DNA of 64,000 bases from an uncultured Candidatus Saccharibacteria bacterium (GTDB taxonomy: Bacteria; Patescibacteriota; Saccharimonadia; CAILAD01; BJGX01). The stretch covers positions 922-64,921 of the forward strand of contig CAYMHI010000004.1 of NCBI GenBank assembly GCA_964390265.1. Reading direction: 5' to 3'. This document shows positions 1 through 64,000 of this stretch, in pieces. Numbering within the stretch: position 1 is the first letter of the stretch; every line of letters begins with the position of its first letter. The notes under the pieces were generated by a model. The model did not search any database. It was not told where the DNA came from and worked only from the letters and a program-made list of their open reading frames with translations. The translations under genes were made by a program, and so were the position numbers.

Positions 1-172
1 AAGAATCTACCATCATGCTACGCACGTCTTCTACTAGCTTCATAAAACAAACTTCTTTGTTGGTACCAAGCACAGAAATAATAGCTCGTTTTATTTGTCG
101 ATACTTTGTTTTTTCGATTGTTTTACCTTGTTGACCCTCAAAAGGGTGAAGCGTAGTTACGTATGCTGACAT
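1..172 (-). CDS. hypothetical protein, N-terminal 57 codons only (gene continues past window start)
   Basis: ATG at 172..170 preceded by AAAGGAGAG SD; open frame to coordinate 1 (MSAYVTTLHPFEGQQGKTIEKTKYRQIKRAII...). No family recognised. Confidence 0.3.
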   Translation of the reverse strand, partial: MSAYVTTLHPFEGQQGKTIEKTKYRQIKRAIISVLGTNKEVCFMKLVEDVRSMMVDS

Positions 173-281
173 TTATATAAACTCTCCTTTGTTTATATCT
201 ATTATACTCGATTACGGCCTCAAAAGATACACATTAGTAGCATTAACTAATGACCTTTTAAGTTTATAGGGCTGCATATGT

Positions 282-1142
282 CTATTTTTTGGATTTCTTT
301 TTTGTTTTTTTAGACTTGGCTTTTTTGAGCCATGCCGATTTGCCAATTTCTTTTTGGCTTACTTTGACCTTTTTGGAGAGTCTATAGATTCTAAACTTGA
401 AGTATCCACCTGCGACTAGCCATATACATATAACTGGGCCAACAAACAACCATTGATTAAATATTGAATTGATATCTTCGTATACTAAGAACGAAGACAA
501 TACTAAGACGAGCCCCGCAACTAAATTAATAAGTGCAATGTAGGTAAAGCTGCTTTGCAACTTAGGTTGCTTACGATATTTTTTAACTCCGTATATGTAT
601 ACAAGCGGTGCAGTAACCAACACAACCGCCCCTACTATAATAATGATTTTAGCCTGCATGGGTGAGACCATACTGAATATAGCCGGAAACTTATCAACAA
701 TATTTTGATAACCAAAGGCCATAGCAATAAAAATACCTAGTAGAGCACCGATAATTACTTCTAATGGCTGGTGCCCTAATATTTCGCGCATACGGGTGTA
801 CTCAGCAGCGTTTCTTAAACTACCACTGGTAGATAAGTCGGTTACTAACCTATTTAGGGTTTTAGCATTTTCACCAGCACTTCTTCTCACGCCAAAGCTA
901 TCGTACATAACAATGCCCGCAAAAACTGCTGTAAAACCAAATAGAGGAGATGCCAAGCCCCCATCTATTAGCGCCCAAGTGGCCAAGCTACAAACTACTG
1001 CCGAGTGCACACTCGGCATGCCTCCGCTGGCGTACAAATAGCGCACATTTACATCGCCTTTTATAAAAGCAAGACTAAATTTAATTAGCTGTGCAATAGC
1101 CCATGCGGCAAACGGAACATATAAATATGGTGTTATATTCAT
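282..1142 (-). CDS. divergent PAP2-family (DUF212/YuiD-like) membrane protein with extra C-terminal TM segments and a Lys-rich tail
   Basis: N-terminal ~150 aa carries the YASGGMPSVHSA / multi-TM pattern of the divergent acid-phosphatase family; C-terminal ~130 aa adds TM helices and a KKAKSKKTKKKSKK tail. Confidence 0.55.
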   Translation of the reverse strand: MNITPYLYVPFAAWAIAQLIKFSLAFIKGDVNVRYLYASGGMPSVHSAVVCSLATWALIDGGLASPLFGFTAVFAGIVMYDSFGVRRSAGENAKTLNRLVTDLSTSGSLRNAAEYTRMREILGHQPLEVIIGALLGIFIAMAFGYQNIVDKFPAIFSMVSPMQAKIIIIVGAVVLVTAPLVYIYGVKKYRKQPKLQSSFTYIALINLVAGLVLVLSSFLVYEDINSIFNQWLFVGPVICIWLVAGGYFKFRIYRLSKKVKVSQKEIGKSAWLKKAKSKKTKKKSKK

Positions 1143-1233
1143 TTTATAGCTTACCTACTTATTTTATATATATTTTAACCTGTAACGACAATACTAACAA
1201 GTCGGTAGCATGTAAACGACTAAGCTGGTTAAC

Positions 1234-3432
1234 CTATTTGCTGTATTTCTTACTCAACTGGTATAGTGCCCCGGCCAATGAAACTGCGATGACCCCAAAC
1301 AGCGGGAAGGCGTAATCACTAAATGGTCGATCGACTGGTTTTTTGTATATTAATTGGTCTGCAATGTTAGTACTAGGCTTGATTGCCGAAAGTATATTCT
1401 GCGAACTACTTAATTCTGAATTGACAGGTAGGTTACTGCCAGTCTTTACGGCCAGTGCTAATACTTTTTCTGTGTCTTGGCTGGCAATAAATTGCTGAGC
1501 AGGCTCATCGACTATGTTATTGCTTTCTAATTTTTGACTGGCTTGAGTGTTGCCAGCCGCTGTATCCATACCCAGGCTTCCCACCCAGTTGCCGAATACA
1601 TTTATAAACAATACTCCAAACCAATCCGAGATACTAAAATCTGAATTTATTATATTACCCACATTAACAGCTATTTCGGCATCGCCAGTAGTGGCATCGC
1701 CAGCCTGGGTGTTTCCCGCTACATCTGCGTTACCGCTAGTAGCCGACAACTCCAGATTATTGTTAATTGTGTTTGTAGTATCAGAGTTACTGATAGTATT
1801 GCCAGGGTGGGTCGCTGTAGAGGAGTTTTGCTCTACATCACCCGCTAGAAGCGCACTTGTAGCTCCGACAGGTGCATCCATTATAAGTCCTAGCCAGCTA
1901 CCAAATACATTTACAAAAACTAAAACGGCATTCTTGGCTATTACTTGGCGCCCGGTTAGGTTTAAAAGTGTCAATCTAGTATCTGACTTACCGGTTTTAG
2001 CGTCGCCAGCCGAAGTGTTATTTGAAACATTTGCATTACCACTCTTAGCATCGGTAGATATATTGTTGTTGATAGTTGATAGATCGTTGGTGTTACCAAC
2101 CAAGCTAGAAGTACTATCAGAATCAATGGTGTTATTTGAGCTAGGGCCTGTGTTGCTAATGCTGGCTGAATTGCCTGCTATGTCTTGCGAACCTCCGCTA
2201 GCTAGTAGTTGACTTAAGAAGTCTTTAGAGAATAGAATGTCGCCGTTAAGGTTGCCATAGATATTGATAACCCCAAAAAACGATTTGCCAGAACTAATGT
2301 ACGAGTTTATAAGATTCATTAAGTTTACCAAAACTCTAGCGTCGCCACTCTTTGCGCTACCAGCCTTAGTGTTACCAGTACAACTTTCGGCCATTCTTTC
2401 AGTACCTCCACCTGTTTCACCGCCATTTTGACTGCAACCAACAGTAGCGTCACCACTCCGAGCATCTATAACAACATTGTTATTAATGTCATTATAGTTT
2501 GATGTATTTATCATCAAATTACCATCTTTATTGTCGCTTATAGTGTTATTTGAGTTGGGTCCGGTGCCATTAATACCATATTTAGATCCACCTACACTTT
2601 TATCACTATCGTGATTTGATTTGCCGGTATCAAGCAAAATATCGCCATCAACGTCTCCGTAAAGACTCTGCATAAAGGTTAGCATTTGTCCACCACTAAC
2701 GTTCCAGGCTGAGGCTAAAAGATTGAGAATGTTGGTGAGTACATTAGCATCTCCGCTAATAGCGTCGCCACCTTCGGTGTTATTACCAACCAATGAGTTA
2801 CCAGAAATTGAGTATATATTGAAGTAGTTATTAATTTCTGCCTTAGTGTAAAGATTAAATATACCGTTCGCACTATCACTAGAGTTTACTTGATTATTTG
2901 AAAGTGGTCCTGTATTACTGATACCAACCCGGCCACCACCAGCCAATAATCCAAGCTGTTCGAGTAGACTTGGTGCAATTGGTTTGGGAGTTGGAACATA
3001 CTTGCCTTGTGCAGCATCAAACATCCACTCGGTTGTACTCCAGGTACTTGTGGCTGGGTCATAATAATAATCTGGTTTTTGTTTAGGTCGAGTTTGGTGA
3101 GTTACGGGATCCCAAATATATTGCTCGTTTTCCCAACTGCCGGTATTGGGGTTCTGCACATAAGTATGGGCATCTGCACCATTTGGTTGGGTGGGCCCTG
3201 GAGGTGTTTGAGGGCCGGTTACTGGAGCAACAGGTGTAGGTTCTGTCGGAGGGGTTGGCGCCACACTTGCATCCGAAGTAGTTGTGGTTTGCTCTGGTTC
3301 CGTAGTGTTGGCTATGGTATCGTCAGCGGCCATCACAATACTGGCCGGCTGCACTACTGCCAAAGCAAAGATCATTATGCTGAGAGTAATTTTGGTGATA
3401 ACTATTTGAATGTTTTTTGTGCTAACGATCAT
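1234..3432 (-). CDS. large secreted repeat protein (signal peptide, Pro/Thr-rich linker, tandem ~100-aa 'NTGPxSNN...SGDAxV...NVFGxWxG' modules, C-terminal hydrophobic anchor)
   Basis: Signal peptide ...ASIVMA/AD. Pro/Thr-rich linker TPPTEPTPVAPVTGPQTPPGPTQP. At least 4 modules start with SNTGP(L/N/S)SNN. C-terminal FPLFGVIAVSLAGALYQLSKKYSK. Shares its repeat with the 3545..4114 and 4330..4947 genes. Confidence 0.6.
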   Translation of the reverse strand: MIVSTKNIQIVITKITLSIMIFALAVVQPASIVMAADDTIANTTEPEQTTTTSDASVAPTPPTEPTPVAPVTGPQTPPGPTQPNGADAHTYVQNPNTGSWENEQYIWDPVTHQTRPKQKPDYYYDPATSTWSTTEWMFDAAQGKYVPTPKPIAPSLLEQLGLLAGGGRVGISNTGPLSNNQVNSSDSANGIFNLYTKAEINNYFNIYSISGNSLVGNNTEGGDAISGDANVLTNILNLLASAWNVSGGQMLTFMQSLYGDVDGDILLDTGKSNHDSDKSVGGSKYGINGTGPNSNNTISDNKDGNLMINTSNYNDINNNVVIDARSGDATVGCSQNGGETGGGTERMAESCTGNTKAGSAKSGDARVLVNLMNLINSYISSGKSFFGVINIYGNLNGDILFSKDFLSQLLASGGSQDIAGNSASISNTGPSSNNTIDSDSTSSLVGNTNDLSTINNNISTDAKSGNANVSNNTSAGDAKTGKSDTRLTLLNLTGRQVIAKNAVLVFVNVFGSWLGLIMDAPVGATSALLAGDVEQNSSTATHPGNTISNSDTTNTINNNLELSATSGNADVAGNTQAGDATTGDAEIAVNVGNIINSDFSISDWFGVLFINVFGNWVGSLGMDTAAGNTQASQKLESNNIVDEPAQQFIASQDTEKVLALAVKTGSNLPVNSELSSSQNILSAIKPSTNIADQLIYKKPVDRPFSDYAFPLFGVIAVSLAGALYQLSKKYSK

Positions 3433-3544
3433 TTGCTTGAATCCTTTTTCTAGTATTGATAATAATTTAGATAATTGCTGGCGGGCTTAAGAATCAATAA
3501 ATGATTCTTAAGTACCCTACCAATTTCTCAATTTATACCAAGTT

Positions 3545-4114
3545 CTAGTTTGAAATAGAGCTTGTAGTTGAGAATGTACTTGTGTTACTTACACTTCCTG
3601 AAACGGCAGAACCGCCAGTAGTGTTACCACTAACGTTTGCACTACCACTCGAACCATTTTGGCTGTTTGTGTTAGTCACGCTAACAGTATTAACGTTAGT
3701 TACTACACTGTTGTAAGTGTTGTTGTAGCTAACTTGGTTGTTAGAGTTTGGTCCTGTAACGTTAATGCTTGTGCTGTTAGGAGCCATCGCTGGTCCACTT
3801 ACACCACCTGCATTGCTTACGCTAAACACAGTTGAAGCCATAGCTGCGTTGTTAACACCTCCGCTCATAGCTGATCCACCAGTTGTGTTACCGCTAACGT
3901 TTGCACTACCACTTGTACCGCTTTGGTTGTTGTTATTTACACCAAGTGCAGTATTTGCGTTGGTTTTAACAGATGCCCAAGTGTTGCTTTCAGCAACTTG
4001 GTTGTTTGAGCTAGGCCCAGTTGTACCAATGACCACCGAGCTAGCTGAAACAACTCCTGCTGTTAAGCCTAGAGTAGCTACAGTAACTGCCAATGTTTGT
4101 AATACTTTCTTCAT
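3545..4114 (-). CDS. small secreted Ser/Asn/Thr/Gly-rich repeat protein (two 'TGPxSNNQV...SGSANVSGNTTGGSAxSG' repeats)
   Basis: Signal peptide MKKVLQTLAVTVATLGLTAGVVSAS; AAGGAGG SD upstream; two near-identical internal ~55-aa repeats. Confidence 0.6.
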   Translation of the reverse strand: MKKVLQTLAVTVATLGLTAGVVSASSVVIGTTGPSSNNQVAESNTWASVKTNANTALGVNNNNQSGTSGSANVSGNTTGGSAMSGGVNNAAMASTVFSVSNAGGVSGPAMAPNSTSINVTGPNSNNQVSYNNTYNSVVTNVNTVSVTNTNSQNGSSGSANVSGNTTGGSAVSGSVSNTSTFSTTSSISN

Positions 4115-4329
4115 AATTTTTCACCTCCTTTCAATTTTTTGAGACCTACAGCAATAAAAGCGTCTGTATAATATGCTATTTTGCAATACGATTTTACAGG
4201 CAATCATATTGCGGTAGGTCTCTAGATTTCGGGCTATTGAAACCCGATCATATTAGACTTTCTATAATCTAGTGTGATCGAGCTTCAATAATACCCGATA
4301 GCTTTTATTGACTTGTTAACTTGCGATTT

Positions 4330-4947
4330 TTAGAATTTAACGTATAGTGTACCGGCTTTGTATTTGCTGTAAACATAGGTTGCACCTATTGCGCTTGCAA
4401 AAGCTAAAATGCTAGGAACCCAGCTCCAATTGGTAGTTGATGCTGGTCTTTGACCAATAACACCCGTTCTTGCGTTCATTAAGGCTTTCATTAAGTCGCT
4501 TAGACTTCCACCGCCAGTTTTGGGTAGAGTTGTGACAGATTGACCCAAAGTTGCGACTGAGCCAGCTCCTTCACCACCTGCTCCGGTAATTGCGCTTGGG
4601 TTTTCTGTAACTCCAGCACCCGAGCCACCAACTGCAGGACCGCCGTTGTTTATGCTAACCGCGGTGCTGGTATTGAATGAATTATTTACATTTCCGCTAA
4701 TAGCGTCGCCACCAGTGGTGTTGTCGTTTACATTCGCATTACCACTTGTTCCAGTCTGCACATTGCTAGTTGATACAAATACAGAGTTGGTGTTAGTTTC
4801 GGTCTGAATAAAAGTATTTGTTACTGTACTTATATTTGTGCTTCCAGGGCCAGTATTGGTAATAGTGGTTGTGTCGGCATGCGCTACGCCAGACATGGCC
4901 AAAGGCAGTACCAAGCCGCTTAATAATATTGCTAGTTTATGTTTCAT
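4330..4947 (-). CDS. secreted repeat protein of the same family with an LPKTG-like motif and C-terminal TM plus basic tail
   Basis: Signal peptide ...SGVAHA/D. One TGPGSTN...SGNANVNDNTTGGDAISG repeat. TTLPKTGGGS, then ~30 aa later WVPSILAFASAIGATYVY-SKYK. Confidence 0.55.
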   Translation of the reverse strand: MKHKLAILLSGLVLPLAMSGVAHADTTTITNTGPGSTNISTVTNTFIQTETNTNSVFVSTSNVQTGTSGNANVNDNTTGGDAISGNVNNSFNTSTAVSINNGGPAVGGSGAGVTENPSAITGAGGEGAGSVATLGQSVTTLPKTGGGSLSDLMKALMNARTGVIGQRPASTTNWSWVPSILAFASAIGATYVYSKYKAGTLYVKF

Positions 4948-4956
4948 AATTTCCTC

Positions 4957-5832
4957 CTAAATAATTAATTGTTTTATTTGTATATTTGTTGTTACAAAAA
5001 AGGAGCTTGCAGAATAATATGCAAACTCACTTTTTGTAACAGCAAAAACCATACTCATACTATCTACGTCTGAGCGAGCCGCGTTGCTAAACCCATTCTT
5101 ACGCCAAAACCGCAGAAGCAAACCCATCACAATCAAAGTCAACACTCCAAGCATATGTAGTGCTGCAGATTGTGGCACTCTATCAGCAGAAGAAAATTGT
5201 GCAATTGTGCCCAATGCTGTAATGCTGGCTTCTATAGTTATAAACTGACCGGCCTGAAATACAGCGGCAAACATTCGAAGCACTAGACTAGTACCGTCTA
5301 AAGGTAGATTGTTCGGTACAGGATTAGCACCACTAGAAGCTTGGCTTTGCATAGTATTTGGCAATGCATTGGCACCATCTAAATTGGAGTTGTAAGATGA
5401 AGAGTCTTGATAATATTGCATATAGGCTGGGTAAGAATTGATGTGGTTTGCCTGTGCTGATCGATCAACAGCTTGGTGTGAAGATGGCAAATTGTTACTA
5501 GAACTGTTCTCGGTCACCGACAGCACACCTGCAGTTGTGACAACAGACGAATCATTTGCCTCAACAATGCTGTTGTCTGGCAAATATGACACATTACCAG
5601 CCTGCGTAGATATACTACTAGCGGTAAAAGATTCAATAATAGATTGCTCTGAGGATTGTACAATTGTTTCTGAGCTTTGCTGCGAAACACTGCTCGTCAC
5701 TTGAGTTGATGAGTCGGTGCTATTAACATCATTTTCTGTTTGCGAGGCTGCTAAAGCTTTGCCGCTCAAAGCGAGCAGACAAGCTGAAGCTATTAGCATC
5801 AGAAGCAAAAAACGAGTTGTACGAACTAACAT
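4957..5832 (-). CDS. Ser-rich secreted/membrane-associated low-complexity protein
   Basis: Signal peptide MLVRTTRFLLLMLIASACLLALSGKALAAS; long S/T/Q/N-rich region; hydrophobic segment LHMLGVLTLIVMGLLLRFWRK near the C-terminus. Confidence 0.5.
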   Translation of the reverse strand: MLVRTTRFLLLMLIASACLLALSGKALAASQTENDVNSTDSSTQVTSSVSQQSSETIVQSSEQSIIESFTASSISTQAGNVSYLPDNSIVEANDSSVVTTAGVLSVTENSSSNNLPSSHQAVDRSAQANHINSYPAYMQYYQDSSSYNSNLDGANALPNTMQSQASSGANPVPNNLPLDGTSLVLRMFAAVFQAGQFITIEASITALGTIAQFSSADRVPQSAALHMLGVLTLIVMGLLLRFWRKNGFSNAARSDVDSMSMVFAVTKSEFAYYSASSFFVTTNIQIKQLII

Positions 5833-6103
5833 AAATCACTCCCCAATTAAATTAGTTTACTTGTAGCTTTATTGTTTAAAGTTTTTTGTTGTATATATCT
5901 ATTTTATTTATTTTTAATACTATTATTAAGAAATTTTGAGCTCAACATTTTTGTCTTATAATTTAGTTATACTCCCGCCGTGCAATTACTGTCAATAGTA
6001 TTTTATGTAATTAGTAAAACTAAATCATGACTAACTAAATCATAGACAAATTAGTCAGTAACCGACATATTCTAATTGCGTGCCTATTAGTTAATTGGCA
6101 AAT

Positions 6104-8686
6104 TTATTTTTTAGTATTAGTATTTTTTTTACTATCAGTTTCTAAAGATTCTTTAGATGTTTCTTCGGCCATCTCTTCAGCTTTAACTTTTTGCAGAAGT
6201 GCCACTGAGGCGATTTGATCATCGCCATTTAAACGCATAATTCTAACACCCTGTGTAGCTCGCCCAATTATAGGAATGGCGCTAAGTTTGAGGCGAATCA
6301 CTTGGCCTTGCTTAGAGATCAACAAAACATCGTCGCTCAAGTCAGGAGCTATCCGCACGTCAATAGCTTGGCCGGTTTTGGCTGTAGCTACGCCGGCTTT
6401 AATTCCTACGCCACCACGATTGTGACTGCTAAACTGTTGAGATTTAGTAATCTTGCCATATCCGTTCTCCATCACAACTAGCAGCAATCCCTCTTCTTTA
6501 CCTAACACATCCATACCTACCACAGAGTCGCCGGCTCTTAGTCGTATACCACGCACGCCACGAGTGGCACGACCCATAGGCCGAGCGTCAGCTTCTTTAA
6601 ATCTTATAGCTTGAGCCTTGGCAGTGGAGATAATTACGTCATCGCCGTCGGTGGTTTTCTTCACCCATCTAAGTTGATCGCCAGTATCAAGTTTGATGCA
6701 AATTATTCCGCTTTGGCGAATATTGGCAAAGTCTTCTATTTTGGTTTTCTTTATTACCCCTTTGCTGGTGGTCATAAATAAGAACTGAGTAGGTTCATCT
6801 TTTTGAAGGCTAAGCATAGAGGTAACTTTTTCTTCGGGACCTAGGTTTATTATGTTAACTATAGATTGACCCTTGGCGGTGCGGCTGGCTGGTGGAATCT
6901 CATAACCTTTAAGCTTAAATACACGCCCCAAACTGGTGAAGAATAATACCGTATCGTGCGTTTTACATTGCAATACGTGTTCTACCACATCTTCTTCTTT
7001 GGTGGCCATACCAATCTTGCCTTTACCACCACGCCCCTGGCTTTGATAGGTATCGGCCGAAATACGCTTAACGTAGTTGCCCTTAGTAAGACTTACTACT
7101 ACTTCTTCGTCCGGAATAAGATCTTCATCGCTAAAGTTACCAATTGCTTTTTTGATTATTTGAGTTCGGCGTTTGTCGCCAAATTTTTCTTTTAGCTCAA
7201 TAAGCTCTTCGGAAATTACTTTAAGAATATTTGCTTCGCTACTCAATATTTCTTTGAGCTTGGCCATCACTTTTTGCAACTCATTATACTCATCTTCTAT
7301 TTTCTTACGCTCAAGACCAGCCAATGTACGCAAAGGCATCGCCAAAATGGCATTGGCTTGTAACTCTGAGAGTTTAAATTTGGACATTAAGTTGGTGCGT
7401 GCTTCATCTTGTGTTTCAGATGCTCTAATTGTACTTATTACTTTATCTATCTGGTCTAAAGCGATTCGTAAACCTTCAAGAATGTGAGCCCTAGCTTCAG
7501 CCTTACGTAATTCAAATTCGGTACGACGACGCACCATTACTTTGCGGTGTTCTAGGTAATAACGCAGCACCATCTCAATATTTAGAACGCGAGGCTGAAT
7601 ACCGTCTACCAATGCTAGCATATTGACGTGAAAAGCCGTTTGCATAGGTGTCATTTTATACAATTGGTTGAGAATCTTGGTTGCATAGGCGTCTTTTTTC
7701 AGCTCTATTACTACTCGCACTTCTTCTCTGGCCGACTCATCTCGCAAATCAGAAATGCCAACAATTTTTTTGTCACGCACTAGATCGGCAATTTTTTCTA
7801 CCAGTGTTGCCTTGTTGGTTTGGTAGGGTACCTCGGTGATAATTATTTTCTCTCTACCCTTTTTGTCTTGTTCGATTTCTGCAACAGCCCGCATAACTAT
7901 CGAGCCTTTACCGGTTCCATAAGCGTGAGCAATAGCACCATCGTCAAATATCACCCCGCCGGTAGGGAAGTCGGGGCCTTTAATGATTTTACAAAGGTCA
8001 GCGACAGTTGTGTCTGGATTATCAATAATTGCCAATACACCATCTATTACTTCAGCCATGTTGTGCGTTGGAATGTTGGTTGCCATACCAACAGCAATAC
8101 CTTGTACGCCATTAATTAGTAAATTGGGTACTTTAGCAGGTAATACCTTTGGTTCGTGCTGTGAGCCGTCATAGTTGGGCATGAATTCTACAGTCTCTTT
8201 GTCTATATCTAGCAACATTTCCTCGGCAACACGAGTCATACGTGCTTCGGTATAACGCATAGCGGCAGCACCATCGCCATCCATATTGCCAAAGTTACCC
8301 TGTCCATCAACCGTTGGGTAACGCATTACCCAGTCTTGGGCCATACGTACCATGGAGTCATAGATTGCGGTATCGCCATGAGGGTGATATTTACCAATTA
8401 CTTCACCAACGATGGTGGCAGATTTACGATATTTTACATTATGACGAAGGCCAAGTGTTCCCATAGCATAAAGAATTCGTCTATGTACTGGCTTAAGACC
8501 ATCACGTACATCTGGTAAGGCGCGTGATACAATAACACTCATTGCATACTCAAGATAGCTTTTTTCCATCTCAGACTCTACAGTCTTCGGGGCTATTAGT
8601 CCAAATTCTGTCTTTTGGGGCTCAAAGTTTTGGTCGTCAAAGACTTCAAGTGGTTCTTCAATTGGTGGGTTGGTTTCTTTGCTCAT
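6104..8686 (-). CDS. gyrA: DNA gyrase subunit A
   Basis: DGLKPVHRRILYAM, AAMRYTEARM (QRDR), catalytic Tyr region, C-terminal beta-pinwheel repeats; immediately downstream of gyrB. Confidence 0.97.
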   Translation of the reverse strand: MSKETNPPIEEPLEVFDDQNFEPQKTEFGLIAPKTVESEMEKSYLEYAMSVIVSRALPDVRDGLKPVHRRILYAMGTLGLRHNVKYRKSATIVGEVIGKYHPHGDTAIYDSMVRMAQDWVMRYPTVDGQGNFGNMDGDGAAAMRYTEARMTRVAEEMLLDIDKETVEFMPNYDGSQHEPKVLPAKVPNLLINGVQGIAVGMATNIPTHNMAEVIDGVLAIIDNPDTTVADLCKIIKGPDFPTGGVIFDDGAIAHAYGTGKGSIVMRAVAEIEQDKKGREKIIITEVPYQTNKATLVEKIADLVRDKKIVGISDLRDESAREEVRVVIELKKDAYATKILNQLYKMTPMQTAFHVNMLALVDGIQPRVLNIEMVLRYYLEHRKVMVRRRTEFELRKAEARAHILEGLRIALDQIDKVISTIRASETQDEARTNLMSKFKLSELQANAILAMPLRTLAGLERKKIEDEYNELQKVMAKLKEILSSEANILKVISEELIELKEKFGDKRRTQIIKKAIGNFSDEDLIPDEEVVVSLTKGNYVKRISADTYQSQGRGGKGKIGMATKEEDVVEHVLQCKTHDTVLFFTSLGRVFKLKGYEIPPASRTAKGQSIVNIINLGPEEKVTSMLSLQKDEPTQFLFMTTSKGVIKKTKIEDFANIRQSGIICIKLDTGDQLRWVKKTTDGDDVIISTAKAQAIRFKEADARPMGRATRGVRGIRLRAGDSVVGMDVLGKEEGLLLVVMENGYGKITKSQQFSSHNRGGVGIKAGVATAKTGQAIDVRIAPDLSDDVLLISKQGQVIRLKLSAIPIIGRATQGVRIMRLNGDDQIASVALLQKVKAEEMAEETSKESLETDSKKNTNTKK

Positions 8687-8689
8687 AGT

Positions 8690-10756
8690 TTATATATCCA
8701 GGTTCTCAACTGATTTGGCGTGGGTTTGAATAAAGTTCTTGCGTAGAGCAACTTCTTCGCCCATTAGTTTATTAAATATAGCATCGGCTTTTTCTGCATC
8801 TGCAACAGTTACTTTTAGTAAAATTCGGTGTGCAGGATCCATGGTAGTTTCCCAAAGTTGGTCGGCGTTCATTTCGCCCAAACCTTTATAACGCTGAATA
8901 TTAAGTCCGCTAATTTTTTGAGTGTCGTTGGCCGCATCTACTTCACTTTGATCCTCACTATCTAGAGCTAGTTCGGCAAGTTCTTCGGCTGTTTCAATGT
9001 CTTTTTTGATATCTTGAGCTACACTTTTAGAAGATTTGTCTTTGGACGATTTTAAATCGTCGCTATGAGCCTGCCACTGACTGATAATTTCGTCACGTTG
9101 TTCATCTGAATAAGCATACTGCGATTTTTTACCTTTGCTAATCTTATAAAGAGGGGGCTGGGCAATATATATTTTTCCAGCATCTACCAAGTCGATAAAA
9201 TGACGGTAGAAGAAAGTTAATAGCAGGGTACGAATATGGGCACCGTCTACATCTGCATCGGTCATGATTATAATACGATGATAGCGCAATTTAGAGATAT
9301 CGAAGGTTTCGCCTATGCCAGTACCCATTGCAATAATTAAGTTTTTTACTTCATTATTTGCTAGCATCTTATCTAGCCGTGCTCTTTCAACGTTCAATAT
9401 TTTTCCTCTTAATGGCAATATTGCTTGAAATTCTCTATCACGTCCTTGCTTGGCAGACCCGCCGGCTGAGTCACCCTCTACTATATACACCTCGCTTTTT
9501 TCGGCATCTTTACTAGAACAGTCTGACAGCTTACCAGGCAGAGTCATGCCCTCTAGGGCACCTTTACGTATTACACTATCGCGTGCTGCTCGAGCAGCTA
9601 ATCTGGCTCGAGCCGATAGCACGCCTTTGCCAATTATTTTTCGAGCCTCATTGGGGTTTTCCTCTAAGTAGTAACTAAGGTACTCATTAAGAACTTTTTC
9701 AACCACCGTTCTAATCTCAGGGTTGCCCAGCTTACCCTTGGTTTGTCCTTCAAATTGAGGATCGGGTAATTTTACAGAAATAACCGCAGTCAAACCTTCG
9801 CGTACATCATCGCCAGTCAAATTCTCGTCTTTTTCTTTTATAAGGCCGTTTTTGCGGGCATAGTCGTTGACTACGCGCGTGAGCGCCGATCGAAAGCCTA
9901 CCACGTGAGTACCACCCTCAGAGTTGTAAATATTATTAGCAAATGCCTTTAGCTGCTCATTAAAACTATCGCAGTACTGTATTGCCAACTCTACATTAAC
10001 ATCCCCTACATTTTTATCTACATAAAAAGTCGGTTCATTAAGAGCCTCTTTGCCTTTGTTGAGATGCTCTACGTAGCTTCTGATACCACCCTCAAAATAA
10101 AAACCATAGCTTTTCTGCTTTGATTCATCTATCAAATTTACTCTAACCCCCTTAGTAAGATAAGCTTGATGACGCAGATAATCTAAAATGGTTTTGTAGC
10201 TAAATTGGATTGTTTCAAAGATACTATCATCAGGTAAAAATGATATAGTAGTACCTTTTTTGTCGGTTTTACCGATTTTTTTAATGTCGGTATTGGGTAC
10301 ACCATTTTTATATACCTGCTGATATTCGGTGCCGTCTTTATAAACAGTTGCCACCAAATCTGTAGACAACGCATTAACCACGCTCACGCCTACGCCGTGC
10401 AGACCACCCGATACTTTATAGCCACCACCACCAAATTTACCGCCTGCATGCAATACTGTAAGCACCGTCTCGAGAGCTGACTTACCGGTGGTTTTGTGTT
10501 TGTCTACTGGAATACCACGACCATTATCAGTACAGCTTACCCAACCGTTTTCATGCAGAACCACTTCTACCTCGTTGGCTTCACCGGCAATTGCCTCGTC
10601 TATGGAGTTGTTTACTAGCTCCCAGACTAGGTGGTGCAGACCTTCTGGGCCTGTGCCACCAATATACATACCGGGGCGTTTTCTGACCGGCTCTAGCCCT
10701 TCAAGAACTTGAATTTGCTCGGCTGAATATTGATCTTTAGCGGGCTTATTAGCCAT
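8690..10756 (-). CDS. gyrB: DNA gyrase subunit B
   Basis: GHKL ATPase motifs (LHAGGKFGGGGYKVSGGLHGVG), Toprim EGDSAGGSAKQGRDR, PLRGKILNVE. Confidence 0.97.
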   Translation of the reverse strand: MANKPAKDQYSAEQIQVLEGLEPVRKRPGMYIGGTGPEGLHHLVWELVNNSIDEAIAGEANEVEVVLHENGWVSCTDNGRGIPVDKHKTTGKSALETVLTVLHAGGKFGGGGYKVSGGLHGVGVSVVNALSTDLVATVYKDGTEYQQVYKNGVPNTDIKKIGKTDKKGTTISFLPDDSIFETIQFSYKTILDYLRHQAYLTKGVRVNLIDESKQKSYGFYFEGGIRSYVEHLNKGKEALNEPTFYVDKNVGDVNVELAIQYCDSFNEQLKAFANNIYNSEGGTHVVGFRSALTRVVNDYARKNGLIKEKDENLTGDDVREGLTAVISVKLPDPQFEGQTKGKLGNPEIRTVVEKVLNEYLSYYLEENPNEARKIIGKGVLSARARLAARAARDSVIRKGALEGMTLPGKLSDCSSKDAEKSEVYIVEGDSAGGSAKQGRDREFQAILPLRGKILNVERARLDKMLANNEVKNLIIAMGTGIGETFDISKLRYHRIIIMTDADVDGAHIRTLLLTFFYRHFIDLVDAGKIYIAQPPLYKISKGKKSQYAYSDEQRDEIISQWQAHSDDLKSSKDKSSKSVAQDIKKDIETAEELAELALDSEDQSEVDAANDTQKISGLNIQRYKGLGEMNADQLWETTMDPAHRILLKVTVADAEKADAIFNKLMGEEVALRKNFIQTHAKSVENLDI

Positions 10757-10965
10757 ATTTAAAGCAGGTCCCCTCTATAAATTATTAGTTAATATAATGA
10801 TTTTACATTTAATCAAAAACAAAAGACAAGTACTAATTTATATTATAATTTATTACTTATACTTAATACTTATTATAGGTGACTAACAGGTTAAAAACAA
10901 GCCTTTATAAAGAATATTTTATGCGTAGATCAAATAGTCTTAGGCTATAGTAAAATCATAAACTT

Positions 10966-11304
10966 CTACTCAATTTCGGCCTGAATACCACCAAATTTAT
11001 TTGACGCTAGGTTGTATAAGGCAGCAGTTATAAGCCCGCCAATAAGTCCTATCAGTGCGTAAAAACCAACGATTAACGCACCAACTAATAAGCCGCCAAA
11101 CAGTCCTCCAAACAACCCCAGCACAATATTATTGTTACCGGCGCCAGCAGCAATTCCGATAAATAAAATTATCACTGCATACACTACGCCAAGTATAAGC
11201 CCCAACAATCCATATATAGCGGCCAAAATCTTAGCTACACTCATCGGTTCTAAATGTTTTATAGTTACTTTTCTAGCGTTTATTGTACTCATACATTTCA
11301 CCAT
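10966..11304 (-). CDS. small Gly-rich two-TM membrane protein (VirB2/pilin-like candidate)
   Basis: 112 aa; two long hydrophobic Gly/Ala/Leu-rich helices (GLFGGLFGGLLVGALIVGFYALIGLIGGLITAALYNL); last gene of the minus-strand module that starts with the VirB4-like ATPase. Confidence 0.45.
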   Translation of the reverse strand: MVKCMSTINARKVTIKHLEPMSVAKILAAIYGLLGLILGVVYAVIILFIGIAAGAGNNNIVLGLFGGLFGGLLVGALIVGFYALIGLIGGLITAALYNLASNKFGGIQAEIE

Positions 11305-11322
11305 TACCCTTGAGGGTACATA

Positions 11323-11928
11323 CTAAACATCTTCTGGACGATTAAATCTATGATAAATGAACTCAACAAGCATACCTAGTACAGCTCCCACTACTAGAAA
11401 CAGTATGAATGTCATATTCGGAATCACGTAGCCGTAGTAACGCGCACCAATATAGACAATTAATCCAAGGGTTAGCCCCACCACCGAGCCACCAATCAAT
11501 AGAGAAGGACGCATTACTGTCTTACTAGCTACATCGCTAACTTTTTCGACTACCGGATTGTGAACAAACTTTGAAAACGTTCTTGATCGTTTTGGCAATT
11601 GAGCTTGAACTTTCTTAATTTCTTTCTTGTAAACAGCTTTTTTCTCAGCTGCAGTGTAGCTTTCAGGTTTTTTAGCCTCTAGCTCATGCGGTTTGTGCTT
11701 CTCGTGTGACTGTTTGTCTTTATCGGCCTCTGGTTTGAGTTTGAGTTTTTCTTTTTCAGCCTTAAGTACTTTCTCAGCCACGTGGCCCTTGTGCTCTAAC
11801 TCGCTTTTTTTATGGCTTAGCTCAGCTTTATTTGGTTTGGCTTCTTTACGCTTGACTGGCTCAATATCTTTTAGATTGGGCTTTTCAGCACTTGATCCCG
11901 GGTGTTTTTCAATATTTTTTTCAGACAT
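11323..11928 (-). CDS. Lys/Glu-rich protein with C-terminal two-TM anchor
   Basis: Highly charged N-terminal 130 aa (KHKPHELEAKKPESY...), then two TM helices; its start overlaps the stop of the upstream LPXTG gene by 8 nt (translational coupling). Confidence 0.5.
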   Translation of the reverse strand: MSEKNIEKHPGSSAEKPNLKDIEPVKRKEAKPNKAELSHKKSELEHKGHVAEKVLKAEKEKLKLKPEADKDKQSHEKHKPHELEAKKPESYTAAEKKAVYKKEIKKVQAQLPKRSRTFSKFVHNPVVEKVSDVASKTVMRPSLLIGGSVVGLTLGLIVYIGARYYGYVIPNMTFILFLVVGAVLGMLVEFIYHRFNRPEDV

Positions 11929-14266
11929 AAGGGGTTACTCCATCACTTAATGTTTCGACAAGCTCAATTTCTCTTTTTAATAGACGATTTCTAAAGTACA
12001 GATATAGTGAGCTCGCAGCGAAGAATCCAATGAATAGTAGAGGTATAGCTTCTGAGCCAGTCTGAGGCAGCACACCACTCACCATAGTTGTAACAATATT
12101 TGCGCTACACTCAATTCGTTTGGCCGGATTAACATACAATGGAGTCTTTACTAGTTTGCCAAAGAATTCGTCTTGAACCATACAGTCATAATTAGTCGAA
12201 TCGGTAGGCTTATGTGCTATGGTTGGTAGCGGATTTTTTAGAGCTACAGTAAACTCTTTGGATACAAATACCGGGTTGCCATCAACAGGAGAAGGCGGCA
12301 CATCTACAGCTGGCCATATTAATATAGATTGTCCGTCTCGCTGTTCTAATCTAGCTCCACCTGCATCAACCAGGTCGGCATACTCCAGAATGTCAGAAAT
12401 ATTATCCTGAAAAACGAAACCTGTAATTGTAGTGGCGCCGGTATTGCTCATACCTATAGTGTAAGTAAGTTTGTCGCCGCCCCTGGCACGAACATTGTTG
12501 GCATCGGTAGGTTTGCCATCACTAGTAAGGAGGGTAATGTTTCTAACAGTTTTTTGGAATAGCTGGTTTTCAACAGTAATTGTGGCTGTGCAAGTATCGT
12601 TGGAAGATGTTGCATCATTATCGTTAGCCACAACTACAACCGTAGCTGTATAGCGGCCACCGTTATTGTAGGTATGTTGTACAGCCTGCGATAGTTGATT
12701 AGATTGTACGGTCTGCCTATTACCGTCACCAAAGTCAAACCGGTACTCTTTAATAGTAGTATTTTCTGCACTAGATTGTGCCGTCAATGTAGTGATGAGT
12801 GGTGTTGATACCGAACTATTAGGGTTGGCGGTTAGTCTTATGCAACTAAATAACTTGGCGGGTTCTTCACATCTAGGGTCGCCTTGAGGTATACCTGGTC
12901 TACACTCATTAACACCTGTTACAGTAAACGGAGCCCAACAATCTTTAGTGTCTGCAACGGCAACATTATTTTGGTTGTAAACTCTCAATGTAATAAGATA
13001 GTTGCCTGGTTCAGTTCGTCTAAACGAATCGGCATTAAATGATACTGGTGGTTCTCCTACAGGGTCGCGCAGAGTAGTATTAGCATGAACAATCTTGGCC
13101 ACCCCAGGTACAGGTAGGTAGAACTTACCATTCATTTTTATAGTTTGCGCTGTTTCATTTGGAGTCTCTTTGTATAGAGTGTATTCGTATTTGCTTGGTC
13201 TAGGATCAGCACCGGAACCTTCGGTTACTTCAGCTTTGCCGGTCAATACCGGTGTAAATGGTGCCACGCCAGTTGAGCTACCCATTTTAAGGTCTTTACA
13301 TACTAGATCTTTTGGTGCGGCTTTAGGCTGCACCACAATAGTCATCGCACAATTACCGTTGGCGCTACCTGGTGCAATTACTGAAGTTCCACCACTGTTG
13401 TATGAGACCCATAGCCGCACTACAAATGTTCCGGCTTGGTTGAAGGTAAAGTTGCGTACATTAGGGTCTTTAAAATAGCCCGTAGGATTATCGCTAATTC
13501 CATCGGCACGCTTTAGCTCGCCGACCAGCTGACCCAAAGCAGTACCGTCTGGTTTGTAAACACCATAGGCCATATTTACTTTTTCACCAGTAGATACATT
13601 ACTGCCTTTGGCGTAACCTCTATAGCCAACTTCAGCGCCAACTTTTACCGGGCCTGGATTAGTAGCATTTAAATTGTCGCAGATGATTACTTTGGCTGGT
13701 GCTGGTGGGGAGGTAGGTCGTAAAATAATATTGCCACAATCTAGCGCCACACCCCATTCATACCACTGACCAGTAGAAGTATCTTGAATTTTATCTTTGC
13801 CTAATATTACACTCAGACAGCTAGTGTTCCAGCGAGACTCGGCTGGCCCTATATAAATTCCAGGTTGAAACTGAGTAGATCCCCCAAAATTTTCCCTACC
13901 CATCGATAGCCAGCCCTGACCCTTACAGGCCGATCCGGTTGAAGCAGCCTGCATCTTGGCTTGGGTGATCTGCAAACGATTAAATACCTGTTGAATACCA
14001 CCTGGATTTTGGTTCCATACTTTGCTAATTAGAGATGATTTGGTAAATGGCCCGCCCGAGATTAGATCGTTGGCTGAAGATGCATAGCTTGGTTTTGGGG
14101 GAGCTACAAAGGTAATAAACTGAAACAGCAACATACCAATCATTAATACTGCAGCTAGTCGCCTGGTGGCCGTTTCTTTAGATAGTCGTTTAGCATAAAA
14201 CAAAACCTTACTTTTCGATAATGCTCCTGTCGAAAAGCCCGTTACTACATCTCTAAAGTTTTTCAT
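11921..14266 (-). CDS. LPXTG-anchored cell-wall surface protein (sortase substrate)
   Basis: N-terminal signal anchor. Canonical C-terminal sorting signal LPQTGSEAIPLLFIGFFAASSLYLYF-RNRLLKR. Large beta-rich extracellular region with Cys pairs. Confidence 0.7.
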   Translation of the reverse strand: MKNFRDVVTGFSTGALSKSKVLFYAKRLSKETATRRLAAVLMIGMLLFQFITFVAPPKPSYASSANDLISGGPFTKSSLISKVWNQNPGGIQQVFNRLQITQAKMQAASTGSACKGQGWLSMGRENFGGSTQFQPGIYIGPAESRWNTSCLSVILGKDKIQDTSTGQWYEWGVALDCGNIILRPTSPPAPAKVIICDNLNATNPGPVKVGAEVGYRGYAKGSNVSTGEKVNMAYGVYKPDGTALGQLVGELKRADGISDNPTGYFKDPNVRNFTFNQAGTFVVRLWVSYNSGGTSVIAPGSANGNCAMTIVVQPKAAPKDLVCKDLKMGSSTGVAPFTPVLTGKAEVTEGSGADPRPSKYEYTLYKETPNETAQTIKMNGKFYLPVPGVAKIVHANTTLRDPVGEPPVSFNADSFRRTEPGNYLITLRVYNQNNVAVADTKDCWAPFTVTGVNECRPGIPQGDPRCEEPAKLFSCIRLTANPNSSVSTPLITTLTAQSSAENTTIKEYRFDFGDGNRQTVQSNQLSQAVQHTYNNGGRYTATVVVVANDNDATSSNDTCTATITVENQLFQKTVRNITLLTSDGKPTDANNVRARGGDKLTYTIGMSNTGATTITGFVFQDNISDILEYADLVDAGGARLEQRDGQSILIWPAVDVPPSPVDGNPVFVSKEFTVALKNPLPTIAHKPTDSTNYDCMVQDEFFGKLVKTPLYVNPAKRIECSANIVTTMVSGVLPQTGSEAIPLLFIGFFAASSLYLYFRNRLLKREIELVETLSDGVTPYV

Positions 14267-14372
14267 TTTTGTATTCCCCGCCTTAGCTTATATTATGTTA
14301 TTTAACTGCATTATAATATAAAGTGAAGCATAAGCGCAAGCATTTGTTGTTACTTTATTTTTAATACAGTAT

Positions 14373-16874
14373 TTAGCCCACTCGGGAAGGTTGTGGCTCA
14401 GTAGATGTGGCACTTTTTGAGCTACTAATAGCATCGAGGCTGGCTGCTACTTCAGCTTCCACCTCAGCTTTTGGTCGGCTATACTTGCTTCGCGACAGAT
14501 CACGCATAGCAGTTTGAAGCTCAGTATTAATAATTTCTTTATCTACCGGAGGGTAACCACGCATAGAAAATGGAGTTACTGGCTTACCATTAGCAATTAT
14601 TTTGGCGACCGCATAATGATTGGGTATATTGGCAATATCACTAGCGCTAAACTGTGGTTCAAATTGCTTGGCAAGGTACTCGGCATCATCGTTACCGACT
14701 CTATGAATTATCATACTACCTACGTTTCCAAACACGGCGTCGCGTATTTGCTCATCAATTTGCTCAATGTATTGATTAGCCACGGTCAAATTAAAGTGGT
14801 ATTTTCTAGCCTCAGACAATATAGTTGCAAAACTGTCAGTAGCAATATTTTGAAACTCATCTACATATAACCCAAAATCAACACGTTCATGCTCTGGTAT
14901 GTCAGCCCTACTCATAGCTGCTACCTGCAGCTTAATAACAAATATCATGCCTAATAACTTGGCATTCAATTCACCCATAAGGCCTTTACTAAGGTTTACT
15001 ATTAATATTTTATTGTTGTCCATAATGTCGCGAAAGTTGAGAGCCGATTTCTTTTGGCCAATAATATTTCGAAGCATTTCGTTATTGGCTACTGCACCAA
15101 ATTTTGAAGCAAAATAACCCAACATATCAGACTTAGTGCGCGCATCGGTTTGGGCCATTTCGTTTGTCCAAAAAGCTTGTACGGTTGGGTCGGTCAGATA
15201 CTTAAATTTTTTCTTCAGATATTCATCGTCGGTAAATACCCTAGGAACCTCAATATATGAGCCACCCTCAGGATCAGCCATAACCGTCAAAGCGGCATTT
15301 CTAAACCAGTTTTCAAACTGCGGCCCTATCATGCCCTGATGCTGAGGGTCGTATAGCTTATAAAGCATGCTTATTATTTCTTGTACTATAAAGTCTTTTT
15401 GTTCAGGCTTATTGTGATCGTACTCCATAATATTGAGACCCATTGGGTATTCGGTATCGCCAGGTGAAAAATAGATAACGTCTTCAGCACGATTGGCCGG
15501 AATACGACCTAGCAGTCGCTCGGCTTCATCTCCGTTAGGATCAATAAAACAGAAGCCTCGGCCTTCTTTGGCGTCTTGAATCATCAAGTTAGTAAGCAAT
15601 ACAGACTTACCAGTACCAGTTTGTCCAATTATATATATGTGTCTGCGCTTATCATCTTTGGTCAAATATATTGGCGTTTCGTGACCGCCAAAAATATTTA
15701 GGCCAATTCGCATGCCTTCGGTCGGTAAACCAGCTGGGGCAGCCACTTCCTTGGCGGCTTTTCTTTCGATATTAACTGCCGAGCCTACTACTTCGCTTGG
15801 CAAGTGGAATATTGTGGCTAGCTCAACCGAATTCAAAACCAAATCATTCTGGCTGGCCGGGAAAAATCTAAATATAAAATCAGTAGCAACTTTTTGGGGT
15901 TCTTTAGCACTTTTGTATTTAAAACTATTAGCGCCACCTTGACTTAGCTGTGCAAATCCCAAATTAATATCTTGAATAATTACTTTTGACCTTATAGGAT
16001 CATCAGAGCTGGCAATTATTCTTATGCAAGTCTCAAAAGCTGGCGATTTGGCTTTTTGCTCAATCAACTCCGATTTTTTCTGGTCAATTGCATCTGGTTG
16101 TTTGTCGGGTTTGTTCTTGTTGTCAACATCGTCTTTTCTTTTAAAAGGAGCTTTAGCTACATAGCCGGCAAACTCCATTGCCTTACCGGCACCACTATCG
16201 TCTTTTTTATTAGGATCAAGCACCTGTTTAGCTCGCTTTATAGCTTGTTTGGCCCAGTCAGAGCCAGCCGGCCGTATCATTAACTGAATGGCCGCACCTT
16301 CGTGATCTTCAAGATTAGACAGCCCTGCTAACATTCCAGACAAAGCATCACTATCACTATCGCGGTAAGTGTTGATAGGTAAGTAACTCTCCTTGGCTAG
16401 TTGAAGCTCACCACCCTGTACCCCAGCGATTTTACTGGCTTTTGAGAATATATTAATATCTTCGGCTTTTTCTATTTGAATGCCCGTATAGGCCGATGTT
16501 AGCGATTTTTGCACCGCACTCAGTAGCGTTGCCGGCACAGCTATGTAGAAATTAATTTGTTTACCATCAGCGACTATCTCAAAACTAACATATTTTTTAC
16601 CATAAAATTTAGACTTGTCGGTCGCAATTCCCGAGAGCAGATTAAATACGCCCTCCGCTTTAGAAATGTTCTCTTTAATGAGCTCACGGGTATCTCTAGA
16701 CCCATCTTCGGCTTCCTGTGGCGGTAGCTTAACCAGAAGTGGTACCATTTTTAATGATCTTTCTATATCTTTACTACGCCGAGCAACACGTCGATACCAA
16801 AAAAACCCGATGGCACTTATCAGCGCCACAAAGGCCAACATTATTATCAACATAAACATTACAAACTGCGACAT
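14373..16874 (-). CDS. VirB4/TraC-family (AAA_10-like) secretion or conjugation ATPase with N-terminal TM segment
   Basis: 833 aa; N-terminal TM; mid-protein Walker A YIIGQTGTGKS; Walker B LYVDEF; EARKYHFNLTVANQ motif typical of the VirB4/VirD4/TraG clade. The Walker A position (~aa 418 of 833) favours VirB4 over VirD4. Confidence 0.55.
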   Translation of the reverse strand: MSQFVMFMLIIMLAFVALISAIGFFWYRRVARRSKDIERSLKMVPLLVKLPPQEAEDGSRDTRELIKENISKAEGVFNLLSGIATDKSKFYGKKYVSFEIVADGKQINFYIAVPATLLSAVQKSLTSAYTGIQIEKAEDINIFSKASKIAGVQGGELQLAKESYLPINTYRDSDSDALSGMLAGLSNLEDHEGAAIQLMIRPAGSDWAKQAIKRAKQVLDPNKKDDSGAGKAMEFAGYVAKAPFKRKDDVDNKNKPDKQPDAIDQKKSELIEQKAKSPAFETCIRIIASSDDPIRSKVIIQDINLGFAQLSQGGANSFKYKSAKEPQKVATDFIFRFFPASQNDLVLNSVELATIFHLPSEVVGSAVNIERKAAKEVAAPAGLPTEGMRIGLNIFGGHETPIYLTKDDKRRHIYIIGQTGTGKSVLLTNLMIQDAKEGRGFCFIDPNGDEAERLLGRIPANRAEDVIYFSPGDTEYPMGLNIMEYDHNKPEQKDFIVQEIISMLYKLYDPQHQGMIGPQFENWFRNAALTVMADPEGGSYIEVPRVFTDDEYLKKKFKYLTDPTVQAFWTNEMAQTDARTKSDMLGYFASKFGAVANNEMLRNIIGQKKSALNFRDIMDNNKILIVNLSKGLMGELNAKLLGMIFVIKLQVAAMSRADIPEHERVDFGLYVDEFQNIATDSFATILSEARKYHFNLTVANQYIEQIDEQIRDAVFGNVGSMIIHRVGNDDAEYLAKQFEPQFSASDIANIPNHYAVAKIIANGKPVTPFSMRGYPPVDKEIINTELQTAMRDLSRSKYSRPKAEVEAEVAASLDAISSSKSATSTEPQPSRVG

Positions 16875-16882
16875 ACTATCAC

Positions 16883-17338
16883 CTAATTAACATCTAAATT
16901 AAATCGTTTTTTTATATATACTCGGCTCATTTCGTGTTGATGCTCATCCTCTAGTGCTGGGTCGTCCTTATCTTGCTCTATCACATCTTCAGTCTTTTTT
17001 ACCCAAGACTTCTCAATCAAATCGACATCTTCGGCTGGTAACGACTCTAGCGTTTTTGCAAACATATCTCTAGCCGACTTGGCATCGGTGTGAACACTAC
17101 TGGCTTGTGTTGGAGCTGATTGAGAGAGGGTGGTCGAATTAGTCGCAGGTTGATTCGGTATTGGGTTTGGCGAAGTAGTTGCTTGAGGTGCAATTTCGGG
17201 ACGTGGAAGGTTAGGTTGTTGCTCGGTGGTATTTGCTACAGACTCATTAACTTGAGCTACCCCAGGACTAGGCTCAGCCACTGGTGACGCAGCCGGATAA
17301 AATGCATTATTTGGGTTGTGCACGTTAGGAGTATTCAT
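16883..17338 (-). CDS. Pro/Thr/Asn/Gln-rich low-complexity protein
   Basis: 151 aa, no TM; acidic C-terminal part; sits between the L,D-transpeptidase and the VirB4-like ATPase. Confidence 0.4.
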   Translation of the reverse strand: MNTPNVHNPNNAFYPAASPVAEPSPGVAQVNESVANTTEQQPNLPRPEIAPQATTSPNPIPNQPATNSTTLSQSAPTQASSVHTDAKSARDMFAKTLESLPAEDVDLIEKSWVKKTEDVIEQDKDDPALEDEHQHEMSRVYIKKRFNLDVN

Positions 17339-17371
17339 AATAATTATTATACCAGTTATGGTTGGTTCGGA

Positions 17372-18850
17372 CTAGCTGTGAATCCAAACTGGGGTACCAA
17401 TATTAACCCAACCGAATAAGAAAGCAGCCGAGCTTTTGGGCATATTAACACAACCATGACTTCCGCCATTAATATAGTCTTGGCCTCCAAAGCTAGATCG
17501 CCAATCAGCATCATGAAACCCTGCGCCCCCATTAAAGGGCATCCAATAATCGACAAACACGTTGTAACTCCATCCATACTGACTGCCATTTAGATAGCGA
17601 CTTCTTTGTTTAGAATAGATAGAGAATAGTCCTGTTTGAGTACCAAACCCATAGCCAGATGCTCCGCTTGTTACCGGAGTAGAGAAGATTACTTGATTGT
17701 CTTGATAAGCCCACAGGCGTTGTTGGCTCAAATTTACCTCTATATAAGTACCATAATCTATACCAGCTGTACGATTGGTTTCGGTTTTATAGGCCACCGG
17801 ACTGGCTGAAAGATTTACCGAGATATCTTTATTGTCTCTCAGGCCATTTACGATCGCGTCTATAGCTACCTGCTGGTTAATTGATCGGCCGTCTTTTCCT
17901 TCTTGTTCTACCGAAGATACGCCATTTCTAATATTGATCTTTTTATTAGTTGGCGCAATATTAATTTGGTTGGCAACACTCTGTACATAGCCAGATACCT
18001 GTTCTGGCGAAACACTAGCTTGCAAATGTAATTTACCATCACTACCAACAACCTCGCTAAAAACTATCATATGACCTATGGCGTTACTATCGGCGACATA
18101 TTTTTTACCTTCAAACTCCATAGATACCGATCTGGATAGTATTGTCTCAGCTTGGGTTTTTGCATCATTGGTGTCTGCAGCTAATATTTCAGCCTTCACG
18201 GTTTGGGGTTCTAAATATAAGTTCTGATCCTTTGCATCTTGCAAAGAAGTAGCGATTATTCTAGTCAAATATTTTTGATCTACTCTTAATCCGTCTTTAT
18301 CGGGGACAATTTGCACTATCCCGTTTTCAACCTTCAGTGTGGCATTTTGAGCCTTATAGCCTACCGATCCAATAATTGAATCGGTAAAACTTTTTAGCTT
18401 AACCAAGTCTACATCGTAAGCATAACCTATCTGACCCCTCTCGCCAATTGCTATTGTATTTAATAAAGCCAACGACTTACCGTGGCCCACCTGGTAGGCA
18501 GTATCGACAGTAGTTGGTATATCATAGCTAGCACCTAACTCATCGCTAGTAACAGTAAATACTTTTTCACCCACCTTAACAGTAAAAGTGCGTTGAAGCT
18601 TTTGACTATTTAAGTAATCAAGGGTTTCTTTTCTAGACAAAAAACTAACGTCATTGCCGGCTATCGACACTCCGGGCGCCATACGGCCCATAGTGGTGGC
18701 TGAAATAAATAGCTCTATAAAACAAAATATTAGTATCAAACTTATTATTAGAAAGTTTATTCTTGCAGTTTTGCTCGGCTTCATACCAGATTGAGACATA
18801 AATCTAGGTAAATGCAGCCAGTGCTTGTGCGGTTCGGTTTTATTTTTCAT
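17372..18850 (-). CDS. membrane-anchored L,D-transpeptidase (YkuD domain)
   Basis: N-terminal TM; C-terminal YkuD catalytic motif ...GGSHGCVNMPKSSAAFLFGWVNIGTPVWIHS (His/Cys active site). Confidence 0.7.
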   Translation of the reverse strand: MKNKTEPHKHWLHLPRFMSQSGMKPSKTARINFLIISLILIFCFIELFISATTMGRMAPGVSIAGNDVSFLSRKETLDYLNSQKLQRTFTVKVGEKVFTVTSDELGASYDIPTTVDTAYQVGHGKSLALLNTIAIGERGQIGYAYDVDLVKLKSFTDSIIGSVGYKAQNATLKVENGIVQIVPDKDGLRVDQKYLTRIIATSLQDAKDQNLYLEPQTVKAEILAADTNDAKTQAETILSRSVSMEFEGKKYVADSNAIGHMIVFSEVVGSDGKLHLQASVSPEQVSGYVQSVANQINIAPTNKKINIRNGVSSVEQEGKDGRSINQQVAIDAIVNGLRDNKDISVNLSASPVAYKTETNRTAGIDYGTYIEVNLSQQRLWAYQDNQVIFSTPVTSGASGYGFGTQTGLFSIYSKQRSRYLNGSQYGWSYNVFVDYWMPFNGGAGFHDADWRSSFGGQDYINGGSHGCVNMPKSSAAFLFGWVNIGTPVWIHS

Positions 18851-18907
18851 TTTTAGCGTAGGTTAATACACCAATTATATAACAATTGCTTATGCTTAAC
18901 CACCTTC

Positions 18908-21727
18908 TTAGCATAGTTTGATATTCTTCATTTTTTGATGTTTCTTTAACTCGCTAACTATATTTTCTATGCGGTTATTTATTTGTTTGCCTTGGGGATT
19001 TGGACCAAAATCAAGCCACACTCTAAAACTTAATCGTTTTTTAGATTGACCACTCAACACGTCATTGGCAAACTCACTAACAAACTCCAAGCGCTTCAAT
19101 ACATCTGAGGTAGGTAAATTATCTAATAGGTCTTGCCACCATACATCGCTGGCTATCTCAATAGTAATATCTCTTTGAACTAGTTGGTAAGGCAGTGTTG
19201 GTTTAGACTTTGTAGTAGGATTGGTTAGCAAATCTGAGCTCAAGTCTACTTCGGCAAAACTAACTTTTTTACTAATTTTGTGTTCTACTAACATTTCAGG
19301 AGTAATTTGCCCAATTAAACCAACCTCTTTTTTGTCTACACAAATAGTAGCCGACCTGCCGTCTACAAAATTTTTGTTATTATTTGGCGCTATACGCATA
19401 TTCCATCCATATTTTGAGTGTAATATATAAACTAAGTTTTTGAGTAATTCTATTCCATCGCTACCAACCGTCGTAATTGCCAACTTCCACCGCTCCTGCT
19501 TACCATTCTTTTTAGTGGAAGACTTAATATAGCTTCGTGAAACTTCAAAAAACCCATACACATCTTGCCAATAGCTATTGTTGTTGGCTACAGTTTGAAT
19601 GTGGCTCATTAGCAAACTGCTACGCAAATACTCCTGTTCGATACTTAGTGGGTTCACTATTTTTAAGTTAGCACCAACTTCTGCACTCGCAGTTTGTAAG
19701 CTATTTTTGTTAACAAACGAATAAGTCATTACTTCAAACAGACCCCTACCTGCTAAAAGTTTTTTTAGCTCCATTACGCTTGGTACAAACGTATGCTCGC
19801 TGGTATCGGTCGGAGGGAGCTGGGGGAGAGTAGCCGACATATTCTCATAGCCAACTATTTTGGCCGACTCTTCGTATAGATCTTGCTCTATTCGAACATC
19901 GTCTCGCCACCACGGTGCGGTAACTGCAATAATATGATTAAAGTTATCTACATAGCGCCTTGCTCCCAAGTACCCATAATTTTGAGTAAATTCACTTAGA
20001 TCCACCTCTATCACCCCTTGCTTGCGTCTTTTTACCCACTTTTTATTACGATATTCATACTTGGCCGCCATCACCACTTTGCCCTGACCAATATAAATTC
20101 CGTTGTGTCCAACTTCTTTTTTTTGATCTAGCTTTTTCTTAATGTGGTTACCGCTATCGTCTTTTAGGTAGTAGTGATCATCTACCGAGCGCTCTATTTT
20201 GCCTTTATAAAATACTACATCGCCGGGTTTTAGGTTGCCAACCTCCACGGCCTTACCATGATTATATTGCGCCAAAGCAGTATGGCCTATATACACTCCT
20301 ATAAGCGAGTAGATATAATCTATAAGATAGGAACAGTCAAAAGCATTTGTACCATCTTGCTTATAATTAGCACCCCATTTGTATGGTTTGTCAAGATGTT
20401 TTCTGGCCTCTTTAGTAACTGAGAAATGCTCGGCTTTAAAGCCTCGCTGTTTTAGCCCCTCTATTATCTGTTTTTCGTCTAATTTTACCCCCAAAAAAGC
20501 CTCCGCTTTACGAACTCTCAAACCAATATGTTGAATCCAGGGCCAAGCATAGAGTTGATCGAATGGACCATCAATTACCTCGGCCTGGCATATAGTCTTG
20601 AACAAATAGAGGAGACGCTCGGCCGCATAAATTGGAAGGGGGAGAGGTAAGCCTTTTTCAAACCGAGCACTAGCTTCGGTACGAATACCGTGCCTAGTAG
20701 CGGTGCGGCGTATTCTAGAGCCATCAAAATTAGCTACCTCCAATACGATTTCTTTAGTGTTTTTGTCTACTTCGGTAGATTTGCCACCCATTACTCCAGC
20801 CAAACCTATTACACCACTGCTATCAGCTATCACCAAATCGTTACTACCAACTTTTCGGTCTGTATCGTCTAGGGTAGTAAGAGTTTCGCCATTCTTGGCA
20901 AATCTAACCTGCAGACTGCCTTTTAGCTTTGCGCTATCGTAAGCATGTGATGGTTGGCCAGTTTCTAGCATTACAAAGTTGGTTATATCTACAATAGGAT
21001 TAATTGGCCTCATCCCAGCAGCTTTTAAGTTTTCCACAAGCCAGTCTGGCGATTTTCCTTTTTGGCTAATTTTTAACTTTGCACTAACAAATCGCTTACA
21101 CTCTCCTGTTTCTTTTATTTTTGCAATCTCTGAGCTTTCGAAGTTGGCCTCATCGCGACTAGGTTGTACCAAAGAATTATTTGATGAGTTAGCACAAACT
21201 TCGCGGGCCAAACCCAAGATTGAGAGCAAATCGGGCCTATTGGCGGGCGTCTTAATATTCACAATATCGCCCAAATTATCTATGTCGCACAATGATATTC
21301 CAAGGGGGAGGTCAGGGTCGAGAACAGCAATACCAGAGTGATCATCTCCTCTCCCCAGCTCTCTTTCAGAGCAGAGCATACCAGCCGATTTCTCACCCCG
21401 CAACACTGCCGTTGCTATTCTGTCCCCGCTAGGTAGCACCGTACCCGGTTTGGCATAGGCTACTATCATACCTTCTCGCAAGTTTGGTGCACCACATACT
21501 ACCTTAGCTTTGGTTTTATTGTAGCTAACTTCTGCCAACCTAAGTCTATCAGCATTGGGGTGTTGCCAAACTTTCAAAACCTTGGCTGTAACTATGTGTT
21601 TATCCAGGCTGGTTGAGCGCGCTACGTCCTCCACTTCTACCTCAGTGCGTTCAAATGCCGCCACAATATCATCAGTTTTGAGCTTTTTTTTCAAATATAA
21701 GTTTATAAAGTTTACTGGAACCAACAT
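18908..21727 (-). CDS. pheT: phenylalanine--tRNA ligase beta subunit carrying an inserted NlpC/P60-like domain
   Basis: tRNA-binding, B3/4 and B5 domains and ...VTAPWWRDDVRIEQDLYEE... core are collinear with PheT. A ~165-aa insert has YKWGANYKQDGTNAFDCSYLIDYIY...GHTALAQY...LKPGDVVFY...HNGIYIGQGKVV. Start set at the MLVPVNF Met, 4 nt after the pheS stop (the ORF track extends 22 codons further). Confidence 0.88.
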   Translation of the reverse strand: MLVPVNFINLYLKKKLKTDDIVAAFERTEVEVEDVARSTSLDKHIVTAKVLKVWQHPNADRLRLAEVSYNKTKAKVVCGAPNLREGMIVAYAKPGTVLPSGDRIATAVLRGEKSAGMLCSERELGRGDDHSGIAVLDPDLPLGISLCDIDNLGDIVNIKTPANRPDLLSILGLAREVCANSSNNSLVQPSRDEANFESSEIAKIKETGECKRFVSAKLKISQKGKSPDWLVENLKAAGMRPINPIVDITNFVMLETGQPSHAYDSAKLKGSLQVRFAKNGETLTTLDDTDRKVGSNDLVIADSSGVIGLAGVMGGKSTEVDKNTKEIVLEVANFDGSRIRRTATRHGIRTEASARFEKGLPLPLPIYAAERLLYLFKTICQAEVIDGPFDQLYAWPWIQHIGLRVRKAEAFLGVKLDEKQIIEGLKQRGFKAEHFSVTKEARKHLDKPYKWGANYKQDGTNAFDCSYLIDYIYSLIGVYIGHTALAQYNHGKAVEVGNLKPGDVVFYKGKIERSVDDHYYLKDDSGNHIKKKLDQKKEVGHNGIYIGQGKVVMAAKYEYRNKKWVKRRKQGVIEVDLSEFTQNYGYLGARRYVDNFNHIIAVTAPWWRDDVRIEQDLYEESAKIVGYENMSATLPQLPPTDTSEHTFVPSVMELKKLLAGRGLFEVMTYSFVNKNSLQTASAEVGANLKIVNPLSIEQEYLRSSLLMSHIQTVANNNSYWQDVYGFFEVSRSYIKSSTKKNGKQERWKLAITTVGSDGIELLKNLVYILHSKYGWNMRIAPNNNKNFVDGRSATICVDKKEVGLIGQITPEMLVEHKISKKVSFAEVDLSSDLLTNPTTKSKPTLPYQLVQRDITIEIASDVWWQDLLDNLPTSDVLKRLEFVSEFANDVLSGQSKKRLSFRVWLDFGPNPQGKQINNRIENIVSELKKHQKMKNIKLC

Positions 21728-21731
21728 GTTT

Positions 21732-22724
21732 TTAAAACTGCTCCAAAAAGTTAAATTGGGGTCGCCACAGTTCTCGAAGATCATTGAGTCCATATTTTAT
21801 TACTGCAAAGCGCTCAGCGCCCCAACCGAATGCAAAACCAGAATACTTGTCGGCATCAATACCGCCATTTTTTAATACTCGAGGGTGCACCATGCCTGCT
21901 CCGCCTAGCTCTAACCACTTGCCATTGTAGCGACAATCTAGCTCCACTGAGGGCTCTGTATATGGAAAGTAGCTGGCTCGAAATCTAATATCAACATCCG
22001 GGCCTAATAAACTCCTTACTACTCTCAATAATGTACCTTTCAAGTCAGACATAGCCACCCCCTCTCCTACTACTAGCCCCTCTACTTGGTTGAATATCCA
22101 TGCGTGAGTAGCGTCTTCGTCTTCATTTCTAAATACTCTACCAGGTACAATTATTTTAAATGGTGGCTTGTTTTTCTCCATAAATCGAACCTGCATACCA
22201 GATGTATGAGATCTAGGTAAAAGGTTCATTTTGCCGTTATCGATATAAAAAGTGTCCTGCATATCCCTAGCCGGGTGCGACGCAGGCATATTCAACGCTT
22301 CAAAATTATACCAATCAGTCTCAATTTCTGGACTATCAACAATTGCAAAACCTAGCTCGGTAAATACTTGGTAGGTCTGCTCTAGAACCATACTTGTAGG
22401 ATGTATATGACCATAGTCCTGGCCAAAAGCATTGGTAGTTGCACTTAAGTCTAGCGGCTTAAATTTTGATGAAGTCAAAACTCTCACTTTTGCAGAATTA
22501 TAAAGTTCCTCTAATGCACTTCGCACATCGTTAAGCCGCTTTCCGTTCAATGCCCTATCTTTTTGCGACATGTTCTTAAGCTCTTTTAGGTCCATTACGA
22601 TGTGGCTTTTACCAGATAAATATGTAGCCTTAGCCGCATCTAACTGCTGTTTATTTTTTGCATTAAAAAACTGGCTTTGGGCTTGTTTTAAATAATTTGA
22701 TGATAAAGATGGTAATTTATTCAT
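21732..22724 (-). CDS. pheS: phenylalanine--tRNA ligase alpha subunit
   Basis: Class II motifs: FRNEDEDATHAWIFNQVEG, FPYTEPSVELD, GWGAERFA. Confidence 0.93.
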   Translation of the reverse strand: MNKLPSLSSNYLKQAQSQFFNAKNKQQLDAAKATYLSGKSHIVMDLKELKNMSQKDRALNGKRLNDVRSALEELYNSAKVRVLTSSKFKPLDLSATTNAFGQDYGHIHPTSMVLEQTYQVFTELGFAIVDSPEIETDWYNFEALNMPASHPARDMQDTFYIDNGKMNLLPRSHTSGMQVRFMEKNKPPFKIIVPGRVFRNEDEDATHAWIFNQVEGLVVGEGVAMSDLKGTLLRVVRSLLGPDVDIRFRASYFPYTEPSVELDCRYNGKWLELGGAGMVHPRVLKNGGIDADKYSGFAFGWGAERFAVIKYGLNDLRELWRPQFNFLEQF

Positions 22725-22728
22725 ATAA

Positions 22729-23118
22729 TTAGTTAGTTTTTCTGGTTCTAAAATATAATTCTATTAGTAATACAGTAAGCGCAAAAAGTATAATATCTCT
22801 AAAACTTAAACTTTTAAGGGTAGATAGAGCTATAAGCAAGGTGGCTGTGAAGCCTAGTAAGAACCCTGTTCTTACAGATCCTAATAGAATCTTTCTGGGC
22901 TCATTTCTTTTTTCTTCACTGCGCAGCTTCCATAAATAATCTATTAAGGTGATTAAACTAGTTAAGCCTATTAGAATACCTATAAACCAAAAAGTTATTA
23001 ATGCCGGACCCAACTCTTTTGGTGTGAAGCCAAATACTATATATAGCACAAAGGTTAACGATGCCAAAAGAAGCACCGATAAAACCGAAATACTTATAAT
23101 AATTGTTTTGCCTCTCAT
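22729..23118 (-). CDS. small 4-TM membrane protein
   Basis: 129 aa, four hydrophobic helices; stop lies 4 nt before the pheS start (same operon). Confidence 0.5.
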   Translation of the reverse strand: MRGKTIIISISVLSVLLLASLTFVLYIVFGFTPKELGPALITFWFIGILIGLTSLITLIDYLWKLRSEEKRNEPRKILLGSVRTGFLLGFTATLLIALSTLKSLSFRDIILFALTVLLIELYFRTRKTN

Positions 23119-23512
23119 AGTGTAACTCTATTATCTGACAAAACTACGAGTTTGTACATATATCTGTGCTTTGTGATTATCGTACATAATAATTACTCTA
23201 ATATTGCATACATTATTTAATTGTCTAATCTGACATTACTTACGAACACTATTATTATTCTTTATTTTTAGACTTGTCATTAACAATTCTTTAATAATTA
23301 AAATCTGAACTTTATATGCATCCTTCAATAATACTGCGACGATTTACCCCACGTAGTTATAGTTATTATATTTACCATATAGCTAGGGCTGTGGATGAGT
23401 GTGTATAAGTATAGTATTTGTTGTCAGCATAACTTGACAAGTTTTTGTTAAATTATGCATAATTTTGTTAAACTTTATTAACATAACTACTACTATGTTA
23501 TACACATACTAA

Positions 23513-23540
23513 AAAACCACCCTGTGGGTGGTTAATCACT
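23513..23540 (-). terminator. rho-independent terminator (CCACCC-ACA-GGGTGG + T6) on minus strand
   Basis: Minus-strand reading UUAACCACCCACAGGGUGGUUUUUUAG, inside the 1-kb intergenic region downstream of trpS. Confidence 0.5.
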
Positions 23541-24117
23541 AAATAATAACTAATATGGTTACGGGCCAACGTATCTGCCCAAAAAAGAAAAACTTTAAGT
23601 GGCACACGCTGGCCCGTGGTAGTCTACCCTAAAAGTAATTCTAGAGCTGACATTGCTGTCAAGACACGATATTAATAGCATATACCTAGCTATATAATCG
23701 CAGTTGACGACTTCCCTACCACTCTTTTGGCAGTCCAGTCAGATAGTGCGCCCCAAAAATATAGAGCGCAATATCTGACTGTCTCCGGCGGAATGATAGA
23801 CAATACATATATTTTAGAAGGTACAAAACGGAAAATATATGTATTAAAACCTCGAACAGTAGGGAAAAACTGGCCATAAAAAGCAAGGGGGCTGCCTTTT
23901 ATGAACCAGGTGTCCCCTACCATTTGGTTATATAAATCTTATCGCGAGATCATAAGATTAGATATTGTAGAACGAAAAAATGTATGTGTGGCATATCTTT
24001 TTTGTTTTTGTTTTTAAAGAACTTACTAATAGATACATTGTATCAAATGCTTATGCTTATGTCAATATTTATTAACGTAATTATTACAATCTAACCTGTT
24101 AATCTATAATGACTATT

Positions 24118-25104
24118 TTACAACAATCCAATTTTTTCTTTGACTTCTGCTAGTTTTTTGTTGGCAATTACAGAAGCTTTGTTGCTTCCTTCTTCGATAA
24201 TCGTAATTAATTTGCCCTCATCTTTTCTAAAGCCATTAAATTTATTCTGCAGGTTGGTTAGTTTTAGGGCTACAAGGTCACCGAGGTCGGTTTTAAGCTC
24301 TCCATATCCTTTGTTGGCATATAGATTTACGATATTGTCGGTACTTTTTTCGGAAAAACCGCTATAGATATCTATTAAGTTTGAGATTTCTGGCTTATTT
24401 ACCTTATCATAGATGATTTTATTATCTGAATCTGTAACTGCTCTCTTAAATTTCTTTTTCACCATTTCTTCGGGTTCAGAGAGCATTACAAAGCTATCTG
24501 GGCTGTCAGATTTACTCATTTTTTTACTTGGATCATCTAAGCCCATTACCCTAGAGCCTGTTTTTGGAATAACCGCTTCTGGCACTACAAAAGTATTTCC
24601 ATATAGCTTATTGAATCTATTGGCGATATCTCTAGTAAGCTCGATATGCTGTAGCTGATCTTCGCCTACCGGAACCTCATTGCTCTCATACAGAAGTATG
24701 TCTGCAGCCATTAGTACCGGGTAGTTAAACAGCCCAACCAACTGGCCCTCTTTGCCGAGCTTACGAGACTTATCCTTATACTCTGTCATTCTAGAGAGTT
24801 CTCCCATTGTAGTGTAGTTGTTTAATATCCAACTTAACTCTGCGTGGGCCGGCACCATAGATTGCACTAGTAGTATAGATTTTTGTGGATCGATACCTAC
24901 AGTTAAGAGCCAAGCTATAAGGTCGAAAGTTCTTTTTCTTAACTCTGCAGGATCTTGTCTAACAGTAATAGCGTGTGAGTTTGGCACAAAGAAAATAGTT
25001 CTTGCATTATCTTTTTGGTATTTTGGCCAATGCTTCATTGCCCCCAAATAATTACCAATTGTCATATCGCCAGATGGCTTTAGTCCTGAAAATACTGTTT
25101 TCAT
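24118..25104 (-). CDS. trpS: tryptophan--tRNA ligase
   Basis: Class I HIGH-like (DMTIGNYLGA) and KMSKS (KKMSKSDS); typical 328-aa length. Confidence 0.92.
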   Translation of the reverse strand: MKTVFSGLKPSGDMTIGNYLGAMKHWPKYQKDNARTIFFVPNSHAITVRQDPAELRKRTFDLIAWLLTVGIDPQKSILLVQSMVPAHAELSWILNNYTTMGELSRMTEYKDKSRKLGKEGQLVGLFNYPVLMAADILLYESNEVPVGEDQLQHIELTRDIANRFNKLYGNTFVVPEAVIPKTGSRVMGLDDPSKKMSKSDSPDSFVMLSEPEEMVKKKFKRAVTDSDNKIIYDKVNKPEISNLIDIYSGFSEKSTDNIVNLYANKGYGELKTDLGDLVALKLTNLQNKFNGFRKDEGKLITIIEEGSNKASVIANKKLAEVKEKIGLL

Positions 25105-25121
25105 AAATTTATTATATCAGA

Positions 25122-26213
25122 TTATTCTTCGTTCTGTGGTTTTTCTACCTCTAGCAGCTCCACTACAGCCTCAGAGGAAGCAATTTTCACAACATCTTTA
25201 TCTATCTTCTTTAGCTCTTTATGAGCAGTGTTATAGTGATTTACGGTTGTACCGAGTGAATTGCCGAGTTTGTGCATATACTCATCGTAGCTTCCCAGGT
25301 GTTTGCCTAGCTGACCTACGCGCTTTTGAATCTCTTTAGCCTGCCCTTCTATCTGAAGGCTCCTAAGACCTTGCATTACTGTTTGAAGGTAGGCCAAAAA
25401 TGAGGTTGGTGATACTATAATTACTCGCTTTTCCCTAAAAGCATACTCTATAAGGTCTTGAGAGCTAGTCTGCATTGCACCGATTTTGTTAACCAGCAGA
25501 TCGTAATAGATTGCCTCTGACGGAATAAACATGAAGGCGAAATCCATTGTTCCCATACTGGGCTGAATATATTTGGCTGTCTCATCTATTCGAAGCTTTA
25601 AGTCAGCTTTAAATTGTTTAATAATGTTCGCTTTTGATGTAATATCTTTTGTCTCAATTAACCTATTATAGTTCTCTAAGCTAAACTTAGAATCTACAGG
25701 TAATACCTTGCCATCTTGCAAAAATATCGCGGCGTCTACTATCATGTCTTTGCCGTTTTCACTTCTGCCAATTTTGTACTGTAACTTAAATTGTTCTGGT
25801 GGCAACACATTTTCCAGTACTGAGCCTAAGTAGTATTCGCCCAATACGCCTCGCTGTTTTGGATTAGAAAGCACGTTTTGCAGCATTTTTAGTTCGTCTG
25901 CCACATCTACTACTCTCTTATTAGTCTCATCGAGCTTAGTGAGCCTATTATTGACGTCTGCTATCAACTTGGCCGATTCACTTAACTGTTTTTGCACCGA
26001 CTCACTGTTGCTACTTTGCGAGCGATCTATACGATCATGTATTTGAGTTTGTGATTGTACAAGGGTTTGATTGAGCCCTTGAATGTCTTGTTTTAGTGAA
26101 GACACCGCTCCATCGTCTTTAATAGATTGTAGGCGTGCATTGAAAGACATAAAAAGAAGTATAAAGCCTATCACCATAATAAATAGCAATATAAACAATA
26201 AAATCGTAATCAT
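25122..26213 (-). CDS. rmuC: DNA recombination protein RmuC
   Basis: N-terminal TM, long coiled-coil, C-terminal RmuC region (FAFMFIPSEAIYYDLL). Confidence 0.75.
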   Translation of the reverse strand: MITILLFILLFIMVIGFILLFMSFNARLQSIKDDGAVSSLKQDIQGLNQTLVQSQTQIHDRIDRSQSSNSESVQKQLSESAKLIADVNNRLTKLDETNKRVVDVADELKMLQNVLSNPKQRGVLGEYYLGSVLENVLPPEQFKLQYKIGRSENGKDMIVDAAIFLQDGKVLPVDSKFSLENYNRLIETKDITSKANIIKQFKADLKLRIDETAKYIQPSMGTMDFAFMFIPSEAIYYDLLVNKIGAMQTSSQDLIEYAFREKRVIIVSPTSFLAYLQTVMQGLRSLQIEGQAKEIQKRVGQLGKHLGSYDEYMHKLGNSLGTTVNHYNTAHKELKKIDKDVVKIASSEAVVELLEVEKPQNEE

Positions 26214-26289
26214 TACTTTAGTATACCTTATTTAGTTACGAACACAAGCCGAATACATAAATTTAAATAAGTATTACCAGTACAAGTAT

Positions 26290-26655
26290 CTAAAATTCTT
26301 CAGTAAGCAGACGCTGTAGAGTTTTGAAAATAGCTAACACAAAAAACACAAAAGTGAGTAGCAGTAGTCCGGTCTGTAAGTATGCAACCAGTAAAAAGCC
26401 GAAACCTGTCGGTGAATTATCGCCTGTAAATAAAATACCATACATAACGAATTTTACTATTTGAACCAGTATAAAACATACAACCGCATATATTAGGTAT
26501 TTTTTAGCCTGAGTGAGGGCTAGTTTTTGTGCACGTTGTTTAGATCTTATTTTGGCTTTTTGGGCGCGAGAGTAACCAGAGCTTACTGAAGACTTTATGT
26601 TTGCCCGTTTACCTGACTTAACTTTACGAGATTTATTCTTCATATCACGAAACAT
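26290..26655 (-). CDS. small basic membrane protein
   Basis: Lys/Arg-rich N-terminal 50 aa followed by two TM helices. Confidence 0.45.
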   Translation of the reverse strand: MFRDMKNKSRKVKSGKRANIKSSVSSGYSRAQKAKIRSKQRAQKLALTQAKKYLIYAVVCFILVQIVKFVMYGILFTGDNSPTGFGFLLVAYLQTGLLLLTFVFFVLAIFKTLQRLLTEEF

Positions 26656-26818
26656 TATACCATAACAACTAAGTTATGGCACAAAATGAACATATAAATC
26701 ATGCCGTAAATATTAATTTATGTGCTAAATAATACCCAGTATATATTAGCTCATAATTATTATTTTGCTTATAGGGCGGGCTTTATTGCATTGCAAGTAG
26801 TAATTTGTTGAACACATA

Positions 26819-27334
26819 TTATATTCGCTTCATCCACCATGGCGTTTTGGGCACTTTGCGATATTTAGTATGAACGATTTTACTGGCTGTTTGTGTGTTA
26901 AGTCCAAAGTACTTGTCTACAATAGCTGCCCAATTATTTTTTAGCCATGTTTGTTGTTTAATATACAACTCTTCAAGCCCTCTCTCGGCAAATTCTCTCC
27001 TTATAACTCCACCGCTGTGTGGGTGTTTTTGTTTTTGCTGGTAGGGCGAGTTAAAACCATGAGCGTAATGTGTCATCTCGTGCACTATGGTAGCCACTAC
27101 AATATACTCAGGTATGTCTGTGTCTTGATAGATTGGATTAATAGTGATGATGGTACTATGTCGATCTTTTGGGTCGAGACTTATTGAACCGAGTCGACGT
27201 TTGGCTTTTCTGCCGTACCGAATGTGTACGACATTACTCTGCTGTATATCTATAAAATACTTATACCATATATCGGCTAACATATTTTCTAGCCACTCTT
27301 GGTCTCGTATGCTGTCTTTCACTAGCATATTCAC
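26819..27334 (-). CDS. SprT-like zinc metallopeptidase-fold protein
   Basis: YGRKAKRRLGSISLDPKD...ITINP...ATIVHEMTHYAHGF...HSGGVIRREF matches the SprT family HExxH...H arrangement. Confidence 0.5.
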   Translation of the reverse strand: MNMLVKDSIRDQEWLENMLADIWYKYFIDIQQSNVVHIRYGRKAKRRLGSISLDPKDRHSTIITINPIYQDTDIPEYIVVATIVHEMTHYAHGFNSPYQQKQKHPHSGGVIRREFAERGLEELYIKQQTWLKNNWAAIVDKYFGLNTQTASKIVHTKYRKVPKTPWWMKRI

Positions 27335-30174
27335 TACAGCAATCCTTCAAATTTTATTCTACTGCTACCTTTTTCGCTAAATTTATGGCCTCTAATGCCC
27401 GCTACTAGCTTTTCCAGGGTTTCATATATTTTAAGGTTATCTATGTAGGTTGTGGAGGCCAAAATATCTTGCTCAACAAAATATAGGCTAACAGAGTTAA
27501 CTGGTGATTGGTGCTGTTTTTCCCAGGCTAGAGCGTATATTTGCATCTGTAAACTGTCTTTGAGCTTTTTTTGAGCGTTATTTTGAGAGCCCACCTCGCC
27601 AGTCTTAAAATCTCGTATTTCAATTTTACCGCCCCGGTCATAAATGGCATCATAGCGACCGCTGATATTTAGTTTTAAGCTTTCTAGCCTCAGTATGAAG
27701 GGTTTTTCTACTTCTTTTGGTATAACTTTCAACCCCTCCTCTTTTTTGTAGAACCTGGCCAATGCTTTGCGGCCTGACTCGTAGCGTTCTTTCTCATGAT
27801 CTAACGAGACAAACCCCTCGCTTTTCCAACGGTTTTCAAAACTTAGCAAGAGTTGACTAAGATTAACCGACTCCCCACTTAATCTGGCTCGATAGTAGAG
27901 TTCAATAGCCGCATGAATAGCTGAGCCGTACACTAGAGCATGAAATGGCCCCTTGGGTAGGCTGAGAATATCGAAATACCAGAATTCTATAGGTGAACGT
28001 GCGTACGATGCTAGCTGGTTGGTACTAAGATTGAGCCAGCCCCGCTCATCGGTAAATTTTGACAATGGATCAAAGTTTTGTCTCTGCGGTAATTGGGCAA
28101 ATGACTTAATAGCTTCTATTTGAGCGCGATTGTCCTGTGCTGGCGCAGATACCACCTCTCCTGTAGCCTCCTGTATAAACCTTGAAGGTTTTTTAAGTCG
28201 TTTGCCTCCATGATCATATGAGGTTGTAAGATATAGATAGGTTTTAGCTCGAGTCATACCAACATAAAAAAGTCGTCTCTCCTCGTGAATATGCCAAGGT
28301 ATAGATTCGTCATTTTCTGGTAGCAGTCCTTTTGGAACAGCAATTTTATCACCCATGTTTCTGGACGGAAATGTTTGCTCGGTAAGATCGACAATAAAGA
28401 CAGCTTCAAACTCCAACCCCTTAGCCTTATGTATAGTCATAATTGATACAGAATTTGCGTCTAAAGGTGATGACTGGATTAATATATCTACGTCGCTCTC
28501 TCGTATTCTATTTATGTGTCTCCAAAAGCCAAAAATATGAGGGTCATGGGGGCTTGATAATTCAAACTCCTTAATTACTACAAAAAACTGTGAGATATTT
28601 TGTATTTTTTGTACAGCCCTATGATCAGTATCAGCATCTGCTATCAAGCGCTTGAGGTAACCAGTTGATTCAATAAACTTATATAATATTTGACCAGCCG
28701 ATGAACTCAACACCTCACCCCGGTAATCCTGAAGCAAACCCAGCGCAGAGCTAATTGCTTCTGGTAGATCGTCTTGACTTGCCAGATAGCTCTCAAGACT
28801 TTCGTGACTTCTAGTAGCTTGTGCGCTGTATTTTGCAATTTGATCAAATGGTACTCTATATAAATCTGATACCAATAACCCGTAGAGTGCATCAGATGCG
28901 TTAGGGTCATTTAGAGCGCGTACAAAATGGAGCAATACTTTTATTTCGGCCTGTTCAAAAAGATTCTGACTTTCCGACACCACGTAAGGTATTGATAGCT
29001 TCTCTAGTGCATGAGCTACCTCTTGTGCTTGGCTATTTTTTCTTAATAAAATGGCGATGTCGTTATATTTTAAGTCTTTAGCGCTATGTAGCGCTTGTAT
29101 TTGACTAGCAATATAGTTCATTTCCTCAACAATTGTTGTATTTGCCTCAACATTAACCTCTGAATCACCAGCGACACCTTTAAGCTTTTTACTTAAGCCG
29201 TTCTCTATTTCTAGTCGGTATGGATTGTTACCCTGAATTAAACCATAAGCACAATCTAATATTTTTTGCTTTGAGCGGTAATTAATATTTAGCACAACTT
29301 GCTTGGCCTCGGGGAAATCTTTGGTAAATTTTAAAATATTTGAGATAGCGGCTCCTCTAAATCGATAGATAGACTGGTCATCGTCGCCCACCACCATAAT
29401 ATTTCGTAGTTCTTTAGACAACAATTTTACAAGATAATTCTGGGCATAATTGGTGTCCTGAAATTCATCTACCAAGACGTAGCGATACTTTTCTTGGTAC
29501 TTACGCAAGATGCTTTTGTTTTTTTCTAGCAATTCTATGGTAAGTATTATCTGATCGCCATAATCAATTAAACTCTTCTCTTGCGTCAACTTCTGATACT
29601 TAGAGTATATTTGCTCTAGCTCCTTAAGCTGAAGAAGTTCATCTTTCTCTAGTGACTTATCAAGCAGCTGCTTTTTCACGAATTTGCTAAACTTGATACT
29701 TGTAATATTCTCGTCCTTGAGTCTAGAGATAAATTTCAAGCAGGCATCTACAAAACTAAACGGATTACCTAGTGATTTATAATAATTTAGTTTTAGACCA
29801 TCTATGACCTCTTGCATTACAATAGCCTGCTGAAAATTCGACATCACCACAAAATCCGACGGCAACCCTACAGCAAATCCACTCTCGCGCAGAATTTTAT
29901 CACCTAGAGCATGGAATGTCGAAATTTCGGCATCGTTGTATCCATAAGGCAATATTTCGTCTACTCTATCTTGCATTTCGGCTGCAGCCTTCTCGGTAAA
30001 AGTAAGGGCAAGAATATTTTCAGAGTGTATCTTTTTATTCTGAATTAAATTAGCAATTCGAAGGCTAATAACAGCAGTTTTACCAGTTCCGGCTCCGGCC
30101 ACCACAATAGCTGGACCATTAAAATGCTCGACGGCTTGTTTTTGCGCAGCGTTAAGTTTAGTTTTTCCACCCAT
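27334..30174 (-). CDS. UvrD/PcrA-family SF1 helicase fused to a C-terminal PD-(D/E)xK (RecB/Cas4-like) nuclease domain
   Basis: N-terminal Walker A AGAGTGKT; helicase motifs (VDEFQDTN, GDDDQSIYRFRGA, TIHKAKGLEF); C-terminal ...GRYDAIYDRGGKIEIRDFKTG. Confidence 0.85.
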   Translation of the reverse strand: MGGKTKLNAAQKQAVEHFNGPAIVVAGAGTGKTAVISLRIANLIQNKKIHSENILALTFTEKAAAEMQDRVDEILPYGYNDAEISTFHALGDKILRESGFAVGLPSDFVVMSNFQQAIVMQEVIDGLKLNYYKSLGNPFSFVDACLKFISRLKDENITSIKFSKFVKKQLLDKSLEKDELLQLKELEQIYSKYQKLTQEKSLIDYGDQIILTIELLEKNKSILRKYQEKYRYVLVDEFQDTNYAQNYLVKLLSKELRNIMVVGDDDQSIYRFRGAAISNILKFTKDFPEAKQVVLNINYRSKQKILDCAYGLIQGNNPYRLEIENGLSKKLKGVAGDSEVNVEANTTIVEEMNYIASQIQALHSAKDLKYNDIAILLRKNSQAQEVAHALEKLSIPYVVSESQNLFEQAEIKVLLHFVRALNDPNASDALYGLLVSDLYRVPFDQIAKYSAQATRSHESLESYLASQDDLPEAISSALGLLQDYRGEVLSSSAGQILYKFIESTGYLKRLIADADTDHRAVQKIQNISQFFVVIKEFELSSPHDPHIFGFWRHINRIRESDVDILIQSSPLDANSVSIMTIHKAKGLEFEAVFIVDLTEQTFPSRNMGDKIAVPKGLLPENDESIPWHIHEERRLFYVGMTRAKTYLYLTTSYDHGGKRLKKPSRFIQEATGEVVSAPAQDNRAQIEAIKSFAQLPQRQNFDPLSKFTDERGWLNLSTNQLASYARSPIEFWYFDILSLPKGPFHALVYGSAIHAAIELYYRARLSGESVNLSQLLLSFENRWKSEGFVSLDHEKERYESGRKALARFYKKEEGLKVIPKEVEKPFILRLESLKLNISGRYDAIYDRGGKIEIRDFKTGEVGSQNNAQKKLKDSLQMQIYALAWEKQHQSPVNSVSLYFVEQDILASTTYIDNLKIYETLEKLVAGIRGHKFSEKGSSRIKFEGLL

Positions 30175-30222
30175 ATATACTCATTATATAGCCTCTTGAG
30201 CTCTGGTGATAGTCGGTACAAA

Positions 30223-32259
30223 ATGATATGCTCGATAACGAAGATTGGAGAAAACTACAGGGTGAGTAAAATAACACAACAGTTTCAATTACTTGCACCA
30301 AAAGCCGCTGCTCAAAACGAGGTTAAGACTTTTGTGTATAGCAAGGACGTTATAGTAAAAAACAGCTCTACTGAGGAAGAAAGACTTTACTCAGTACTAA
30401 CAATCTGGGCTCCAACAAAAGATATTGATAAAATTTTTGCACACCTCATGCAGGTGTTTTACAAATGCTGTCGTATAGAGACAAGCAACGAATCTATAAT
30501 GGTTCGGTTTAACCGCACCCTAGAGAGCATTAATACTATTTTGGAAGAACTAAGTAGGTACTATACAAAAAAAGACCTGAGGTTCCATGTAGCAGGTTCA
30601 ATAGCTATAATATCTGGCTCACAAGCTGTCATAGGTATATGCAATGATGCCCAGACTTATCTGACCAGAAAAAAAGTAACTAAAACTCTGTTTGATCCGC
30701 ACTCTAAAAGTTCCAAATCCAATAAGTTTTATAAAACAACTCACTTACATCTATATCCAAACGATCAAATAATATTTTCTAGCAGCCGATTTTCGGATAG
30801 ATTACCCAAATATATGCTGTACAATTACTTGAAAGACCCCGGCTATATATTCTTTAAATTGTGCGAAGACATAACCAGTCTTAATAGCCCGCATCTGGGA
30901 CTGATTAATGTACTGATATACTCCAAAACCAGATCGCTACCGACTCAACATAATGTCGAATCTACCAGTATTGGTGATGCCCAGGGTTCAGCAAAACCAG
31001 TAGTCGTAAAAAAACCCGCTCTTAAACATACTCAACACAGAATTTCCCTAGATAATATTACCAAGTCGGCAGAAAAATATATACTCGTGCCAGCAAAAAA
31101 GGCTTTTAAGAGCAGCTGGAACTCTCTCTGGAGTAAATACATCAACTCCCGACCAATATTATCGTTAGCAATTTTTATTTCGATACTATGCGTAATAATA
31201 GGCCTAGCGATCTACTTTGTAGCTTATAATCCGCATAACCAAACACTTATTAAAAGATATGAAAATTGGAATAAAGAAGTTAGTCTGGCAGAATCTCAAA
31301 CAAATCAAGACAAGGTTACAACGCTCAAGATAATTGACAAAACTAGACTCGAAATCAACTCGCTACCTCGAACTGATTACCTAGCTATTAACAGATTAGT
31401 GGCCAACCAAAAAAAACAAAGTCTAGACGATTTGTTGGCCAGACTAAACTCTATAGATGATAAACTGAATGGTATTTATAGAGTTAACCCAGAAAAGGTG
31501 TTTGAAGGTGACAAAACTGCAAGGTTTGGCCCCATAGCCCTACAAGACAACCTAGTCTACTCTGTCGACACATCTTCGGGTTCGCTTTGGGTTACAAACA
31601 TCAATAATTCAAAAACCCAGCAATTAGCTAGTAGCCCAGAGCTAGGCAGCGCAACTGCCATTACGGTTAGTGCAAGCAAGATAGTATATATTCTTACCAA
31701 CACCGGGGTGTACGCAGTCAATGACAAGGGCGAAGTAAATAAACAGTCAAATACAACAGGATTGTGGCCGTCTAGTGCTGCTATCTCATCATATGGCCCT
31801 AATCTTTACTTATTAAGCCCAGCCGATAATCAAATATACAAGTATATAAAAACTAACACTTCTTTTGGTTTAGCTAGTAAATATATCAAAAACCCAACCA
31901 CTGGTCTACTTAAAGATGCCACCTCTTTTACCGTTAATGGCAATGTTATAGTAGCCGAAAGATCAGGTCAAATACTTCTATTCAATCAAGGTGTTAAGCA
32001 AGACTTCGCTATCACCGATGCCCCAAGTGACCTGCAAAACATCACTTCGATATCTTATTCTTCAAGCCCAGATAGAGTGATTGTGCTTAATCAAGAGAAA
32101 AAGGCACTTATAGACTTAAGCCTTGTAGAAACCGGAGCGCAATACAAAAAGGAGGCAGTTGTAAATGGAACATCGTTTATTTCTAGCTTTATTTATGATA
32201 ATAAAAGTAATAATGTAATATTTACATCTAATAATACAATCCAAAAAATACCTTTTTAA
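30223..32259 (+). CDS. hypothetical single-pass membrane protein with a large C-terminal extracytoplasmic beta-rich domain
   Basis: Long ORF. Start set at the first Met outside the helicase gene (the ORF track starts at 30124 inside the opposite-strand helicase). TM helix ILSLAIFISILCVIIGLAIYFV around aa 330. Confidence 0.5.
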   Translation: MICSITKIGENYRVSKITQQFQLLAPKAAAQNEVKTFVYSKDVIVKNSSTEEERLYSVLTIWAPTKDIDKIFAHLMQVFYKCCRIETSNESIMVRFNRTLESINTILEELSRYYTKKDLRFHVAGSIAIISGSQAVIGICNDAQTYLTRKKVTKTLFDPHSKSSKSNKFYKTTHLHLYPNDQIIFSSSRFSDRLPKYMLYNYLKDPGYIFFKLCEDITSLNSPHLGLINVLIYSKTRSLPTQHNVESTSIGDAQGSAKPVVVKKPALKHTQHRISLDNITKSAEKYILVPAKKAFKSSWNSLWSKYINSRPILSLAIFISILCVIIGLAIYFVAYNPHNQTLIKRYENWNKEVSLAESQTNQDKVTTLKIIDKTRLEINSLPRTDYLAINRLVANQKKQSLDDLLARLNSIDDKLNGIYRVNPEKVFEGDKTARFGPIALQDNLVYSVDTSSGSLWVTNINNSKTQQLASSPELGSATAITVSASKIVYILTNTGVYAVNDKGEVNKQSNTTGLWPSSAAISSYGPNLYLLSPADNQIYKYIKTNTSFGLASKYIKNPTTGLLKDATSFTVNGNVIVAERSGQILLFNQGVKQDFAITDAPSDLQNITSISYSSSPDRVIVLNQEKKALIDLSLVETGAQYKKEAVVNGTSFISSFIYDNKSNNVIFTSNNTIQKIPF

Positions 32260-32289
32260 GAAAATACTTCTTGGGTGTCGCCCAACAAC

Positions 32290-34032
32290 TCACATCTTTT
32301 GGGGGATTTCCATACCCATAGCGTCAAAGCACATTTTAACAGCTTGAAAAATTGCATTATTTAGCAATAGACGAAACTCATCTATCCCGTTTTCGCCTAT
32401 TATCTGGTGAGTATGATAAAAACTATTGTATTGTCGACACAGATCGTAACAATAATGGGCAATTTGACTAGGTTCAAAGTCGTTAGTTGCCCTGCTATAA
32501 ACCTGGTTTATTCTACTTAATGCCAAGATGAGCTCAATTTCATTCATATCTGGTTTAACATCTGTAGTATCTATGTTGCCTTCGGGGTTATAGTGGCTAG
32601 ACTTGTTTTGTACCGATTGCATCCGCACAGCGCTATAGGCAAGGTATGGTGCACTATCGCCATCAATCGAGAGTACGTTGTTCCAGTCAAATGTAAGATT
32701 AGACAGCCTATTTTGATGCAAAATTGTATATTTAATGACGTTAATTGAGATAATTTCACTTAGTTTGGCTTGCTCTGTTGTATTTAAGTCTTTAGATAGA
32801 GCTACTATCTGGTTAGATACTTTATTTTTAGTTGTATCTATTAGATCTTCAACCAGTATAATATTACCCTTGCGTGTACTCATACTCTCATCTTTAAAAG
32901 TCATTCTGCCAAATGGCACATGAATATTTTTGGCTTGAGTTAGACCCAGCTTATCGGCAACCTCGTAAACCTGCTTGAGTTGTAAGCTTTGAGCAACGTC
33001 TACCACGTTGACCATCAGGTCGGGCTTCCATTGTTGTTGCCAATACATCACTCGTGCCAAGTCTCTAGTTAAATACAGACTAGTGCCGTCACTTTTCTTG
33101 ATGAGCGCTGGTGGTTCATCAGGATTGTCTAGCACGCACACTAATGCTCCTTGGCTTGGTTTAAAAAGGTTTTTATTAATACCTAAATCAACAATCTCAT
33201 CTATTTTATCCTCATAAAAACTTTCACCATTGAAGTAATCAAACTCAATATTTAACTTACTATAAATCTCTAAGACTTCAGCCATACTCCAGGCCTGTAT
33301 CTTGCTTAGTAGCTCACGGTTTTCGAGGTCGCCTTGCTCGAGTTTTTTGTATTCTGCCCTGCCAGCCTCATCTAAAGAATCGTCGCTTTCTTCAGCAATA
33401 TGAAACCGTACATAAAGCTTAAGAAGTTCTGGAACTGGGTTAGCTTCAATGGCTTGCATATCGCCCCAGTTTTTAACAGCGTAAATCAAACGCCCAAACT
33501 GCGTACCCATGTCGCCTATAAAATTATCGGCAATAACTTCGTACCCAACCTGTCTATAGATTCTCTTAATGGAGTCACCAATGATAGTTGATAGCAAATG
33601 ATGCACCCCCATTGGTTTACCAATATTAGGGTGTGAGTAGTCGATAATCATTTTTTTGCCGGTGCCAGAATAGCCAATGTAGCCGGGTAGATCTTGATAT
33701 ATATTCTGGAGCTGTTTTAATAGTACCTTGTCGGTTAGCCGAACATTAATAAACCCAGGCTTTAGTACCTCTACTGTAGAAATACTCGGATGTTTATCAA
33801 CGCTAATAGCAAGCTGCTTGGCAATCTCCATAGGGTTTTTACCAATTGTTTTAGAAGAAGCCATTGCAATGTTGGTGGAAAAGTGGCCGAATTCTATATC
33901 ACAATACTCCACCTCTGCTATGGTGGCGTTATCTGGAAACTCAGACTTAAAAGCAGCCTGTACAATGGATTGGATGTGATCTTGAAGATTTTGCATTGCA
34001 TCTATTATAGCGAATTTAGTTTGTCTTGGCAC
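32290..34032 (-). CDS. argS: arginine--tRNA ligase
   Basis: Class I HIGH-type (SHPNIGKPMGVHHLLSTIIGD), MSTRKG (KMSKS variant), DALR anticodon-binding C-terminus. Confidence 0.93.
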   Translation of the reverse strand: MPRQTKFAIIDAMQNLQDHIQSIVQAAFKSEFPDNATIAEVEYCDIEFGHFSTNIAMASSKTIGKNPMEIAKQLAISVDKHPSISTVEVLKPGFINVRLTDKVLLKQLQNIYQDLPGYIGYSGTGKKMIIDYSHPNIGKPMGVHHLLSTIIGDSIKRIYRQVGYEVIADNFIGDMGTQFGRLIYAVKNWGDMQAIEANPVPELLKLYVRFHIAEESDDSLDEAGRAEYKKLEQGDLENRELLSKIQAWSMAEVLEIYSKLNIEFDYFNGESFYEDKIDEIVDLGINKNLFKPSQGALVCVLDNPDEPPALIKKSDGTSLYLTRDLARVMYWQQQWKPDLMVNVVDVAQSLQLKQVYEVADKLGLTQAKNIHVPFGRMTFKDESMSTRKGNIILVEDLIDTTKNKVSNQIVALSKDLNTTEQAKLSEIISINVIKYTILHQNRLSNLTFDWNNVLSIDGDSAPYLAYSAVRMQSVQNKSSHYNPEGNIDTTDVKPDMNEIELILALSRINQVYSRATNDFEPSQIAHYCYDLCRQYNSFYHTHQIIGENGIDEFRLLLNNAIFQAVKMCFDAMGMEIPQKM

Positions 34033-34068
34033 ATATTTAAAATCTTAGGCTGCGGTATAATAGGTACT

Positions 34069-34512
34069 ATGAAAATAATAGCAACCAATAAAAGAGCTCG
34101 TTTTGACTACGATATTACCGATAAAATCGTGGCAGGTATAGTTTTGGCCGGACACGAGGTTAAAAGCGTTAAGAGTGGCTCTGTGGGCCTCAAGGGTAGC
34201 TTTGTAAGTTTTGTGGGCAATGAAGCTTATTTGTCTAATGCCCACATAACCCAATACAAACAGGCATCCAGCCTAAAGAGCTACGAACCAACCGCTAGCC
34301 GTAAACTACTAATGCACCGTAAAGAGCTAGATAGGCTACTGGGAGCACTAAAAAGCGAGGGCAAAACCGCTGTACCTACTGCAATTGGTATTGATCGTGG
34401 CTTAGTAAAGGTAGAGATAGGTATTGGACGCGGTAAAAAGCGCCATGACAAACGTGAGACTATTAAAAAACGTGACATGCTACGCGATGCCAACCGAGAC
34501 GTCAAAAAGTAG
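34069..34512 (+). CDS. smpB: SsrA-binding protein SmpB
   Basis: MKIIATNKRARFDYDI...GHEVKSVK...LLMHRKE... typical SmpB; start is the internal Met of the 33790..34512 ORF (the upstream extension lies in the argS-smpB divergent region). Confidence 0.9.
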   Translation: MKIIATNKRARFDYDITDKIVAGIVLAGHEVKSVKSGSVGLKGSFVSFVGNEAYLSNAHITQYKQASSLKSYEPTASRKLLMHRKELDRLLGALKSEGKTAVPTAIGIDRGLVKVEIGIGRGKKRHDKRETIKKRDMLRDANRDVKK

Positions 34513-34700
34513 CAGTTGAGCACATTATTGTATCAATGATAGTTTTATAAATTATATATATTGCTTCTCCAATCTGTTATTGTTTAGTATTATTACATGC
34601 TAGTAATGCTATAACACTACAATGTTGTAGCATATATCCCACCCTACATTATCAAGCTAAGCCATACTGTGTTATTATTAGAGCATAAGCGATATTATTT

Positions 34701-35717
34701 ATGACTACCCCATCTATACAATCAATTGCAACAGATCTAATGAAGGCTCCCAAGGGTTTGTTGGCTGCAGACGAGAGCAACAATACCTGCACTAGGCGTT
34801 TTGAGGCGCTAGGTATTAAGAGCAATGAAGAGTCTCGCCGTAGTTATCGTCAAATGCTTCTTACAGCCCCCAAGTTCGCACAATATATTAGCGGTGTTAT
34901 TTTTTATGACGAAACGATTCGGCAAAAAACCGATGCCGGTCAAAGCTTCGTAGATCTACTTACATCCCAAGGAGTTACACCTGGTATTAAGGTAGATGGC
35001 GGCCTGGTTGAGCTTAATAACTTTGCCCCCGAAACCATTACTAATGGATTAGATGGATTGACCGAGCGACTCAAGGAATACTACTCTTTAGGTGCTAGGT
35101 TTACCAAATGGCGTGCCGCCTTTATTGTTGATCAATCCGTCAATAGACCATCCGCTACTGCCCTACACGCCAATATGCACGCCTTGGCTCAGTACGCATG
35201 CACAGTGCAATCGGCTGGTATGGTACCAATAGTTGAGCCAGAGGTATTATACGATGGAGATCATAGCCTCGAAGATAGCCAAGAAGTTACAGCGCACACT
35301 TTGAGAGTATTATTTGATACGCTCAAGGCTTACAAGGTGGATTTAACAGGTTTGATCTTGAAAACCAGCATGGTCTTGGCTGGAAAAAACAGTGTCCTCC
35401 AATCCTCTCCCCAAGAAGTAACGAAAGCAACCCTTAAAGTTTTAAACGATCGAGTACCTCACCAAACCGCCGGTATAGTATTCTTATCTGGCGGACAAAC
35501 TCCCAGCCAGGCTAGCAACAACCTCAATGCTATCGGTGAATCTGGTAAACAGCCTTGGCCCATTAGCTTTTCGTTCTCACGCGCCGTGCAAGAGCCGGCC
35601 CTCAACACCTGGCGTGGTGAGAAGGCCAATATTGAACTTGCACAATCCAAATTTAGCGACGCTTTGGCCACAAATTCACTTGCCCGCGAAGGCAAATTAA
35701 ACTTAAAAAATACATAG
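34701..35717 (+). CDS. fba: fructose-bisphosphate aldolase, class I
   Basis: Class I FBA fold with Schiff-base Lys region GLILKTSMVLAGK and LAADESNNTCTRRFE substrate-binding N-terminus. Confidence 0.85.
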   Translation: MTTPSIQSIATDLMKAPKGLLAADESNNTCTRRFEALGIKSNEESRRSYRQMLLTAPKFAQYISGVIFYDETIRQKTDAGQSFVDLLTSQGVTPGIKVDGGLVELNNFAPETITNGLDGLTERLKEYYSLGARFTKWRAAFIVDQSVNRPSATALHANMHALAQYACTVQSAGMVPIVEPEVLYDGDHSLEDSQEVTAHTLRVLFDTLKAYKVDLTGLILKTSMVLAGKNSVLQSSPQEVTKATLKVLNDRVPHQTAGIVFLSGGQTPSQASNNLNAIGESGKQPWPISFSFSRAVQEPALNTWRGEKANIELAQSKFSDALATNSLAREGKLNLKNT

Positions 35718-35773
35718 TGGAATATTTTTTTAAAAAAAGTCTAAAAAAACTAAAAAAAGTTTGAAAAAAGTTG

Positions 35774-35803
35774 TTGACAAGGCTTATGCTTACAAGATAT
35801 GAT
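35774..35803 (+). promoter_or_regulatory. sigma70-like promoter (TTGACA-17/18-TATGAT) preceded by phased A-tracts
   Basis: TTGACA at 35774; TATGAT after an 18-nt spacer. Upstream 35724..35770 holds four A6-7 tracts at ~10-11 bp phasing (intrinsic bend/UP-like). No annotated ORF downstream before the terminators. Confidence 0.45.
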
Positions 35804-35922
35804 GTATGTAGTGCTGCACACTAAAATTACTCAAAACAAAAACAAAGCTCTTTTCAACAGATTGGCGAAGCTCACAAGGCGACGCCAATTTGTTTCAAAA
35901 ATATAAATAATAAAATCAAAAA

Positions 35923-35951
35923 AAGCGCCACACAAATAAAGGCGCTTTTTA
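35923..35951. terminator. bidirectional rho-independent terminator (AGCGCC-loop-GGCGCT flanked by A/T runs)
   Basis: Between the convergent fba (+) and RRM protein (-) genes; an A-run lies 5' and a T-run 3' of the hairpin. Confidence 0.6.
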
Positions 35952-35976
35952 TTTTGTTCAATATTGTGATATCAAA

Positions 35977-36011
35977 AAACAGACCCTACTTTAATTTGGG
36001 TCTGTTTTTTA
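35977..36011. terminator. second bidirectional rho-independent terminator (ACAGACCC-loop-GGGTCTGT + T6)
   Basis: A6 before and T6 after the stem; 26 nt downstream of the RRM protein gene end. Confidence 0.6.
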
Positions 36012-36036
36012 TTTATCGTAAATGTTCAATTTTAGC

Positions 36037-36294
36037 TTAGTCGCGCGGTTGTTGCGGACGAGCTTCTGACACAGTAATAGCACGGCCATCGATTTCTTTG
36101 CCGTTGGTAGCTTCGATGATTGCGTTGAGATCAACGCTCTCTGCTAGTTCGACAAAACCAAAACCCTTACTACGACCATTCATACGATCAGTGATCACGT
36201 TGGCAGATACTACCTCACCGTGCTCACCAAATATTTCAGCAAGCTGCTCAGATGTAACGCTGTATGGCAGGTTGCCAACAAATAACTTTTTCAT
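36037..36294 (-). CDS. RRM-type RNA-binding protein
   Basis: RNP-2 KLFVGNLPY and RNP-1 KGFGFVEL motifs; 85 aa. Confidence 0.85.
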   Translation of the reverse strand: MKKLFVGNLPYSVTSEQLAEIFGEHGEVVSANVITDRMNGRSKGFGFVELAESVDLNAIIEATNGKEIDGRAITVSEARPQQPRD

Positions 36295-36487
36295 GTATTT
36301 AGATGGTTCTTTCTTTTAATAATCTTGGAGCAGGACGACCTTCTTTTCTTACCAAGTCATCTTGAAACAAGAACATAGAAGAAAGAGAAACCTACTTGGT
36401 GAGTATTATAGCACAATCGAGAGAAGATTACTAGTAGATAGCCTAAAATAAAAATCACCTCTAGCTTATCACTTGAGGTGATGATGA

Positions 36488-36742
36488 TTAATCGCCGACA
36501 AGGTCGAGAAAGAACTTAAGTCTCTCGGTTTGCTCTGCAGCATGTTGAGGCATTTGCGAGCGTGAAACACTATCTATAGAAAAGCCCTCGGGTGGAAGTG
36601 AATATCCACCTAGAGCTGCATAGTGGGTATAAGGAGTCTTGTTTACTGCTCCACTATTGGTTGAGATGCGGCGATGTTGACCGAACAAATACATACGAAC
36701 CCCGGCAACAAACATTGCGAACAATACCAATACAACCATCAT
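36488..36742 (-). CDS. small membrane-anchored hypothetical protein
   Basis: N-terminal TM; followed on the minus strand by a hairpin + T-run terminator (36448..36482). Confidence 0.4.
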   Translation of the reverse strand: MMVVLVLFAMFVAGVRMYLFGQHRRISTNSGAVNKTPYTHYAALGGYSLPPEGFSIDSVSRSQMPQHAAEQTERLKFFLDLVGD

Positions 36743-36869
36743 ATTCCCTCCCTTAAGAGTAGGTGCTAGACTAGCGCTTAATATAGCATGTAGTACTTTA
36801 GAAAGCCAGCATTACAGTCGTTACATACTATAATAAAAACCTCATTGCACATTGGCAATGAGGTAATAA

Positions 36870-37463
36870 TTAGTCTACTTTGGAACGCATTTTCTGGGCA
36901 AATCGCTCGGCGATGGTTTGAGCGCCGGCATTGTTATTCGGCACAACCTGAATATTACCATAAGTAGGTACTATACCGGGCTCTGTTACCCGCAAGTACC
37001 AGCCGCAACGGCCATTAGCTCGCATCAGAGCGATTACCTGGGGCCAACCACGAAACATTGCCAGCTTGTGGCATGGCTCACGAGGTTTAGATACTTCTAA
37101 TTCTGCAGCTCCCCATTGCCATCTATCACCAATGCGAACATCGGCTTCCAAAATGCCTTGTACGAGTAAATTTTCGCCAAAAGATCCGGGTGGCAACACC
37201 TGGCCATAAACGGCCTGCCAGTACGCATAATGCTCGCTGGGGTACACATAAACGGCCATTTCGTTACCACCATGCAACTGCCTGCCATCATCCTTGGGGC
37301 GTGTATCGACCTGTTGATCGCCGTACAAATTGGTGTAGGTTAGTAAAATTTCTCTACCCTCTACCGGCGACTTGCCAATACTTGAGTATACCGGCGCACC
37401 GTTGCGCTCACCAATTACCTGTGGCAAGCCCGTGCAGACTGCCACTATTTTGACTTTTCTCAT
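36870..37463 (-). CDS. MOSC-domain protein (YiiM-like)
   Basis: MOSC beta-barrel signature GENLLVQG...VRIGDRWQWGAAELEVSKPREPCHKL; GC-richer than flanking core genes. Confidence 0.7.
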   Translation of the reverse strand: MRKVKIVAVCTGLPQVIGERNGAPVYSSIGKSPVEGREILLTYTNLYGDQQVDTRPKDDGRQLHGGNEMAVYVYPSEHYAYWQAVYGQVLPPGSFGENLLVQGILEADVRIGDRWQWGAAELEVSKPREPCHKLAMFRGWPQVIALMRANGRCGWYLRVTEPGIVPTYGNIQVVPNNNAGAQTIAERFAQKMRSKVD

Positions 37464-37545
37464 TTACTGCCCTCTCTGTATAGGTACGAGCTGTATTGTA
37501 CAGTATATAAATAAAAACCCCAAGATTTTCTTGGGGTATGACGTT
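37464..37545 (-). promoter_or_regulatory. terminator-promoter-leader cassette, copy 1 (hairpin CCCCAAGA-n5-TCTTGGGG + U-run; overlapping TTGGGG-17-TACAAT with TGn)
   Basis: Near-identical to 38353..38440; hairpin at 37506..37524; precedes MOSC gene start. Confidence 0.5.
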
Positions 37546-37548
37546 GCT

Positions 37549-38346
37549 TTAGCTCGGCTGTTCTGCCAACTGCCTTTTGTGCTGCGCAATAACCTCGGTG
37601 TGAGCCTCGAGGATTTCTAGCTCTTTTACAACTTCGCTATACGGCATATTGCTACAGCTAGCATCAGAGCTCCGCTTTGGGGTTGGCATAGATATGGGCG
37701 AGAATACCACCAAGCCACCTGAGAACTTACAGCTCACCCCTAGAGCCTGCTTCAAAGCATTGAGCTTGGGTAGAGCATCGGAGTCAAGTGACTGGTTGAT
37801 CCAGTCTGGTACCCAATAGTGGTCTTCGGCGATTATCATTTGGGGGTGAGTAACCCAAAACCCTTCACGTTTAAGAGTTACCCTCAAGCCCCCGGGTTCA
37901 ATCCCCTGGTGGGCATAGATATCTTCTATTTCAGCCAAGCGAGCATCGTACGCATCAACAAACTCTCTATACGATTTCACTTGACCAACTCTAACCAGCT
38001 TGCACAGATTACATCGAATATCACTATTTTGGCTAAGTACGACCATCAGCTTTTTCCACGGGTTGTGAATATTACAGGTATAGGTTATTTGGTTTTTACC
38101 ACAGCCCACACAAGGGCCCAATAGCGTTACTCTGCCATCGAAAGCATTTTTGCGCTTAGGTGCGGACGCGCCGCTACTATAGCCCCTCACCTTGTAGCCG
38201 TTTATCTCAATCCCTTGCAGCCACAATCCTCTTTTGGCGGCCTCATCGAGAGTCAGCTGCACTTCACCAAAAAAATCATATTGCTGTTCTGATGGTGCAG
38301 GCATGCTTGCTCTTCTACCTTGATCGGCTCCAAACACTCTTCGCAT
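37549..38346 (-). CDS. Cys4 zinc-ribbon protein, paralog 1 (unknown function)
   Basis: FDFFG...TLD N-terminus; CVGCGK...RCNLCK zinc ribbon; C-terminal W-rich region homologous to the 38444..39265 gene. Start taken at ATG 38346 (a TTG 6 nt upstream is also possible). Confidence 0.55.
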   Translation of the reverse strand: MRRVFGADQGRRASMPAPSEQQYDFFGEVQLTLDEAAKRGLWLQGIEINGYKVRGYSSGASAPKRKNAFDGRVTLLGPCVGCGKNQITYTCNIHNPWKKLMVVLSQNSDIRCNLCKLVRVGQVKSYREFVDAYDARLAEIEDIYAHQGIEPGGLRVTLKREGFWVTHPQMIIAEDHYWVPDWINQSLDSDALPKLNALKQALGVSCKFSGGLVVFSPISMPTPKRSSDASCSNMPYSEVVKELEILEAHTEVIAQHKRQLAEQPS

Positions 38347-38352
38347 AGTCAA

Positions 38353-38440
38353 CTTATCTCTCCTTGGTAGGTACTAGGCAGTATTGTACAGTATATAAAT
38401 AAAATCCCCAAGAGTTTCTTGGGGTATTGGACGAGATAAT
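38353..38440 (-). promoter_or_regulatory. terminator-promoter-leader cassette, copy 2
   Basis: ~50 nt almost identical to 37464..37545 (TATTGTACAGTATATAAATAAAA-CCCCAAGA...TCTTGGGGTAT); hairpin 38405..38424; contains the GUACCUACCAAGGAG leader. Confidence 0.5.
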
Positions 38441-38443
38441 TAT

Positions 38444-39265
38444 TTACGGCTTGCTTCTCGACACTTGATGAGCCTGCTGAATAGCTTGGTGGGCTTGGTA
38501 CTTTTGGAGTAGATCCTGAGCCCGTTCGAGATCAATAAAGCCTCGGATAAAAAACAGATTATCCCACGTGGGGATTTGGCAGTATATCAAAAATCCTTCC
38601 TCAACCCTTAACTCCACCCCAAGCTCATTTGCAAAAGCTTGGTGTTGCTGCAGAGCTTGAGCGCTACCGGTTTGATCGATCCAGTTCGGGAACCAACCTG
38701 GCCAGCTACTATTGGTTAGGATACAGATGCCAGGGTGTTTTACTACACGCTTATCGAATGTAGGCTCAGCCTGGCCTTGACCGACGAAAGCCTGCACAAT
38801 TGCAGCCCTGCGTACCTGGCAGGCATCAACGTAATCTGCAAGCTTCCCAACGGTGCTAGACGTAACATTATTACACATCTCGCAACGAAAGCTGGAGTCG
38901 TTACGCCTATCACGCTCAATAATACTTGCAGGTTGGTTGATGTGATAGTTTTTTTTCACCCGACTGTGTCCGCAGTACCAACAGTCAGCTTCAACGACTA
39001 CCCTGCCTTCAAATGGACGTAGTCGCCATAAATCGGGAATGTGTTGATTACTACCCGAACCAACTCCAGCACGTACAAGATACTCACCAATTTCTAGCCC
39101 GCTGCCATATAGATATTTTTTGGTTTGATCGTCTAGCGTGACGCTGGCAATACCAAAAAAATCAAAAACCGTTTGTTCTGGCAGCTCGACAACAGCAATA
39201 TCGCTTGTAGCTTTTCCTCCTGGCGTTGATGTTTCATCTGATTTGTTTCTGCCCCTAAATGCCAC
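38444..39265 (-). CDS. Cys4 zinc-ribbon protein, paralog 2 (unknown function)
   Basis: FDFFG...TLDD; CWYCGH...RCEMCN; homologous C-terminal region. Start reassigned to GTG 39265, 10 nt after AAGGAGG; the ORF-track ATG at 39310 lies upstream of the conserved leader and SD. Confidence 0.55.
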   Translation of the reverse strand: MAFRGRNKSDETSTPGGKATSDIAVVELPEQTVFDFFGIASVTLDDQTKKYLYGSGLEIGEYLVRAGVGSGSNQHIPDLWRLRPFEGRVVVEADCWYCGHSRVKKNYHINQPASIIERDRRNDSSFRCEMCNNVTSSTVGKLADYVDACQVRRAAIVQAFVGQGQAEPTFDKRVVKHPGICILTNSSWPGWFPNWIDQTGSAQALQQHQAFANELGVELRVEEGFLIYCQIPTWDNLFFIRGFIDLERAQDLLQKYQAHQAIQQAHQVSRSKP

Positions 39266-39322
39266 TAGCAACCTTCCTCCTTGGTAGGTACACCTGAGCG
39301 ACTTGCCCATAAATCATTGGCT

Positions 39323-39351
39323 ATTGTATGCACATAAGCTGTTATTGTCAA
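39323..39351 (-). promoter_or_regulatory. consensus sigma70-type promoter TTGACA-17-TACAAT
   Basis: Read on the minus strand: TTGACA ataacagcttatgtgca TACAAT, ~55 nt upstream of the GTG start of the 38444..39265 gene. Confidence 0.5.
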
Positions 39352-39492
39352 TCTACTCAGCAACATGCTACAATCCTACCCAAGAGTCTAATATGTGCAT
39401 TCATGGCCAATGGGGTTACCCGAGGCTACCCGGCTCTTACTGCACCTACCCACCCACCATAGCCAGTGGCGTATGCCGAGGCGATTGGAGAA

Positions 39493-40026
39493 ATGAACAT
39501 GACAATGACCAAGAGTTTTTACACCGATTGGCTGCTTAGCAAATTGCGTGGCGACGAGATAGTGTTGCGCATGAATGCGAGTACCCAGCAGTATAAGCAG
39601 CGCGCCAATATTGCCCGCGGTGAAGCATTTGCCTACTACTCAGATGCCGAGATGCCTATGGCCTGCCACATTCTCTACCGCGCATGGGTACAGCCAGATG
39701 GCAAGAATTACCTCTACGATCTCATTCAGACACCTTTCCCCCATGCTACGGCTGAGTGGGAAAATACAATCATGGAGATCATCAAAAACTGGAGTAGTGC
39801 GTGGCTAGCTGATGAAAGTAATGTTTTTACTCTGCAGACACCATTCAATCAAATGGTGGTCAAATCGCACCCCACTGTGCTAACCCACTTGGCGCGAATG
39901 CACGGTATGCTAGTATATCGCCCAAGCGACCCATTCGCGGCGGTACTCAGAGACATTGCCGCTAAGCGACTAGATGCCGTCATCAGAAATGGTGGCCGCG
40001 ACTGGGCCAGTGCCCTAGGTATGTAA
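39493..40026 (+). CDS. hypothetical protein (orphan, GC-rich islet)
   Basis: Start placed at the ATG cluster after GGAG (39487); no recognisable domain. Confidence 0.45.
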   Translation: MNMTMTKSFYTDWLLSKLRGDEIVLRMNASTQQYKQRANIARGEAFAYYSDAEMPMACHILYRAWVQPDGKNYLYDLIQTPFPHATAEWENTIMEIIKNWSSAWLADESNVFTLQTPFNQMVVKSHPTVLTHLARMHGMLVYRPSDPFAAVLRDIAAKRLDAVIRNGGRDWASALGM

Positions 40027-40148
40027 ACCTTACCCCGATGTATTTCGGGGCTTTTTTATATAAAACTTATTAAAAAGGCTATGCTTGTTATTTCTTATCT
40101 AGATATGATAGAATATGCAAGTCATACTGTCGAGCGTAAGGCAAATAG

Positions 40149-40571
40149 ATGGATCTCAAACCACTACCTAATAATGGCGATGTATCGCCAGAAGAGTTTA
40201 AAAGGCTCTTTGAAGAACGTCTGGGCAACCTATACTCACGAGCAATGAGCGCCTTGATGACCTTGGGTGCCATGCATTCATTTAGCGTCGCCAATTGCAT
40301 TCATCTTGGTTTGCAAAAAGGAAATGTTGAGATAGTGGTAGAGAAAATAGAACAATGGTGTGAACTTTTCCCGAAAGCACCAGATGCAATTACGGCACAT
40401 GTGGATACTAAGCTTTTCTTTGATATTTTGTATCCAAGACTATTTATGACCCCCCATGATACCATTGACGGCCTAGGGCCATTTGAGGTGGTTGGTGAAT
40501 CTAAAACAAACAGGTATTTAACATACGCACCAATGAGCAGCGAACCCAAACTTTGGGTGCCTGGCTCCTAA
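40149..40571 (+). CDS. hypothetical protein (orphan)
   Basis: 140 aa, no recognisable domain; followed by terminator hairpin 40577..40612. Confidence 0.45.
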   Translation: MDLKPLPNNGDVSPEEFKRLFEERLGNLYSRAMSALMTLGAMHSFSVANCIHLGLQKGNVEIVVEKIEQWCELFPKAPDAITAHVDTKLFFDILYPRLFMTPHDTIDGLGPFEVVGESKTNRYLTYAPMSSEPKLWVPGS

Positions 40572-40576
40572 AAATA

Positions 40577-40612
40577 CAATCTCTAGTAATCAAACTAGAG
40601 ATTTTTATTTTA
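40577..40612 (+). terminator. rho-independent terminator (AATCTCTAGT-loop-ACTAGAGATT + T-run)
   Basis: 10-bp perfect stem followed by TTTTATTTTA. Confidence 0.6.
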
Positions 40613-40709
40613 TGAATATTCGAAGGCTTTTACCTGCTAAATATATTTTAGCTGTCTAAAAAAATGGCTTTAGTATTTAACTAAAACCATTAATACCCTA
40701 CTCATCAAT

Positions 40710-41066
40710 TCAGTTGGGGCCGCCAAAAAACCCAATACAAACTCCAACCGATGGCACCTCGGCCCCTGGCAAGTGGGAGCATAAATAGTAAATAGCATCG
40801 GTCATCTCATCTTCAATCTCTTCTAGATCACCGTCACGTTCACGAGTCCACCACGCCATACAACTAAACCCAATATCTACCGGCATACTGCTTGTAGGGA
40901 GAGCCTTGTAGACCGTTACCTGCTGCCCTGGTTGCATAGTCTCACCCCAGAATTCGTTGAAAAGTGCGGCAGTAATCTGTTCGACTAGGCGTTCAAAATC
41001 ATCTCCCCAACACTTTTTTACTGCAGCATCGCCCTTGGGCGTTCTCATTTGGTGTATGTGTGGCAT
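40710..41066 (-). CDS. hypothetical protein (orphan)
   Basis: 118 aa; 5' leader carries CACCUACCAAAAGGA, related to the motif of neighbouring genes. Confidence 0.45.
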   Translation of the reverse strand: MPHIHQMRTPKGDAAVKKCWGDDFERLVEQITAALFNEFWGETMQPGQQVTVYKALPTSSMPVDIGFSCMAWWTRERDGDLEEIEDEMTDAIYYLCSHLPGAEVPSVGVCIGFFGGPN

Positions 41067-41239
41067 GTGCTATCCTTTTGGTAGGTGCTTGATTACTGGC
41101 ATATAATACACTTAGTTTGAAATATTTTCAAGCAATATAAGAAAGGTGAAGTAGTAATAATAGGTAGTAAAACAGCTCATAGAATATTTTCTACGAGCTG
41201 TTACAGGGCTAGCTGCCCGGGCAAACTAGGGCGATTTGT

Positions 41240-41614
41240 CTATACTACAACCTCACCTGTCACCATACAGTCAGTACTGATGGCTATACCTACTGTTAAT
41301 TCACCAAATATGATATTGGTGAAAATGACACGTACTTCTTCGGGGTCAATGCCTTCAATGGTGAATTCGATTGCACGAGGATCATCTGGGTCAAAATGAG
41401 TGGTTACTTGCCGAAAAACACCCAGGCATCCAACTATAATATCACCAACTTCAAACAATGCCCCAGATTTTACAAGCTCATCGAGCTTGGCGCTTGGAAA
41501 GTCCATACTCGGCAGAAGATCTGGCATGACTAGCTCTACATTGGTCTGAACTCTCCAGCGATTATCGCCGTCTACGTTTGTGTATGCGGTGATTTGAATA
41601 TTTTCTGCCATCAC
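41240..41614 (-). CDS. hypothetical protein (orphan)
   Basis: 124 aa; leader CCUAUCUAAAAGAGAAGGG resembles the MOSC gene leader. Confidence 0.45.
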   Translation of the reverse strand: MMAENIQITAYTNVDGDNRWRVQTNVELVMPDLLPSMDFPSAKLDELVKSGALFEVGDIIVGCLGVFRQVTTHFDPDDPRAIEFTIEGIDPEEVRVIFTNIIFGELTVGIAISTDCMVTGEVVV

Positions 41615-41756
41615 CCTTCTCTTTTAGATAGGCTACATTGGCAAACAATACTATATCATTAAATACATCAGATTCCAACCATAACAATTAGACGTTTGGG
41701 CAGTCAAAGTGACTGCAAAATTACATGTTGTTGTACATTTGCCCGTAATTACTCAT

Positions 41757-41789
41757 CAAAAAAAGACCAGTTTATATCTGATCTTTTTT
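41757..41789 (-). terminator. rho-independent terminator immediately 3' of tmRNA
   Basis: Minus-strand AAGAUCAG-AUAUAA-ACUGGUCUU + U7, directly after the encoded CCA. Confidence 0.55.
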
Positions 41790-42179
41790 TGGTGGAGCTG
41801 GAGGGAATCGCACCCTCGTCCACGAGGCTTAACGATATATCGTCTACAAGCATAGTTGATTTAAGATTGTTTTAAAAGTTATCTACCCCATTAATCAACA
41901 AACAGGTAAATCGCTTCTTAGAGCTATAGTCTTAGACGCTCTCGGCTCTAAGCAAGATCGTAGCAACCAGATAATTGGCGCCTACTTACTAATCTGGCGT
42001 CGGTAAGTGAGACGGCACACTCAATTAAGCGTATGCTGGTGCAAAGCTAGGAGTGCGTACTGCATTCACTAGATTGCGCATAAGTGTATTTGCACTTAAA
42101 TTGTTGGAACGGCTAACGTGCATTCCAGGTCGGCTCGCAAATATATTTTAAGGTCCCCATGTCGAAGCTTAGCAGCCCC
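41790..42179 (-). ncRNA. ssrA: transfer-messenger RNA (tmRNA, SsrA), ~390 nt, CCA encoded
   Basis: 5' GGGGCUGCUAAGCUUCGACAUGGGG; 3' GGACGAGGGUGCGAUUCCCUCCAGCUCCACCA (E. coli: GGACGCGGGUUCAACUCCCGCCAGCUCCACCA). Acceptor stem GGGGCUG/CAGCUCC has the G3-U70 alanine identity pair. Internal frame ...AVRTPSFAPAYA-UAA is a candidate tag. Confidence 0.85.
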
Positions 42180-42302
42180 ATAACCAAGTATTTTACTTGT
42201 ATTTGTGCGTATTGTCAAGAGCGCTTATGGTTTTGTTAATTAGATAATTGACTATATCTATTGCTTGGTCTAGAATTAAGCATAAGAATAATCCACTCTA
42301 CT

Positions 42303-43487
42303 ATGCCAGCAAAAACCAAGGCCAAGAGCCGAGTTAGTAAAAAGAATCGCTACAAGAAAATATCTGTCCCCAAATGGGCGCTGATACTTATAGTATTGGT
42401 ATTTACCAGTCTGGGTGTGTTTTTAATTTACACCTCTTTTGCCTCAGCCAAGCCCAACCTGAGGTTTCAGATATTAAAAAATGAGGCTTGCACCAACTTT
42501 GTAGGTGCCAGCAACTCTAACGTACATATACGAATATTCAGGACTACAGGCTCAGAGACTATTAACAATATATCGGTAAAAGTAGACGGTAGTCCGGTCG
42601 CCACCAGCCCAAGCTCAATCAACGGTCCAGTCACCAACTTAATGATCGCTAGCCCTAACTTAAGCCCATCTCCATCTAATCACACCATTACTGTATTTGG
42701 TAGAAAGGGCTCTCAAAACGTAGAGTTTCAGCCATATTGTGAGGCTAGCGGCAGCACCAACCGCGTAGTAACGGTTACTCCCACCACACCAGTGCCGCCA
42801 GTAGCTCCTGGTAATTCAGGTCAAGGAACTGGTCTAGAGTCTAGCACAGGGGGTGCAAGATATTTACAAGTGTCACCTAAGCGATTTAGAGTATGGGAAC
42901 AAGCCAATATGTACGACTTAGATACACTTCAGGTAACAAGAGTGCTGAACCCTGGAGATATTCTCAACAATGTCACCCGCCTGGCTTATCTCAACGGTGC
43001 CTATTTTATCTCGCAAAACCCATCTAGCACTAATGGTAAAAATACCGGTATATTTGCTAATAAAGCATTTGAGATAAACTCTGCAGGCAATCCCTCCAGT
43101 GGTTTGCGTATGGTAAACGGTATGCCTCTGTCCAACCACCGCACCATAGGTGGCGAGTGTACTTCACAAAGGGTTTGGCACGAGGGGCTAAATAATAATC
43201 TTGTAGCGGCCATACAGCGCATTGAGCTACATTTGGGCAGAGAAGTACCATTAGTAACGGCATTTCGTTCATATAACGAGCAGAGTTGCCTATACAACAG
43301 ATATGCTGGCACCGGCCAGCCAGTCGCCTCGCCTGGCACCTCCAACCACGAGAGAGGCATGGCTGTAGATGTAGACAGAACCTGGCTTAACAGCAGTAAT
43401 TATCGCGATATATTTAGACAGTACTCACTGTGCGAGAATGTTTCAAACGACCCAGGACATTTTGAGATTTGTGGCGGTAAACGTTAG
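42303..43487 (+). CDS. membrane-anchored peptidase M15 (VanY/LAS-family D-Ala-D-Ala carboxypeptidase-like)
   Basis: N-terminal TM; C-terminal ...TAFRSYNEQ...SPGTSNHERGMAVDVD (S-x-H-x-x-G-x-A-x-D zinc-ligand pattern). Start at MPAKTKAK (the ORF-track start is 14 codons upstream). Confidence 0.65.
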   Translation: MPAKTKAKSRVSKKNRYKKISVPKWALILIVLVFTSLGVFLIYTSFASAKPNLRFQILKNEACTNFVGASNSNVHIRIFRTTGSETINNISVKVDGSPVATSPSSINGPVTNLMIASPNLSPSPSNHTITVFGRKGSQNVEFQPYCEASGSTNRVVTVTPTTPVPPVAPGNSGQGTGLESSTGGARYLQVSPKRFRVWEQANMYDLDTLQVTRVLNPGDILNNVTRLAYLNGAYFISQNPSSTNGKNTGIFANKAFEINSAGNPSSGLRMVNGMPLSNHRTIGGECTSQRVWHEGLNNNLVAAIQRIELHLGREVPLVTAFRSYNEQSCLYNRYAGTGQPVASPGTSNHERGMAVDVDRTWLNSSNYRDIFRQYSLCENVSNDPGHFEICGGKR

Positions 43488-43539
43488 AATTTACAAAATC
43501 AAATAATAGATAGTTTCTTAATACAGACTATAGATAATT

Positions 43540-44757
43540 TTAGGAGTTAGTTTCTTTGTTATTATAATTTGCTATCACCTCTCGATACATCTGATTGTAT
43601 TTAACCCAAGTATCTTTAATATTGTGTTGTTTTATTAACTTCAAGCTCCCCCTGCTATATTCTTTAAGCCTAACAGGGTCCTGCAATACCCCACCCACTA
43701 ACCGTGCTAATTCAACTGGATTGCCGTCACTAAAAATTCCGCCATTAATGCCTTTAATAGCCAACTCCTTAAGTGCACCTTTATTGCCAGCAAATATTGG
43801 TAAGCCAGCTGCCATGGCTTCGAGAGTTACAATGCTTTGAAGTTCTACCGGCGAAGCAATAACAAATGCATCGCACAGAGCCATATACTCGTGCTTGGTA
43901 AAAATTCTAGGAACATAACCGGTAAATATTACCTTATTTGCTAGATTGAGCTTGTTCACTAATCGTTTAAGGCCCCTTTCGGCGTTGCCATCACCTATCA
44001 ACACAAGCTGCACGTCATTTTGTTTCTCAAGTATGCTAAGGGCGCGAATAATCACATCTATTCGTTTCTCTACTCCTAGCCTGCCTGCGTATAGCAACAC
44101 ATATTGGGCAGTGATCCCTAGCTTTTTTTTGAGCTCCTCTGTCCTTTCAGGCGTAAGTTCGATAGGCTTATTAAGCTTGAGGTCAAGACCATTAGAGATA
44201 ACAGTAGTAGGCACTTTTAGACCATGGCGTGTGAGGTAATTTATACCCGTCTGCGTGGGTGAAACTACCATATTTCCTTTATTGTAAACACTTGCGATGT
44301 AGTGCCATCCCCAGCCATCAATAGTTTTATTAATTCTTCTAAATCTTCTCAAGCTCAATGTAAAACTCTCAGGCATAAGATGATTACCAAAAACTATCGG
44401 TATATGGTGTGATTTGGCATAACGTAGCAGAACCTTGCTTATTGGAAACAAATTGTTGGCGTGAATTACATCGGGCTGGTTCTTATTGGCCTCAAGATAG
44501 CCATTAATTTGTGACTGAGCCCGCCAAGCAACTCGTAGTTTTTTTTGAAACAAAGCACTCACAGATTGAACGCGCAAGATATCGTAGCCCATCGCGTCTT
44601 TTTGAATTTTGGGGGTTTGCATGCCTTTTGGTGCAGGTGCAATCACTGTTACTCGCCAGCCCGATCGCACCATATTAATAGCCATATTCTCTGTCACGGT
44701 TTCGGTGCCGCCAATACTTGGCTTGAACAAGTCTGAACCAATTAATAGATGCTTCAT
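43540..44757 (-). CDS. glycosyltransferase family 4
   Basis: GT-B fold; E-x7-E-type C-terminal motif ...EAMAAGLPIFAGNKGALKE... Confidence 0.85.
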   Translation of the reverse strand: MKHLLIGSDLFKPSIGGTETVTENMAINMVRSGWRVTVIAPAPKGMQTPKIQKDAMGYDILRVQSVSALFQKKLRVAWRAQSQINGYLEANKNQPDVIHANNLFPISKVLLRYAKSHHIPIVFGNHLMPESFTLSLRRFRRINKTIDGWGWHYIASVYNKGNMVVSPTQTGINYLTRHGLKVPTTVISNGLDLKLNKPIELTPERTEELKKKLGITAQYVLLYAGRLGVEKRIDVIIRALSILEKQNDVQLVLIGDGNAERGLKRLVNKLNLANKVIFTGYVPRIFTKHEYMALCDAFVIASPVELQSIVTLEAMAAGLPIFAGNKGALKELAIKGINGGIFSDGNPVELARLVGGVLQDPVRLKEYSRGSLKLIKQHNIKDTWVKYNQMYREVIANYNNKETNS

Positions 44758-44804
44758 AATCCAATTATAGCTTATTTTGGAGTTCTTATATATGATGATA
44801 TAAG

Positions 44805-45914
44805 ATGAAAAAAGTACTGATTCTTACCACCAGCTATGGCCAAGGTCACATTGCCACAGCTCGGGCAATTGAAGAAGGCCTTAGGGCTACAAGTAAGTCA
44901 CCACTTTCTGTAGAGATAGTTGATTTTACTGAGACAATCAGCAATCTTCTAAATAAAACATCAAAACGAATGTATGAAGATACTTCTAAATATGCCCCTC
45001 TACTATACAAATTATTTTTTGATTCTACCGATTTCTCACTACCTTTTAAGGCCTTAAATAGCTTCAATTACTATCTAAGCCGCGAAAAGATAGATAAGCT
45101 TTTTGTTCAAAAAGACCCAGATTTGATAATATGCAACTCGCCGCATTGGCAATATATAGCCTCGCTAGCTAGAGAGAAAAAATTTGCCGATGTACCGCTA
45201 ATATCAGTTATAACAGATTCAATTACTATTCATGCATCTTGGACGATTGGTGACTCAGACTACTACATTGTACCTAACCACGAAACAGCACAGTCACTAC
45301 GCTACCTAGGGGTGGAGCCTGACAAAATAGAAGAGCTAGGTTACCCCATCAGTTTAGCATTTAATGATCATTCTTTTTCGGCCCAAATATTTATTACGGC
45401 CTTAGGCCTCGATAATAACAAAAAAACTTTACTAGTCGCGGCTTCTGGTATGCGCTCGACAACCATTAGTAAAACTATTCGCCAACTTCAGGCCACTATC
45501 TTAGATGCACAGGTCATAGTAGTAACTGGTAGGGACAAAATTTTGTACGATAAACTGAAAACCAATTTTGGCCCCACCATTCATCTAGTTGACTGGACCA
45601 ACGAAATGCCAAAATTTATTTTGGCAAGTGATCTTATTATAACCAAAGCTGGCGGGTCGACTGTGATGGAGTGTATTGGCGCCCAAAAACCAGTAATAAT
45701 CTGCAAAATAATCCCCGGTCAAGAAGAAGGCAATGCCGAATATATTACCAAACACCACCTAGGAGTAGTTGCCCTAGAGCCCGATATGATAGGGCACGCT
45801 GCCCAAAAAATACTAACTCACCAAGGTATATATAAACGCAACCTAAAACAAGCGGCACAACCAAATGCAGCGCTTACTATTGCTAAATTTTTGATCAAGC
45901 TAATGAATAAATAG
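44805..45914 (+). CDS. UgtP/MGDG-synthase-like diacylglycerol glycosyltransferase (GT28)
   Basis: N-terminal KVLILTTSYGQGHIATARAIEEGL (UgtP/YpfP signature), C-terminal GT28 region. Confidence 0.75.
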   Translation: MKKVLILTTSYGQGHIATARAIEEGLRATSKSPLSVEIVDFTETISNLLNKTSKRMYEDTSKYAPLLYKLFFDSTDFSLPFKALNSFNYYLSREKIDKLFVQKDPDLIICNSPHWQYIASLAREKKFADVPLISVITDSITIHASWTIGDSDYYIVPNHETAQSLRYLGVEPDKIEELGYPISLAFNDHSFSAQIFITALGLDNNKKTLLVAASGMRSTTISKTIRQLQATILDAQVIVVTGRDKILYDKLKTNFGPTIHLVDWTNEMPKFILASDLIITKAGGSTVMECIGAQKPVIICKIIPGQEEGNAEYITKHHLGVVALEPDMIGHAAQKILTHQGIYKRNLKQAAQPNAALTIAKFLIKLMNK

Positions 45915-45923
45915 AGTATCAGC

Positions 45924-47048
45924 TTAGAATTGTTTAACGCAACGAGCAATATTGTTTGCCGCACCTATGTGCTGTTGTCGTATCTTTTCGTACTTGGCTC
46001 CGCCAATCTGCACCACCCCATCTAAAATGTCAGTTACTGCTGTAGCCGCTAGTGAATTGGTAGACGCCCAAATACCAGCTTGATTCTCTACTACATAGAG
46101 CAGGTTGCCCTCTTCTTGACCAGGTAGAAAATCAAATAACACTATAGGTAAGCGACTTACTATTCCCTCTACAATTGTACCGGGTCCGGCCTTGGTAAGC
46201 AGAACGTCAGAAGCATGCATCATTTCAGCAATATCATCTCTAAACTTATAAATATGCACTTGCTTATTAAATTTGCGAGCTTGCAGAGTGCGATAAAGAC
46301 TGCTATTGCGTCCGGCAATAATAGCTAGGTGTACATCGGCATCAAGTTTGTCGAGCCTTCTAGATAAGCTATTAATCTTACCCATGCCATCGCCACCTGC
46401 CATTATAATTAGCGTGGGCTTGTCCTCAGGCCAACCTAACGATTTTTTGATGACTGCCTTACTCTTGGTGACTTTACTATATTTTTCATCTACAGGTTGC
46501 CCGATAATCTTTAGTCTTGACGACGCCACACCAAACCCTCTAGCTCGCAGATAGCTTTCTTGACTAGGCACAATTATTAAGTCGGCTCGCTTGTCAAACC
46601 ACATCGGATGACCAGTTACTAGATCTGTAACTACGGTAATAAATGGAATGGTGCGTTCGTAGTTTTTTAGTGTAGTAAGCAGTGGATTTGCCGCAAAATG
46701 ACAAGAGACAACAATATCGGGTGCAAAATGATCTAGTATTTGCTTAAACTCTTTACGGTACGGCCTACCCATAGCCTCCAGAGCAAATTGAGCCCGTTTA
46801 CTGCCCTCGGTAAGCTTAAAAATTGTGCCGTAGGCAGTTTTTAGCTTGGTAATACTTGAGTACATCTTGGGTATATCACGTACCGGATGCGGTGCGTTCT
46901 CCATAAAATCATGATGAATTACCTCGACAGTTTCGCCGTGTTTTCTCAGCTCAGCCATAATCGCATCAGCAGCGGCTCTATGGCCCCCACCTGTTTTTGC
47001 CGATAATACCAGTACACGCTTTTTATACTTTTTCATATCTTCAAACAT
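45924..47048 (-). CDS. UgtP/MGDG-synthase-like diacylglycerol glycosyltransferase (GT28), second paralog
   Basis: RVLVLSAKTGGGHRAAADAIMAEL N-terminus. Start set at MFEDMKK (47048); the 84-codon upstream extension in the ORF track has no family match. Confidence 0.75.
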   Translation of the reverse strand: MFEDMKKYKKRVLVLSAKTGGGHRAAADAIMAELRKHGETVEVIHHDFMENAPHPVRDIPKMYSSITKLKTAYGTIFKLTEGSKRAQFALEAMGRPYRKEFKQILDHFAPDIVVSCHFAANPLLTTLKNYERTIPFITVVTDLVTGHPMWFDKRADLIIVPSQESYLRARGFGVASSRLKIIGQPVDEKYSKVTKSKAVIKKSLGWPEDKPTLIIMAGGDGMGKINSLSRRLDKLDADVHLAIIAGRNSSLYRTLQARKFNKQVHIYKFRDDIAEMMHASDVLLTKAGPGTIVEGIVSRLPIVLFDFLPGQEEGNLLYVVENQAGIWASTNSLAATAVTDILDGVVQIGGAKYEKIRQQHIGAANNIARCVKQF

Positions 47049-47213
47049 TATCTCACTTTTTGCACCACATAAACAATACTGGTACCATAAGAGGTATCTA
47101 TGTCTAACCCCCGCCCCAACAAACATAATACAATAAACCAAGAGCCTAGCCACTCTAACATCACTCCGGCGCACCGCGGCATCAAACTCAATGTAAAAGG
47201 CATTGATACCGAG

Positions 47214-48110
47214 ATGCGACGCGACTACTTGCATGACACTATGGTGATTATTGCCCCCAATCGTGGTAACCGTCCTTACGACACCAAAGACAGCGGCCAC
47301 AACCTTATAGAGACAGCCTCCAGCCCGCGACTCGACCGCAACCTCAAGGTTTGTGAGCTAAAAAACAAACATGGTGGCTGGCTGGTAAAAGTGGTTGAAA
47401 ACAAATACCCAAGCCTCACGCCCAACAACCCGCAAGCCTATGGCAAGCAAGAAATCGTGATAGACACCCCACTTGCCAATACACCCTTTGCCCGCCTCAG
47501 TGAAGAGCAAATAATTAATATTTTTGAAGTTTATAGAGCTCGCAGTAGAGACCTACTTAAGCAAAACGGTATAGAATACGTGCTGGTTTTTAGAAATGAC
47601 GGCTACAATGCTGGTGCTAGCTTAGCTCACGCTCATAGCCAAATTTTTGCTTTACCTACCGTACCACAAAAATTCGCTCGCGAGGCCGAGCTAGTAGAGG
47701 CCTATCAAAAAGAGAATAAACGCAATCCCTTTGATGATATTATTACCTTCGAGAAGAGTGCCAAAGTGCGGGTAATTGCCGAAGATGAAAACTGGCTGGT
47801 ATTCTGCCCCTACGCCAGTCAGTGGCCCTTTGAATTTTGGTTTTTACCCAAACGACAGTTTTCGCTTTCGTTAGATATGCGCCAAAACGAGCTTCGATCG
47901 CTCGCCCATTACCTCAAGAAATACCTCAAAAAACTCAACTTACACAAGATAAACTTCAACATGTATCTAGAAAATGGTGTCAGTAAAAATCACCGCTTTT
48001 GTCTGAAAGTTTGCGGCAGATCCAACACCTGGGGTGGTTTTGAGGTAGCTACGGGTATTGTCATAAATACCGTCCCGCCAGAGTCAGCTGCCGAGTGGTT
48101 CAGAAAATAG
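47214..48110 (+). CDS. galT: galactose-1-phosphate uridylyltransferase-family (HIT-superfamily nucleotidyltransferase)
   Basis: FRNDGYNAGASLAHAHSQIFA matches the GalT HxHxQ active-site block; start at MRRDYLHDTMVIIAPNRGNRP. Confidence 0.7.
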   Translation: MRRDYLHDTMVIIAPNRGNRPYDTKDSGHNLIETASSPRLDRNLKVCELKNKHGGWLVKVVENKYPSLTPNNPQAYGKQEIVIDTPLANTPFARLSEEQIINIFEVYRARSRDLLKQNGIEYVLVFRNDGYNAGASLAHAHSQIFALPTVPQKFAREAELVEAYQKENKRNPFDDIITFEKSAKVRVIAEDENWLVFCPYASQWPFEFWFLPKRQFSLSLDMRQNELRSLAHYLKKYLKKLNLHKINFNMYLENGVSKNHRFCLKVCGRSNTWGGFEVATGIVINTVPPESAAEWFRK

Positions 48111-48270
48111 TCAATCCAAATTGGATCTTTAAGCAATCATCGAATAGTCTAAAATGCTTTTTATGCTGTATTTTAATGTTAAAAATATAACATTGCACTT
48201 CTGCTTGTTTTTCGTTTTACTTTCGTTTATTATGATTAAAAAGAGTTAATAAATATTTTAAGGGGGTAAT

Positions 48271-49782
48271 ATGTTAGCATCAGTACAAGCAGTAAGTCAT
48301 ATTGGGTTAGATGGTCAAATGGTTGAGGTAGAATCTGATATGCACAATGGCTTACCAGCATTTATAATTGTTGGACTGGCCAACAAAGCCGTGGATGAGG
48401 CCAAAGAACGAGTCAGAGCGGCCTTAAAAAATTCCAAACTCCACCTTCCTCCTAAACGCATTACCCTCAATCTTGCGCCAGCCGATCTGCCCAAAAACGG
48501 CTCAGGCTTTGACCTGGCTATGGCGGCAAGCTTATTGGCTGCAAGCAGTCAGATCGAGCCCATTGACAAAGATAGTGTATTTTTTGGTGAGCTAGCTTTG
48601 GATGGCACCACACGAGCCGTTGCCGGATCATTAGCAACCGCCCAAGTTGCAGCCTCAAATGGTATCAAAAAGCTCTTTATTTCGGCTGAGGTGGCGCCTC
48701 AAGCCGCGATGATTAAGAGCTTAGCTGTATACCCCGTACACAATCTTTTTGAGCTATACCGACATTTGTTGGGTGAAAAACTAATTACCCCGTACAGACA
48801 CGCTAAACTCTCAAGTTTGCCTCATAGTGCAGAGGTAGATTTTGCCGAGATATATGGTCAACACCACGCCAAGCGAGCTCTCGAGATAGCTGCTGCAGGT
48901 AATCACAATGTAATCATGTCGGGGCCTCCAGGTGCGGGCAAAACTCTGCTCGCCAAAGCTCTTATAGGCTTGTTGCCACAGCCTAGTTACAACGAAATAC
49001 TCGAGATAACCAGAATCCACAGCCTAGCTGGCACTACTCAAGAAACTGTCGCAAGCACCCGTCCATTTAGAAGCCCTCACCATACGGCTAGCAACATTGC
49101 GCTAATTGGTGGTGGCCAGTGGCCCAAACCCGGCGAAATTAGCTTGGCCCATAGAGGTGTTTTGTTTCTAGATGAACTCCCTGAATTTCCTAGGAATGTT
49201 TTAGAGGTGCTACGACAACCACTCGAGGATGGTACCGTCACAGTTAGCCGAGCAACTGCATCATACCAGTTCCCGGCCAAGTTTTTGTTTGTAGCCGCCC
49301 AAAATCCTTGCCCCTGCGGTTTTGCCGGCGATAATACTCAAATCTGCAGCTGCTCGCCCGCCCAACTCAACAGATATAAAACTCGAGTTTCGGGCCCACT
49401 ATTAGACCGAATAGACCTTCACTTGCAAGTTGACAAAATAGACATCAATCATTTGCTACACAGTAGTTCTAGCGAAACGTCGTCGACCGTAAGAACGAGA
49501 GTGGCTAAGGCTCGCGATGTTCAAACTAAGCGTTTTGTTAATTCGCTAACGAGCACCAACAACGAGATGAACAATACCGAGATACGTGAGTTTTGCTACT
49601 TAAATCCAGAGGTGGATAGCTTGGCACAAAGTGCGTTAACCAATATGAACCTAAGTGCCCGCTCATATATGCGAATCTTAAAAGTTGCAAGAACCATAGC
49701 TGATCTAGCCACTAGCAAAAACATTCAAACTGAACATTTTACCGAAGCCCTTCAATACCGAGCCGTTAGAGCAATATTGTAG
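48271..49782 (+). CDS. yifB: Mg-chelatase-family ATPase YifB/ComM
   Basis: N-terminal Lon-like domain, AAA+ Walker A GPPGAGKT, C-terminal Mg-chelatase ChlI-like region. Confidence 0.9.
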   Translation: MLASVQAVSHIGLDGQMVEVESDMHNGLPAFIIVGLANKAVDEAKERVRAALKNSKLHLPPKRITLNLAPADLPKNGSGFDLAMAASLLAASSQIEPIDKDSVFFGELALDGTTRAVAGSLATAQVAASNGIKKLFISAEVAPQAAMIKSLAVYPVHNLFELYRHLLGEKLITPYRHAKLSSLPHSAEVDFAEIYGQHHAKRALEIAAAGNHNVIMSGPPGAGKTLLAKALIGLLPQPSYNEILEITRIHSLAGTTQETVASTRPFRSPHHTASNIALIGGGQWPKPGEISLAHRGVLFLDELPEFPRNVLEVLRQPLEDGTVTVSRATASYQFPAKFLFVAAQNPCPCGFAGDNTQICSCSPAQLNRYKTRVSGPLLDRIDLHLQVDKIDINHLLHSSSSETSSTVRTRVAKARDVQTKRFVNSLTSTNNEMNNTEIREFCYLNPEVDSLAQSALTNMNLSARSYMRILKVARTIADLATSKNIQTEHFTEALQYRAVRAIL

Positions 49783-49795
49783 CAAAAAGTACAAC

Positions 49796-50122
49796 TTAAA
49801 ACTTAATAATTGAGTACACCTGGGTTCCAACAAAGGTTTTTTCGAGCAAAAAGTATAGAAACACAAAGACTATCAATATAGCCCCTACTAGTATTAGCGA
49901 TCTTCGTACATCATGCCGTACATACATGAGCTCATCACTTTGTTTTGCATCTACACTGACTTCAGTTTGAGTTGGTTCGTTAGACGACTTAGCAATGTTA
50001 TCCTTGGTCTTAACTTTGGGTAAAGACTCAGGTTGAGATTTAGCATTACTTGAATTAGCTAGGTTATTTTTCTTAGCCAGTTTTTGTTTGCGGGTCTTTC
50101 GATGTTTTTTCTTTTTAGCCAT
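49796..50122 (-). CDS. small basic protein with C-terminal TM anchor
   Basis: MAKKKKHRKTRKQKLAKK...; a single TM near the C-terminus. Confidence 0.4.
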   Translation of the reverse strand: MAKKKKHRKTRKQKLAKKNNLANSSNAKSQPESLPKVKTKDNIAKSSNEPTQTEVSVDAKQSDELMYVRHDVRRSLILVGAILIVFVFLYFLLEKTFVGTQVYSIIKF

Positions 50123-50212
50123 TTAGTCTCCCCTTTATCAATCTATTTTAACAGCAATTACCATGTATTTGCCAATTTGTTCTAACCAAAGCTATAATAG
50201 GTATAAATTGCT

Positions 50213-50686
50213 ATGATTGTGCTTATTATTTTACTTGTTTTATGTTTAATTGCCCTTGCCTATTCGCAATGGCGATTTTTAGAGCTCCAAAAAAAATATG
50301 GTCAGTTTTTAAAGGGCGCTGAGGCCAAGCAAATAGAAGTGTTGGTAAAAAAATACTCTAAAGACGTCGAGGAGTCGCTACGCAAACTAGATGAAATGGC
50401 TCAATTCAGCGCTAATATGCACAAACAGCTACAGTTTGCCGTGTCTAAGCAAGCTCTAATTAGGTTTAATCCATTTGGAGACACCGGCGGTGATCAGAGC
50501 TTTGTACTGGCGCTACTCGACAACCATAATAATGGTGTAATTATCTCTAGTGTACATGCTCGTACCGGAACAAGGGTTTATGCCAAAGAAATTGCTAATG
50601 GCTTGAGTAAATATAATCTTTCAGATGAAGAGACTATTGCCTTACAAAAAGCCCTCAATAGCAAAAAGAAGCAAGAAAGAGACTAG
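50213..50686 (+). CDS. membrane-anchored hypothetical protein
   Basis: N-terminal TM, coiled-coil, conserved-looking C-terminal FNPFGDTGGDQSFVLALLD region. Confidence 0.45.
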   Translation: MIVLIILLVLCLIALAYSQWRFLELQKKYGQFLKGAEAKQIEVLVKKYSKDVEESLRKLDEMAQFSANMHKQLQFAVSKQALIRFNPFGDTGGDQSFVLALLDNHNNGVIISSVHARTGTRVYAKEIANGLSKYNLSDEETIALQKALNSKKKQERD

Positions 50687-50687
50687 C

Positions 50688-51062
50688 GTGATTTCGTTAT
50701 TTAATAAATTCAACCAAAAACCTAAAGAGTTACCATTTAATAGTTTTGCCGAATATTATATAGGTGCAGATGTTGAAGCAAAAGGTATTTGCCAGACAGA
50801 TCAAGATATCTTCATAGACGGTCGATTTAACGGTAAGATAACCACTAGTGGCCTGGTAGAGCTAGCTAAAAACTCGATGGTTAATGCCGACATTTCGGCC
50901 AGAACGGCGATTTTTGAAGGTCATTTTAGCGGCGAAGCAGTCGTTAGTGATGAGTTACGCCTCACTAGTTGCGCTGCTGTAAAGGGTAAGGTAGATACTA
51001 TGAATTTAATTGTCGATAAGGGCGCTGTACTAATAGCTGATGTAAAAATGGGGCGTAATTAG
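50688..51062 (+). CDS. bactofilin-like (beta-helical cytoskeletal) protein
   Basis: Repetitive V/I-x-G pattern (FIDGRFNGKITTSGLVELAKNSMVNADISARTAIFEGHFSGEAVV...). GTG start immediately after the upstream stop; the ORF-track start at 50625 overlaps the previous gene. Confidence 0.45.
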   Translation: MISLFNKFNQKPKELPFNSFAEYYIGADVEAKGICQTDQDIFIDGRFNGKITTSGLVELAKNSMVNADISARTAIFEGHFSGEAVVSDELRLTSCAAVKGKVDTMNLIVDKGAVLIADVKMGRN

Positions 51063-51063
51063 T

Positions 51064-51870
51064 ATGTACGCTTTCTTTTTTGATAAAAGCGCCCAAGATT
51101 CTCAAGCACTACTTGGCTTTGTATCGGACTGGAAACAAGCCAAAAACATTGTTGGCGAAGACTATACTATTAATCATGTAGATGATATTACAACAATATG
51201 TGAAAAAAATGGCCATAAATACTCTTCAATTATTGCTGTTGGTACCGAGAAGACTTTTGATTACCTAGTAGGTCTGGCTAGCAACTTCAATGACGATGCG
51301 GTTATGGCCTATATTCCTACAGTTGCCGATATGCTAGCTAAACGTATTGGGGCAAAAGACTATAAAGAGGCTTGTGAGGTGATATCGCAAAGGAAAATAG
51401 TTGAGTTAACAGCTTTATCGTTTAATCAAAATTATTTTTTATTTAGCCTCAACGTAGTGGTTAAGCAAACTGATAACAGAGATAAAATATTTATCTCGCT
51501 AGACAAATCTATGCAACTAAGCCTGGTAGCTGATAAAATAATTATTCATAATCGTCATCAAGAACTTCTGCCTCATAATACTGGATTATTGCTTGAGGCA
51601 TTCTCTACCCCAAAACAACAAGATGAAAAAAGAAACTTACTGCAAATTGCCACTACCAAATTAACCCAAAACAAGCAAAATGAGATGAATTTACAGCTGC
51701 GCATACCGGCCAACTCGCTGATTGTCGAGACCAAAGCTCGGCTTTTTGACACTTACTCTCACCCTATTAAGCTGCCTTTAAAAATTGGTTTACACAAAAA
51801 GCCTATAAGGTTAATAGTTAAAAAAGGCCAAGAACTTCAAGCAATCATGGCGCCAGGGTTGATTTCTTAA
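51064..51870 (+). CDS. hypothetical protein, possibly degenerate DAGK/NAD-kinase-like fold
   Basis: IIAVGTEKTFDYLVG sits where lipid-kinase GGDGT would be, but is degenerate. Confidence 0.3.
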   Translation: MYAFFFDKSAQDSQALLGFVSDWKQAKNIVGEDYTINHVDDITTICEKNGHKYSSIIAVGTEKTFDYLVGLASNFNDDAVMAYIPTVADMLAKRIGAKDYKEACEVISQRKIVELTALSFNQNYFLFSLNVVVKQTDNRDKIFISLDKSMQLSLVADKIIIHNRHQELLPHNTGLLLEAFSTPKQQDEKRNLLQIATTKLTQNKQNEMNLQLRIPANSLIVETKARLFDTYSHPIKLPLKIGLHKKPIRLIVKKGQELQAIMAPGLIS

Positions 51871-51911
51871 ATTAATCATGCTACTATTGTCTGGAGCTAT
51901 AAGGAGATAAC

Positions 51912-52481
51912 ATAAAAAAACCGCGCCTTCGTCTAAATCATGAAATTAGAGCCTCTCAAGTAAGGTTACTTGGAGAGGATGGTGCACAGCTGGGCGTAGT
52001 AGGTCTTACAGAAGCCCTAAGAATCGCCCAAGAACAAGGTTACGATCTTGCCGAAGTGTCTCCAGCAGCCAATCCGCCGGTATGTAAACTGCTCGATTGG
52101 GGCAAATACCAATACGAACAAGAGAAACAGCGCCAAAAAAGCCGTAAAAAGCAAAAAAGCGTTGAGGTTAAGCAGATTAGAATGGGCCTCAAAATTGGCA
52201 CACACGACATTGAGGTCAAGCAAAGAGCGGCTCGCAAATTTCTAGAGTCTGGCAATAAGGTCAAAATTACAGCCCGGTTCAAAGGTCGCGAGATGGCTCA
52301 TCAAGAACTCGGTAATGTTGTGCTCGAAAAATTCTTTGCTGGACTATCTGATATTGCTAGCCAAGAGGCCAAGCCAACTATGACCGGTCGTGATATGTCG
52401 ATTATTGTTCATCTCAAAAAGGACCTCTCAAGCAGTGCCACAGAATTAGATAAAAGTACAAAACCAGAAAAAATTAATTAA
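51912..52481 (+). CDS. infC: translation initiation factor IF-3 with non-ATG (ATA/ATT) start
   Basis: Frame continuous from 51903: ...IKKPRLRLNHEIRASQVRLLGEDGAQLGVVGLTEALRIAQEQGYDLAEVSPAANPPVCKLLDWGKYQYEQ... collinear with IF-3 N- and C-domains. AAGGAG at 51901, then ATA 5 nt later (ATT at 51945 also possible). The ORF track sees only the C-terminal 141 aa. Confidence 0.8.
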   Translation: MKKPRLRLNHEIRASQVRLLGEDGAQLGVVGLTEALRIAQEQGYDLAEVSPAANPPVCKLLDWGKYQYEQEKQRQKSRKKQKSVEVKQIRMGLKIGTHDIEVKQRAARKFLESGNKVKITARFKGREMAHQELGNVVLEKFFAGLSDIASQEAKPTMTGRDMSIIVHLKKDLSSSATELDKSTKPEKIN

Positions 52482-52491
52482 TTAAAATACT

Positions 52492-52689
52492 ATGCCAAAG
52501 CAAAAAACCAATAAGAGTATGTCTAAACGAATTAAAATTACCGGTACCGGTAAGGTTTTACGTAGACGTGCTACTAGAGCCCACAAACTAACTATTAAGT
52601 CAGGCTCTCGAAAACGTGCCTACACCCTAGAACATGGTATGGCTAAAGGCGATAGCAAGAATGCCAAGAAAATGGTAGGAGTCAAATAA
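52492..52689 (+). CDS. rpmI: 50S ribosomal protein L35
   Basis: MPKQKTNKSMSKRIKITGTGKVLRRRA... canonical bL35. Confidence 0.9.
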   Translation: MPKQKTNKSMSKRIKITGTGKVLRRRATRAHKLTIKSGSRKRAYTLEHGMAKGDSKNAKKMVGVK

Positions 52690-53030
52690 TGAGAGTAAAA
52701 CGCGGTGTAACCACCCACAAACGCCATAAAAAAATTATTAAGCTTGCCAAGGGCTACAGCAAAACTCGCCGAGCCAGCTACAGAAAAGCTCACGAAGCTG
52801 TACTCAAGGCCTTAAGCTATCAGTACCGCGACCGTCGCAACCTCAAGCGTGACATGCGTTCGCTTTGGATATCAAGAATTGGTGCTGCCTCAAAACAAAA
52901 CGGCATGAGCTACTCTACATTTACCTATGGCCTTAAAGTGGCAGAAATCAAGATAGACCGCAAAATTCTTGCCGAGCTTGCAGTCAATCAACCCAAAGCC
53001 TTTGAAGCAATTGTTAAAGCAACCAAGTAA
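52689..53030 (+). CDS. rplT: 50S ribosomal protein L20
   Basis: MRVKRGVTTHKRHKKIIKLAKGY... canonical bL20; infC-rpmI-rplT operon order. Confidence 0.92.
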   Translation: MRVKRGVTTHKRHKKIIKLAKGYSKTRRASYRKAHEAVLKALSYQYRDRRNLKRDMRSLWISRIGAASKQNGMSYSTFTYGLKVAEIKIDRKILAELAVNQPKAFEAIVKATK

Positions 53031-53081
53031 GTTTCCCTTTGTCACTCCTACATTTTATAAACTAGAGAAGAATATATATAA

Positions 53082-53110
53082 AAAGACCAGTTTGGGTCTT
53101 TTTTATTTTT
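53082..53110. terminator. bidirectional rho-independent terminator (AAGACC-AGTTTG-GGTCTT + T-run)
   Basis: Follows rplT and overlaps the stop of the convergent 53103..53630 gene. Confidence 0.6.
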
Positions 53111-53630
53111 CTGGTGTTAGCGAACCAAGTATTTCGCGACCATGATCATCAGAGGTTTGAATGGCATCAAAAGTCGCTTGGTCGACAAAATATACATCTA
53201 CACCATTTTCTAACATGGCTTGCAAACCCGACTCAAAAAAATCCTTCTTTACTGGCTTGACCGACACAGCACTAGTCCATTCTAATTCTGCCATATTTCT
53301 ATCTGGGTGAAATATAAAAGAATCTACAGGTAAGCTATATATTACACCACCCCGGTCGGCTCTCATGAATCGCTCTTTATCACTAACTATCATATGCCAT
53401 CTACCGATTACACCTTTTTCAGAGTAACGACCTATATTTACCCAGCTACCATCGGTTTTTACCAAAAAACAACTGGCGTAGGTTTTATCGGGGGTGGCAA
53501 ATACTACTGGTCCCTCTTGTGGGTCACGATAATTCTCTGCCCTCGGCTCAAACTCTTCAACATCTCGAATAGGCGAGGCATGATATAGCATTTCTGGCTT
53601 TTTGACTTCAGCTGATATTTCCTGTGCCAT
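53103..53630 (-). CDS. hypothetical cytoplasmic protein
   Basis: 175 aa, last gene of the long minus-strand envelope operon; no recognisable domain. Confidence 0.45.
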   Translation of the reverse strand: MAQEISAEVKKPEMLYHASPIRDVEEFEPRAENYRDPQEGPVVFATPDKTYASCFLVKTDGSWVNIGRYSEKGVIGRWHMIVSDKERFMRADRGGVIYSLPVDSFIFHPDRNMAELEWTSAVSVKPVKKDFFESGLQAMLENGVDVYFVDQATFDAIQTSDDHGREILGSLTPEK

Positions 53631-53638
53631 AGTAAATT

Positions 53639-54886
53639 CTACAAAGTCTTTAAGGCCTGTATAGGACGCTTTTTAGCGGCCTTAATGGCTGGCGCGACTC
53701 CAAACACAACTCCAACTGTTAAAGACACTCCCAGGGCAAGCACAAGCGCCTTAACACTAAATACAGGCGTAATACCGGCAAACCTTTTTACGATTAATCC
53801 AGCAAGGTAGCTTAATAGTAGACCAAGTAGCCCACCCATAATAGAAAGTATAATAGCTTCTATCAAAAACTGGCTTAGGATATTACCGCTAGTAGCCCCT
53901 ATCGCTTTTCTTATACCTATCTCGCGAGTACGCTCTGTCACCGAGACCAGCATAATATTCATTATGCCAATGCCACCTACTAACAAACTAATAGCAGCAA
54001 TAGCCACGACGAATGTAGTTAGCAAATCTAGTATAGTATTGAAGGTTGAGAGCAAGTCTTCTTGAGTAAGTACACTAAAGTCTTCTTGGCCACCATGATT
54101 TTGCTTAATTGCCTGCTTAACTGCTGCTTGGGTGCTAGCAATATTCTCTGAGTAATTTACCTGGGTAATAATACGAAATATTTGGTTAGATCCAGTAAAC
54201 GCACTAGCGGTATTGGCTGGAATATAAACAATATCATCCGAGCTTGCTCCCAAACCAGACCCTGAGTCTGATTTTTTTACAACACCAACTATCTTGAACT
54301 GTTGCCCACGTATACCAATTGATTTACCTACTGCTTCACCTTCGCCAAAAAGGTTTTGCTTGGTGTCAGCACCTATTACGGCAACCTTTGCTTTGGTCTC
54401 GTCTTCGGAGGTAGTAAAGAACTTACCACTCTCATACTGCAACTTCCTTATATCATTAAAACTTGAGGTGGTACCAACAATAAATGGCGAGCTAGTAGAA
54501 AGCGACTCAAAAGTTACAACAGACGAGACGATATTGTATGGCGCAGTATTGATAATATTATTGGTTTGTTCAATACTTTTTACATCTTGGGCCGTTAGAG
54601 TTGAGCTACCAATACTACTTGCGATATTAAAACTCCCACTACTTTTTTGTTGCTGGCCATTTTTGGCAGTTGAGGCACTACCACCAATTTGTCCAGATGA
54701 AACAGTTAGCAAGTTTGCCCCAAGCCCCGACACTTCTCCACTCACCTGAGCCTTCACGCCATCACCAATACCAATCATTACAAGTACAGCAAACACCCCA
54801 ATTATAATACCCAGCATAGTCAAAAACGATCGCATCTTGGCAGATTTAATACTTATTAGTGCCATCTTGATGTTTTGAAAAATCAT
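53639..54886 (-). CDS. ABC transporter permease, MacB/FtsX family
   Basis: N-terminal TM + large periplasmic MacB-like domain + C-terminal FtsX 3-TM bundle. Confidence 0.85.
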   Translation of the reverse strand: MIFQNIKMALISIKSAKMRSFLTMLGIIIGVFAVLVMIGIGDGVKAQVSGEVSGLGANLLTVSSGQIGGSASTAKNGQQQKSSGSFNIASSIGSSTLTAQDVKSIEQTNNIINTAPYNIVSSVVTFESLSTSSPFIVGTTSSFNDIRKLQYESGKFFTTSEDETKAKVAVIGADTKQNLFGEGEAVGKSIGIRGQQFKIVGVVKKSDSGSGLGASSDDIVYIPANTASAFTGSNQIFRIITQVNYSENIASTQAAVKQAIKQNHGGQEDFSVLTQEDLLSTFNTILDLLTTFVVAIAAISLLVGGIGIMNIMLVSVTERTREIGIRKAIGATSGNILSQFLIEAIILSIMGGLLGLLLSYLAGLIVKRFAGITPVFSVKALVLALGVSLTVGVVFGVAPAIKAAKKRPIQALKTL

Positions 54887-55584
54887 CGTACCACCTTCTT
54901 ATGATGCAACTCTCCATCACGCACCCAAACTACTTTATTAGCGTACCGGCCCACCTCAGAATTGTGGGTGACTACCACTATAGTTACTCCCTGCTTATTG
55001 AGCTCTTTTAGTAAATTCATTATTTCACTACCCGTTTTAGTATCTAGATTACCCGTCGGTTCATCGGCCAATATTAAGCTTGGGTCGTTGGTGAGTGCTC
55101 TAGCAATTGCAACACGTTGTACTTGCCCACCACTCATTCTGTTTGAGCGGCTTTTTGCTTTATCTTCTAACCCTACCATTTTGAGTACTTCGGCAACTTT
55201 TTGCCTGCGGTCATGTTTACTTCTTTTGGCGTAAACCATAGGTAATTCAACATTTTGAGCAACGTTTAGTCTGGGTAACAAATTAAAGCTCTGAAACACA
55301 AAACCTATTTTATCTCTCCTTAACTTTGCAAGCTTTTTTTCCGAAAGCGTGGTTGTATCTACATCGTCTAGCAAGTATTCTCCCGAGGTGGGCTGATCTA
55401 ACAAGCCAATAATATTCATAAGGGTTGATTTGCCTGACCCCGATGGCCCCATTATTGCCACAAAGTCACCCTGTTCAATGCTAAGGTCTACACCTTTCAG
55501 TGCATCGAGTACGCCAGCATCATCATCATAACGCTTGCCCATTTTCTTCATTTTTATTACATTTTTTGATTTAAGGTTTTTCAT
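54883..55584 (-). CDS. ABC transporter ATP-binding protein (MacB/LolD-type)
   Basis: Walker [10 protein letters not shown], signature [15 protein letters not shown], Walker [12 protein letters not shown]; 4-nt overlap with the permease. Confidence 0.92.
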
Positions 55585-57022
55585 AAATAAAGCTTAGTAC
55601 CTGGTCTTGATCAACATTACCAGTATAAAACACAGTGTTACCATTGCCAACTTGTTTCTTGATGTCTTTGACGCTGCTAGCAGTAAGTTCATATTCGTCT
55701 GACGGCAACGTCAAAGAGTAGTTAATTGTGTATGGCCACCCACCTAGTTGCTTTTGCACCAAGCTATTAATTACCAGGCGATCACCAAATAGGTATTTGG
55801 TAGGCACCTTATAGCTTAGAGTGACTTTATTTTGACTAAGCGGTTGAATATAGCGGTAATAGCTCAGTAGCAACTTACCATTTTCTATTTTCTGAAAATA
55901 TGGCCTTGAGCCAACGTTTGCACTATTCATCTGAGTATCGTCAGGCAGGGCAATAGTTATATAGCTTTTATCTTCACCAACCAACCACATCAGTTTATTG
56001 GTGTTTGGATCGATATAACTTATTCTATTTGGTGAAGTATGGTTAGTTACTATCTCTAAATCCAGCTGGCTACTACCATCGGCGAGTATGGTTTGGTGCA
56101 TATTGACGGTATTTTTTATGTATGGAGAGCTTTTATTGGCTGCAAAATTAGCTTCACTTATCATAAAATAGTTTTCATCGGTCTTGCTCAACTCACCCGC
56201 TGCACCTATCTTGCGTATCAATGACTCGGTTTTTGGATCACTGCTATATATTACAATTTGCTTTTGATTAATCAGATCTTGAATGTTAGGCAATATATTT
56301 TTGATTTCTATTATATCTTTAGAAAGGAGACGTGAAACCAATACATTAGAGAGATTACCCAGTACACCAGATTTGGGGTCTTTTTTTTGTAGTTTATCTT
56401 TGCCAGCCTCCACCTCAAGCTGAACGGAATCTCTAAAATTGTCTTTGGTGACAGTTAAGTTATAGTCTTTTAAATAGACTGGTCCTAACTTGTCTAAGAG
56501 TGTCTCTAAAACCTCTGGTGTAATCTGAACAACGTTATTTACTCCTATAGATGTATTTAGTTGATAAAAATACATCACTCTTTTGGCGTTGCTAGGGAAG
56601 TCTAAATAGTTACTACTATCTCTTAGTGACGAGCAATCTATTAGATTGACCGCCAAATAATCTGGTTGACTATAGTTTTTATCTCTACAAAAATCAGGTG
56701 AGTCAATACTATATACACCTACTAATGGATCAGCTTTTATTTTGCCTTGATTAGAGTTAATTAAACCAAGAGTGCCAATAAACCCGCCACCCGTTCTTAT
56801 CTCGGCGTTATTTGCTAATACCAAAAGTGTTTTTTGCGGGCTATCATAGCCTGCTAATGATCTGTACAGGTCTTGATAGGGCTGGAATTTATTCGCCTCA
56901 ACCTCGAGTGATTGAAAATAATGGCCCAATCTAACAGATACCGTAAACGCAGTCATTAAAAGCGCAGCAATAACTAGAGCAACCACTATACTATTTTGTC
57001 GCTTAGAGTTTTTTACTGTCAT
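55571..57022 (-). CDS. membrane-anchored exported protein, DUF4012-like
   Basis: N-terminal TM; LVLANNAEIRTGGGFIGTLG block recalled as characteristic of DUF4012 (from memory, not searched); co-operonic with glycosyltransferases and the ABC exporter. Confidence 0.4.
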   Translation of the reverse strand: MTVKNSKRQNSIVVALVIAALLMTAFTVSVRLGHYFQSLEVEANKFQPYQDLYRSLAGYDSPQKTLLVLANNAEIRTGGGFIGTLGLINSNQGKIKADPLVGVYSIDSPDFCRDKNYSQPDYLAVNLIDCSSLRDSSNYLDFPSNAKRVMYFYQLNTSIGVNNVVQITPEVLETLLDKLGPVYLKDYNLTVTKDNFRDSVQLEVEAGKDKLQKKDPKSGVLGNLSNVLVSRLLSKDIIEIKNILPNIQDLINQKQIVIYSSDPKTESLIRKIGAAGELSKTDENYFMISEANFAANKSSPYIKNTVNMHQTILADGSSQLDLEIVTNHTSPNRISYIDPNTNKLMWLVGEDKSYITIALPDDTQMNSANVGSRPYFQKIENGKLLLSYYRYIQPLSQNKVTLSYKVPTKYLFGDRLVINSLVQKQLGGWPYTINYSLTLPSDEYELTASSVKDIKKQVGNGNTVFYTGNVDQDQVLSFIYEKP

Positions 57023-58124
57023 TACGACCTTTCTGCCTCATTTTGGAGTCTACTAGGCCAAGAATATTATTGACAAAGCGTTTTTTTGAGAATAGTTCTG
57101 CTCTAGCTGATATTGTAGCCGTAGAGTAATTGATTTGCTCAGATGCCATCATTGCTTTTACTACCGATTCGACACTTTGTTTATCAAAAAAAATACCTGT
57201 TTTACCATCTATAACTGTTTCTGAGGCTCCGCCATAGCCATAAGCTATTACTGGCTTGCCTGCCGACATCGCTTCAACTGGAGTAATACCAAAATCTTCG
57301 TTAGCAGTAAAAATAAAAGCTTTGCAATTTTGAAAATACTGTTCGGTTTGTGCATCTGATAACGAACCCAGGAACTCTATTGTGGGACCAGCAATTGATT
57401 GTAAGTACTTCATTTCTGCTCCATCCCCAACTATTTTAAGGGGTAGCTTGAGCTCATTGCAGGCCTGTATAGCCAGATCTACCCTTTTATATGGAATTAG
57501 TCTACTCACGACCAAATAGTACTCACCTTTTATTTTGTTTGCCTTAAATCTGCCAGTGTCAACCGGCGGGAATATTACTTGGGCTGAGCGATTATAGTAG
57601 CGATCAATCCTATCAGCAACTGTTTGTGAGTTAGCTACCAGCACATCTGGCCTTTGAGCAGCCGCATAATCCCAGCGTCTCATTTTTTTTACATAATGTG
57701 GCATTACTAGTCTTACAAAGGGATTTAATACACCCATACCGGGTGATTGTAGATAATCCTCATATCCACTCCAATAATAACGTGTAGGGGTGTGTATGTA
57801 GGATATATGCAAAGTTTCGGTAGTAGTTATAATCCCTTTAGCTTCAGCGCTACTCGATGAGATTACCAAGTCGTATTGCGAAAAATTAAAACTTTCAAAG
57901 GCAAGAGTGCGCAACATCGGGTAGAGTTGATGTTTATTTTGTGCCAATGGCCAGTTTTGTAAAAAAGAAGTGCGTACTTCTCTATCCTCAAACATGCTCA
58001 ATTTATTTGGATTATATATACTTGTATAGATATGTGCATCTGGGTAAGCTTCGGCGAGCGCCGCCATAACCCTTTCTCCACCTCCTAGGTTAGTCAACCA
58101 GTCATGAACCAAAGCCACCCTCAT
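57003..58124 (-). CDS. glycosyltransferase family 4
   Basis: MRVALVHDWLTNLGGGERV N-terminus and EDFGITPVEAMSAGKPVIAYGYGGASE GT4 motif. Confidence 0.85.
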   Translation of the reverse strand: MRVALVHDWLTNLGGGERVMAALAEAYPDAHIYTSIYNPNKLSMFEDREVRTSFLQNWPLAQNKHQLYPMLRTLAFESFNFSQYDLVISSSSAEAKGIITTTETLHISYIHTPTRYYWSGYEDYLQSPGMGVLNPFVRLVMPHYVKKMRRWDYAAAQRPDVLVANSQTVADRIDRYYNRSAQVIFPPVDTGRFKANKIKGEYYLVVSRLIPYKRVDLAIQACNELKLPLKIVGDGAEMKYLQSIAGPTIEFLGSLSDAQTEQYFQNCKAFIFTANEDFGITPVEAMSAGKPVIAYGYGGASETVIDGKTGIFFDKQSVESVVKAMMASEQINYSTATISARAELFSKKRFVNNILGLVDSKMRQKGRNDSKKL

Positions 58125-58130
58125 AACAAC

Positions 58131-59546
58131 TTAATATCCATTTCTATGAAACAGTACAGGTATGGTACGAATTAAGATTGCTATATCTAAGCCAATGCTC
58201 CAGTTTTCAATATAATAAACATCTAGTTTTACCCTACTGTCATAGTTAACGTCGTTGCGTCCAGACACCTGCCAAAGACCAGTCAAGCCAGGCTTGATAT
58301 GTAAAAAAAGACCAGACTCGTCGCCGTATCGTTCCAGCTCAGAAGCAACAATTGGCCGTGGACCCACAAAGCTCAAGTCGCCCTTGATTATATTTATCAG
58401 CTGAGGAATCTCGTCGATACTACTGCGTCGCAAAAAACCGCCTAGCGGACTCACACGAGGGTCATTTTTTAGTTTTTGATCTCTTTTAAACTCTTCAATT
58501 AATGCCGGGTCGTTAAAGCCTTTTATGACTTCTATATCGTCTTTACCGCTGTATTTACCCCCAGTACAATACTCTTGCTTCATGGTTCTTAACTTGTATA
58601 TCATAATAGCCTTACCAGAACGGGTTAGTCGCTTGTGAGCATAAAAGACCGGGCCTGGATCAAATATTTTAATTAATATCCCTATAATTAGTAAAAAAGG
58701 TGCAGCTATAATCAATACTAAGCAAGCAAATAGGATATCTACAAAACGCTTAACAATTCTGCCCCATCCCTCTAAAGGTGTAGACACCAACTCCATAACG
58801 GGTATATTTTTTATTCTATTCATACGCATGGGCACGTTGTACATTTGCCCCATCGTTGGAACGATATGTAGCTGTATTTGATTTTGACGGCAAAAATTAG
58901 CACATTTTAGAGTAACTTCTTTATCAAGACCATCCTCTAACAAGAAAATATCATCTAACGAGTGTTGATTATGTTGTAAGTTTAGCCACGAAATTGATAA
59001 ATCATTTTTTACTGCCTTGTTGCCAGCCACCCAGTAAAGCCTAAATTCCTCTTTTAGATCTTTCTCAAAACCAATTCTTGATGGCCCCTTGCCGAGTATC
59101 AACACATTGTGCGTTCCTAAACCTATCCTGTAAAACATTTGCTGAACTCCATACAATATAAATCTAGCCAGCCCTACAAATACTACTGCGAATACAAATC
59201 CATAAATTGGTATTGCTTTAGATGGGAATATTGGTTCTTTTGAGAAGAAGTCGATAATTATTAGTGTCATTACACCTACCGCAGAGGCCATCACTACCCT
59301 GCTCATCTCGGCCATTCTTGAGCGTGTAGCCTTGAGGTCGTACAGCCCAGCGAAGGCAAAAATAACTATCCATAATACCAAAACCGGCAAAATAACTCTT
59401 ATAAACGATCGACCAGAAACTAAATAGGCGAGTGGCTTGGACTGCTCTTGCCGAACTATATAGGCCATAGCAAAACCAGCAACTACCATAAGATAGTCGA
59501 TTGGTACCAATACGGCCCGAAAAAATAATTCACTGCGTTTTTTCAT
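58131..59546 (-). CDS. undecaprenyl-phosphate sugar phosphotransferase (WbaP/CpsE-type initiating 'bacterial sugar transferase')
   Basis: Multi-TM N-terminus; C-terminal PF02397-type motifs KRLTRSGKAIMIYKLRTM, DEIPQLINIIKGDLSFVGPRP, PGLTGLWQVSGR. Confidence 0.9.
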   Translation of the reverse strand: MKKRSELFFRAVLVPIDYLMVVAGFAMAYIVRQEQSKPLAYLVSGRSFIRVILPVLVLWIVIFAFAGLYDLKATRSRMAEMSRVVMASAVGVMTLIIIDFFSKEPIFPSKAIPIYGFVFAVVFVGLARFILYGVQQMFYRIGLGTHNVLILGKGPSRIGFEKDLKEEFRLYWVAGNKAVKNDLSISWLNLQHNQHSLDDIFLLEDGLDKEVTLKCANFCRQNQIQLHIVPTMGQMYNVPMRMNRIKNIPVMELVSTPLEGWGRIVKRFVDILFACLVLIIAAPFLLIIGILIKIFDPGPVFYAHKRLTRSGKAIMIYKLRTMKQEYCTGGKYSGKDDIEVIKGFNDPALIEEFKRDQKLKNDPRVSPLGGFLRRSSIDEIPQLINIIKGDLSFVGPRPIVASELERYGDESGLFLHIKPGLTGLWQVSGRNDVNYDSRVKLDVYYIENWSIGLDIAILIRTIPVLFHRNGY

Positions 59547-59609
59547 ATTTTGCTTACAACTTACTTAGTTATTATAACAAAATACTCTCTTTGACTGAGA
59601 GTATTTGTT

Positions 59610-59998
59610 AAGTAAGTTAGCTATAAGCCGAATTTTGTCCTCCGTCAATTGACGGATGGGTAATCATCTATCTTCCCTTGCGAGACGCCTCTCATCACTC
59701 GGTGGTGAGAGATCGTGCGATATACCCGAAATAGAGCGAGTAACTCCTCTGCCAAACGGCAGATGGGCCCATAATCTTGCAGCCAATAGGGTTTACCACC
59801 TCTTATAGTCACCTATAAGAGTCGTGAGCTCTTACCCCACACTTTTCACCCTTACCCTTCACCGGTATCGATGAGGGGCGGTATTGTTTCTGCGGCACTT
59901 TCCCGAGGGTTACCCCTGGTTGCCGTTAGCAACTATTGTACTCTGTGCTGTTCGGACTTTCCTACCGTCAATTGACGGTCGATTACCCACTAACTCAC
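59610..59998 (-). ncRNA. rnpB: RNase P RNA, bacterial type A
   Basis: Minus strand: ...GGUAGGAAAGUCCGAAC (P4 5'), GGGGUAACCCUCGGGAAAGUGCCGCAGAAACAAUACCGCC, AGGGUAAGGGUGAAAAGUGUGGGGUAAGAGCUCAC, GGUGGUAAACCC, ACAAAAUUCGGCUUAUAG (P4 3'). P1 GUGAGUUAGU/GCUAACUUAC and P2 GGGUAAUC/GAUUACCC pair. Confidence 0.8.
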
Positions 59999-60035
59999 TA
60001 ACTAATAATATAGCATCTTTATATGGTTTTGTCTA

Positions 60036-60443
60036 CTAAGTATGGCTATCTAGACAAATATTTACTTGCTCATCTGCAAGTTTGTTATCTTCTCGATACA
60101 CATGCGTAAAAGATACTTCAAGTCCTGCCAGTTTACCTACTATATCTTGATAGAGTGGTTTGATATTGGCATTTTTAACTTTGTATTCCCCGTTGAGCTG
60201 TTTTACTACTAGCATGCTATCTAAGTAAAATTCGATCTTGCATTTTTTATACTCACCCAGGTTATCTAGAGCTAATGTAACTGCTCTATATTCGGCAAAA
60301 TTATTGGTTTGAATACCCAAGTACTCATTATATTCGGCTATCAATTTGTTATCTGAGGTCAAAAATACTACACCAGCTGCCGCTGGCCCGGGATTACCCC
60401 TAGATCCTCCATCACAGAATATTTTTATCGTCTTATTAGCCAT
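60036..60443 (-). CDS. rnhA: ribonuclease HI
   Basis: IFCDGGSRGNPGPAAAGVV...AEYRAV... RNase H fold with DEDD residues in the expected blocks. Confidence 0.85.
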   Translation of the reverse strand: MANKTIKIFCDGGSRGNPGPAAAGVVFLTSDNKLIAEYNEYLGIQTNNFAEYRAVTLALDNLGEYKKCKIEFYLDSMLVVKQLNGEYKVKNANIKPLYQDIVGKLAGLEVSFTHVYREDNKLADEQVNICLDSHT

Positions 60444-61210
60444 ATTGCTATTATACTCGCTCCTAAGATTATTCTATACAGCACAAATATTAACATTGAG
60501 TGGCTCTTAAGGTAATCTAGCAGCCATTTAATAACTAATATACCAACAATAAAAGTTACGACTATACCTAAAATAAGATCTAAATTAGAGACCGATCTAA
60601 TTGGTTCGTTTATCAGACTAACTGCCTTATATAGGCCTGCTCCTAAAGATATGGGGGTTGCCAGTAAAAAACTAAACCTGGCGGCATCTTCTCGTTTTAA
60701 TCCTAACCACAATCCAGCAGTGATAGTTATACCTGAACGAGAAGTGCCCGGAATAAGAGCGACTGCCTGAGCAAAGCCAATTATTAGGCTCTGTTTTAAT
60801 GTAATTTTATCAACATCTTCATTTAATTTGGCAGTTTTATCAACATATAACAGTAAAAATCCAAATAATATCATGCCAACTGCTAATATTAATGGCGCAT
60901 ACTCACTAGCATGCAAATATTGTTCAATATATTTATCACCAAAAAAACCAATAAACAAGGCTGGTAAGGTAGCTATTACAATGTATTTTATTAACTTATC
61001 TTTTTTTAGAATCATCTGCCAAAATTCTTTGCCAAAAAACACCAAAAGAGCCATAGCTGTACCTATATGTAGCGCAGCATCAAAGGCTAAGCCGGGGTCG
61101 GCAAAATTAAAAACCCAAGGCACTAATAGTAGGTGTGCCGAGGAAGATATGGGCAAGAACTCGGTAATCGCCTGTACAAATGAAAGAATAATAACTACAA
61201 AAATATTCAT
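60425..61210 (-). CDS. uppP: undecaprenyl-diphosphatase
   Basis: N-terminal AITEFLPISSSAHL and ...GTSRSG... BacA/UppP motifs, 8 TM. Confidence 0.9.
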   Translation of the reverse strand: MNIFVVIILSFVQAITEFLPISSSAHLLLVPWVFNFADPGLAFDAALHIGTAMALLVFFGKEFWQMILKKDKLIKYIVIATLPALFIGFFGDKYIEQYLHASEYAPLILAVGMILFGFLLLYVDKTAKLNEDVDKITLKQSLIIGFAQAVALIPGTSRSGITITAGLWLGLKREDAARFSFLLATPISLGAGLYKAVSLINEPIRSVSNLDLILGIVVTFIVGILVIKWLLDYLKSHSMLIFVLYRIILGASIIAIWLIRR

Positions 61211-61620
61211 TTTTGACTATCTAGCTCGTTGAGCTTAGACCTAATTTTAGTAGCTTCTTTTGAGATATCTTCCAAATTAGACTCTCTGGCTTTGTCGTGG
61301 TCCATATCGGCTATATCGAATAACGACAATATGTGAATATGTACGTGAGGAATCTCAAAGCCAACAGCGCTCAAGCCAACCTTGGGTGGTTTGTAGAGCG
61401 TTTTTATTACCCTTCCTACATCTTGAGCCAATAACATCATTTCTTGCCATGTTTCACTAGGTAGATCTTGCCAATCAGCTATCTGAGCCTTTGGAACTAT
61501 GAGTACGTGGCCGGGGTTGTGTGGAGCAATAGTAAGCATCGCAAAACACTTATCACCTTTATAGACTACCTCTCCAGGTAACTCACCATTAAAAACTTTT
61601 GTAAAAACTGTTTCTAACAT
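61207..61620 (-). CDS. HIT-family (histidine triad) protein
   Basis: HVHIHIL histidine-triad motif; 137 aa. Confidence 0.85.
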   Translation of the reverse strand: MLETVFTKVFNGELPGEVVYKGDKCFAMLTIAPHNPGHVLIVPKAQIADWQDLPSETWQEMMLLAQDVGRVIKTLYKPPKVGLSAVGFEIPHVHIHILSLFDIADMDHDKARESNLEDISKEATKIRSKLNELDSQK

Positions 61621-61631
61621 ACTTATATACT

Positions 61632-63995
61632 CTACGCCTGAAGATCGCCAACATCAAGCGTAATCTGGGCCCCCTTCTGAACCTTGCCAGATAATATTTG
61701 TTTGGCAACGGTATTTTCTACCAAGCGCTGTACGGCACGACGCATTGGCCTAGCGCCTAACCTAGGATCGTAACCAGCCTCAACCAAGCTAACATAAGCC
61801 GGCTCAGTTAGTTGTATAGAAATCTTTTTAGGTACAAGCTCAGTGTTGATCTCTCTAATCATCAGGTATGCAACCTGCAGTAACTCTTGTTTATTTAGCG
61901 GCCTAAATAGTACTAGCTCATCAAAACGATTTATAAGCTCGGGTTTAAACAAGTGTTGATTGATAATATTATCGGTAAATTCTTGCTCAAACTGCTCAAG
62001 TGCTTGCCCGGCTTCAATACGAGCTCGAATTTCATCAGAGCCAGCGTTGGAAGTACAAATTATAATTGCCTCCTTAAATGATACCTTACGGCCACTCTCG
62101 TCGGTCAAGTCGCCTTCGTCTAATAGTTGCAATAGTAGATCTAAAATGTCTGGGTTGGCTTTTTCAATTTCGTCAAACAACACCACCGAGAAAGGCTTTT
62201 GCGAGATAGCTTCGAGTAGCGGACTGCCAGCTTGGTCTTCGGTGGTAGCCGACAAAAACCTATGAACGTCTTCGTTGGTTTGGTATTCACTCATATCTAG
62301 GCGAATCATATTTTCTTCGCCGCCAAAATAAACTGCTGCCAAAGATTTGGCTAGCTCCGTTTTACCCACCCCAGTAGGGCCCAGAAATAGAAAACTACCC
62401 ACTGGACGGCTAGTATTGCGTACCCCAGCACGTGATCGGCGCAAGGCATCAGCTACCACCTTAACAGCTCTCACCTGGTTAATCATACGTTCATGGATAA
62501 GAGACTCTAACTGTAATAGCTGACCTTTCTCTTGAGTATCGCCCTCTTGCACCTTAGTATTAGCAAGTATCTCTACTGCCTGCTGAACTGACTCGGGTGT
62601 AATAAAGCCATCAACTGGATAATTACAGCTATCCTCAAGTAGATCGATAGCCTTTGAAGGCAAACCCTTGTCTTGTATGTAGCGCTCAGATAATCTGTAG
62701 GTTTCTTGAAGTGCTTTATAGGTAATAGGATGCCCGTACTGAGCTTCATAATGAATTGCAATATCTTGCAGTATGGCGATTGTTTGTTTCTCATCAGTTT
62801 GTGCCACGTCTACCCTGGCAAAAGTTTGTGATAACGCTGGGTTGCTTGATGTCAGCTTATGCCAGTCTTGGCTATTTAGAGCAATTATGCATTTAAGGCC
62901 AGTTCTCTCAAGTATTGGTAGTAGTATTTTAGAAATATTAACCGTACCTGGCTCGTTGCTAAAAAATAGCTGTGCTTCATCAAAAAACAATATAATATTG
63001 CCTGCTCGAACGGTATTGACAAATATTTGCTCAAAAATTTGCTCTATGTGGCTCTCTTCAGTTACAGAAGCTGTAATCACTGTCGGGTCAATTTGAATTA
63101 TTTGTTTGTACTGAAGATTCGCATCGGTTTCACCCCGTATCATTTGATCAGCCAGGGCGTAGACTAGAGCCGACTTACCTACGCCATTATCACCTACCAA
63201 GGCAACACTTCCTCGGTTAGGTCTAGACAGACTATTTGACATCTGCTCTAAGACATGGCCACGTGACACACTAGAGAAATCTTGATTGCCATTTTGAATC
63301 TCAAGACTAATGTTGTGGCCATACTGATCTAGAATGGGAGTAAAGCCAGAAGACCAATCTCTACCAACTCCGCCAAAAACACTACTTTTTTTAGGTGTCA
63401 GCTGTCTTTTGAGTAGCGATTCTTGCCACTGCAAACCCTGCACAATATCTTCGGTGTCTAAAGCCAAACCTCTTATGTAAGCAACGATTTGCGGACTACC
63501 GACCATAATGGCCGTAGCAATTACCCCAGCCGTCACTTCTCGCACCGGCATTTGAGCAACTAGCTGTAAACAAAGGTGCCACATAGCAACGCTATCGGCT
63601 TTGTTTTGCGAAATATTGTTTTTTATACTATCTTCATTCAACTCATAATGAACCATCAAAAAGCTGACTTCCCAGTTGTTTCTAATATTATCCCAAACCT
63701 GGCGTGGTGACATATCGGCATTAATGCTTGATACAATATCACTTGCTAACACTTGATCTAGTGCCAATGGCCCATTACCTGCAGCTATAATTGCCGGAAT
63801 TTCGCTGAGATCCCAACGCCACCAGTAACCAAAGCATATAAACGCCATCGCCAAGCCTGCAAGCGAGTAGCCCACATGGATACCTATTATTACTAACGCA
63901 ACGCTAGCAGCTATCGCTATAAATCCTAATAAAATAGCAAGCTTGCCAATAGACTTAGGCAAACGACCCACCAACTTAGCTTTTCTCACCCTCAT
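61632..63995 (-). CDS. Clp/Hsp100-family double-AAA+ ATPase (ClpC/ClpB-like) with N-terminal transmembrane helices
   Basis: D1 Walker A GDNGVGKSALV, D2 Walker A GPTGVGKTELAKSLA, sensor/arginine-finger blocks. N-terminal ~60 aa are two hydrophobic helices in place of a canonical Clp N-domain. Confidence 0.85.
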   Translation of the reverse strand: MRVRKAKLVGRLPKSIGKLAILLGFIAIAASVALVIIGIHVGYSLAGLAMAFICFGYWWRWDLSEIPAIIAAGNGPLALDQVLASDIVSSINADMSPRQVWDNIRNNWEVSFLMVHYELNEDSIKNNISQNKADSVAMWHLCLQLVAQMPVREVTAGVIATAIMVGSPQIVAYIRGLALDTEDIVQGLQWQESLLKRQLTPKKSSVFGGVGRDWSSGFTPILDQYGHNISLEIQNGNQDFSSVSRGHVLEQMSNSLSRPNRGSVALVGDNGVGKSALVYALADQMIRGETDANLQYKQIIQIDPTVITASVTEESHIEQIFEQIFVNTVRAGNIILFFDEAQLFFSNEPGTVNISKILLPILERTGLKCIIALNSQDWHKLTSSNPALSQTFARVDVAQTDEKQTIAILQDIAIHYEAQYGHPITYKALQETYRLSERYIQDKGLPSKAIDLLEDSCNYPVDGFITPESVQQAVEILANTKVQEGDTQEKGQLLQLESLIHERMINQVRAVKVVADALRRSRAGVRNTSRPVGSFLFLGPTGVGKTELAKSLAAVYFGGEENMIRLDMSEYQTNEDVHRFLSATTEDQAGSPLLEAISQKPFSVVLFDEIEKANPDILDLLLQLLDEGDLTDESGRKVSFKEAIIICTSNAGSDEIRARIEAGQALEQFEQEFTDNIINQHLFKPELINRFDELVLFRPLNKQELLQVAYLMIREINTELVPKKISIQLTEPAYVSLVEAGYDPRLGARPMRRAVQRLVENTVAKQILSGKVQKGAQITLDVGDLQA

Positions 63996-64000
63996 GGTAT

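Follow-up and report, generated by a model that had tools for sequence, protein, structure and literature searches.

Three neighbouring genes in a 64-kb stretch of DNA from an uncultured Candidatus Saccharibacteria bacterium (64,000 nucleotides, here called the window) encode secreted proteins of 732, 189 and 205 aa. The proteins carry four, two and one copies, respectively, of an Asn/Thr/Gly/Ser-rich unit of about 75 residues. The ORFs lie on the minus strand at 1234..3432, 3545..4114 and 4330..4947, as the initial annotation had called them, and every other feature given coordinates here is on that strand as well. Profile and alignment comparisons show the unit to be a real homologous domain common to the three neighbours. 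On balance, the evidence leans toward a conserved Saccharibacteria envelope module of three paralogous secreted proteins, one wall-anchored, one membrane-anchored and one free, which probably co-assemble at the cell surface. We infer the function and co-assembly of this module from the genes, and paralogy and synteny are what suggest that the three proteins interact.

A repeat unit common to three neighbouring proteins

A profile built from 62 units was searched against the window proteins and all six frames of the 64 kb. It matched the 189-aa protein twice (independent E 1.5e-21 and 8.1e-24), the 205-aa protein once (1.5e-19) and the 732-aa protein four times (E values with each repeat below), with no match elsewhere in the six frames of the window. 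The earlier count of two copies in the 189-aa protein and one in the 205-aa protein is upheld by both profile and motif scan, which places TGPxSxN at residues 32 and 120 of the former and 32 of the latter, and NTxxGxAxSG at residues 76 and 164 and at residue 76. For the large protein, the claim of at least four copies stands in that the profile finds four units, but TGP is not in all of them: TGPxSxN occurs three times (residues 174, 290 and 428) and is missing from repeat 4. NTxxGxAxSG occurs there at residues 218, 354, 472 and 574.

Unit pairs were also scored by Smith-Waterman alignment against composition-preserving shuffles. Within the 189-aa protein the two units gave z=19.7, units of the 189-aa and 205-aa proteins z=13-15, the four large-protein repeats against one another z=11.8-19, and small-protein against large-protein units z=1.8-9.8. 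With z up to 20 and profile E values from 1e-5 to 1e-24, the initial proposal of a repeat common to all three proteins holds. These results also bear on whether the likeness is merely one of Asn/Ser/Thr/Gly-rich composition, or the ORFs are not genes at all. Composition is strongly biased (62% S+N+T+G in the 189-aa protein), and each of the three unit genes is overlapped by long antisense ORFs. Yet alignment scores rise to 20 standard deviations above shuffles (1.8-9.8 for small against large), 13 columns do not vary among 108 homologues, hundreds of homologues keep length and architecture, column pairs coevolve, and synteny is kept in 81 of 85 loci. Shuffling controls and conservation together already refute a low-complexity artefact, to which we give almost no credence.

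The unit family is large. The profile matches 1,878 cluster representatives, mostly from Saccharibacteria, whose architectures include 2, 3, 4 and 6 units as well as the four-unit type of about 700 aa. The unit is polar and Cys-free, and it could not be assigned to a named family, as the initial annotation had anticipated. In Pfam at E<=1, the three unit proteins returned nothing but a chance match to DUF7096 (E=0.14). Pfam, NCBIfam and PHROGs scans of four cluster proteins gave no named family, and SLH, CW_binding, LysM and known carbohydrate-binding or cell-wall-binding families were absent from the Pfam and NCBIfam scans. Ten unusual unit-bearing architectures had no Pfam match, and profile searches of PDB sequences with alignments A1 and A2 gave chance matches only (E 0.065-0.8).

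Across 716 units, coupled residues trace out an antiparallel ladder (i+j about 101, positions 26-75) that turns at the NTTGG motif, and the TGP motif couples to this turn. The ladder is confined to the unit's conserved face, and the other face is highly variable between species. AlphaFold2 (AF2) predicts the extended units of the large protein confidently (pLDDT >90), with extra hydrophobic strands there. The 189-aa protein alone is not modelled confidently (pLDDT 65; other models 38-49), which fits a subunit needing partners. AF2 gave no confident solenoid, and fold and profile searches gave no significant match to a parallel beta-helix or beta-solenoid. Foldseek searches of the PDB with both AF2 models, and of BFVD with the large one, returned nothing at E<=0.001; FapC and CsgA appear in the lists at E>=2.6 and TM about 0.05, which is not a match. 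The unit looks like a new all-beta domain family still to be defined, without a named domain. A phage tail-fibre relative was rejected for want of a PHROG or BFVD match, and the archaeal sheath amyloid was judged unrelated.

The three proteins, their locus and its distribution

All three proteins begin with Sec-type N-termini, in agreement with the signal peptides first noted. Type IV pilins were rejected as relatives, the proteins having neither a class III signal nor an N-terminal hydrophobic helix motif. Hydrophobic C-terminal anchors had been assigned to all three, which is correct for two of them; the 189-aa protein ends in ...SSISN.

The four-unit protein (1234..3432; ORF, four unit matches and AF2) runs from a signal or anchor through a Pro/Thr linker and an aromatic-rich beta-hairpin domain into four extended units, then a disordered stalk of about 70 residues, a TM helix and a KKYSK tail. 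It has 736 homologues, many at E~1e-100, with no precomputed Pfam domain among the 120 listed. The aromatic-rich domain (residues 79-160, 2953..3198, supported by invariant and near-invariant columns of alignment A2 and by AF2) is the most conserved part of the large-protein family, with P83, W107, Y122 and W131 invariant in alignment A2. AF2 places strands at 105-151 (pLDDT 62-88), and the domain has no Pfam match; a ligand- or glycan-binding role might be imagined for it. Extended repeat 1 (residues 169-284, 2581..2928; i-E 4.9e-11, z=11.8-14 against the other repeats) consists of the unit plus hydrophobic NILNLL...LYGDVDGDILL strands. Repeat 2 (residues 285-422, 2167..2580) is matched by the profile in two pieces (i-E 1.2e-5 and a further fragment), its unit being interrupted by a lineage-specific two-Cys insertion, GCSQNGGETGGGTERMAESC. 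Repeat 3 (residues 423-530, 1843..2166; i-E 8e-13) has an AF2 core of pLDDT 89-96, and the match to repeat 4 (residues 531-630, 1543..1842; i-E 5.2e-6) begins at profile position 16. The C-terminal TM helix and basic tail (residues 705-732, 1237..1320) are supported by an AF2 helix at 705-731 and a hydropathy of 1.73 over 19 aa. A strict TM test at the C-terminus was passed by 74 of 116 large-protein homologues, and the four-unit protein usually ends in a transmembrane helix.

The two-unit protein (3545..4114; ORF and unit matches) has a signal peptide at residues 1-24 and units at 27-104 and 115-189. Its homologues number 225, mostly of 190-200 aa; those listed carry no precomputed Pfam domain, and the same is true of the listed homologues of the one-unit protein. 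The C-terminal Asn is kept in 106 of 108 of them, and a C-terminal TM segment was found in none of the 108. A perfect Shine-Dalgarno site, AAGGAGGTG, lies upstream of the gene. The 112-bp spacer between the two-unit and four-unit genes holds a stem-loop (3462..3536, an inverted repeat with 35-nt arms) with an RNA minimum free energy of -29.8 kcal/mol (z=-3.7) and no T-run after it. Structure in this spacer recurs, with a median z of -2.68 over 80 loci against -0.74 in 90 control spacers. The stem-loop is probably an attenuator or an mRNA-stabilising hairpin, and it could simply mark separate transcription units.

The one-unit protein (4330..4947; ORF, unit match at 1.5e-19, alignment A4) has a signal peptide, MKHKLAILLSGLVLPLAMSGVAHA/DT by hydropathy and sequence inspection, followed by the unit (residues 27-103), a Gly/Ala linker, LPKTG (residues 141-145, nt 4513-4527), a 31-aa insert, a hydrophobic segment (177-194) and the basic tail KYKAGTLYVKF. 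The initial annotation had LPKTG preceding the anchor; the motif is there, but the 31 residues intervene. This insert is conserved in the window clade and makes the layout atypical. LP[KR]TGG is kept in 16 close homologues, and more distant ones have canonical sorting signals (alignment A4). The mature protein has no Lys, which makes polymerisation of the sortase-pilus type unlikely. A tblastn search found no sortase gene in the 64-kb window.

The cluster had been placed directly downstream of gyrA and taken as constitutively expressed. The first point proved wrong: a 291-aa Ser-rich membrane-protein gene (ORF, 4957..5832) intervenes, directly upstream of the one-unit gene with a 9-bp gap. The second is weak, given this gene and the terminator-like hairpin and promoter-like site in the 271-bp gap after gyrA. 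The 291-aa protein has neither the unit nor a Pfam or NCBIfam match, and in two other loci (L006 and L007) a conserved counterpart of its C-terminal half is encoded at the equivalent position. In 24 other loci the slot upstream of the two-unit gene is taken by a different protein of about 170-180 aa, N-anchored and Ser/Thr-rich, with no homology to the 291-aa protein. The latter occupies the position of a possible fourth component in the window lineage.

Relatives of the large protein occur in 239 species-level genomes, labelled nearly all as Saccharibacteria or Saccharimonadales. In 81 of 85 loci, a four-unit gene of about 700 aa has a two-unit gene of about 195 aa directly upstream on the same strand, 9-225 bp away, so that the two are neighbours almost without exception. 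One-unit genes lie close by in 32 of the 85 (flanks of 8 kb or less were inspected). Most of these (27/32) encode an LPXT[GASN] motif with a hydrophobic segment and basic tail after it, and 21 of the 32 have a sortase gene 5-112 bp away, the adjoining sortases scoring under the thresholds of every NCBIfam sortase class. Recurrent envelope-gene neighbours are a GT2 glycosyltransferase (19 loci), a DUF212/PAP2 gene (11) and a PrsA/SurA-like isomerase (6), and genes for a Crp-family regulator, an L,D-transpeptidase and LytR-family proteins also recur. In the cultivated Southlakia epibionticum, gyrA is directly followed by the PAP2 gene; the cluster is thus absent at that site and the system is not universal. 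The 71.6-kDa hypothetical protein QHN42381.1, abundance rank 29 in the proteome table of the Pam pilus preprint (bioRxiv 10.64898/2026.03.03.709456), could be a large-protein homologue.

A putative envelope module and competing readings

The anchors and gene neighbourhood are best read as those of a surface structure, the role first proposed for the cluster. After Sec export, a sortase would join the one-unit protein to peptidoglycan via its flexible Gly/Ala linker. The four-unit protein would be held in the membrane on its disordered stalk of about 70 residues, with stably folded units and the conserved aromatic-rich tip domain facing outward. The two-unit protein would be the released and more abundant subunit, in keeping with its strong ribosome-binding site and the conserved stem-loop before the large gene. 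It might dock on the anchored units through the unit's conserved Asn/Val/Ala face, giving a surface layer or fibre tied to both wall and membrane. Several observations stand against the envelope module: the window has no sortase and an atypical 31-aa insert follows LPKTG, the one-unit gene is found in 32 of 85 loci, the strict TM test is passed by 74 of 116 large homologues, the stem-loop may just delimit separate transcription units, and the cluster is missing from the gyrA site of Southlakia epibionticum.

The same units could instead be lectin-like or wall-binding, making a non-polymeric scaffold or ligand-binding set whose members stay separate or form a closed complex; their targets in an epibiotic lifestyle would be wall polysaccharide, exopolysaccharide or the host-cell surface. 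We think this improbable. In its favour, conservation in the large protein is highest in the aromatic-rich tip domain, genes for a GT2 synthase, PAP2, L,D-transpeptidase and LytR-family proteins recur nearby, and the high variability of one face of the unit between species is expected of exposed surfaces. The proteins have no likeness to known carbohydrate-binding, SLH, LysM or cell-wall-binding families, however, and such a set would leave unexplained both the near-obligate pairing of two-unit and four-unit genes and the occurrence of one unit in three anchoring states.

Fibres are nucleated and tethered by CsgB in curli and by sortase-anchored long chaplins in Streptomyces. A functional amyloid of the curli/Fap/chaplin type, in which the two-unit protein would form cross-beta fibres and the anchored paralogues would nucleate and tether them, could account for imperfect repeats rich in Asn, Gln, Gly, Ser and Ala, for a secreted free subunit and for a layout of anchored and free paralogues resembling long and short chaplins. 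Couplings on the conserved face only are compatible with beta-arches, AF2 models the monomer with low confidence, and beta-solenoids including FapC and CsgA top the non-significant Foldseek lists. Those entries lie at E>=2.6 and TM about 0.05, though, and Curlin_rpt, Chaplin and other Pfam families are unmatched at E<=1 (bar the chance DUF7096). The unit is about 75 aa long against about 20 in curli, 35 in Fap and 40 in chaplins, and within the large protein AF2 confidently predicts it as a folded domain. The two-unit protein hardly varies in length and stops at an exact C-terminal Asn, which hints at a defined fold, globular or oligomeric, and not at an open-ended solenoid. We regard an amyloid as unlikely. 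The curlin/chaplin likeness in the initial annotation survives as architecture, an anchored paralogue beside a free multi-repeat one, and fails as family membership on Pfam, unit length, AF2 and Foldseek.

Returning to the envelope module, a bolder version may be put forward tentatively. The two-unit protein would polymerise via a new beta-arch or hairpin unit, templated by the four-unit membrane protein and tied to peptidoglycan by the sortase substrate, giving bacteria of the candidate phyla radiation (CPR) a third kind of surface polymer in addition to type IV pili and Pam pili. If so, it would be a monoderm counterpart of curli/chaplin logic with an unrelated fold, restricted to Saccharibacteria and relatives.

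CPR bacteria, Saccharibacteria included, spend their lives attached to host bacteria, and annotation is lacking for most of their surface proteins. The recent discovery of Pam pili made clear that secreted proteins listed as 'hypothetical' can turn out to be major surface structures specific to a lineage. Found in at least 239 species-level genomes, with three anchoring states (wall, membrane and free) and its own sortase in many genomes, the module is a concrete candidate for another CPR envelope structure and a new domain family. Sortase and one-unit protein together offer a natural enzyme-substrate pair with which wall anchoring in CPR bacteria could be studied.

Relation to known surface systems

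The one-unit protein resembles Gram-positive LPXTG sortase substrates in its signal peptide, LPKTG, hydrophobic segment and basic tail, with a sortase adjoining in 21 related loci. It differs in that, within the window clade, a conserved stretch of 31 aa parts LPKTG from the hydrophobic segment, and the adjoining sortases are under the NCBIfam cut-offs.

Pam pili (PamA/PamB) are CPR-restricted, prevalent in Saccharimonadia and seen by cryo-EM, and are built from Sec-exported, formerly 'hypothetical' proteins (bioRxiv 10.64898/2026.03.03.709456). Their pilins are of 39-55 kDa with two Ig-like domains and Cys pairs; assembly proceeds by donor-strand exchange with membrane-anchored PapD-like chaperones, and the genes lie near ATP synthase genes (bioRxiv 10.64898/2026.03.03.709456). 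The module shares with them Sec-exported 'hypothetical' proteins and a CPR surface structure, here deduced from genes. By description, it is set apart from Pam pilins in size, composition, Cys content and gene context, which here is gyrBA/PAP2 or a sortase gene.

Repeats in curli (CsgA/CsgB) and Fap (FapC/FapB) are likewise imperfect and Asn/Gln/Gly/Ser/Ala-rich, and a major subunit is encoded there side by side with a cell-associated paralogue. Their repeats are 3-4 times shorter, however, and their diderm secretion (CsgG, FapF) is absent here. The unit does not match Curlin_rpt (PF07012), with its repeats of about 20 residues (Sx5QxGxGNxAx3Q), and no csgBA set with csgDEFG-type genes for secretion and chaperones is among the recurrent neighbours, which are instead sortase, GT2, PAP2, Crp-family regulator and PrsA-like isomerase genes.

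The closest architectural analogy is with the chaplins of Streptomyces, in which long ChpA-C bear a sortase signal, short ChpD-H are secreted, and the two together form a surface layer. As in the module, paralogues there carry differing copy numbers of one small domain in sortase-anchored and free forms. The long/short layout has its parallel here by analogy only, in an LPXTG-bearing one-unit protein and a free two-unit one. There is no match to Pfam Chaplin (PF03777), whose domain is about 40 aa, hydrophobic and Cys-containing, as against a polar, Cys-free unit of about 75 aa. Unlike the chaplins, the Saccharibacteria system adds a four-unit membrane-anchored protein.

The gene cluster and its repeat unit

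The minus strand of the window carries four co-directional genes, called as ORFs, with gyrA (6104..8686) on one side of them and a DUF212/divergent-PAP2 gene (282..1142) on the other. The gene nearest gyrA (4957..5832) codes for a 291-aa Ser-rich membrane protein. It is followed by genes for a 205-aa protein with one copy of an Asn/Thr/Gly/Ser-rich unit of about 75 residues (4330..4947), a 189-aa protein with two units (3545..4114), and a 732-aa protein with four (1234..3432). No Pfam or NCBIfam model matches any of the four proteins, and neither PDB sequence profile searches nor PHROGs gave a match.

The repeat is more than composition. In local alignments, units matched each other better than composition-preserving shuffles, with z=19.7 between the two units of the 189-aa protein, z=13-15 between units of the 189-aa and 205-aa proteins, z=11.8-19 among the four large-protein repeats, and z up to 9.8 between small and large units. 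A motif scan recovered the motifs listed in the initial annotation, but TGPxSxN is present in only three of the four large-protein repeats. A unit profile built from 62 units (alignment A3) finds exactly two, one and four units in the 189-, 205- and 732-aa proteins, and no further units in six frames of the window.

The unit is widespread. Among 1.84 billion cluster representatives, the profile matches 1,878 at E<=1e-3, and 1,134 of these reach E<=1e-10; the architectures have two, three, four or six units and include the four-unit type of about 700 aa. The 189-aa protein has 225 homologues, most of them 190-200 aa with two units and some about 285 aa with three, and 13 columns are invariant across 108 of these sequences. 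Homologues of the 732-aa protein, 650-800 aa long, number at least 736, and many of them align at E~1e-100 with about 40% identity; where the source names them, they are "hypothetical" proteins from Candidatus Saccharibacteria or Saccharimonadales. No precomputed Pfam domain appears among the homologues listed in these and related searches, none of ten unusual unit-bearing architectures has a Pfam domain, and literature searches found no published description of the family. In two unit-bearing proteins, P0320 and P0359, the two units are joined by a long C-terminal extension rich in Cys, His and Pro, a possible metal-binding region that matches no Pfam family. A collection of 15 billion proteins includes the 732-aa and 205-aa proteins, each on a 65,329-bp contig, probably one and the same, but lacks the exact 189-aa sequence; gene calling there probably overlooked this gene or called it another way, perhaps because of an overlapping 134-aa antisense ORF (3738..4142, plus strand).

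Elsewhere in the window, the minus-strand genes at 11323..18850 encode a 201-aa unknown protein, a 781-aa PKD/DUF11 surface protein, a TraG/VirD4-like coupling protein, a 151-aa unknown protein, and a YkuD L,D-transpeptidase with PG_binding_4. The 961-aa phenylalanyl-tRNA synthetase beta chain (18908..21793, minus strand) is an unusual fusion, with an NlpC/P60 peptidoglycan-hydrolase-type domain (PF00877, aa 469-554, E=2.4e-12) inserted between B3_4 and B5. A tmRNA with tag ANTLMRNLVNAVRTPSFAPAYA lies at 41790..42179 and a bacterial class A RNase P RNA at 59608..59998, both on the minus strand. No tRNA genes were found in the whole 64 kb.

Anchors and structure

The initial annotation had all three repeat proteins ending in hydrophobic anchors, which holds for two of them. 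The 189-aa protein consists of a Sec-type signal peptide and two units and ends in Asn, as do 106 of 108 homologues; none of the 108 has a C-terminal hydrophobic segment. Once mature, the two-unit protein contains almost no Lys or Arg. In the 205-aa protein the signal peptide and single unit are followed by a Gly/Ala linker, LPKTG, an insert, a hydrophobic segment and a basic tail. Its clade shares this pattern, in which LP[KR]TGG precedes a conserved segment of about 30 residues and then the hydrophobic stretch. Three one-unit proteins in related loci (L020, 10817..11338; L053, 10604..11119; L063, 9750..10301) lack LPXTG and have in common a PVG(A/G)V(A/H)AG motif, a possible alternative sorting signal, immediately ahead of the C-terminal hydrophobic segment.

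The AF2 model of the 732-aa protein has a mean pLDDT of 68.7, with repeat cores above 90. It places an N-terminal helix at aa 5-27, a disordered Pro/Thr region at 28-78, an aromatic-rich beta-hairpin domain at 79-160, four extended units at 169-630, a disordered stalk at 632-699, and a C-terminal helix at 705-731. Conservation across the family is highest in the aromatic-rich domain, with P83, W107, Y122 and W131 invariant, and each extended unit has two extra hydrophobic strands that are missing from the small proteins. Unit 2 is interrupted by a lineage-specific insertion, GCSQNGGETGGGTERMAESC (aa 333-352; window 2377..2436). This insertion holds the only two Cys of the protein and may form a disulfide-closed loop.

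AF2 models of the two-unit protein contain beta structure only, at modest confidence (best pLDDT 64.7, the other four 38-49). Mean-field DCA on 716 non-redundant units, which are pseudo-independent since they are drawn from the same proteins, gave an antiparallel ladder with i+j about 101 (pairs 47-53, 45-56, 43-59, 40-61, 38-63, 32-69, 30-71, 28-75 and 26-74). This makes the second half of the unit one long strand-turn-strand, in which NTTGG forms the turn, and the TGP motif (positions 5-8) is coupled to that turn (positions 49-52). Ladder couplings lie only on the conserved face, where Asn, Val, Ala and Gly alternate, with none on the variable face, a pattern compatible with a hairpin that exposes one face or with a beta-arch. 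Foldseek gave no significant match for either AF2 model in PDB, nor for the large-protein model in BFVD. Beta-solenoids top the PDB lists, but E>=2.6 and TM about 0.05 give these hits no evidential weight.

Gene neighbourhood and expression signals

With one genome sampled per GTDB species, a relative of the large protein is encoded at 239 loci, and the titles of nearly all of them read Saccharibacteria, Saccharimonadales or Saccharimonadia. ORFs were called mechanically in 85 loci and scanned with the unit profile. The four-unit gene is immediately preceded, on its own strand, by a two-unit gene of about 195 aa in 81 of the 85 loci, with a median gap of 117 bp (range 9-225). With flanks of at most 8 kb setting lower bounds, at least 32 loci have a one-unit gene (about 170-220 aa), and at least 21 of these 32 have a sortase gene (PF04203) 5-112 bp from it. 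The adjacent sortase does not reach the cut-off of any NCBIfam sortase class. LPXT[GASN] followed by a hydrophobic segment and basic tail is encoded by 27 of the 32 one-unit genes. No sortase gene was found within the 64-kb window. Recurrent neighbours include an N-anchored Ser/Thr-rich protein of about 180 aa directly upstream of the two-unit gene (24 loci), a GT2 membrane glycosyltransferase (19), a Crp-family regulator (14), the DUF212/PAP2 gene (11) and a PrsA/SurA-like isomerase (6). The clade to which the window belongs (L006, L007, L008 and L012) has the one-unit gene directly upstream of the two-unit gene, as in the window. Giant NosD/Beta_helix repeat proteins of more than 2,600 aa are encoded divergently, just upstream of the small/large pair, in L001 (1..7363) and L004 (1..6418).

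The run of TraG-like, DUF11, ~200-aa unknown, gyrB, gyrA and PAP2 genes corresponds to SEML1_0142-0147 of Southlakia epibionticum, although there are differences in some strands and in which of the DUF11 and ~200-aa genes comes first. In S. epibionticum the PAP2 gene directly follows gyrA, so the cluster is absent at that site in that strain. Given this shared gene run, the four-gene cluster looks like an insertion between gyrA and PAP2.

Read-through from gyrA into the cluster is not a safe assumption, because the 271-bp gap after gyrA contains a terminator-like hairpin and a promoter-like site. A perfect AAGGAGGTG ribosome-binding site precedes the two-unit gene, whereas that of the large gene is weak. 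The spacer between them contains a stem-loop (arms 3462-3496 and 3502-3536; MFE z=-3.7). Across 80 loci this spacer is structured, with a median z of -2.68 and 66% below -2, compared to -0.74 and 26% for 90 control co-directional spacers. Together with the ribosome-binding site contrast, the structured spacer fits a higher output of the two-unit protein, as indirect evidence.

A proposed surface assembly

Our data show one new domain in three predicted anchoring states (wall, membrane and free). Its genes stay linked throughout an order-level clade, and a dedicated sortase often accompanies them. A surface assembly is the mechanism that accounts for this most economically. In it, the one-unit and four-unit proteins would be the anchored partners of the free two-unit protein, and the conserved face of the unit would provide the contact surface. 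Such an assembly could take the form of a fibre, a sheet or a closed complex. Sortase-driven pilus polymerisation of the 205-aa protein is unlikely because the mature protein has no Lys. The initial annotation had likened the repeat pattern to curlins and chaplins. Membership in either family is rejected, as the cluster proteins have no Pfam match; a curli- or chaplin-like form would be a sub-case of the surface assembly, and we consider it rather improbable.

The nearest work we found is a 2026 preprint on the Pam pili of the saccharibacterium Mycosynbacter amalyticus (bioRxiv 10.64898/2026.03.03.709456). In its proteome table, abundance rank 29 is taken by a 71.6-kDa hypothetical protein without an assignment, QHN42381.1 (CP045921), a possible homologue of the 732-aa protein; if the two are homologous, the table already documents high abundance. 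Pam pilins are Ig-like, contain Cys, use donor-strand exchange and are encoded near ATP synthase genes, a description that sets them apart as a different system from the unit-bearing cluster.

Follow-up and report, generated by a model that had tools for sequence, protein, structure and literature searches.

A host-dedicated VirB4/VirD4-class motor beside gyrBA in Saccharibacteria, probably serving a type IV secretion system encoded elsewhere

The known type IV secretion system (T4SS) of Patescibacteria is encoded by a distinct cluster near dnaA that has a VirB4 and an array of pilins of its own. In Southlakia epibionticum this cluster (SEML1_0006-0019) is essential and is without a recognisable coupling protein. 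A canonical VirB4 of the MPF-FATA type exists in the phylum separately from, and alongside, the DUF8128 ATPase considered here (PMC12102498). A survey of 3035 patescibacterial genomes found homologues of type IV coupling proteins (T4CPs) in 2918 (96%) and VirB4 in 2417 (80%), so that some genomes must possess T4CP homologues without VirB4, and placed only 148 of 5713 such homologues near virB4. The T4CP homologue of S. epibionticum was described in the published survey as non-essential. As for surface proteins, fibrillar adhesins are known to use DUF11/CLIPPER as a stalk domain (PMC12617251), and PrgB-like adhesins have been reported as not detected in Patescibacteria.

The stretch of DNA analysed here, referred to as the window, comprises 64 kb of a Saccharibacteria (Patescibacteria/CPR) chromosome. 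Five co-oriented minus-strand ORFs occupy positions 10966-17338 exactly as originally predicted, flanked by genes for an L,D-transpeptidase (YkuD) and pheT/pheS on one side and by gyrB/gyrA on the other. All five can be regarded as real genes, since each has homologues under purifying selection. In GC content (0.40-0.46) the region does not stand out from the rest of the window. The features discussed below are as follows.

10966..11304, minus strand: p112, Gly-rich small membrane protein, DUF3566 (PF12089) via homologues
11323..11928, minus strand: p201, overlapping the LPXTG gene by 8 nt
11921..14266, minus strand: LPXTG surface protein, 781 aa (Pfam PKD_4, DUF11; TIGR01167)
12056-12070: LPQTG motif of the LPXTG protein, residues 733-737
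12371-12502: CLIPPER/DUF11 domain of the LPXTG protein (DUF11 3.5e-4)
12581-12829: PKD domain of the LPXTG protein (Pfam PKD_4 7e-14)
14267..14372, minus strand: intergenic spacer, 106 nt; ahead of the LPXTG gene it contains a TTGCGC-18-TATAAT-like element plus an AAGG RBS
14373..16874, minus strand: membrane-anchored ATPase, 833 aa (TM helix, DUF8128, VirB4/VirD4-class motor)
14445..15689, minus strand: P-loop motor domain of the ATPase, residues 396-810
14847-14870, minus strand: Walker B (DE) of the ATPase, LYVDEFQN, residues 669-676
15603-15626, minus strand: Walker A of the ATPase, GQTGTGKS, residues 417-424
15690..16766, minus strand: DUF8128 domain of the ATPase (Pfam PF26449), residues 37-395, predicted VirB4 N-terminal-domain-like fold
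16800..16868, minus strand: N-terminal TM anchor of the ATPase, residues ~3-25 (hydropathy; AF2 model with a long helix at the N terminus)
16883..17338, minus strand: p151, small soluble protein, ending 8 nt before the ATPase start
17372-18850: L,D-transpeptidase (YkuD), flanking the five-gene stretch
22729..23118, minus strand: p129, small membrane protein with four TM segments, found with an HMM from 26 upstream neighbours

The 833-aa ATPase is the centre of this locus. Its N-terminal TM anchor is followed directly by the basic stretch WYRRVARRSK, and by the positive-inside rule the remainder of the chain would be cytoplasmic. The DUF8128 assignment is taken from PF26449 labels of homologues rather than from a direct score: of 120 homologues listed, a single one lacks the precomputed label, and those with 87-98% identity carry it. 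Because no sequence-level signal links DUF8128 to F TraC, its homology to the VirB4 N-domain rests on predicted structure. With this domain in front of a RecA-like C-terminal ATPase domain, the protein displays the two-domain layout of VirB4. The anchor and the GQTGTGKS, ARKY and ANQ motifs are all present as claimed, and, judged by its motifs, the motor, which carries an all-helical insert (residues ~491-605), is a catalytically intact P-loop motor of the VirB4/VirD4 class. Homologues number 2863 at E<=1e-3 among scored candidates and are nearly all patescibacterial. Identity across CPR classes is ~40%, with invariant Walker A, Walker B and Arg residues.

Comparison with characterised ATPases upheld the proposed VirB4/TraC membership only in part: the VirB4-like architecture stood, whereas in sequence the motor is nearer to coupling proteins. 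The VirB4_CagE model TIGR00929 gave 19.4 of the 643.1 bits that its cutoff requires, and only over residues 411-437 around Walker A, PF03135 (Pfam CagE_TrbE_VirB) found no match in the protein, and a PDB search with the family profile returned no VirB4 chain at E<=10. The top PDB matches were instead TrwB and DotL, and SXT TraD matched the motor at 7e-14. TraG-D_C, a sub-domain model, was the sole T4CP model passed (22.4 bits vs a cutoff of 22), while TIGR03743 (51 bits vs 366), TIGR03754 (37 vs 648) and PF10412 (19.1 vs 20.5) were failed, and no curated cutoff of a T4CP or VirB4 equivalog model was reached. A tblastn search of plasmids matched 296 records, of which none of the listed matches was annotated as VirB4; the names found were T4SS DNA-binding domain, TraM-recognition domain, T4SS conjugative DNA transfer family, DUF87 and ATP-binding. 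Identity to plasmid-borne T4CP-like proteins was 27-36%, and the closest relatives outside the CPR are orphan ATPases lying outside T4SS clusters, mostly on non-mobilizable plasmids. As far as sequence comparison goes, the motor's closest matches among solved or annotated proteins are the type IV coupling proteins. The ATPase combines a VirB4-like front with a motor of coupling-protein type, in a form found across the ultra-small Patescibacteria.

The chromosomal setting supports a host-dedicated gene, as had been proposed. The ATPase gene lies beside gyrBA, in the same housekeeping context, across Saccharibacteria, and it is conserved across Patescibacteria. Neither relaxase, integrase, repeats, sortase nor T4SS components were found in the 64-kb window, no relaxase or T4SS linkage of the ATPase emerged in the window or the related loci examined, and VirB3/PrgI, VirB6 and VirB8-type genes were absent from the window and unrecognised among the neighbours examined at 80 related loci.

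What travels with the ATPase differs from the five-gene membership originally drawn. At ~63 of 74 loci a small same-strand ORF lies directly upstream of the ATPase. In Saccharibacteria this position is taken at 33 loci (among the 80 ATPase loci compared) by a member of the p151 family, here separated from the ATPase by an 8-nt gap. p151 contains 11% Pro, its N-terminal half being of low complexity and rich in Pro/Ala/Asn/Thr and its C-terminal ~55 aa acidic, helical and conserved. It has no Pfam or NCBIfam match, and is a probable partner of the ATPase. The second conserved partner, p129, lies outside the stretch first delimited. It has no consistent Pfam family, but among the window ORFs the HMM built from upstream neighbours matches it alone (E 1e-11, full length). 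Homologues of p129, present at 29 of the 80 ATPase loci, directly precede the p151-ATPase pair in most Saccharibacteria, whereas in this window pheS-pheT-LDT intervene between p129 and p151. p129 is a third, displaced partner of the pair. The peptidoglycan enzyme earlier pointed out as adjacent to the module adjoins the ATPase pair only in this clade.

The LPXTG protein and p201 constitute an independent two-gene surface unit that is not part of the ATPase pair. The LPXTG protein, whose anchor had been correctly recognised, begins with a conserved leader and TM segment followed by a conserved N-domain, and ends in a sorting signal composed of LPQTG (733-737), a TM segment (740-758) and RNR within a 25-aa tail, of which ~20 aa form a conserved extension past the basic residues. 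TIGR01167 matches this anchor at 16.1 bits against a cutoff of 15.9, and the LPxTG motif is kept in most homologues. The protein may be described from its domains as fibrillar-adhesin-like and a putative sortase substrate; S. epibionticum has two sortases (SEML1_0327 and SEML1_0711). We found no evidence linking it to a T4SS. p201 matches no Pfam or NCBIfam family. Its N-terminal 115 residues contain 26% Lys and 16% Glu, and this presumably cytoplasmic region is followed by two TM segments. The p201 family occurs at 24 loci, with an LPXTG homologue adjacent in nearly all and p201 invariably the second of the two genes. The 106-nt spacer between ATPase and LPXTG genes may hold a separate promoter for the latter, a candidate resting on an element read by eye as a pattern match only and not listed by the consensus scan, in which promoter-like sites of the region were no more frequent than chance.

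p112, which follows p201 after an 18-nt gap, is probably a DUF3566-family protein and is a lineage-specific neighbour outside both units. It contains 16% Gly, with a hydrophobic stretch over residues 20-96. PF12089 matches ten of 13 sequences (p112 and 12 homologues; best E 3.2e-6), three homologues bearing a precomputed PF12089 label, and p112 aligns over the full length of the profile (residues 12-109 on positions 5-114 of 118), although the window protein itself, at 14 bits, remains below the cutoff of 22.2. Its suggested identity as a VirB2/TrbC-like pilin was rejected, since pilin models (PF04956, PF18895) gave no match at E<=0.1 among the same 13 sequences and the gene is not conserved at the locus: the family is absent from all 80 ATPase loci and p112 adjoins no VirB4. 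A 57%-identical homologue, the closest non-trivial one, sits in an unrelated context, flanked by genes for a Kelch/Peptidase_S74 protein and a malic enzyme. Actinobacterial DUF3566 proteins (Rv0007) presumably adjoin gyrA.

Functional evidence comes from the published Tn-seq of S. epibionticum, with counterparts assigned by synteny and annotation. SEML1_0142, syntenic to the ATPase, was scored ES/ES/ES and SEML1_0141, syntenic to p151, GD/ES/ES with 0 insertions; by this synteny the counterparts of both are essential. SEML1_0140, corresponding to p129, was NE/GD/GD, while the counterparts of p201 (SEML1_0143) and the LPXTG protein (SEML1_0144, DUF11) were NE, that is, non-essential. At T0, SEML1_0142 was already essential, as were gyrB and primase, when most T4SS genes were GD, as were dnaA and dnaN. 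The 5713 VirD4-like matches (about two per genome) of Quinonero-Coronel et al. 2025 probably include the DUF8128 ATPases, and the S. epibionticum homologue found non-essential in that survey is probably the paralogue SEML1_0293. In the literature searched we found no description of the VirB4-like N-domain, of the p151/p129 partners or of the split between essential SEML1_0142 and non-essential SEML1_0293.

The region is best read as three juxtaposed things, namely a p151-ATPase core with a displaced p129, the LPXTG-p201 pair, and p112, and we give somewhat better than even chances to this division with a core motor serving a T4SS encoded elsewhere. In the best reading of the ATPase itself, as a host-dedicated VirB4/VirD4-class motor, one N-terminal helix would sit in the membrane with DUF8128 and then the motor on the cytoplasmic side. 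Like its relatives it would form a membrane-associated ring that, fuelled by ATP, drives or gates transport at the cytoplasmic membrane, probably on behalf of the patescibacterial T4SS, where it would most likely fill the vacant place of a coupling or second energising ATPase in the system near dnaA. This link is an indirect one, and the lack of T4SS components in the window, the rarity of T4CP homologues near virB4, the genomes that have such homologues but no VirB4 and the missed equivalog cutoffs all weigh against it. By analogy to CagZ and Cagbeta, p151 may serve the motor as a small adaptor or regulator. The surface pair encodes a fibrillar-adhesin-like protein with a sortase-type signal and its membrane partner, and is dispensable in culture.

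The most serious competitor, which we consider possible though distinctly less probable, is a VirB4/VirD4-type ATPase exapted for housekeeping, so that p151 and the ATPase (perhaps with p129) form a stand-alone essential translocation or remodelling motor independent of any T4SS, for example in building the cell envelope or peptidoglycan, in exporting proteins or in handling DNA at the membrane. The excess of T4CP-type homologues over VirB4 in Patescibacteria and their near-absence beside virB4 are in line with this, as are the orphan state of the nearest non-CPR relatives and the cell-wall enzymes that often adjoin the ATPase across CPR classes (L,D-transpeptidase here, Ddl at locus L045, SpoIID at locus L051). 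These neighbour associations, however, are heterogeneous and not conserved between classes. The early essentiality of SEML1_0142, shared with gyrB and primase, would also fit, but since dnaA and dnaN are GD at T0 just as most T4SS genes are, the difference in timing does not discriminate. A canonical FtsK is separately present and essential in S. epibionticum, so the ATPase is no simple FtsK replacement. To our knowledge, every well-characterised protein with a VirB4-type N-domain acts inside a T4SS.

Far less probable is the single apparatus of the original prediction, a minimal Gram-positive-type secretion or attachment machine of VirB4 ATPase, LPXTG adhesin, small membrane subunits and VirB2-like pilin. 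Co-orientation and close spacing here and in close relatives, the VirB4-like architecture and the adhesin-type domains speak for it, but it is largely refuted by synteny: over 80 ATPase loci the five genes do not stay together as a unit, the LPXTG-p201 pair lying on the opposite strand, convergent to the ATPase, at 22 of 24 related loci and missing at 12, where the ATPase abuts gyrB. Profile searches with the five proteins gave no VirB4-family or pilin match above cutoff. The unequal essentiality of the two units, the spacer with its promoter-like element, the probable DUF3566 identity of p112, the lack of VirB3, VirB6 and VirB8 homologues in the window and the existence of another T4SS cluster, equipped with a separate VirB4 and an array of pilins, count against it as well. 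That the locus is what remains of a conjugative or mobilizable element once integrated here, with the ATPase as a decaying coupling protein, is very improbable, for despite the resemblance to plasmid-borne T4CP-like proteins there is neither anomalous base composition nor relaxase, integrase or repeats in the window, neither patchy HGT-like distribution nor decay, and the conserved gyrBA context, phylum-wide identity, invariant catalytic residues and essential counterpart all oppose it.

Returning to a host-dedicated motor serving a distant T4SS, a bolder and rather doubtful extension would make the DUF8128 ATPases a third, ancient branch of the VirB4/VirD4 lineage that combines a VirB4-type N-terminal domain with a motor like that of coupling proteins. 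In Patescibacteria one paralogue, with p151 and p129, would then be essential as the 'missing' coupling ATPase, or a second energising one, in the non-conjugative T4SS that these epibionts depend on. If true, this would provide a living intermediate for the origin of coupling proteins from VirB4-like ancestors, and would reveal which component recruits substrates for the CPR T4SS.

Set against known systems, the ATPase lacks the HAS-barrel, FtsK alpha/gamma domains and 4-TM anchor of HerA/FtsK/DptH. It differs from VirB4/TrwK/TraC in failing VirB4 sequence models, in having its own N-terminal TM helix, in a motor sequence nearer to coupling proteins and in a gene that adjoins no VirB3, VirB6, VirB8 or VirB2. 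With the T4CPs (VirD4, TrwB, TraD, DotL, Cagbeta) it shares an N-terminal membrane anchor and a similar motor sequence, and the small adjoining p151 gene is reminiscent of CagZ beside Cagbeta. However, T4CPs usually have two TM helices and the ATPase one, it carries between anchor and motor a ~350-aa VirB4-like DUF8128 domain present in no characterised T4CP, and it is without relaxase or T4SS-cluster linkage and far below curated equivalog cutoffs. The 781-aa surface protein shares with Gram-positive LPXTG fibrillar adhesins an N-terminal leader, PKD and CLIPPER/DUF11 stalk domains, and a C-terminal LPXTG, TM segment and basic residues, and differs in its unusually long conserved leader (FYAKRL...), its conserved ~20-aa extension after the basic residues and its constant pairing with p201. 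As to the patescibacterial T4SS of S. epibionticum, the ATPase gene lies far from virB4, but it shares with that system its phylum and its chromosomal, non-conjugative setting, and SEML1_0142 is essential like the T4SS genes themselves.

The five genes at 10966-17338, which the original prediction had joined into one type IV secretion system (T4SS)/conjugation-like surface module, do not form such a module, because they bring together an essential, phylum-wide ATPase unit, a surface-protein pair that is dispensable and mostly convergent, and an unrelated gene of probable DUF3566 type. The individual readings hold: all five open reading frames (ORFs) have exactly the predicted coordinates, and every motif quoted for them is found in the proteins.

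16883-17338, minus strand, ORF for p151 (proteins without a family name are named here by length in aa)
14373-16874, minus strand, ORF for the 833-aa ATPase
11921-14266, minus strand, ORF for the 781-aa LPXTG protein
11323-11928, minus strand, ORF for p201
10966-11304, minus strand, ORF for p112

The block is flanked by pheS, pheT and an L,D-transpeptidase gene (YkuD + PG_binding_4) on one side and by gyrB and gyrA on the other. An 8-nt gap separates p151 from the ATPase, the LPXTG and p201 genes overlap by 8 nt, p201 and p112 lie 18 nt apart, and a 106-nt spacer precedes the LPXTG gene, carrying a TTGCGC-18-TATAAT-like element that was read by eye and is not among the sites from a consensus promoter scan. 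Base composition of the region shows nothing unusual, and its closest homologues are found in MAGs of Candidatus Saccharibacteria and other Patescibacteria. The remainder of the window is of housekeeping character (aminoacyl-tRNA synthetase genes, a UvrD/PD-(D/E)XK helicase, tmRNA, RNase P, glycosyltransferases); Pfam and NCBIfam scans of 44 window ORFs found no T4SS, sortase or pilus genes, and the window contains no relaxase or integrase gene. The view of a host-dedicated rather than mobile locus was borne out, and the joint presence of a tmRNA (tag ANTLMRNLVNAVRTPSFAPAYA) and a bacterial class A RNase P RNA, at 41790-42179 and 59608-59998 (both minus strand), is consistent with a core chromosomal region. 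Elsewhere, at 37549-39310 (minus strand), two neighbouring paralogous ORFs of 267 and 288 aa have in common an N-terminal 'FDFFG...TLD...GLEI.(G/E)Y.VR' region and match no family; GC content in the window is highest there (0.47-0.49 vs ~0.41), and they may be foreign DNA. In PheT (18908-21793, minus strand, 961 aa) the B5 region holds an inserted NlpC/P60 cysteine-peptidase domain (PF00877, E 2.4e-12, 47 bits, cutoff 23) at residues ~469-554, with apparently intact Cys ('FDCSYL') and His ('GHNGIYIG') motifs, an odd placement for a cell-wall-hydrolase-type domain within a cytoplasmic aminoacyl-tRNA synthetase. Among related loci from other genomes the insert is kept in L002 and L003 (56-58% identity), weaker in L001 and present in L084 and L090, and the 779-aa PheT of L089 is without it.

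The ATPase begins with a single TM helix, beyond which the protein is probably cytoplasmic, judging from the RRVARRSK stretch that comes next; DUF8128 and a P-loop motor domain follow. By sequence models the motor belongs to the HerA/FtsK superfamily, with its closest resemblance to type IV coupling proteins. NCBIfam matches, all far under the curated cutoffs, include SXT TraD (7e-14), TOL TraD (1e-9) and CD1115 VirD4-like (4e-7), and in Pfam DUF87 and TraG-D_C score slightly above and TrwB_AAD_bind slightly below cutoff. Searched against solved structures, a 35-member family profile retrieved TrwB (9e-8) and DotL (8e-6) as best relatives, then HerA, and no VirB4. Motor-domain tblastn against 72,556 plasmids matched 296 records at 27-36% identity, and the matches listed are annotated as 'T4SS DNA-binding domain', 'TraM recognition domain', 'T4SS conjugative DNA transfer family', DUF87 or ATP-binding, none of them as VirB4; the plasmids concerned are mostly non-mobilizable, and the two best relatives examined (Sulfitobacter, Rhodococcus) are orphan genes with only the motor domain in common. 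The predicted VirB4/TraC ATPase stands as a T4SS-type ATPase with VirB4-like features, but its motor sequence is nearest to coupling proteins, and the VirB4_CagE model, likewise far under its cutoff, gives only 19 bits, confined to the Walker A region. Since the family profile gave nothing significant against F-plasmid TraC or TraD (hmmsearch, hhalign), the VirB4 N-domain relationship rests on predicted structure, by which the protein would combine a VirB4-N-domain-like module with a coupling-protein-like motor of VirB4/VirD4 class.

All of 35 sequences spanning the phylum keep the Walker A, Walker B and arginine residues unchanged, and identity is ~40% between Saccharibacteria, Microgenomates-type and Parcubacteria-type lineages. 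Clustering at 50% gives 1270 representatives of DUF8128, which always starts just past the TM helix; it finds no mention in the searchable literature, and the family currently goes under a DUF label or the generic name 'T4SS DNA-binding domain protein'. Some non-Saccharibacteria CPR loci hold two full-length paralogues, in tandem or a few kb apart, with 33-35% identity to the window protein (L040 1128-6163, L053 9938-18566, L066 9944-17281). Saccharibacteria orthologues (L004-L037) mostly measure 900-1100 aa, reaching 1568 aa with Pro-rich tails, and the C-terminal extension that most possess is missing from the window protein.

A survey of 80 species-level ATPase loci identified previously unremarked conserved partners, p151 and p129. 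In 33 Saccharibacteria loci the gene directly upstream of the ATPase is of the p151 family, and phylum-wide about 63 of 74 loci have a small soluble ORF on the same strand in that place. Compared by hhalign, the p151 family and the Parcubacteria-type group gave E 0.025 and a probability of 2%, with a common 'DDPY...' motif, and the Microgenomates-type group gave no match; between CPR classes only position appears conserved. A ~120-aa protein with 3-4 TM segments is encoded upstream of p151 in 26 loci, and the sole window ORF that its HMM matches is p129 (22729-23118; full-length match, E 1e-11), which belongs to no Pfam family, PrgI, VirB3 and TrbC included. In the window and in L001-L003, pheS, pheT and the L,D-transpeptidase gene intervene between p129 and p151, and other arrangements with pheST upstream also occur. 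The ATPase unit consists of p151, the ATPase and an ancestrally adjacent p129; gyrB-gyrA comes next after the ATPase in 29 loci. In various CPR classes neighbours of the ATPase are repeatedly cell-wall enzymes (D-Ala-D-Ala ligase, ATP-grasp protein, SpoIID, L,D-transpeptidase; L045 12323-13390, L048 12361-13758, L051 14150-15904, window 17372-18850), no single one being kept across classes.

Published genetics cover a comparable locus: the same gene order occurs in Southlakia epibionticum ML1 (Wang et al. 2023 Tn-seq and annotation tables, PMC10633639), whose genes we infer from synteny to be orthologous to those of the window.

Genes of the S. epibionticum ML1 locus with Tn-seq calls (ES, GD, NE; PMC10633639)
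SEML1_0140, 117 aa, TM; P0/P1/P2 = NE/GD/GD
SEML1_0141, 139 aa, hypothetical; P0/P1/P2 = GD/ES/ES, 0 insertions
SEML1_0142, 1019 aa, 'TraM recognition domain', core and Patescibacteria-enriched family; P0/P1/P2 = ES/ES/ES
SEML1_0143, 193 aa, minus strand; NE
SEML1_0144, 535 aa, DUF11, minus strand; NE

Next in order come gyrB, gyrA and, in divergent orientation, a PAP2 gene (PMC10633639), the last also present in the window (282-1142). The few insertions tolerated in SEML1_0142 (11/114) may be located in its C-terminal extension. S. epibionticum likewise has a second ATPase copy, SEML1_0293 ('T4SS DNA-binding domain'), which is non-essential (NE; PMC10633639).

The surface-protein pair behaves differently. 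In line with the prediction, the 781-aa protein is by its sorting signal a probable wall-anchored surface protein, with LPQTG, a TM segment and RNR in its C-terminal part, and TIGR01167 passed at threshold. A conserved long leader, TM segment and N-domain precede PKD_4 (7e-14) and a CLIPPER/DUF11 domain, the latter a fibrillar-adhesin stalk domain (PMC12617251). The PKD domain accounts for a weak match to PamR, a pilus protein of CPR (E 0.004), and the Pam operon context differs. Family members have a common leader, 'MFRKL.SNL.FSP.L..Q..FYAKRLRKEE..RR', ahead of the first hydrophobic segment, and a conserved cytoplasmic tail of ~20-25 aa (R-x-x-L-x-x-E-[LIV]-x-[LIV]-[IV]-[RK]...; window 11921-12055, minus strand; homologues in L002-L037), after the LPxTG, TM and basic residues, at which a canonical sortase substrate is expected to end. 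Its constant downstream partner p201, always in that order, has no family assignment. The pair is convergent to the ATPase in 22 loci, on its strand only in L002, L003 and the close relatives L084/L085, and missing from 12 loci in which gyrB directly adjoins the ATPase. Downstream of gyrA, at 1234-5832 (minus strand), lie genes for four successive secreted Ser/Thr/Asn-rich proteins (291/205/189/732 aa) with signal peptides and repeated 'NTGPxSxN...NVSGNTTGG(D/S)A(I/M)SG' motifs, matching no Pfam or NCBIfam model, CPR Pam pilus models included; in one of them a C-terminal TM segment comes ~40 aa after an internal LPKTG.

The VirB2-like pilin proposed for p112 was not upheld: the protein lines up with DUF3566 from one end to the other, 10 of 13 homologues match PF12089 (best 3e-6), and none of the 13 matches a pilin family. 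No p112 homologue occurs in the 80 ATPase loci, and one of 57% identity sits between unrelated genes. Nor is p112 a displaced 4-TM partner, as the partner HMM matches p129 instead. Neither the adhesin nor the small membrane proteins next to it belong to a T4SS, which corrects a tempting mis-annotation.

We consider it somewhat probable that the ATPase forms a membrane-anchored ring of VirB4/VirD4 class that would energise or gate transport for a patescibacterial T4SS encoded elsewhere, with p151 as a putative adaptor or regulator. The essential T4SS cluster of ML1 (SEML1_0006-0019) is without a recognisable coupling protein (Wang et al. 2023, PMC10633639). The main rival, a T4SS-independent housekeeping role, appears less probable; in its favour, such ATPases are more widespread than VirB4 and not linked to virB4. 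VirB4 is present in 2417/3035 patescibacterial genomes and VirD4-type homologues, 5713 in all, in 2918, with just 148 of these homologues close to virB4 (Quinonero-Coronel et al. 2025, PMC12102498). The ML1 homologue called non-essential and possibly exapted in that study fits SEML1_0293 better than SEML1_0142. If the ATPase acts alone, it would be a case of a T4SS-type motor taken over for a housekeeping function. Replacement of FtsK is ruled out, ML1 having a canonical essential FtsK besides two sortases (PMC10633639).

This locus draws attention to an ATPase that spans the phylum and whose syntenic counterpart in a cultured relative is essential; what is new is that a DUF-labelled family annotated as coupling proteins carries, by predicted structure, the N-domain of VirB4, and that its partner genes had gone unremarked. 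Patescibacteria live attached to other microbes and may form a large share of bacterial diversity. To our knowledge theirs is the first T4SS reported essential for its own carrier bacterium, and we know of no substrates or coupling ATPase for it. With its predicted VirB4 and coupling-protein features, the protein offers a concrete candidate, accessible to genetics, for the missing ATPase that energises or loads this essential CPR T4SS, and in evolution it may stand between VirB4 and the coupling proteins.

Follow-up and report, generated by a model that had tools for sequence, protein, structure and literature searches.

Introduction

Genomic islands integrated into tDNA are recognised by the Islander signature (Hudson, Lau and Williams 2015; PMC4383910). 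The signature entails an intact tDNA at one end, a displaced, directly oriented 3' fragment of it at the other, a tyrosine recombinase integrase, and site polymorphism. The same paper cites Williams 2003, 'Traffic at the tmRNA gene', and describes specificity for the tmRNA gene as unknown for serine recombinases (PMC4383910). Also close to the present locus are plasticity zones, or 'flexible genomic islets', with conserved syntenic flanks and lineage-variable content.

We analysed a 64,000-nt stretch of contig CAYMHI010000004.1 (positions 922–64,921; hereafter the window), and within it a block of eight ORFs between the gene for an RRM-type RNA-binding protein and the tmRNA gene (ssrA). The genomes of Saccharibacteria, like those of CPR bacteria in general, are very small. 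Few cases are documented of where and how such bacteria acquire genes, and the ssrA locus provides a concrete, alignable example.

Limits and gene content of the interval

The tmRNA gene is intact (41790–42179, minus strand; ARAGORN, tag ANTLMRNLVNAVRTPSFAPAYA) and matches Rfam RF00023 over its full length (110 bits, positions 1–374 of 374). As it is on the minus strand, its 3' end adjoins the block, at 41790, where a first-pass annotation had placed it. The 3'-terminal 32 nt are identical in the window and in a distant syntenic relative (L093). The intrinsic terminator of ssrA (41754–41789, minus strand; inverted repeat I12) constitutes the right boundary of the variable interval. On the left, the RRM gene (36037–36294, minus strand; Pfam RRM_1, E=2.7e-23) is the conserved flank, its product being 92% identical in amino acids to the L093 ortholog. 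The RRM promoter (TGCTATAAT) and a 5' leader of ~115 nt (36295–36430, minus strand) form the left boundary. The sister species has the same leader (100% identity), L093 has a well-conserved version of it, and similarity to every relative ends upstream of ~36431–36445. From the RRM promoter (~36431) to the ssrA terminator (~41754), the islet measures 5.3 kb.

Profile searches agreed with the gene content that the first-pass annotation had proposed: one MOSC (YiiM-like) enzyme, two Zn-ribbon paralogs and five unclassifiable ORFs. These five orphans (ORF84, ORF186, ORF140, ORF118 and ORF124) were without a match in Pfam, PHROG, PADLOC, NCBIfam or PDB sequences and fell in clusters of 1–5 sequences each. 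Most of the eight genes have a promoter-like site of their own, a short leader and an intrinsic terminator. The leader motif G[TC]ACCTAY is found upstream of five of the eight, and for four of these the motif is conserved in the sister species. It had been taken as private to the block; it is common to the five genes but not private, as it is also found upstream of the argS ORF.

The MOSC-domain protein (36870–37463, minus strand; 197 aa) scored 112.5 bits with Pfam MOSC (cut-off 22.7), and the domain was matched over nearly its full length, a likeness to E. coli YiiM/PRK11536. The two differ in the C-terminal 3-alpha domain (PF03475), which is found in many of the more distant homologs and had no Pfam match in the window protein, and in the score against NCBIfam PRK11536 (6-hydroxyaminopurine reductase), which at 104.9 bits is far under the cut-off of 294 and does not reach equivalog level. 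The motif PREPCHKL places a cysteine at what we take to be the position of the conserved Cys of the family. By what is known of this family, the protein is predicted to reduce, probably, N-hydroxylated bases or similar. Its homologs, at 55–63% identity, are on many metagenomic or MAG contigs, the named ones being Saccharimonadales or Patescibacteria, and relatives at 59% identity reside in a genome of 50% GC. Because MOSC homologs are common in Saccharibacteria at core-like identities, the MOSC gene could be native and merely relocated.

The Zn-ribbon paralogs, Zn1 (37549–38352, minus strand; 267 aa) and Zn2 (38444–39265, minus strand; 273 aa), are 28–29% identical and share invariant CxxC...CxxC and WxPxW motifs. 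Their family is novel, with seven proteins among 1.84 billion representatives; Zn2 has just two homolog clusters in 5.8 billion proteins. The AF2 model of Zn1 (pLDDT 74) had no fold match in PDB or BFVD. A 288-aa Zn2 ORF from 39310 is over-extended, judging from L001 and L097, where the gene is called at 273 aa, and from the leader motif and Shine-Dalgarno sequence (39277–39291), which lie inside the longer ORF. The terminator scan located a terminator hairpin with a promoter downstream of each paralog, between Zn1 and MOSC (copy 1, 37490–37539) and between Zn2 and Zn1 (copy 2, 38378–38427), both on the minus strand. The copies make a 50-nt direct repeat of 94% identity, occur only twice in the window, and are the only repeated module in the block. 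The paralogs lie 888 nt apart and have an identical 15-nt leader; with their near-identical downstream modules, the sequences identify them as a tandemly duplicated pair. A zinc ribbon, long helices and a lack of export signals hint that they are probably intracellular factors that bind nucleic acid or protein.

Among the orphans, putative ORF84 (36488–36739) occupies a variable segment with its own promoter and terminator (36445–36834, minus strand), and begins with a hydrophobic helix (Kyte-Doolittle 19-residue maximum of 2.31 at residue 1). ORF186 (39499–40026, plus strand; 175 aa from ATG) is the GC-richest gene (GC3 0.57). It had no family, PDB or phage match, and its AF2 single-sequence model (pLDDT 36) was unusable. 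Putative ORF140 (40149–40571; GC3 0.40; a cluster of one sequence) belongs to a segment with a promoter-like site and a bidirectional terminator (40078–40664, plus strand). ORF118 (40710–41066) and ORF124 (41240–41611; 123 aa from ATG), both on the minus strand, encode acidic proteins (pI 4.5 and 4.1, respectively) with no database match.

Comparison with relatives

The comparison set comprised one sister species (84% nt to the window; contigs L097 and L003, joined over a 1030-nt overlap of 99.9% identity), one relative at 72% nt (L092) and the more distant L093. The close relatives that we recovered are all metagenomic. Gene by gene, L093 corresponds to the window across ~27 kb (~26.3–53 kb of the window). 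Its DNA homology stops at ~36416–36431 and resumes at the tmRNA 3' end, at 41790; the interval in L093 is 1248 nt long and holds one orphan gene, ORF340, unrelated to the block. In L092, homology stops at 41787, other genes lie beyond, and a gene for a large serine recombinase abuts the tmRNA.

The sister species reproduces the window order from argS to the tmRNA terminator. Its interval reads RRM, ORF100, MOSC, Zn1, Zn2, ORF186, ORF118, ORF124, ORF148, terminator and tmRNA remnant, with the break in homology at 41749. The remnant is a displaced 23-nt sequence that runs from the T-loop to the CCA, after which unrelated DNA follows; four of its 23 positions have departed from the functional sequence, itself unchanged as far as L093. 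The terminator found with this remnant is the same as the ssrA terminator of the window, which argues for a native terminator with the block situated beyond it.

The nucleotide identity of sister species and window is 84.05% in the core and 84.07–86.3% in the block, and the amino-acid identities of ORF186, ORF118 and ORF124 are 88%, 75% and 94%. The dN/dS ratios are 0.10–0.22 in the block (MOSC 0.11; Zn1 and Zn2 0.22 each; ORF186 0.12; ORF118 and ORF124 0.10 each) and 0.04–0.13 for RRM and aldolase. By these ratios, the six testable block genes are under purifying selection. The block is older than the split from the sister species (84% nt), and has since diverged like the core. The first-pass annotation had proposed that the same genes at the same place in orthologous genomes, together with unexceptional GC/k-mer statistics, would speak against an islet. 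The outcome is divided: in the sister species these genes are found at this position, with core-like divergence, whereas the block is missing from the syntenic L093, which has other content, and L092 has other genes beside its tmRNA.

Single-gene indels involve ORF84, ORF140 and ORF148. Strain contigs L085–L087 have ~30 nt in place of the ORF84 segment, and the sister species has the unrelated ORF100 segment there. The ORF140 segment is not in L003, and both of its junctions fall in A-runs between the terminators of the convergent ORF186 and ORF118. L085–L087 are mosaic, with 99.5% identity on the RRM side versus 90–95% on the MOSC side, and so is L098 (91.7% versus 83.5%). These changes of identity level across the interval indicate recombination.

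Base composition

Against a background of the 64 kb only, the GC of the region is 0.452 versus 0.405 for the rest of the window, the highest of all 5-kb windows. The mean GC3 of the eight ORFs is 0.455, versus 0.362 +/- 0.038 for the 44 other ORFs (Mann-Whitney p=6e-5), and the shift in a single gene reaches 0.2. The excess that the first-pass annotation had assigned to 36.5–41.6 kb is real, but narrower. The block is internally heterogeneous: a plateau of 47–51% GC extends over ~36.75–40.1 kb only, and 40.1–41.8 kb is at background save for ORF118. Unlike GC, the tetranucleotide pattern was not unusual once normalised for GC. A raised GC in this interval is seen also in the sister species (0.488 versus 0.413) and in L093 (0.43 versus 0.37).

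Search for hallmarks of an integrated island

The full-length tmRNA gene (41790–42179) supplies the intact gene expected at one end of an island. A second copy of its 3' 25-mer with up to three mismatches was not found in the window, and the best gapless matches to the tmRNA 3' end, for 15- to 40-mers, were the same as in shuffled sequence. Nothing above chance emerged at 36.3–36.5 kb, where a degenerate repeat might have been sought. The 11/15 match there (at 36323), described earlier as weak, is at the level of shuffled sequence (11–12 of 15), is one of several in the window, and resides in the conserved RRM 5' leader, a sequence shared with a relative in which the block is missing. No integrase, recombinase domain or other mobility gene was detected among the eight ORFs with Pfam, PHROGs, PADLOC and NCBIfam, and the absence of integrase, mobility gene and att repeat stands as first described.

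Other kinds of element were considered. A prophage remnant found no support: no block protein had a PHROG match at E<0.005; ORF186 and ORF124 had no relatives in IMG/VR, and tblastn of Zn1 and ORF186 against GenBank phages was negative. An anti-phage defence island requires at least one known defence-system protein, and PADLOC gave none above threshold (best Zn2, E=0.012, 13.6 bits). Nor is an integron-like cassette array, with an integron integrase and structurally conserved recombination sites flanking each promoterless cassette, indicated by the block: no integrase was found with Pfam, PHROGs and PADLOC, most of the genes have promoter-like sites of their own, and the sole repeated module is the two-copy terminator-promoter pair.

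Discussion

On balance, we lean towards the view that the block is an accessory islet, lineage-specific and vertically kept, that occupies a zone of plasticity downstream of ssrA and was assembled piecemeal, with a GC-rich core of old foreign DNA. That core (36.75–40.1 kb) would by now be ameliorated in part, and a Saccharibacterium of higher GC may have been its donor; no donor was identified for any of the eight genes. Assembly would have proceeded by insertion, tandem duplication and recombination, not from one ssrA-integrating element. The two earlier proposals for an ssrA hotspot, a decayed island of some age or accessory genes specific to the lineage, are sustained in part, by the synteny gap that starts at the tmRNA 3' end and by the very narrow distribution of the genes. 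That ssrA serves as an integration target was confirmed in relatives, through the sister remnant and the L092 recombinase gene. A classical or recent integration in the genome of the window was not: a displaced fragment and an integrase are absent, and the apparently native terminator is retained. The block does not qualify as an ssrA-integrated island, whether active or classical.

A decayed form of such an island is unlikely, in our estimate, though the most probable of the alternatives. A single element would have entered the ssrA 3' end of an ancestor, its integrase and fragment being since lost or mutated and its cargo remaining. The block is GC-rich and on the 3' side of the tmRNA, and ssrA is targeted in the relatives, as stated. 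The 23-nt remnant of the sister species is already changed at four positions from a sequence invariant out to L093, so one that predates the species split could be unrecognisable. The tmRNA-proximal terminator is harder to reconcile with this history, as it looks native, travels with the displaced 3' end of the sister species, and would be displaced by integration into ssrA. Nor would one expect the uneven GC and the piecemeal indels within the block, and neither a fragment above chance nor an integrase was found.

Less probable still are native, fast-evolving lineage-specific genes, with GC3 raised by a local process (for example, a recombination hotspot with GC-biased gene conversion) or by gene-specific constraints. 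The shifts in identity across the mosaic strain contigs, which indicate recombination, would fit, as would the core-like divergence, the purifying selection and an interval that is GC-richer in three lineages of differing gene content. The undeviating GC-normalised tetranucleotides and the leader motif shared by five genes with the argS ORF also fit, and both count against a foreign islet. However, L093 has an entirely different set of genes in the interval, as has L092 beside its tmRNA, seven of the genes are essentially without relatives in billions of proteins, and a GC3 shift of up to 0.2 per gene is, in our judgement, large for local conversion bias.

We regard as a distant prospect a more far-reaching combination, in which the bases just 3' of the ssrA terminator are a dedicated gene-capture site of this Saccharibacteria lineage, a serine recombinase is tmRNA-specific, and the Zn-ribbon pair is a new fold family. 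Self-contained units of promoter, leader, ORF and terminator, several with a leader of G[TC]ACCTAY plus Shine-Dalgarno sequence, would be inserted or swapped within a few dozen bases downstream of the terminator. Were this so, the tmRNA-specific enzyme would be the large serine recombinase encoded next to the tmRNA of L092, and the new fold of the Zn-ribbon pair would have its role in the epibiotic lifestyle. Finally, a chimeric insertion from another organism during assembly or binning, which the 65-kb NCBI contig, the metagenomic origin of all close relatives and a block composition unlike the flanks might suggest, is effectively refuted, as both junctions recur in assemblies made independently from other samples (L084 covers aldolase, RRM, ORF84 and MOSC at 99.1%; L001 covers 36368–41816 at 100%, 27 nt into the tmRNA) and the order between argS and the tmRNA terminator is shared with the sister species.

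The genes between the ssrA terminator and the next core gene are lineage-restricted and differ among relatives; they are kept for long under purifying selection, and the interval changes through single-gene indels, tandem duplication and allele exchange. The locus also shows the tmRNA gene to be a target of integrative elements in the Saccharibacteria group, and it draws attention to one Zn-ribbon protein family that is novel and very rare. No new mechanism or system is revealed.

Compared with Islander islands, the block has the same position directly 3' of ssrA, atypical composition, orphan cargo and an interval that varies between related genomes; the displaced ssrA 3' fragment (L003) and the adjacent recombinase gene (L092) are found in relatives. 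It differs in that the window has neither a displaced tmRNA fragment nor an integrase, in the apparently native terminator kept between tmRNA and block, and in its age, which matches that of the 84%-nt sister split, with vertical inheritance since. Compared with plasticity zones, the islet is small (5.3 kb), belongs to a reduced genome, whose likely scale is suggested by a related contig of 1.04 Mb, and is without recognisable defence, surface or mobility genes by Pfam, PHROG and PADLOC. It shares with these zones the conserved syntenic flanks and lineage-variable content, and also the gene-sized indels, the mosaic strain alleles and the many orphans.

Gene content and base composition of the block

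The interval between the gene for an RRM-type RNA-binding protein (36037-36294, reverse strand) and the tmRNA gene ssrA holds eight ORFs. The tmRNA gene is intact (41790-42179, reverse strand; tag ANTLMRNLVNAVRTPSFAPAYA, ARAGORN) and covers the full Rfam RF00023 model at 110 bits, a placement that puts its 3' end on the block side, toward lower coordinates, as the first-pass annotation had read it. The ORFs are ORF84 (36488-36739), a MOSC-domain YiiM-like protein (36870-37463) and the Zn-ribbon paralogs Zn1 (37549-38352) and Zn2 (38444-39265), all on the reverse strand; ORF186 (39499-40026) and ORF140 (40149-40571) on the forward strand; and ORF118 (40710-41066) and ORF124 (41240-41611) on the reverse strand. 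The MOSC protein was the sole family match among the eight in Pfam, PHROGs, PADLOC and NCBIfam. The same searches found no integrase, transposase or phage-like protein among them, which bears out the earlier statement that mobility genes are absent. At 28-29% identity, and with invariant CxxC...CxxC and WxPxW motifs, Zn1 and Zn2 are true paralogs.

The GC content of the block region is 0.452, compared to 0.405 in the remaining window (0.409 overall), and the region holds the maximum among all 5-kb windows. Mean GC3 is likewise raised, at 0.455 for the eight ORFs versus 0.362 +/- 0.038 for the 44 other ORFs (Mann-Whitney p=6e-5). The GC-richer islet that had been described is thus real, but the excess is uneven: a plateau of 47-51% spans only ~36.75-40.1 kb, ORF140 and ORF124 lie at background, and ORF118 is raised. 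By raw tetranucleotide distance the block ranks second in the window (z=2.8). Once base composition is normalised it is no longer among the deviant windows, so its signal is essentially a GC shift, as measured against a background of 64 kb only. Elsewhere, the 5-kb window at 22500-27500 has a GC of 0.36, the highest tetranucleotide deviation (z=3.0) and, among its contents, very AT-rich small ORFs.

Presence and age of the block in relatives

Comparison with relatives, proposed in the first-pass annotation as a check, gave a divided answer: a sister species has the block, a distant syntenic relative (L093) is without it, and a relative at 72% nucleotide identity (L092) has other genes beside its tmRNA gene. 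The sister species, from samples ERZ27258478 and SRR14932648, is represented by two metagenomic contigs, L097 and L003, which overlap by 1030 nt at 99.9% and are therefore one organism. The genes there run in the order argS ... aldolase, RRM, ORF100, MOSC, Zn1, Zn2, ORF186, ORF118, ORF124, ORF148, the tmRNA terminator and a 23-nt remnant of the tmRNA 3' end. Nucleotide identity to the window is 84.05% in the core (6.9 kb) and 84.07-86.3% in the block. The dN/dS ratios of the six block genes with orthologs are 0.10-0.22, versus 0.04-0.13 for the RRM and aldolase genes; the predicted ORF84 and ORF140 are without orthologs there. Judged from this conservation and these ratios, the six are real genes that pre-date the species split and are maintained by selection.

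L093, a JGI contig of 48 kb, shares the gene order of the window one for one across ~27 kb. The common order comprises helicase, argS, smpB, aldolase and RRM on one side, and tmRNA, VanY-like, three glycosyltransferases, GalT, Mg-chelatase-like, DUF4446, bactofilin, IF3, L35 and L20 on the other, at protein identities of 42-92% (mostly 54-77%). DNA similarity ends at window position 36416 and restarts at 41790, and the interval holds 1248 nt with a single unrelated orphan, ORF340, in a segment of GC above that of its own genome. ORF340 (L093 8420-9442; 340 aa) carries a C-terminal CxxCPxxxxC and has no match in Pfam or NCBIfam; JGI labels some members of its cluster 'endonuclease III'. The gene smpB, for the protein partner of tmRNA, lies in the window at 34060-34512 (forward strand), 7.3 kb from ssrA, and the argS, smpB, aldolase, RRM ... 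ssrA neighbourhood is conserved in L093. A GTDB scan with the aldolase of the window, which comes from a member of the Saccharibacteria, gave Saccharibacteria MAGs as the closest genomes (54-60% amino-acid identity). In these, argS, smpB and aldolase are still together; synteny is gone right after the aldolase and no tmRNA gene lies within 10 kb, so they were set aside as uninformative for the locus. All-against-all comparison of the orphans of the window, sister species, L092 and L093 revealed no relationship beyond Zn1/Zn2.

Possible integration at ssrA

A single island integrated at ssrA and since decayed is the strongest of the alternatives, which we nonetheless consider rather unlikely. 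No second copy of the tmRNA 3'-terminal 25-mer was found at up to three mismatches, and gapless scans with 15-40-mers on both strands gave matches to the tmRNA 3' end at chance level only; in an old island, the tmRNA fragment would itself have decayed. The weak 11/15 match that had been noted (at 36323) does not hold up as a trace of integration: it equals the level of shuffled sequence, has several equals elsewhere, and falls within the 5' leader of the RRM gene, which is conserved in the relative without the block. Contig ends in Logan assemblies (36368, 41816 and 41793-41794) were considered as island polymorphism and rejected as specific evidence, because they lie in the RRM leader or tmRNA 3' end, which are conserved across related species, and because the assembly graph would in any case break there when relatives are present in the same sample. 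A scan of JGI metagenomes for a 22-mer of the tmRNA tag region gave zero matches.

In the sister species, what adjoins the window-type terminator is no more than the final 23 nt of tmRNA, T-loop to CCA (TGGTGGTGGCGGAAGGAATCGCA; terminator and displaced fragment at L003 3958-4020, reverse strand), and beyond these lies unrelated DNA that encodes one orphan and an fn3 surface protein of 751 aa. No tmRNA gene was found by ARAGORN or Rfam on L003, which ends short of the expected intact tmRNA and integrase. Such a displaced tDNA fragment is the signature used as a criterion by Islander (PMC4383910). At 4 of its 23 positions the remnant departs from a sequence identical in the window and the distant L093, and it is therefore decaying. 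This arrangement suggests a further integration at the T-loop of the tmRNA gene in the sister species, by a second and younger element. The terminator beside the window tmRNA is the same one that accompanies the displaced original 3' end, which argues that it is native, with the block lying beyond it, and that the window does not have the pattern made by integration into ssrA. The earlier suggestion of an ssrA hotspot is right for the lineage, but for the window itself the terminator speaks against such an integration.

L092, from sample ERZ27258567 and with a VanY 80% identical in amino acids, aligns rightwards from the tmRNA 3' end, the alignment stopping at 41787. Leftward lie a 519-aa large serine recombinase (L092 1100-2983; Resolvase and Recombinase domains), whose ORF ends within the tmRNA gene, overlapping the terminator and the last 65 nt of tmRNA, and an adjoining HTH_Tnp_1_2 gene. 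According to the Islander paper (PMC4383910), no serine recombinase was known to have tRNA or tmRNA genes as its targets. A JGI scan gave one good homolog of this recombinase (L104; 39% identity), away from any tmRNA gene, and a recurrent link between the two is unsupported.

Fine-scale plasticity of the interval

Three strain-level contigs have ~30 nt where the window has the ORF84 segment (36445-36834), and the sister species has an unrelated ORF100 segment there. The ORF140 segment (40078-40664), which carries a promoter-like site and a bidirectional terminator, is missing in the sister species; both its junctions fall in A-runs between two convergent terminators. ORF148 is found in the sister species only, as an insertion at window position 41749, directly after the tmRNA terminator. 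The strain-level contigs L085-L087 are mosaic (99.5% identity on the RRM side versus 90-95% on the MOSC side), as is L098 (91.7% versus 83.5%), a pattern that indicates recombinational exchange of alleles. Zn1 and Zn2 form a tandem duplication with 50-nt terminator-plus-promoter modules downstream (37490-37539 and 38378-38427; 94% identical) and identical 15-nt leaders (38360-38374 and 39277-39291). Their coding regions are only 28% identical in amino acids despite these near-identical neighbours, and the modules cross-match between species at 88-90%, above the genome-wide 84%. Such similarity suggests that the non-coding modules are under strong constraint or undergo gene conversion.

Native genes whose GC was raised locally, for example by biased gene conversion at a recombining locus, would be another account of the block, in which the GC-only nature of its compositional signal has to be set beside its absence from L093; we regard it as improbable. 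An assembly artefact can be dismissed almost entirely, since independent contigs cover both junctions.

Leader motif and RRM leader

The motif G[TC]ACCTAY precedes ORF84, MOSC, Zn1, Zn2 and ORF118 (36758, 37477, 38366, 39283 and 41080, reverse strand), starting ~8-15 nt past the -10 box, with the Shine-Dalgarno sequence following immediately, and is conserved in the sister species at the last four. A leader motif shared by block genes, as first described, is therefore present at five of the eight, but it is not private to them, since the argS ORF has it upstream as well (34059). The looser RYACCTAYY occurs 23 times in the window versus 8 expected.

The ~115-nt RRM leader (36295-36410, reverse strand) is 100% identical in the sister species despite 84% genome identity, and its conservation is good as far out as the distant L093. 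Its predicted fold is a long hairpin (MFE -25.8 kcal/mol, z=-2.5), and Rfam gave no match to it. This leader is a candidate cis-regulatory RNA, possibly serving autoregulation of the RNA-binding protein.

Distribution of the block proteins

Among 5.8 billion proteins, the homologs of Zn2 form two clusters, and the Zn-family profile recovered seven proteins among 1.84 billion representatives. Two distant members of the family, P0130 and P0134, are encoded on contigs of 58.8 kb (NCBI) and 80.5 kb. At 90% identity the other orphans group into clusters of 1-5 sequences, a clustering that gathers close relatives only. Foldseek searches of PDB and BFVD with the AF2 model of Zn1 (pLDDT 74, pTM 0.64) gave no match at E<=0.001, the single-sequence model of ORF186 was unusable (pLDDT 36), and PDB sequence searches with the Zn-family profile, ORF186, ORF124, ORF118 and ORF140 returned nothing. 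A clear hydrophobic helix is seen in ORF84 only; the other block proteins look soluble, three of them acidic. Many contigs carry MOSC homologs at 55-63% identity, in gene contexts that differ from the block. Named homologs (47-48%) belong to Saccharimonadales or Patescibacteria, and one set of relatives lies in a genome of 50% GC. The protein scores under the equivalog cut-off for 6-hydroxyaminopurine reductase and is without the 3-alpha domain. IMG/VR scans with ORF186, ORF124 and the L092 recombinase gave no viral relatives, and tblastn against GenBank phages with Zn1, ORF186 and the same recombinase gave no match.

Discussion

The reading that we favour, with moderate confidence, is that of an accessory islet, old and kept by selection, within a zone of plasticity that runs from the ssrA terminator to the RRM promoter. 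This islet would have been built piecemeal, and its GC-rich core is probably of foreign origin. No mechanism or function emerged that would surprise a specialist; the interest rests on the host group and on the very rare Zn-ribbon family. The locus adds one more case to a familiar class of features, the variable islet beside a tmRNA gene.
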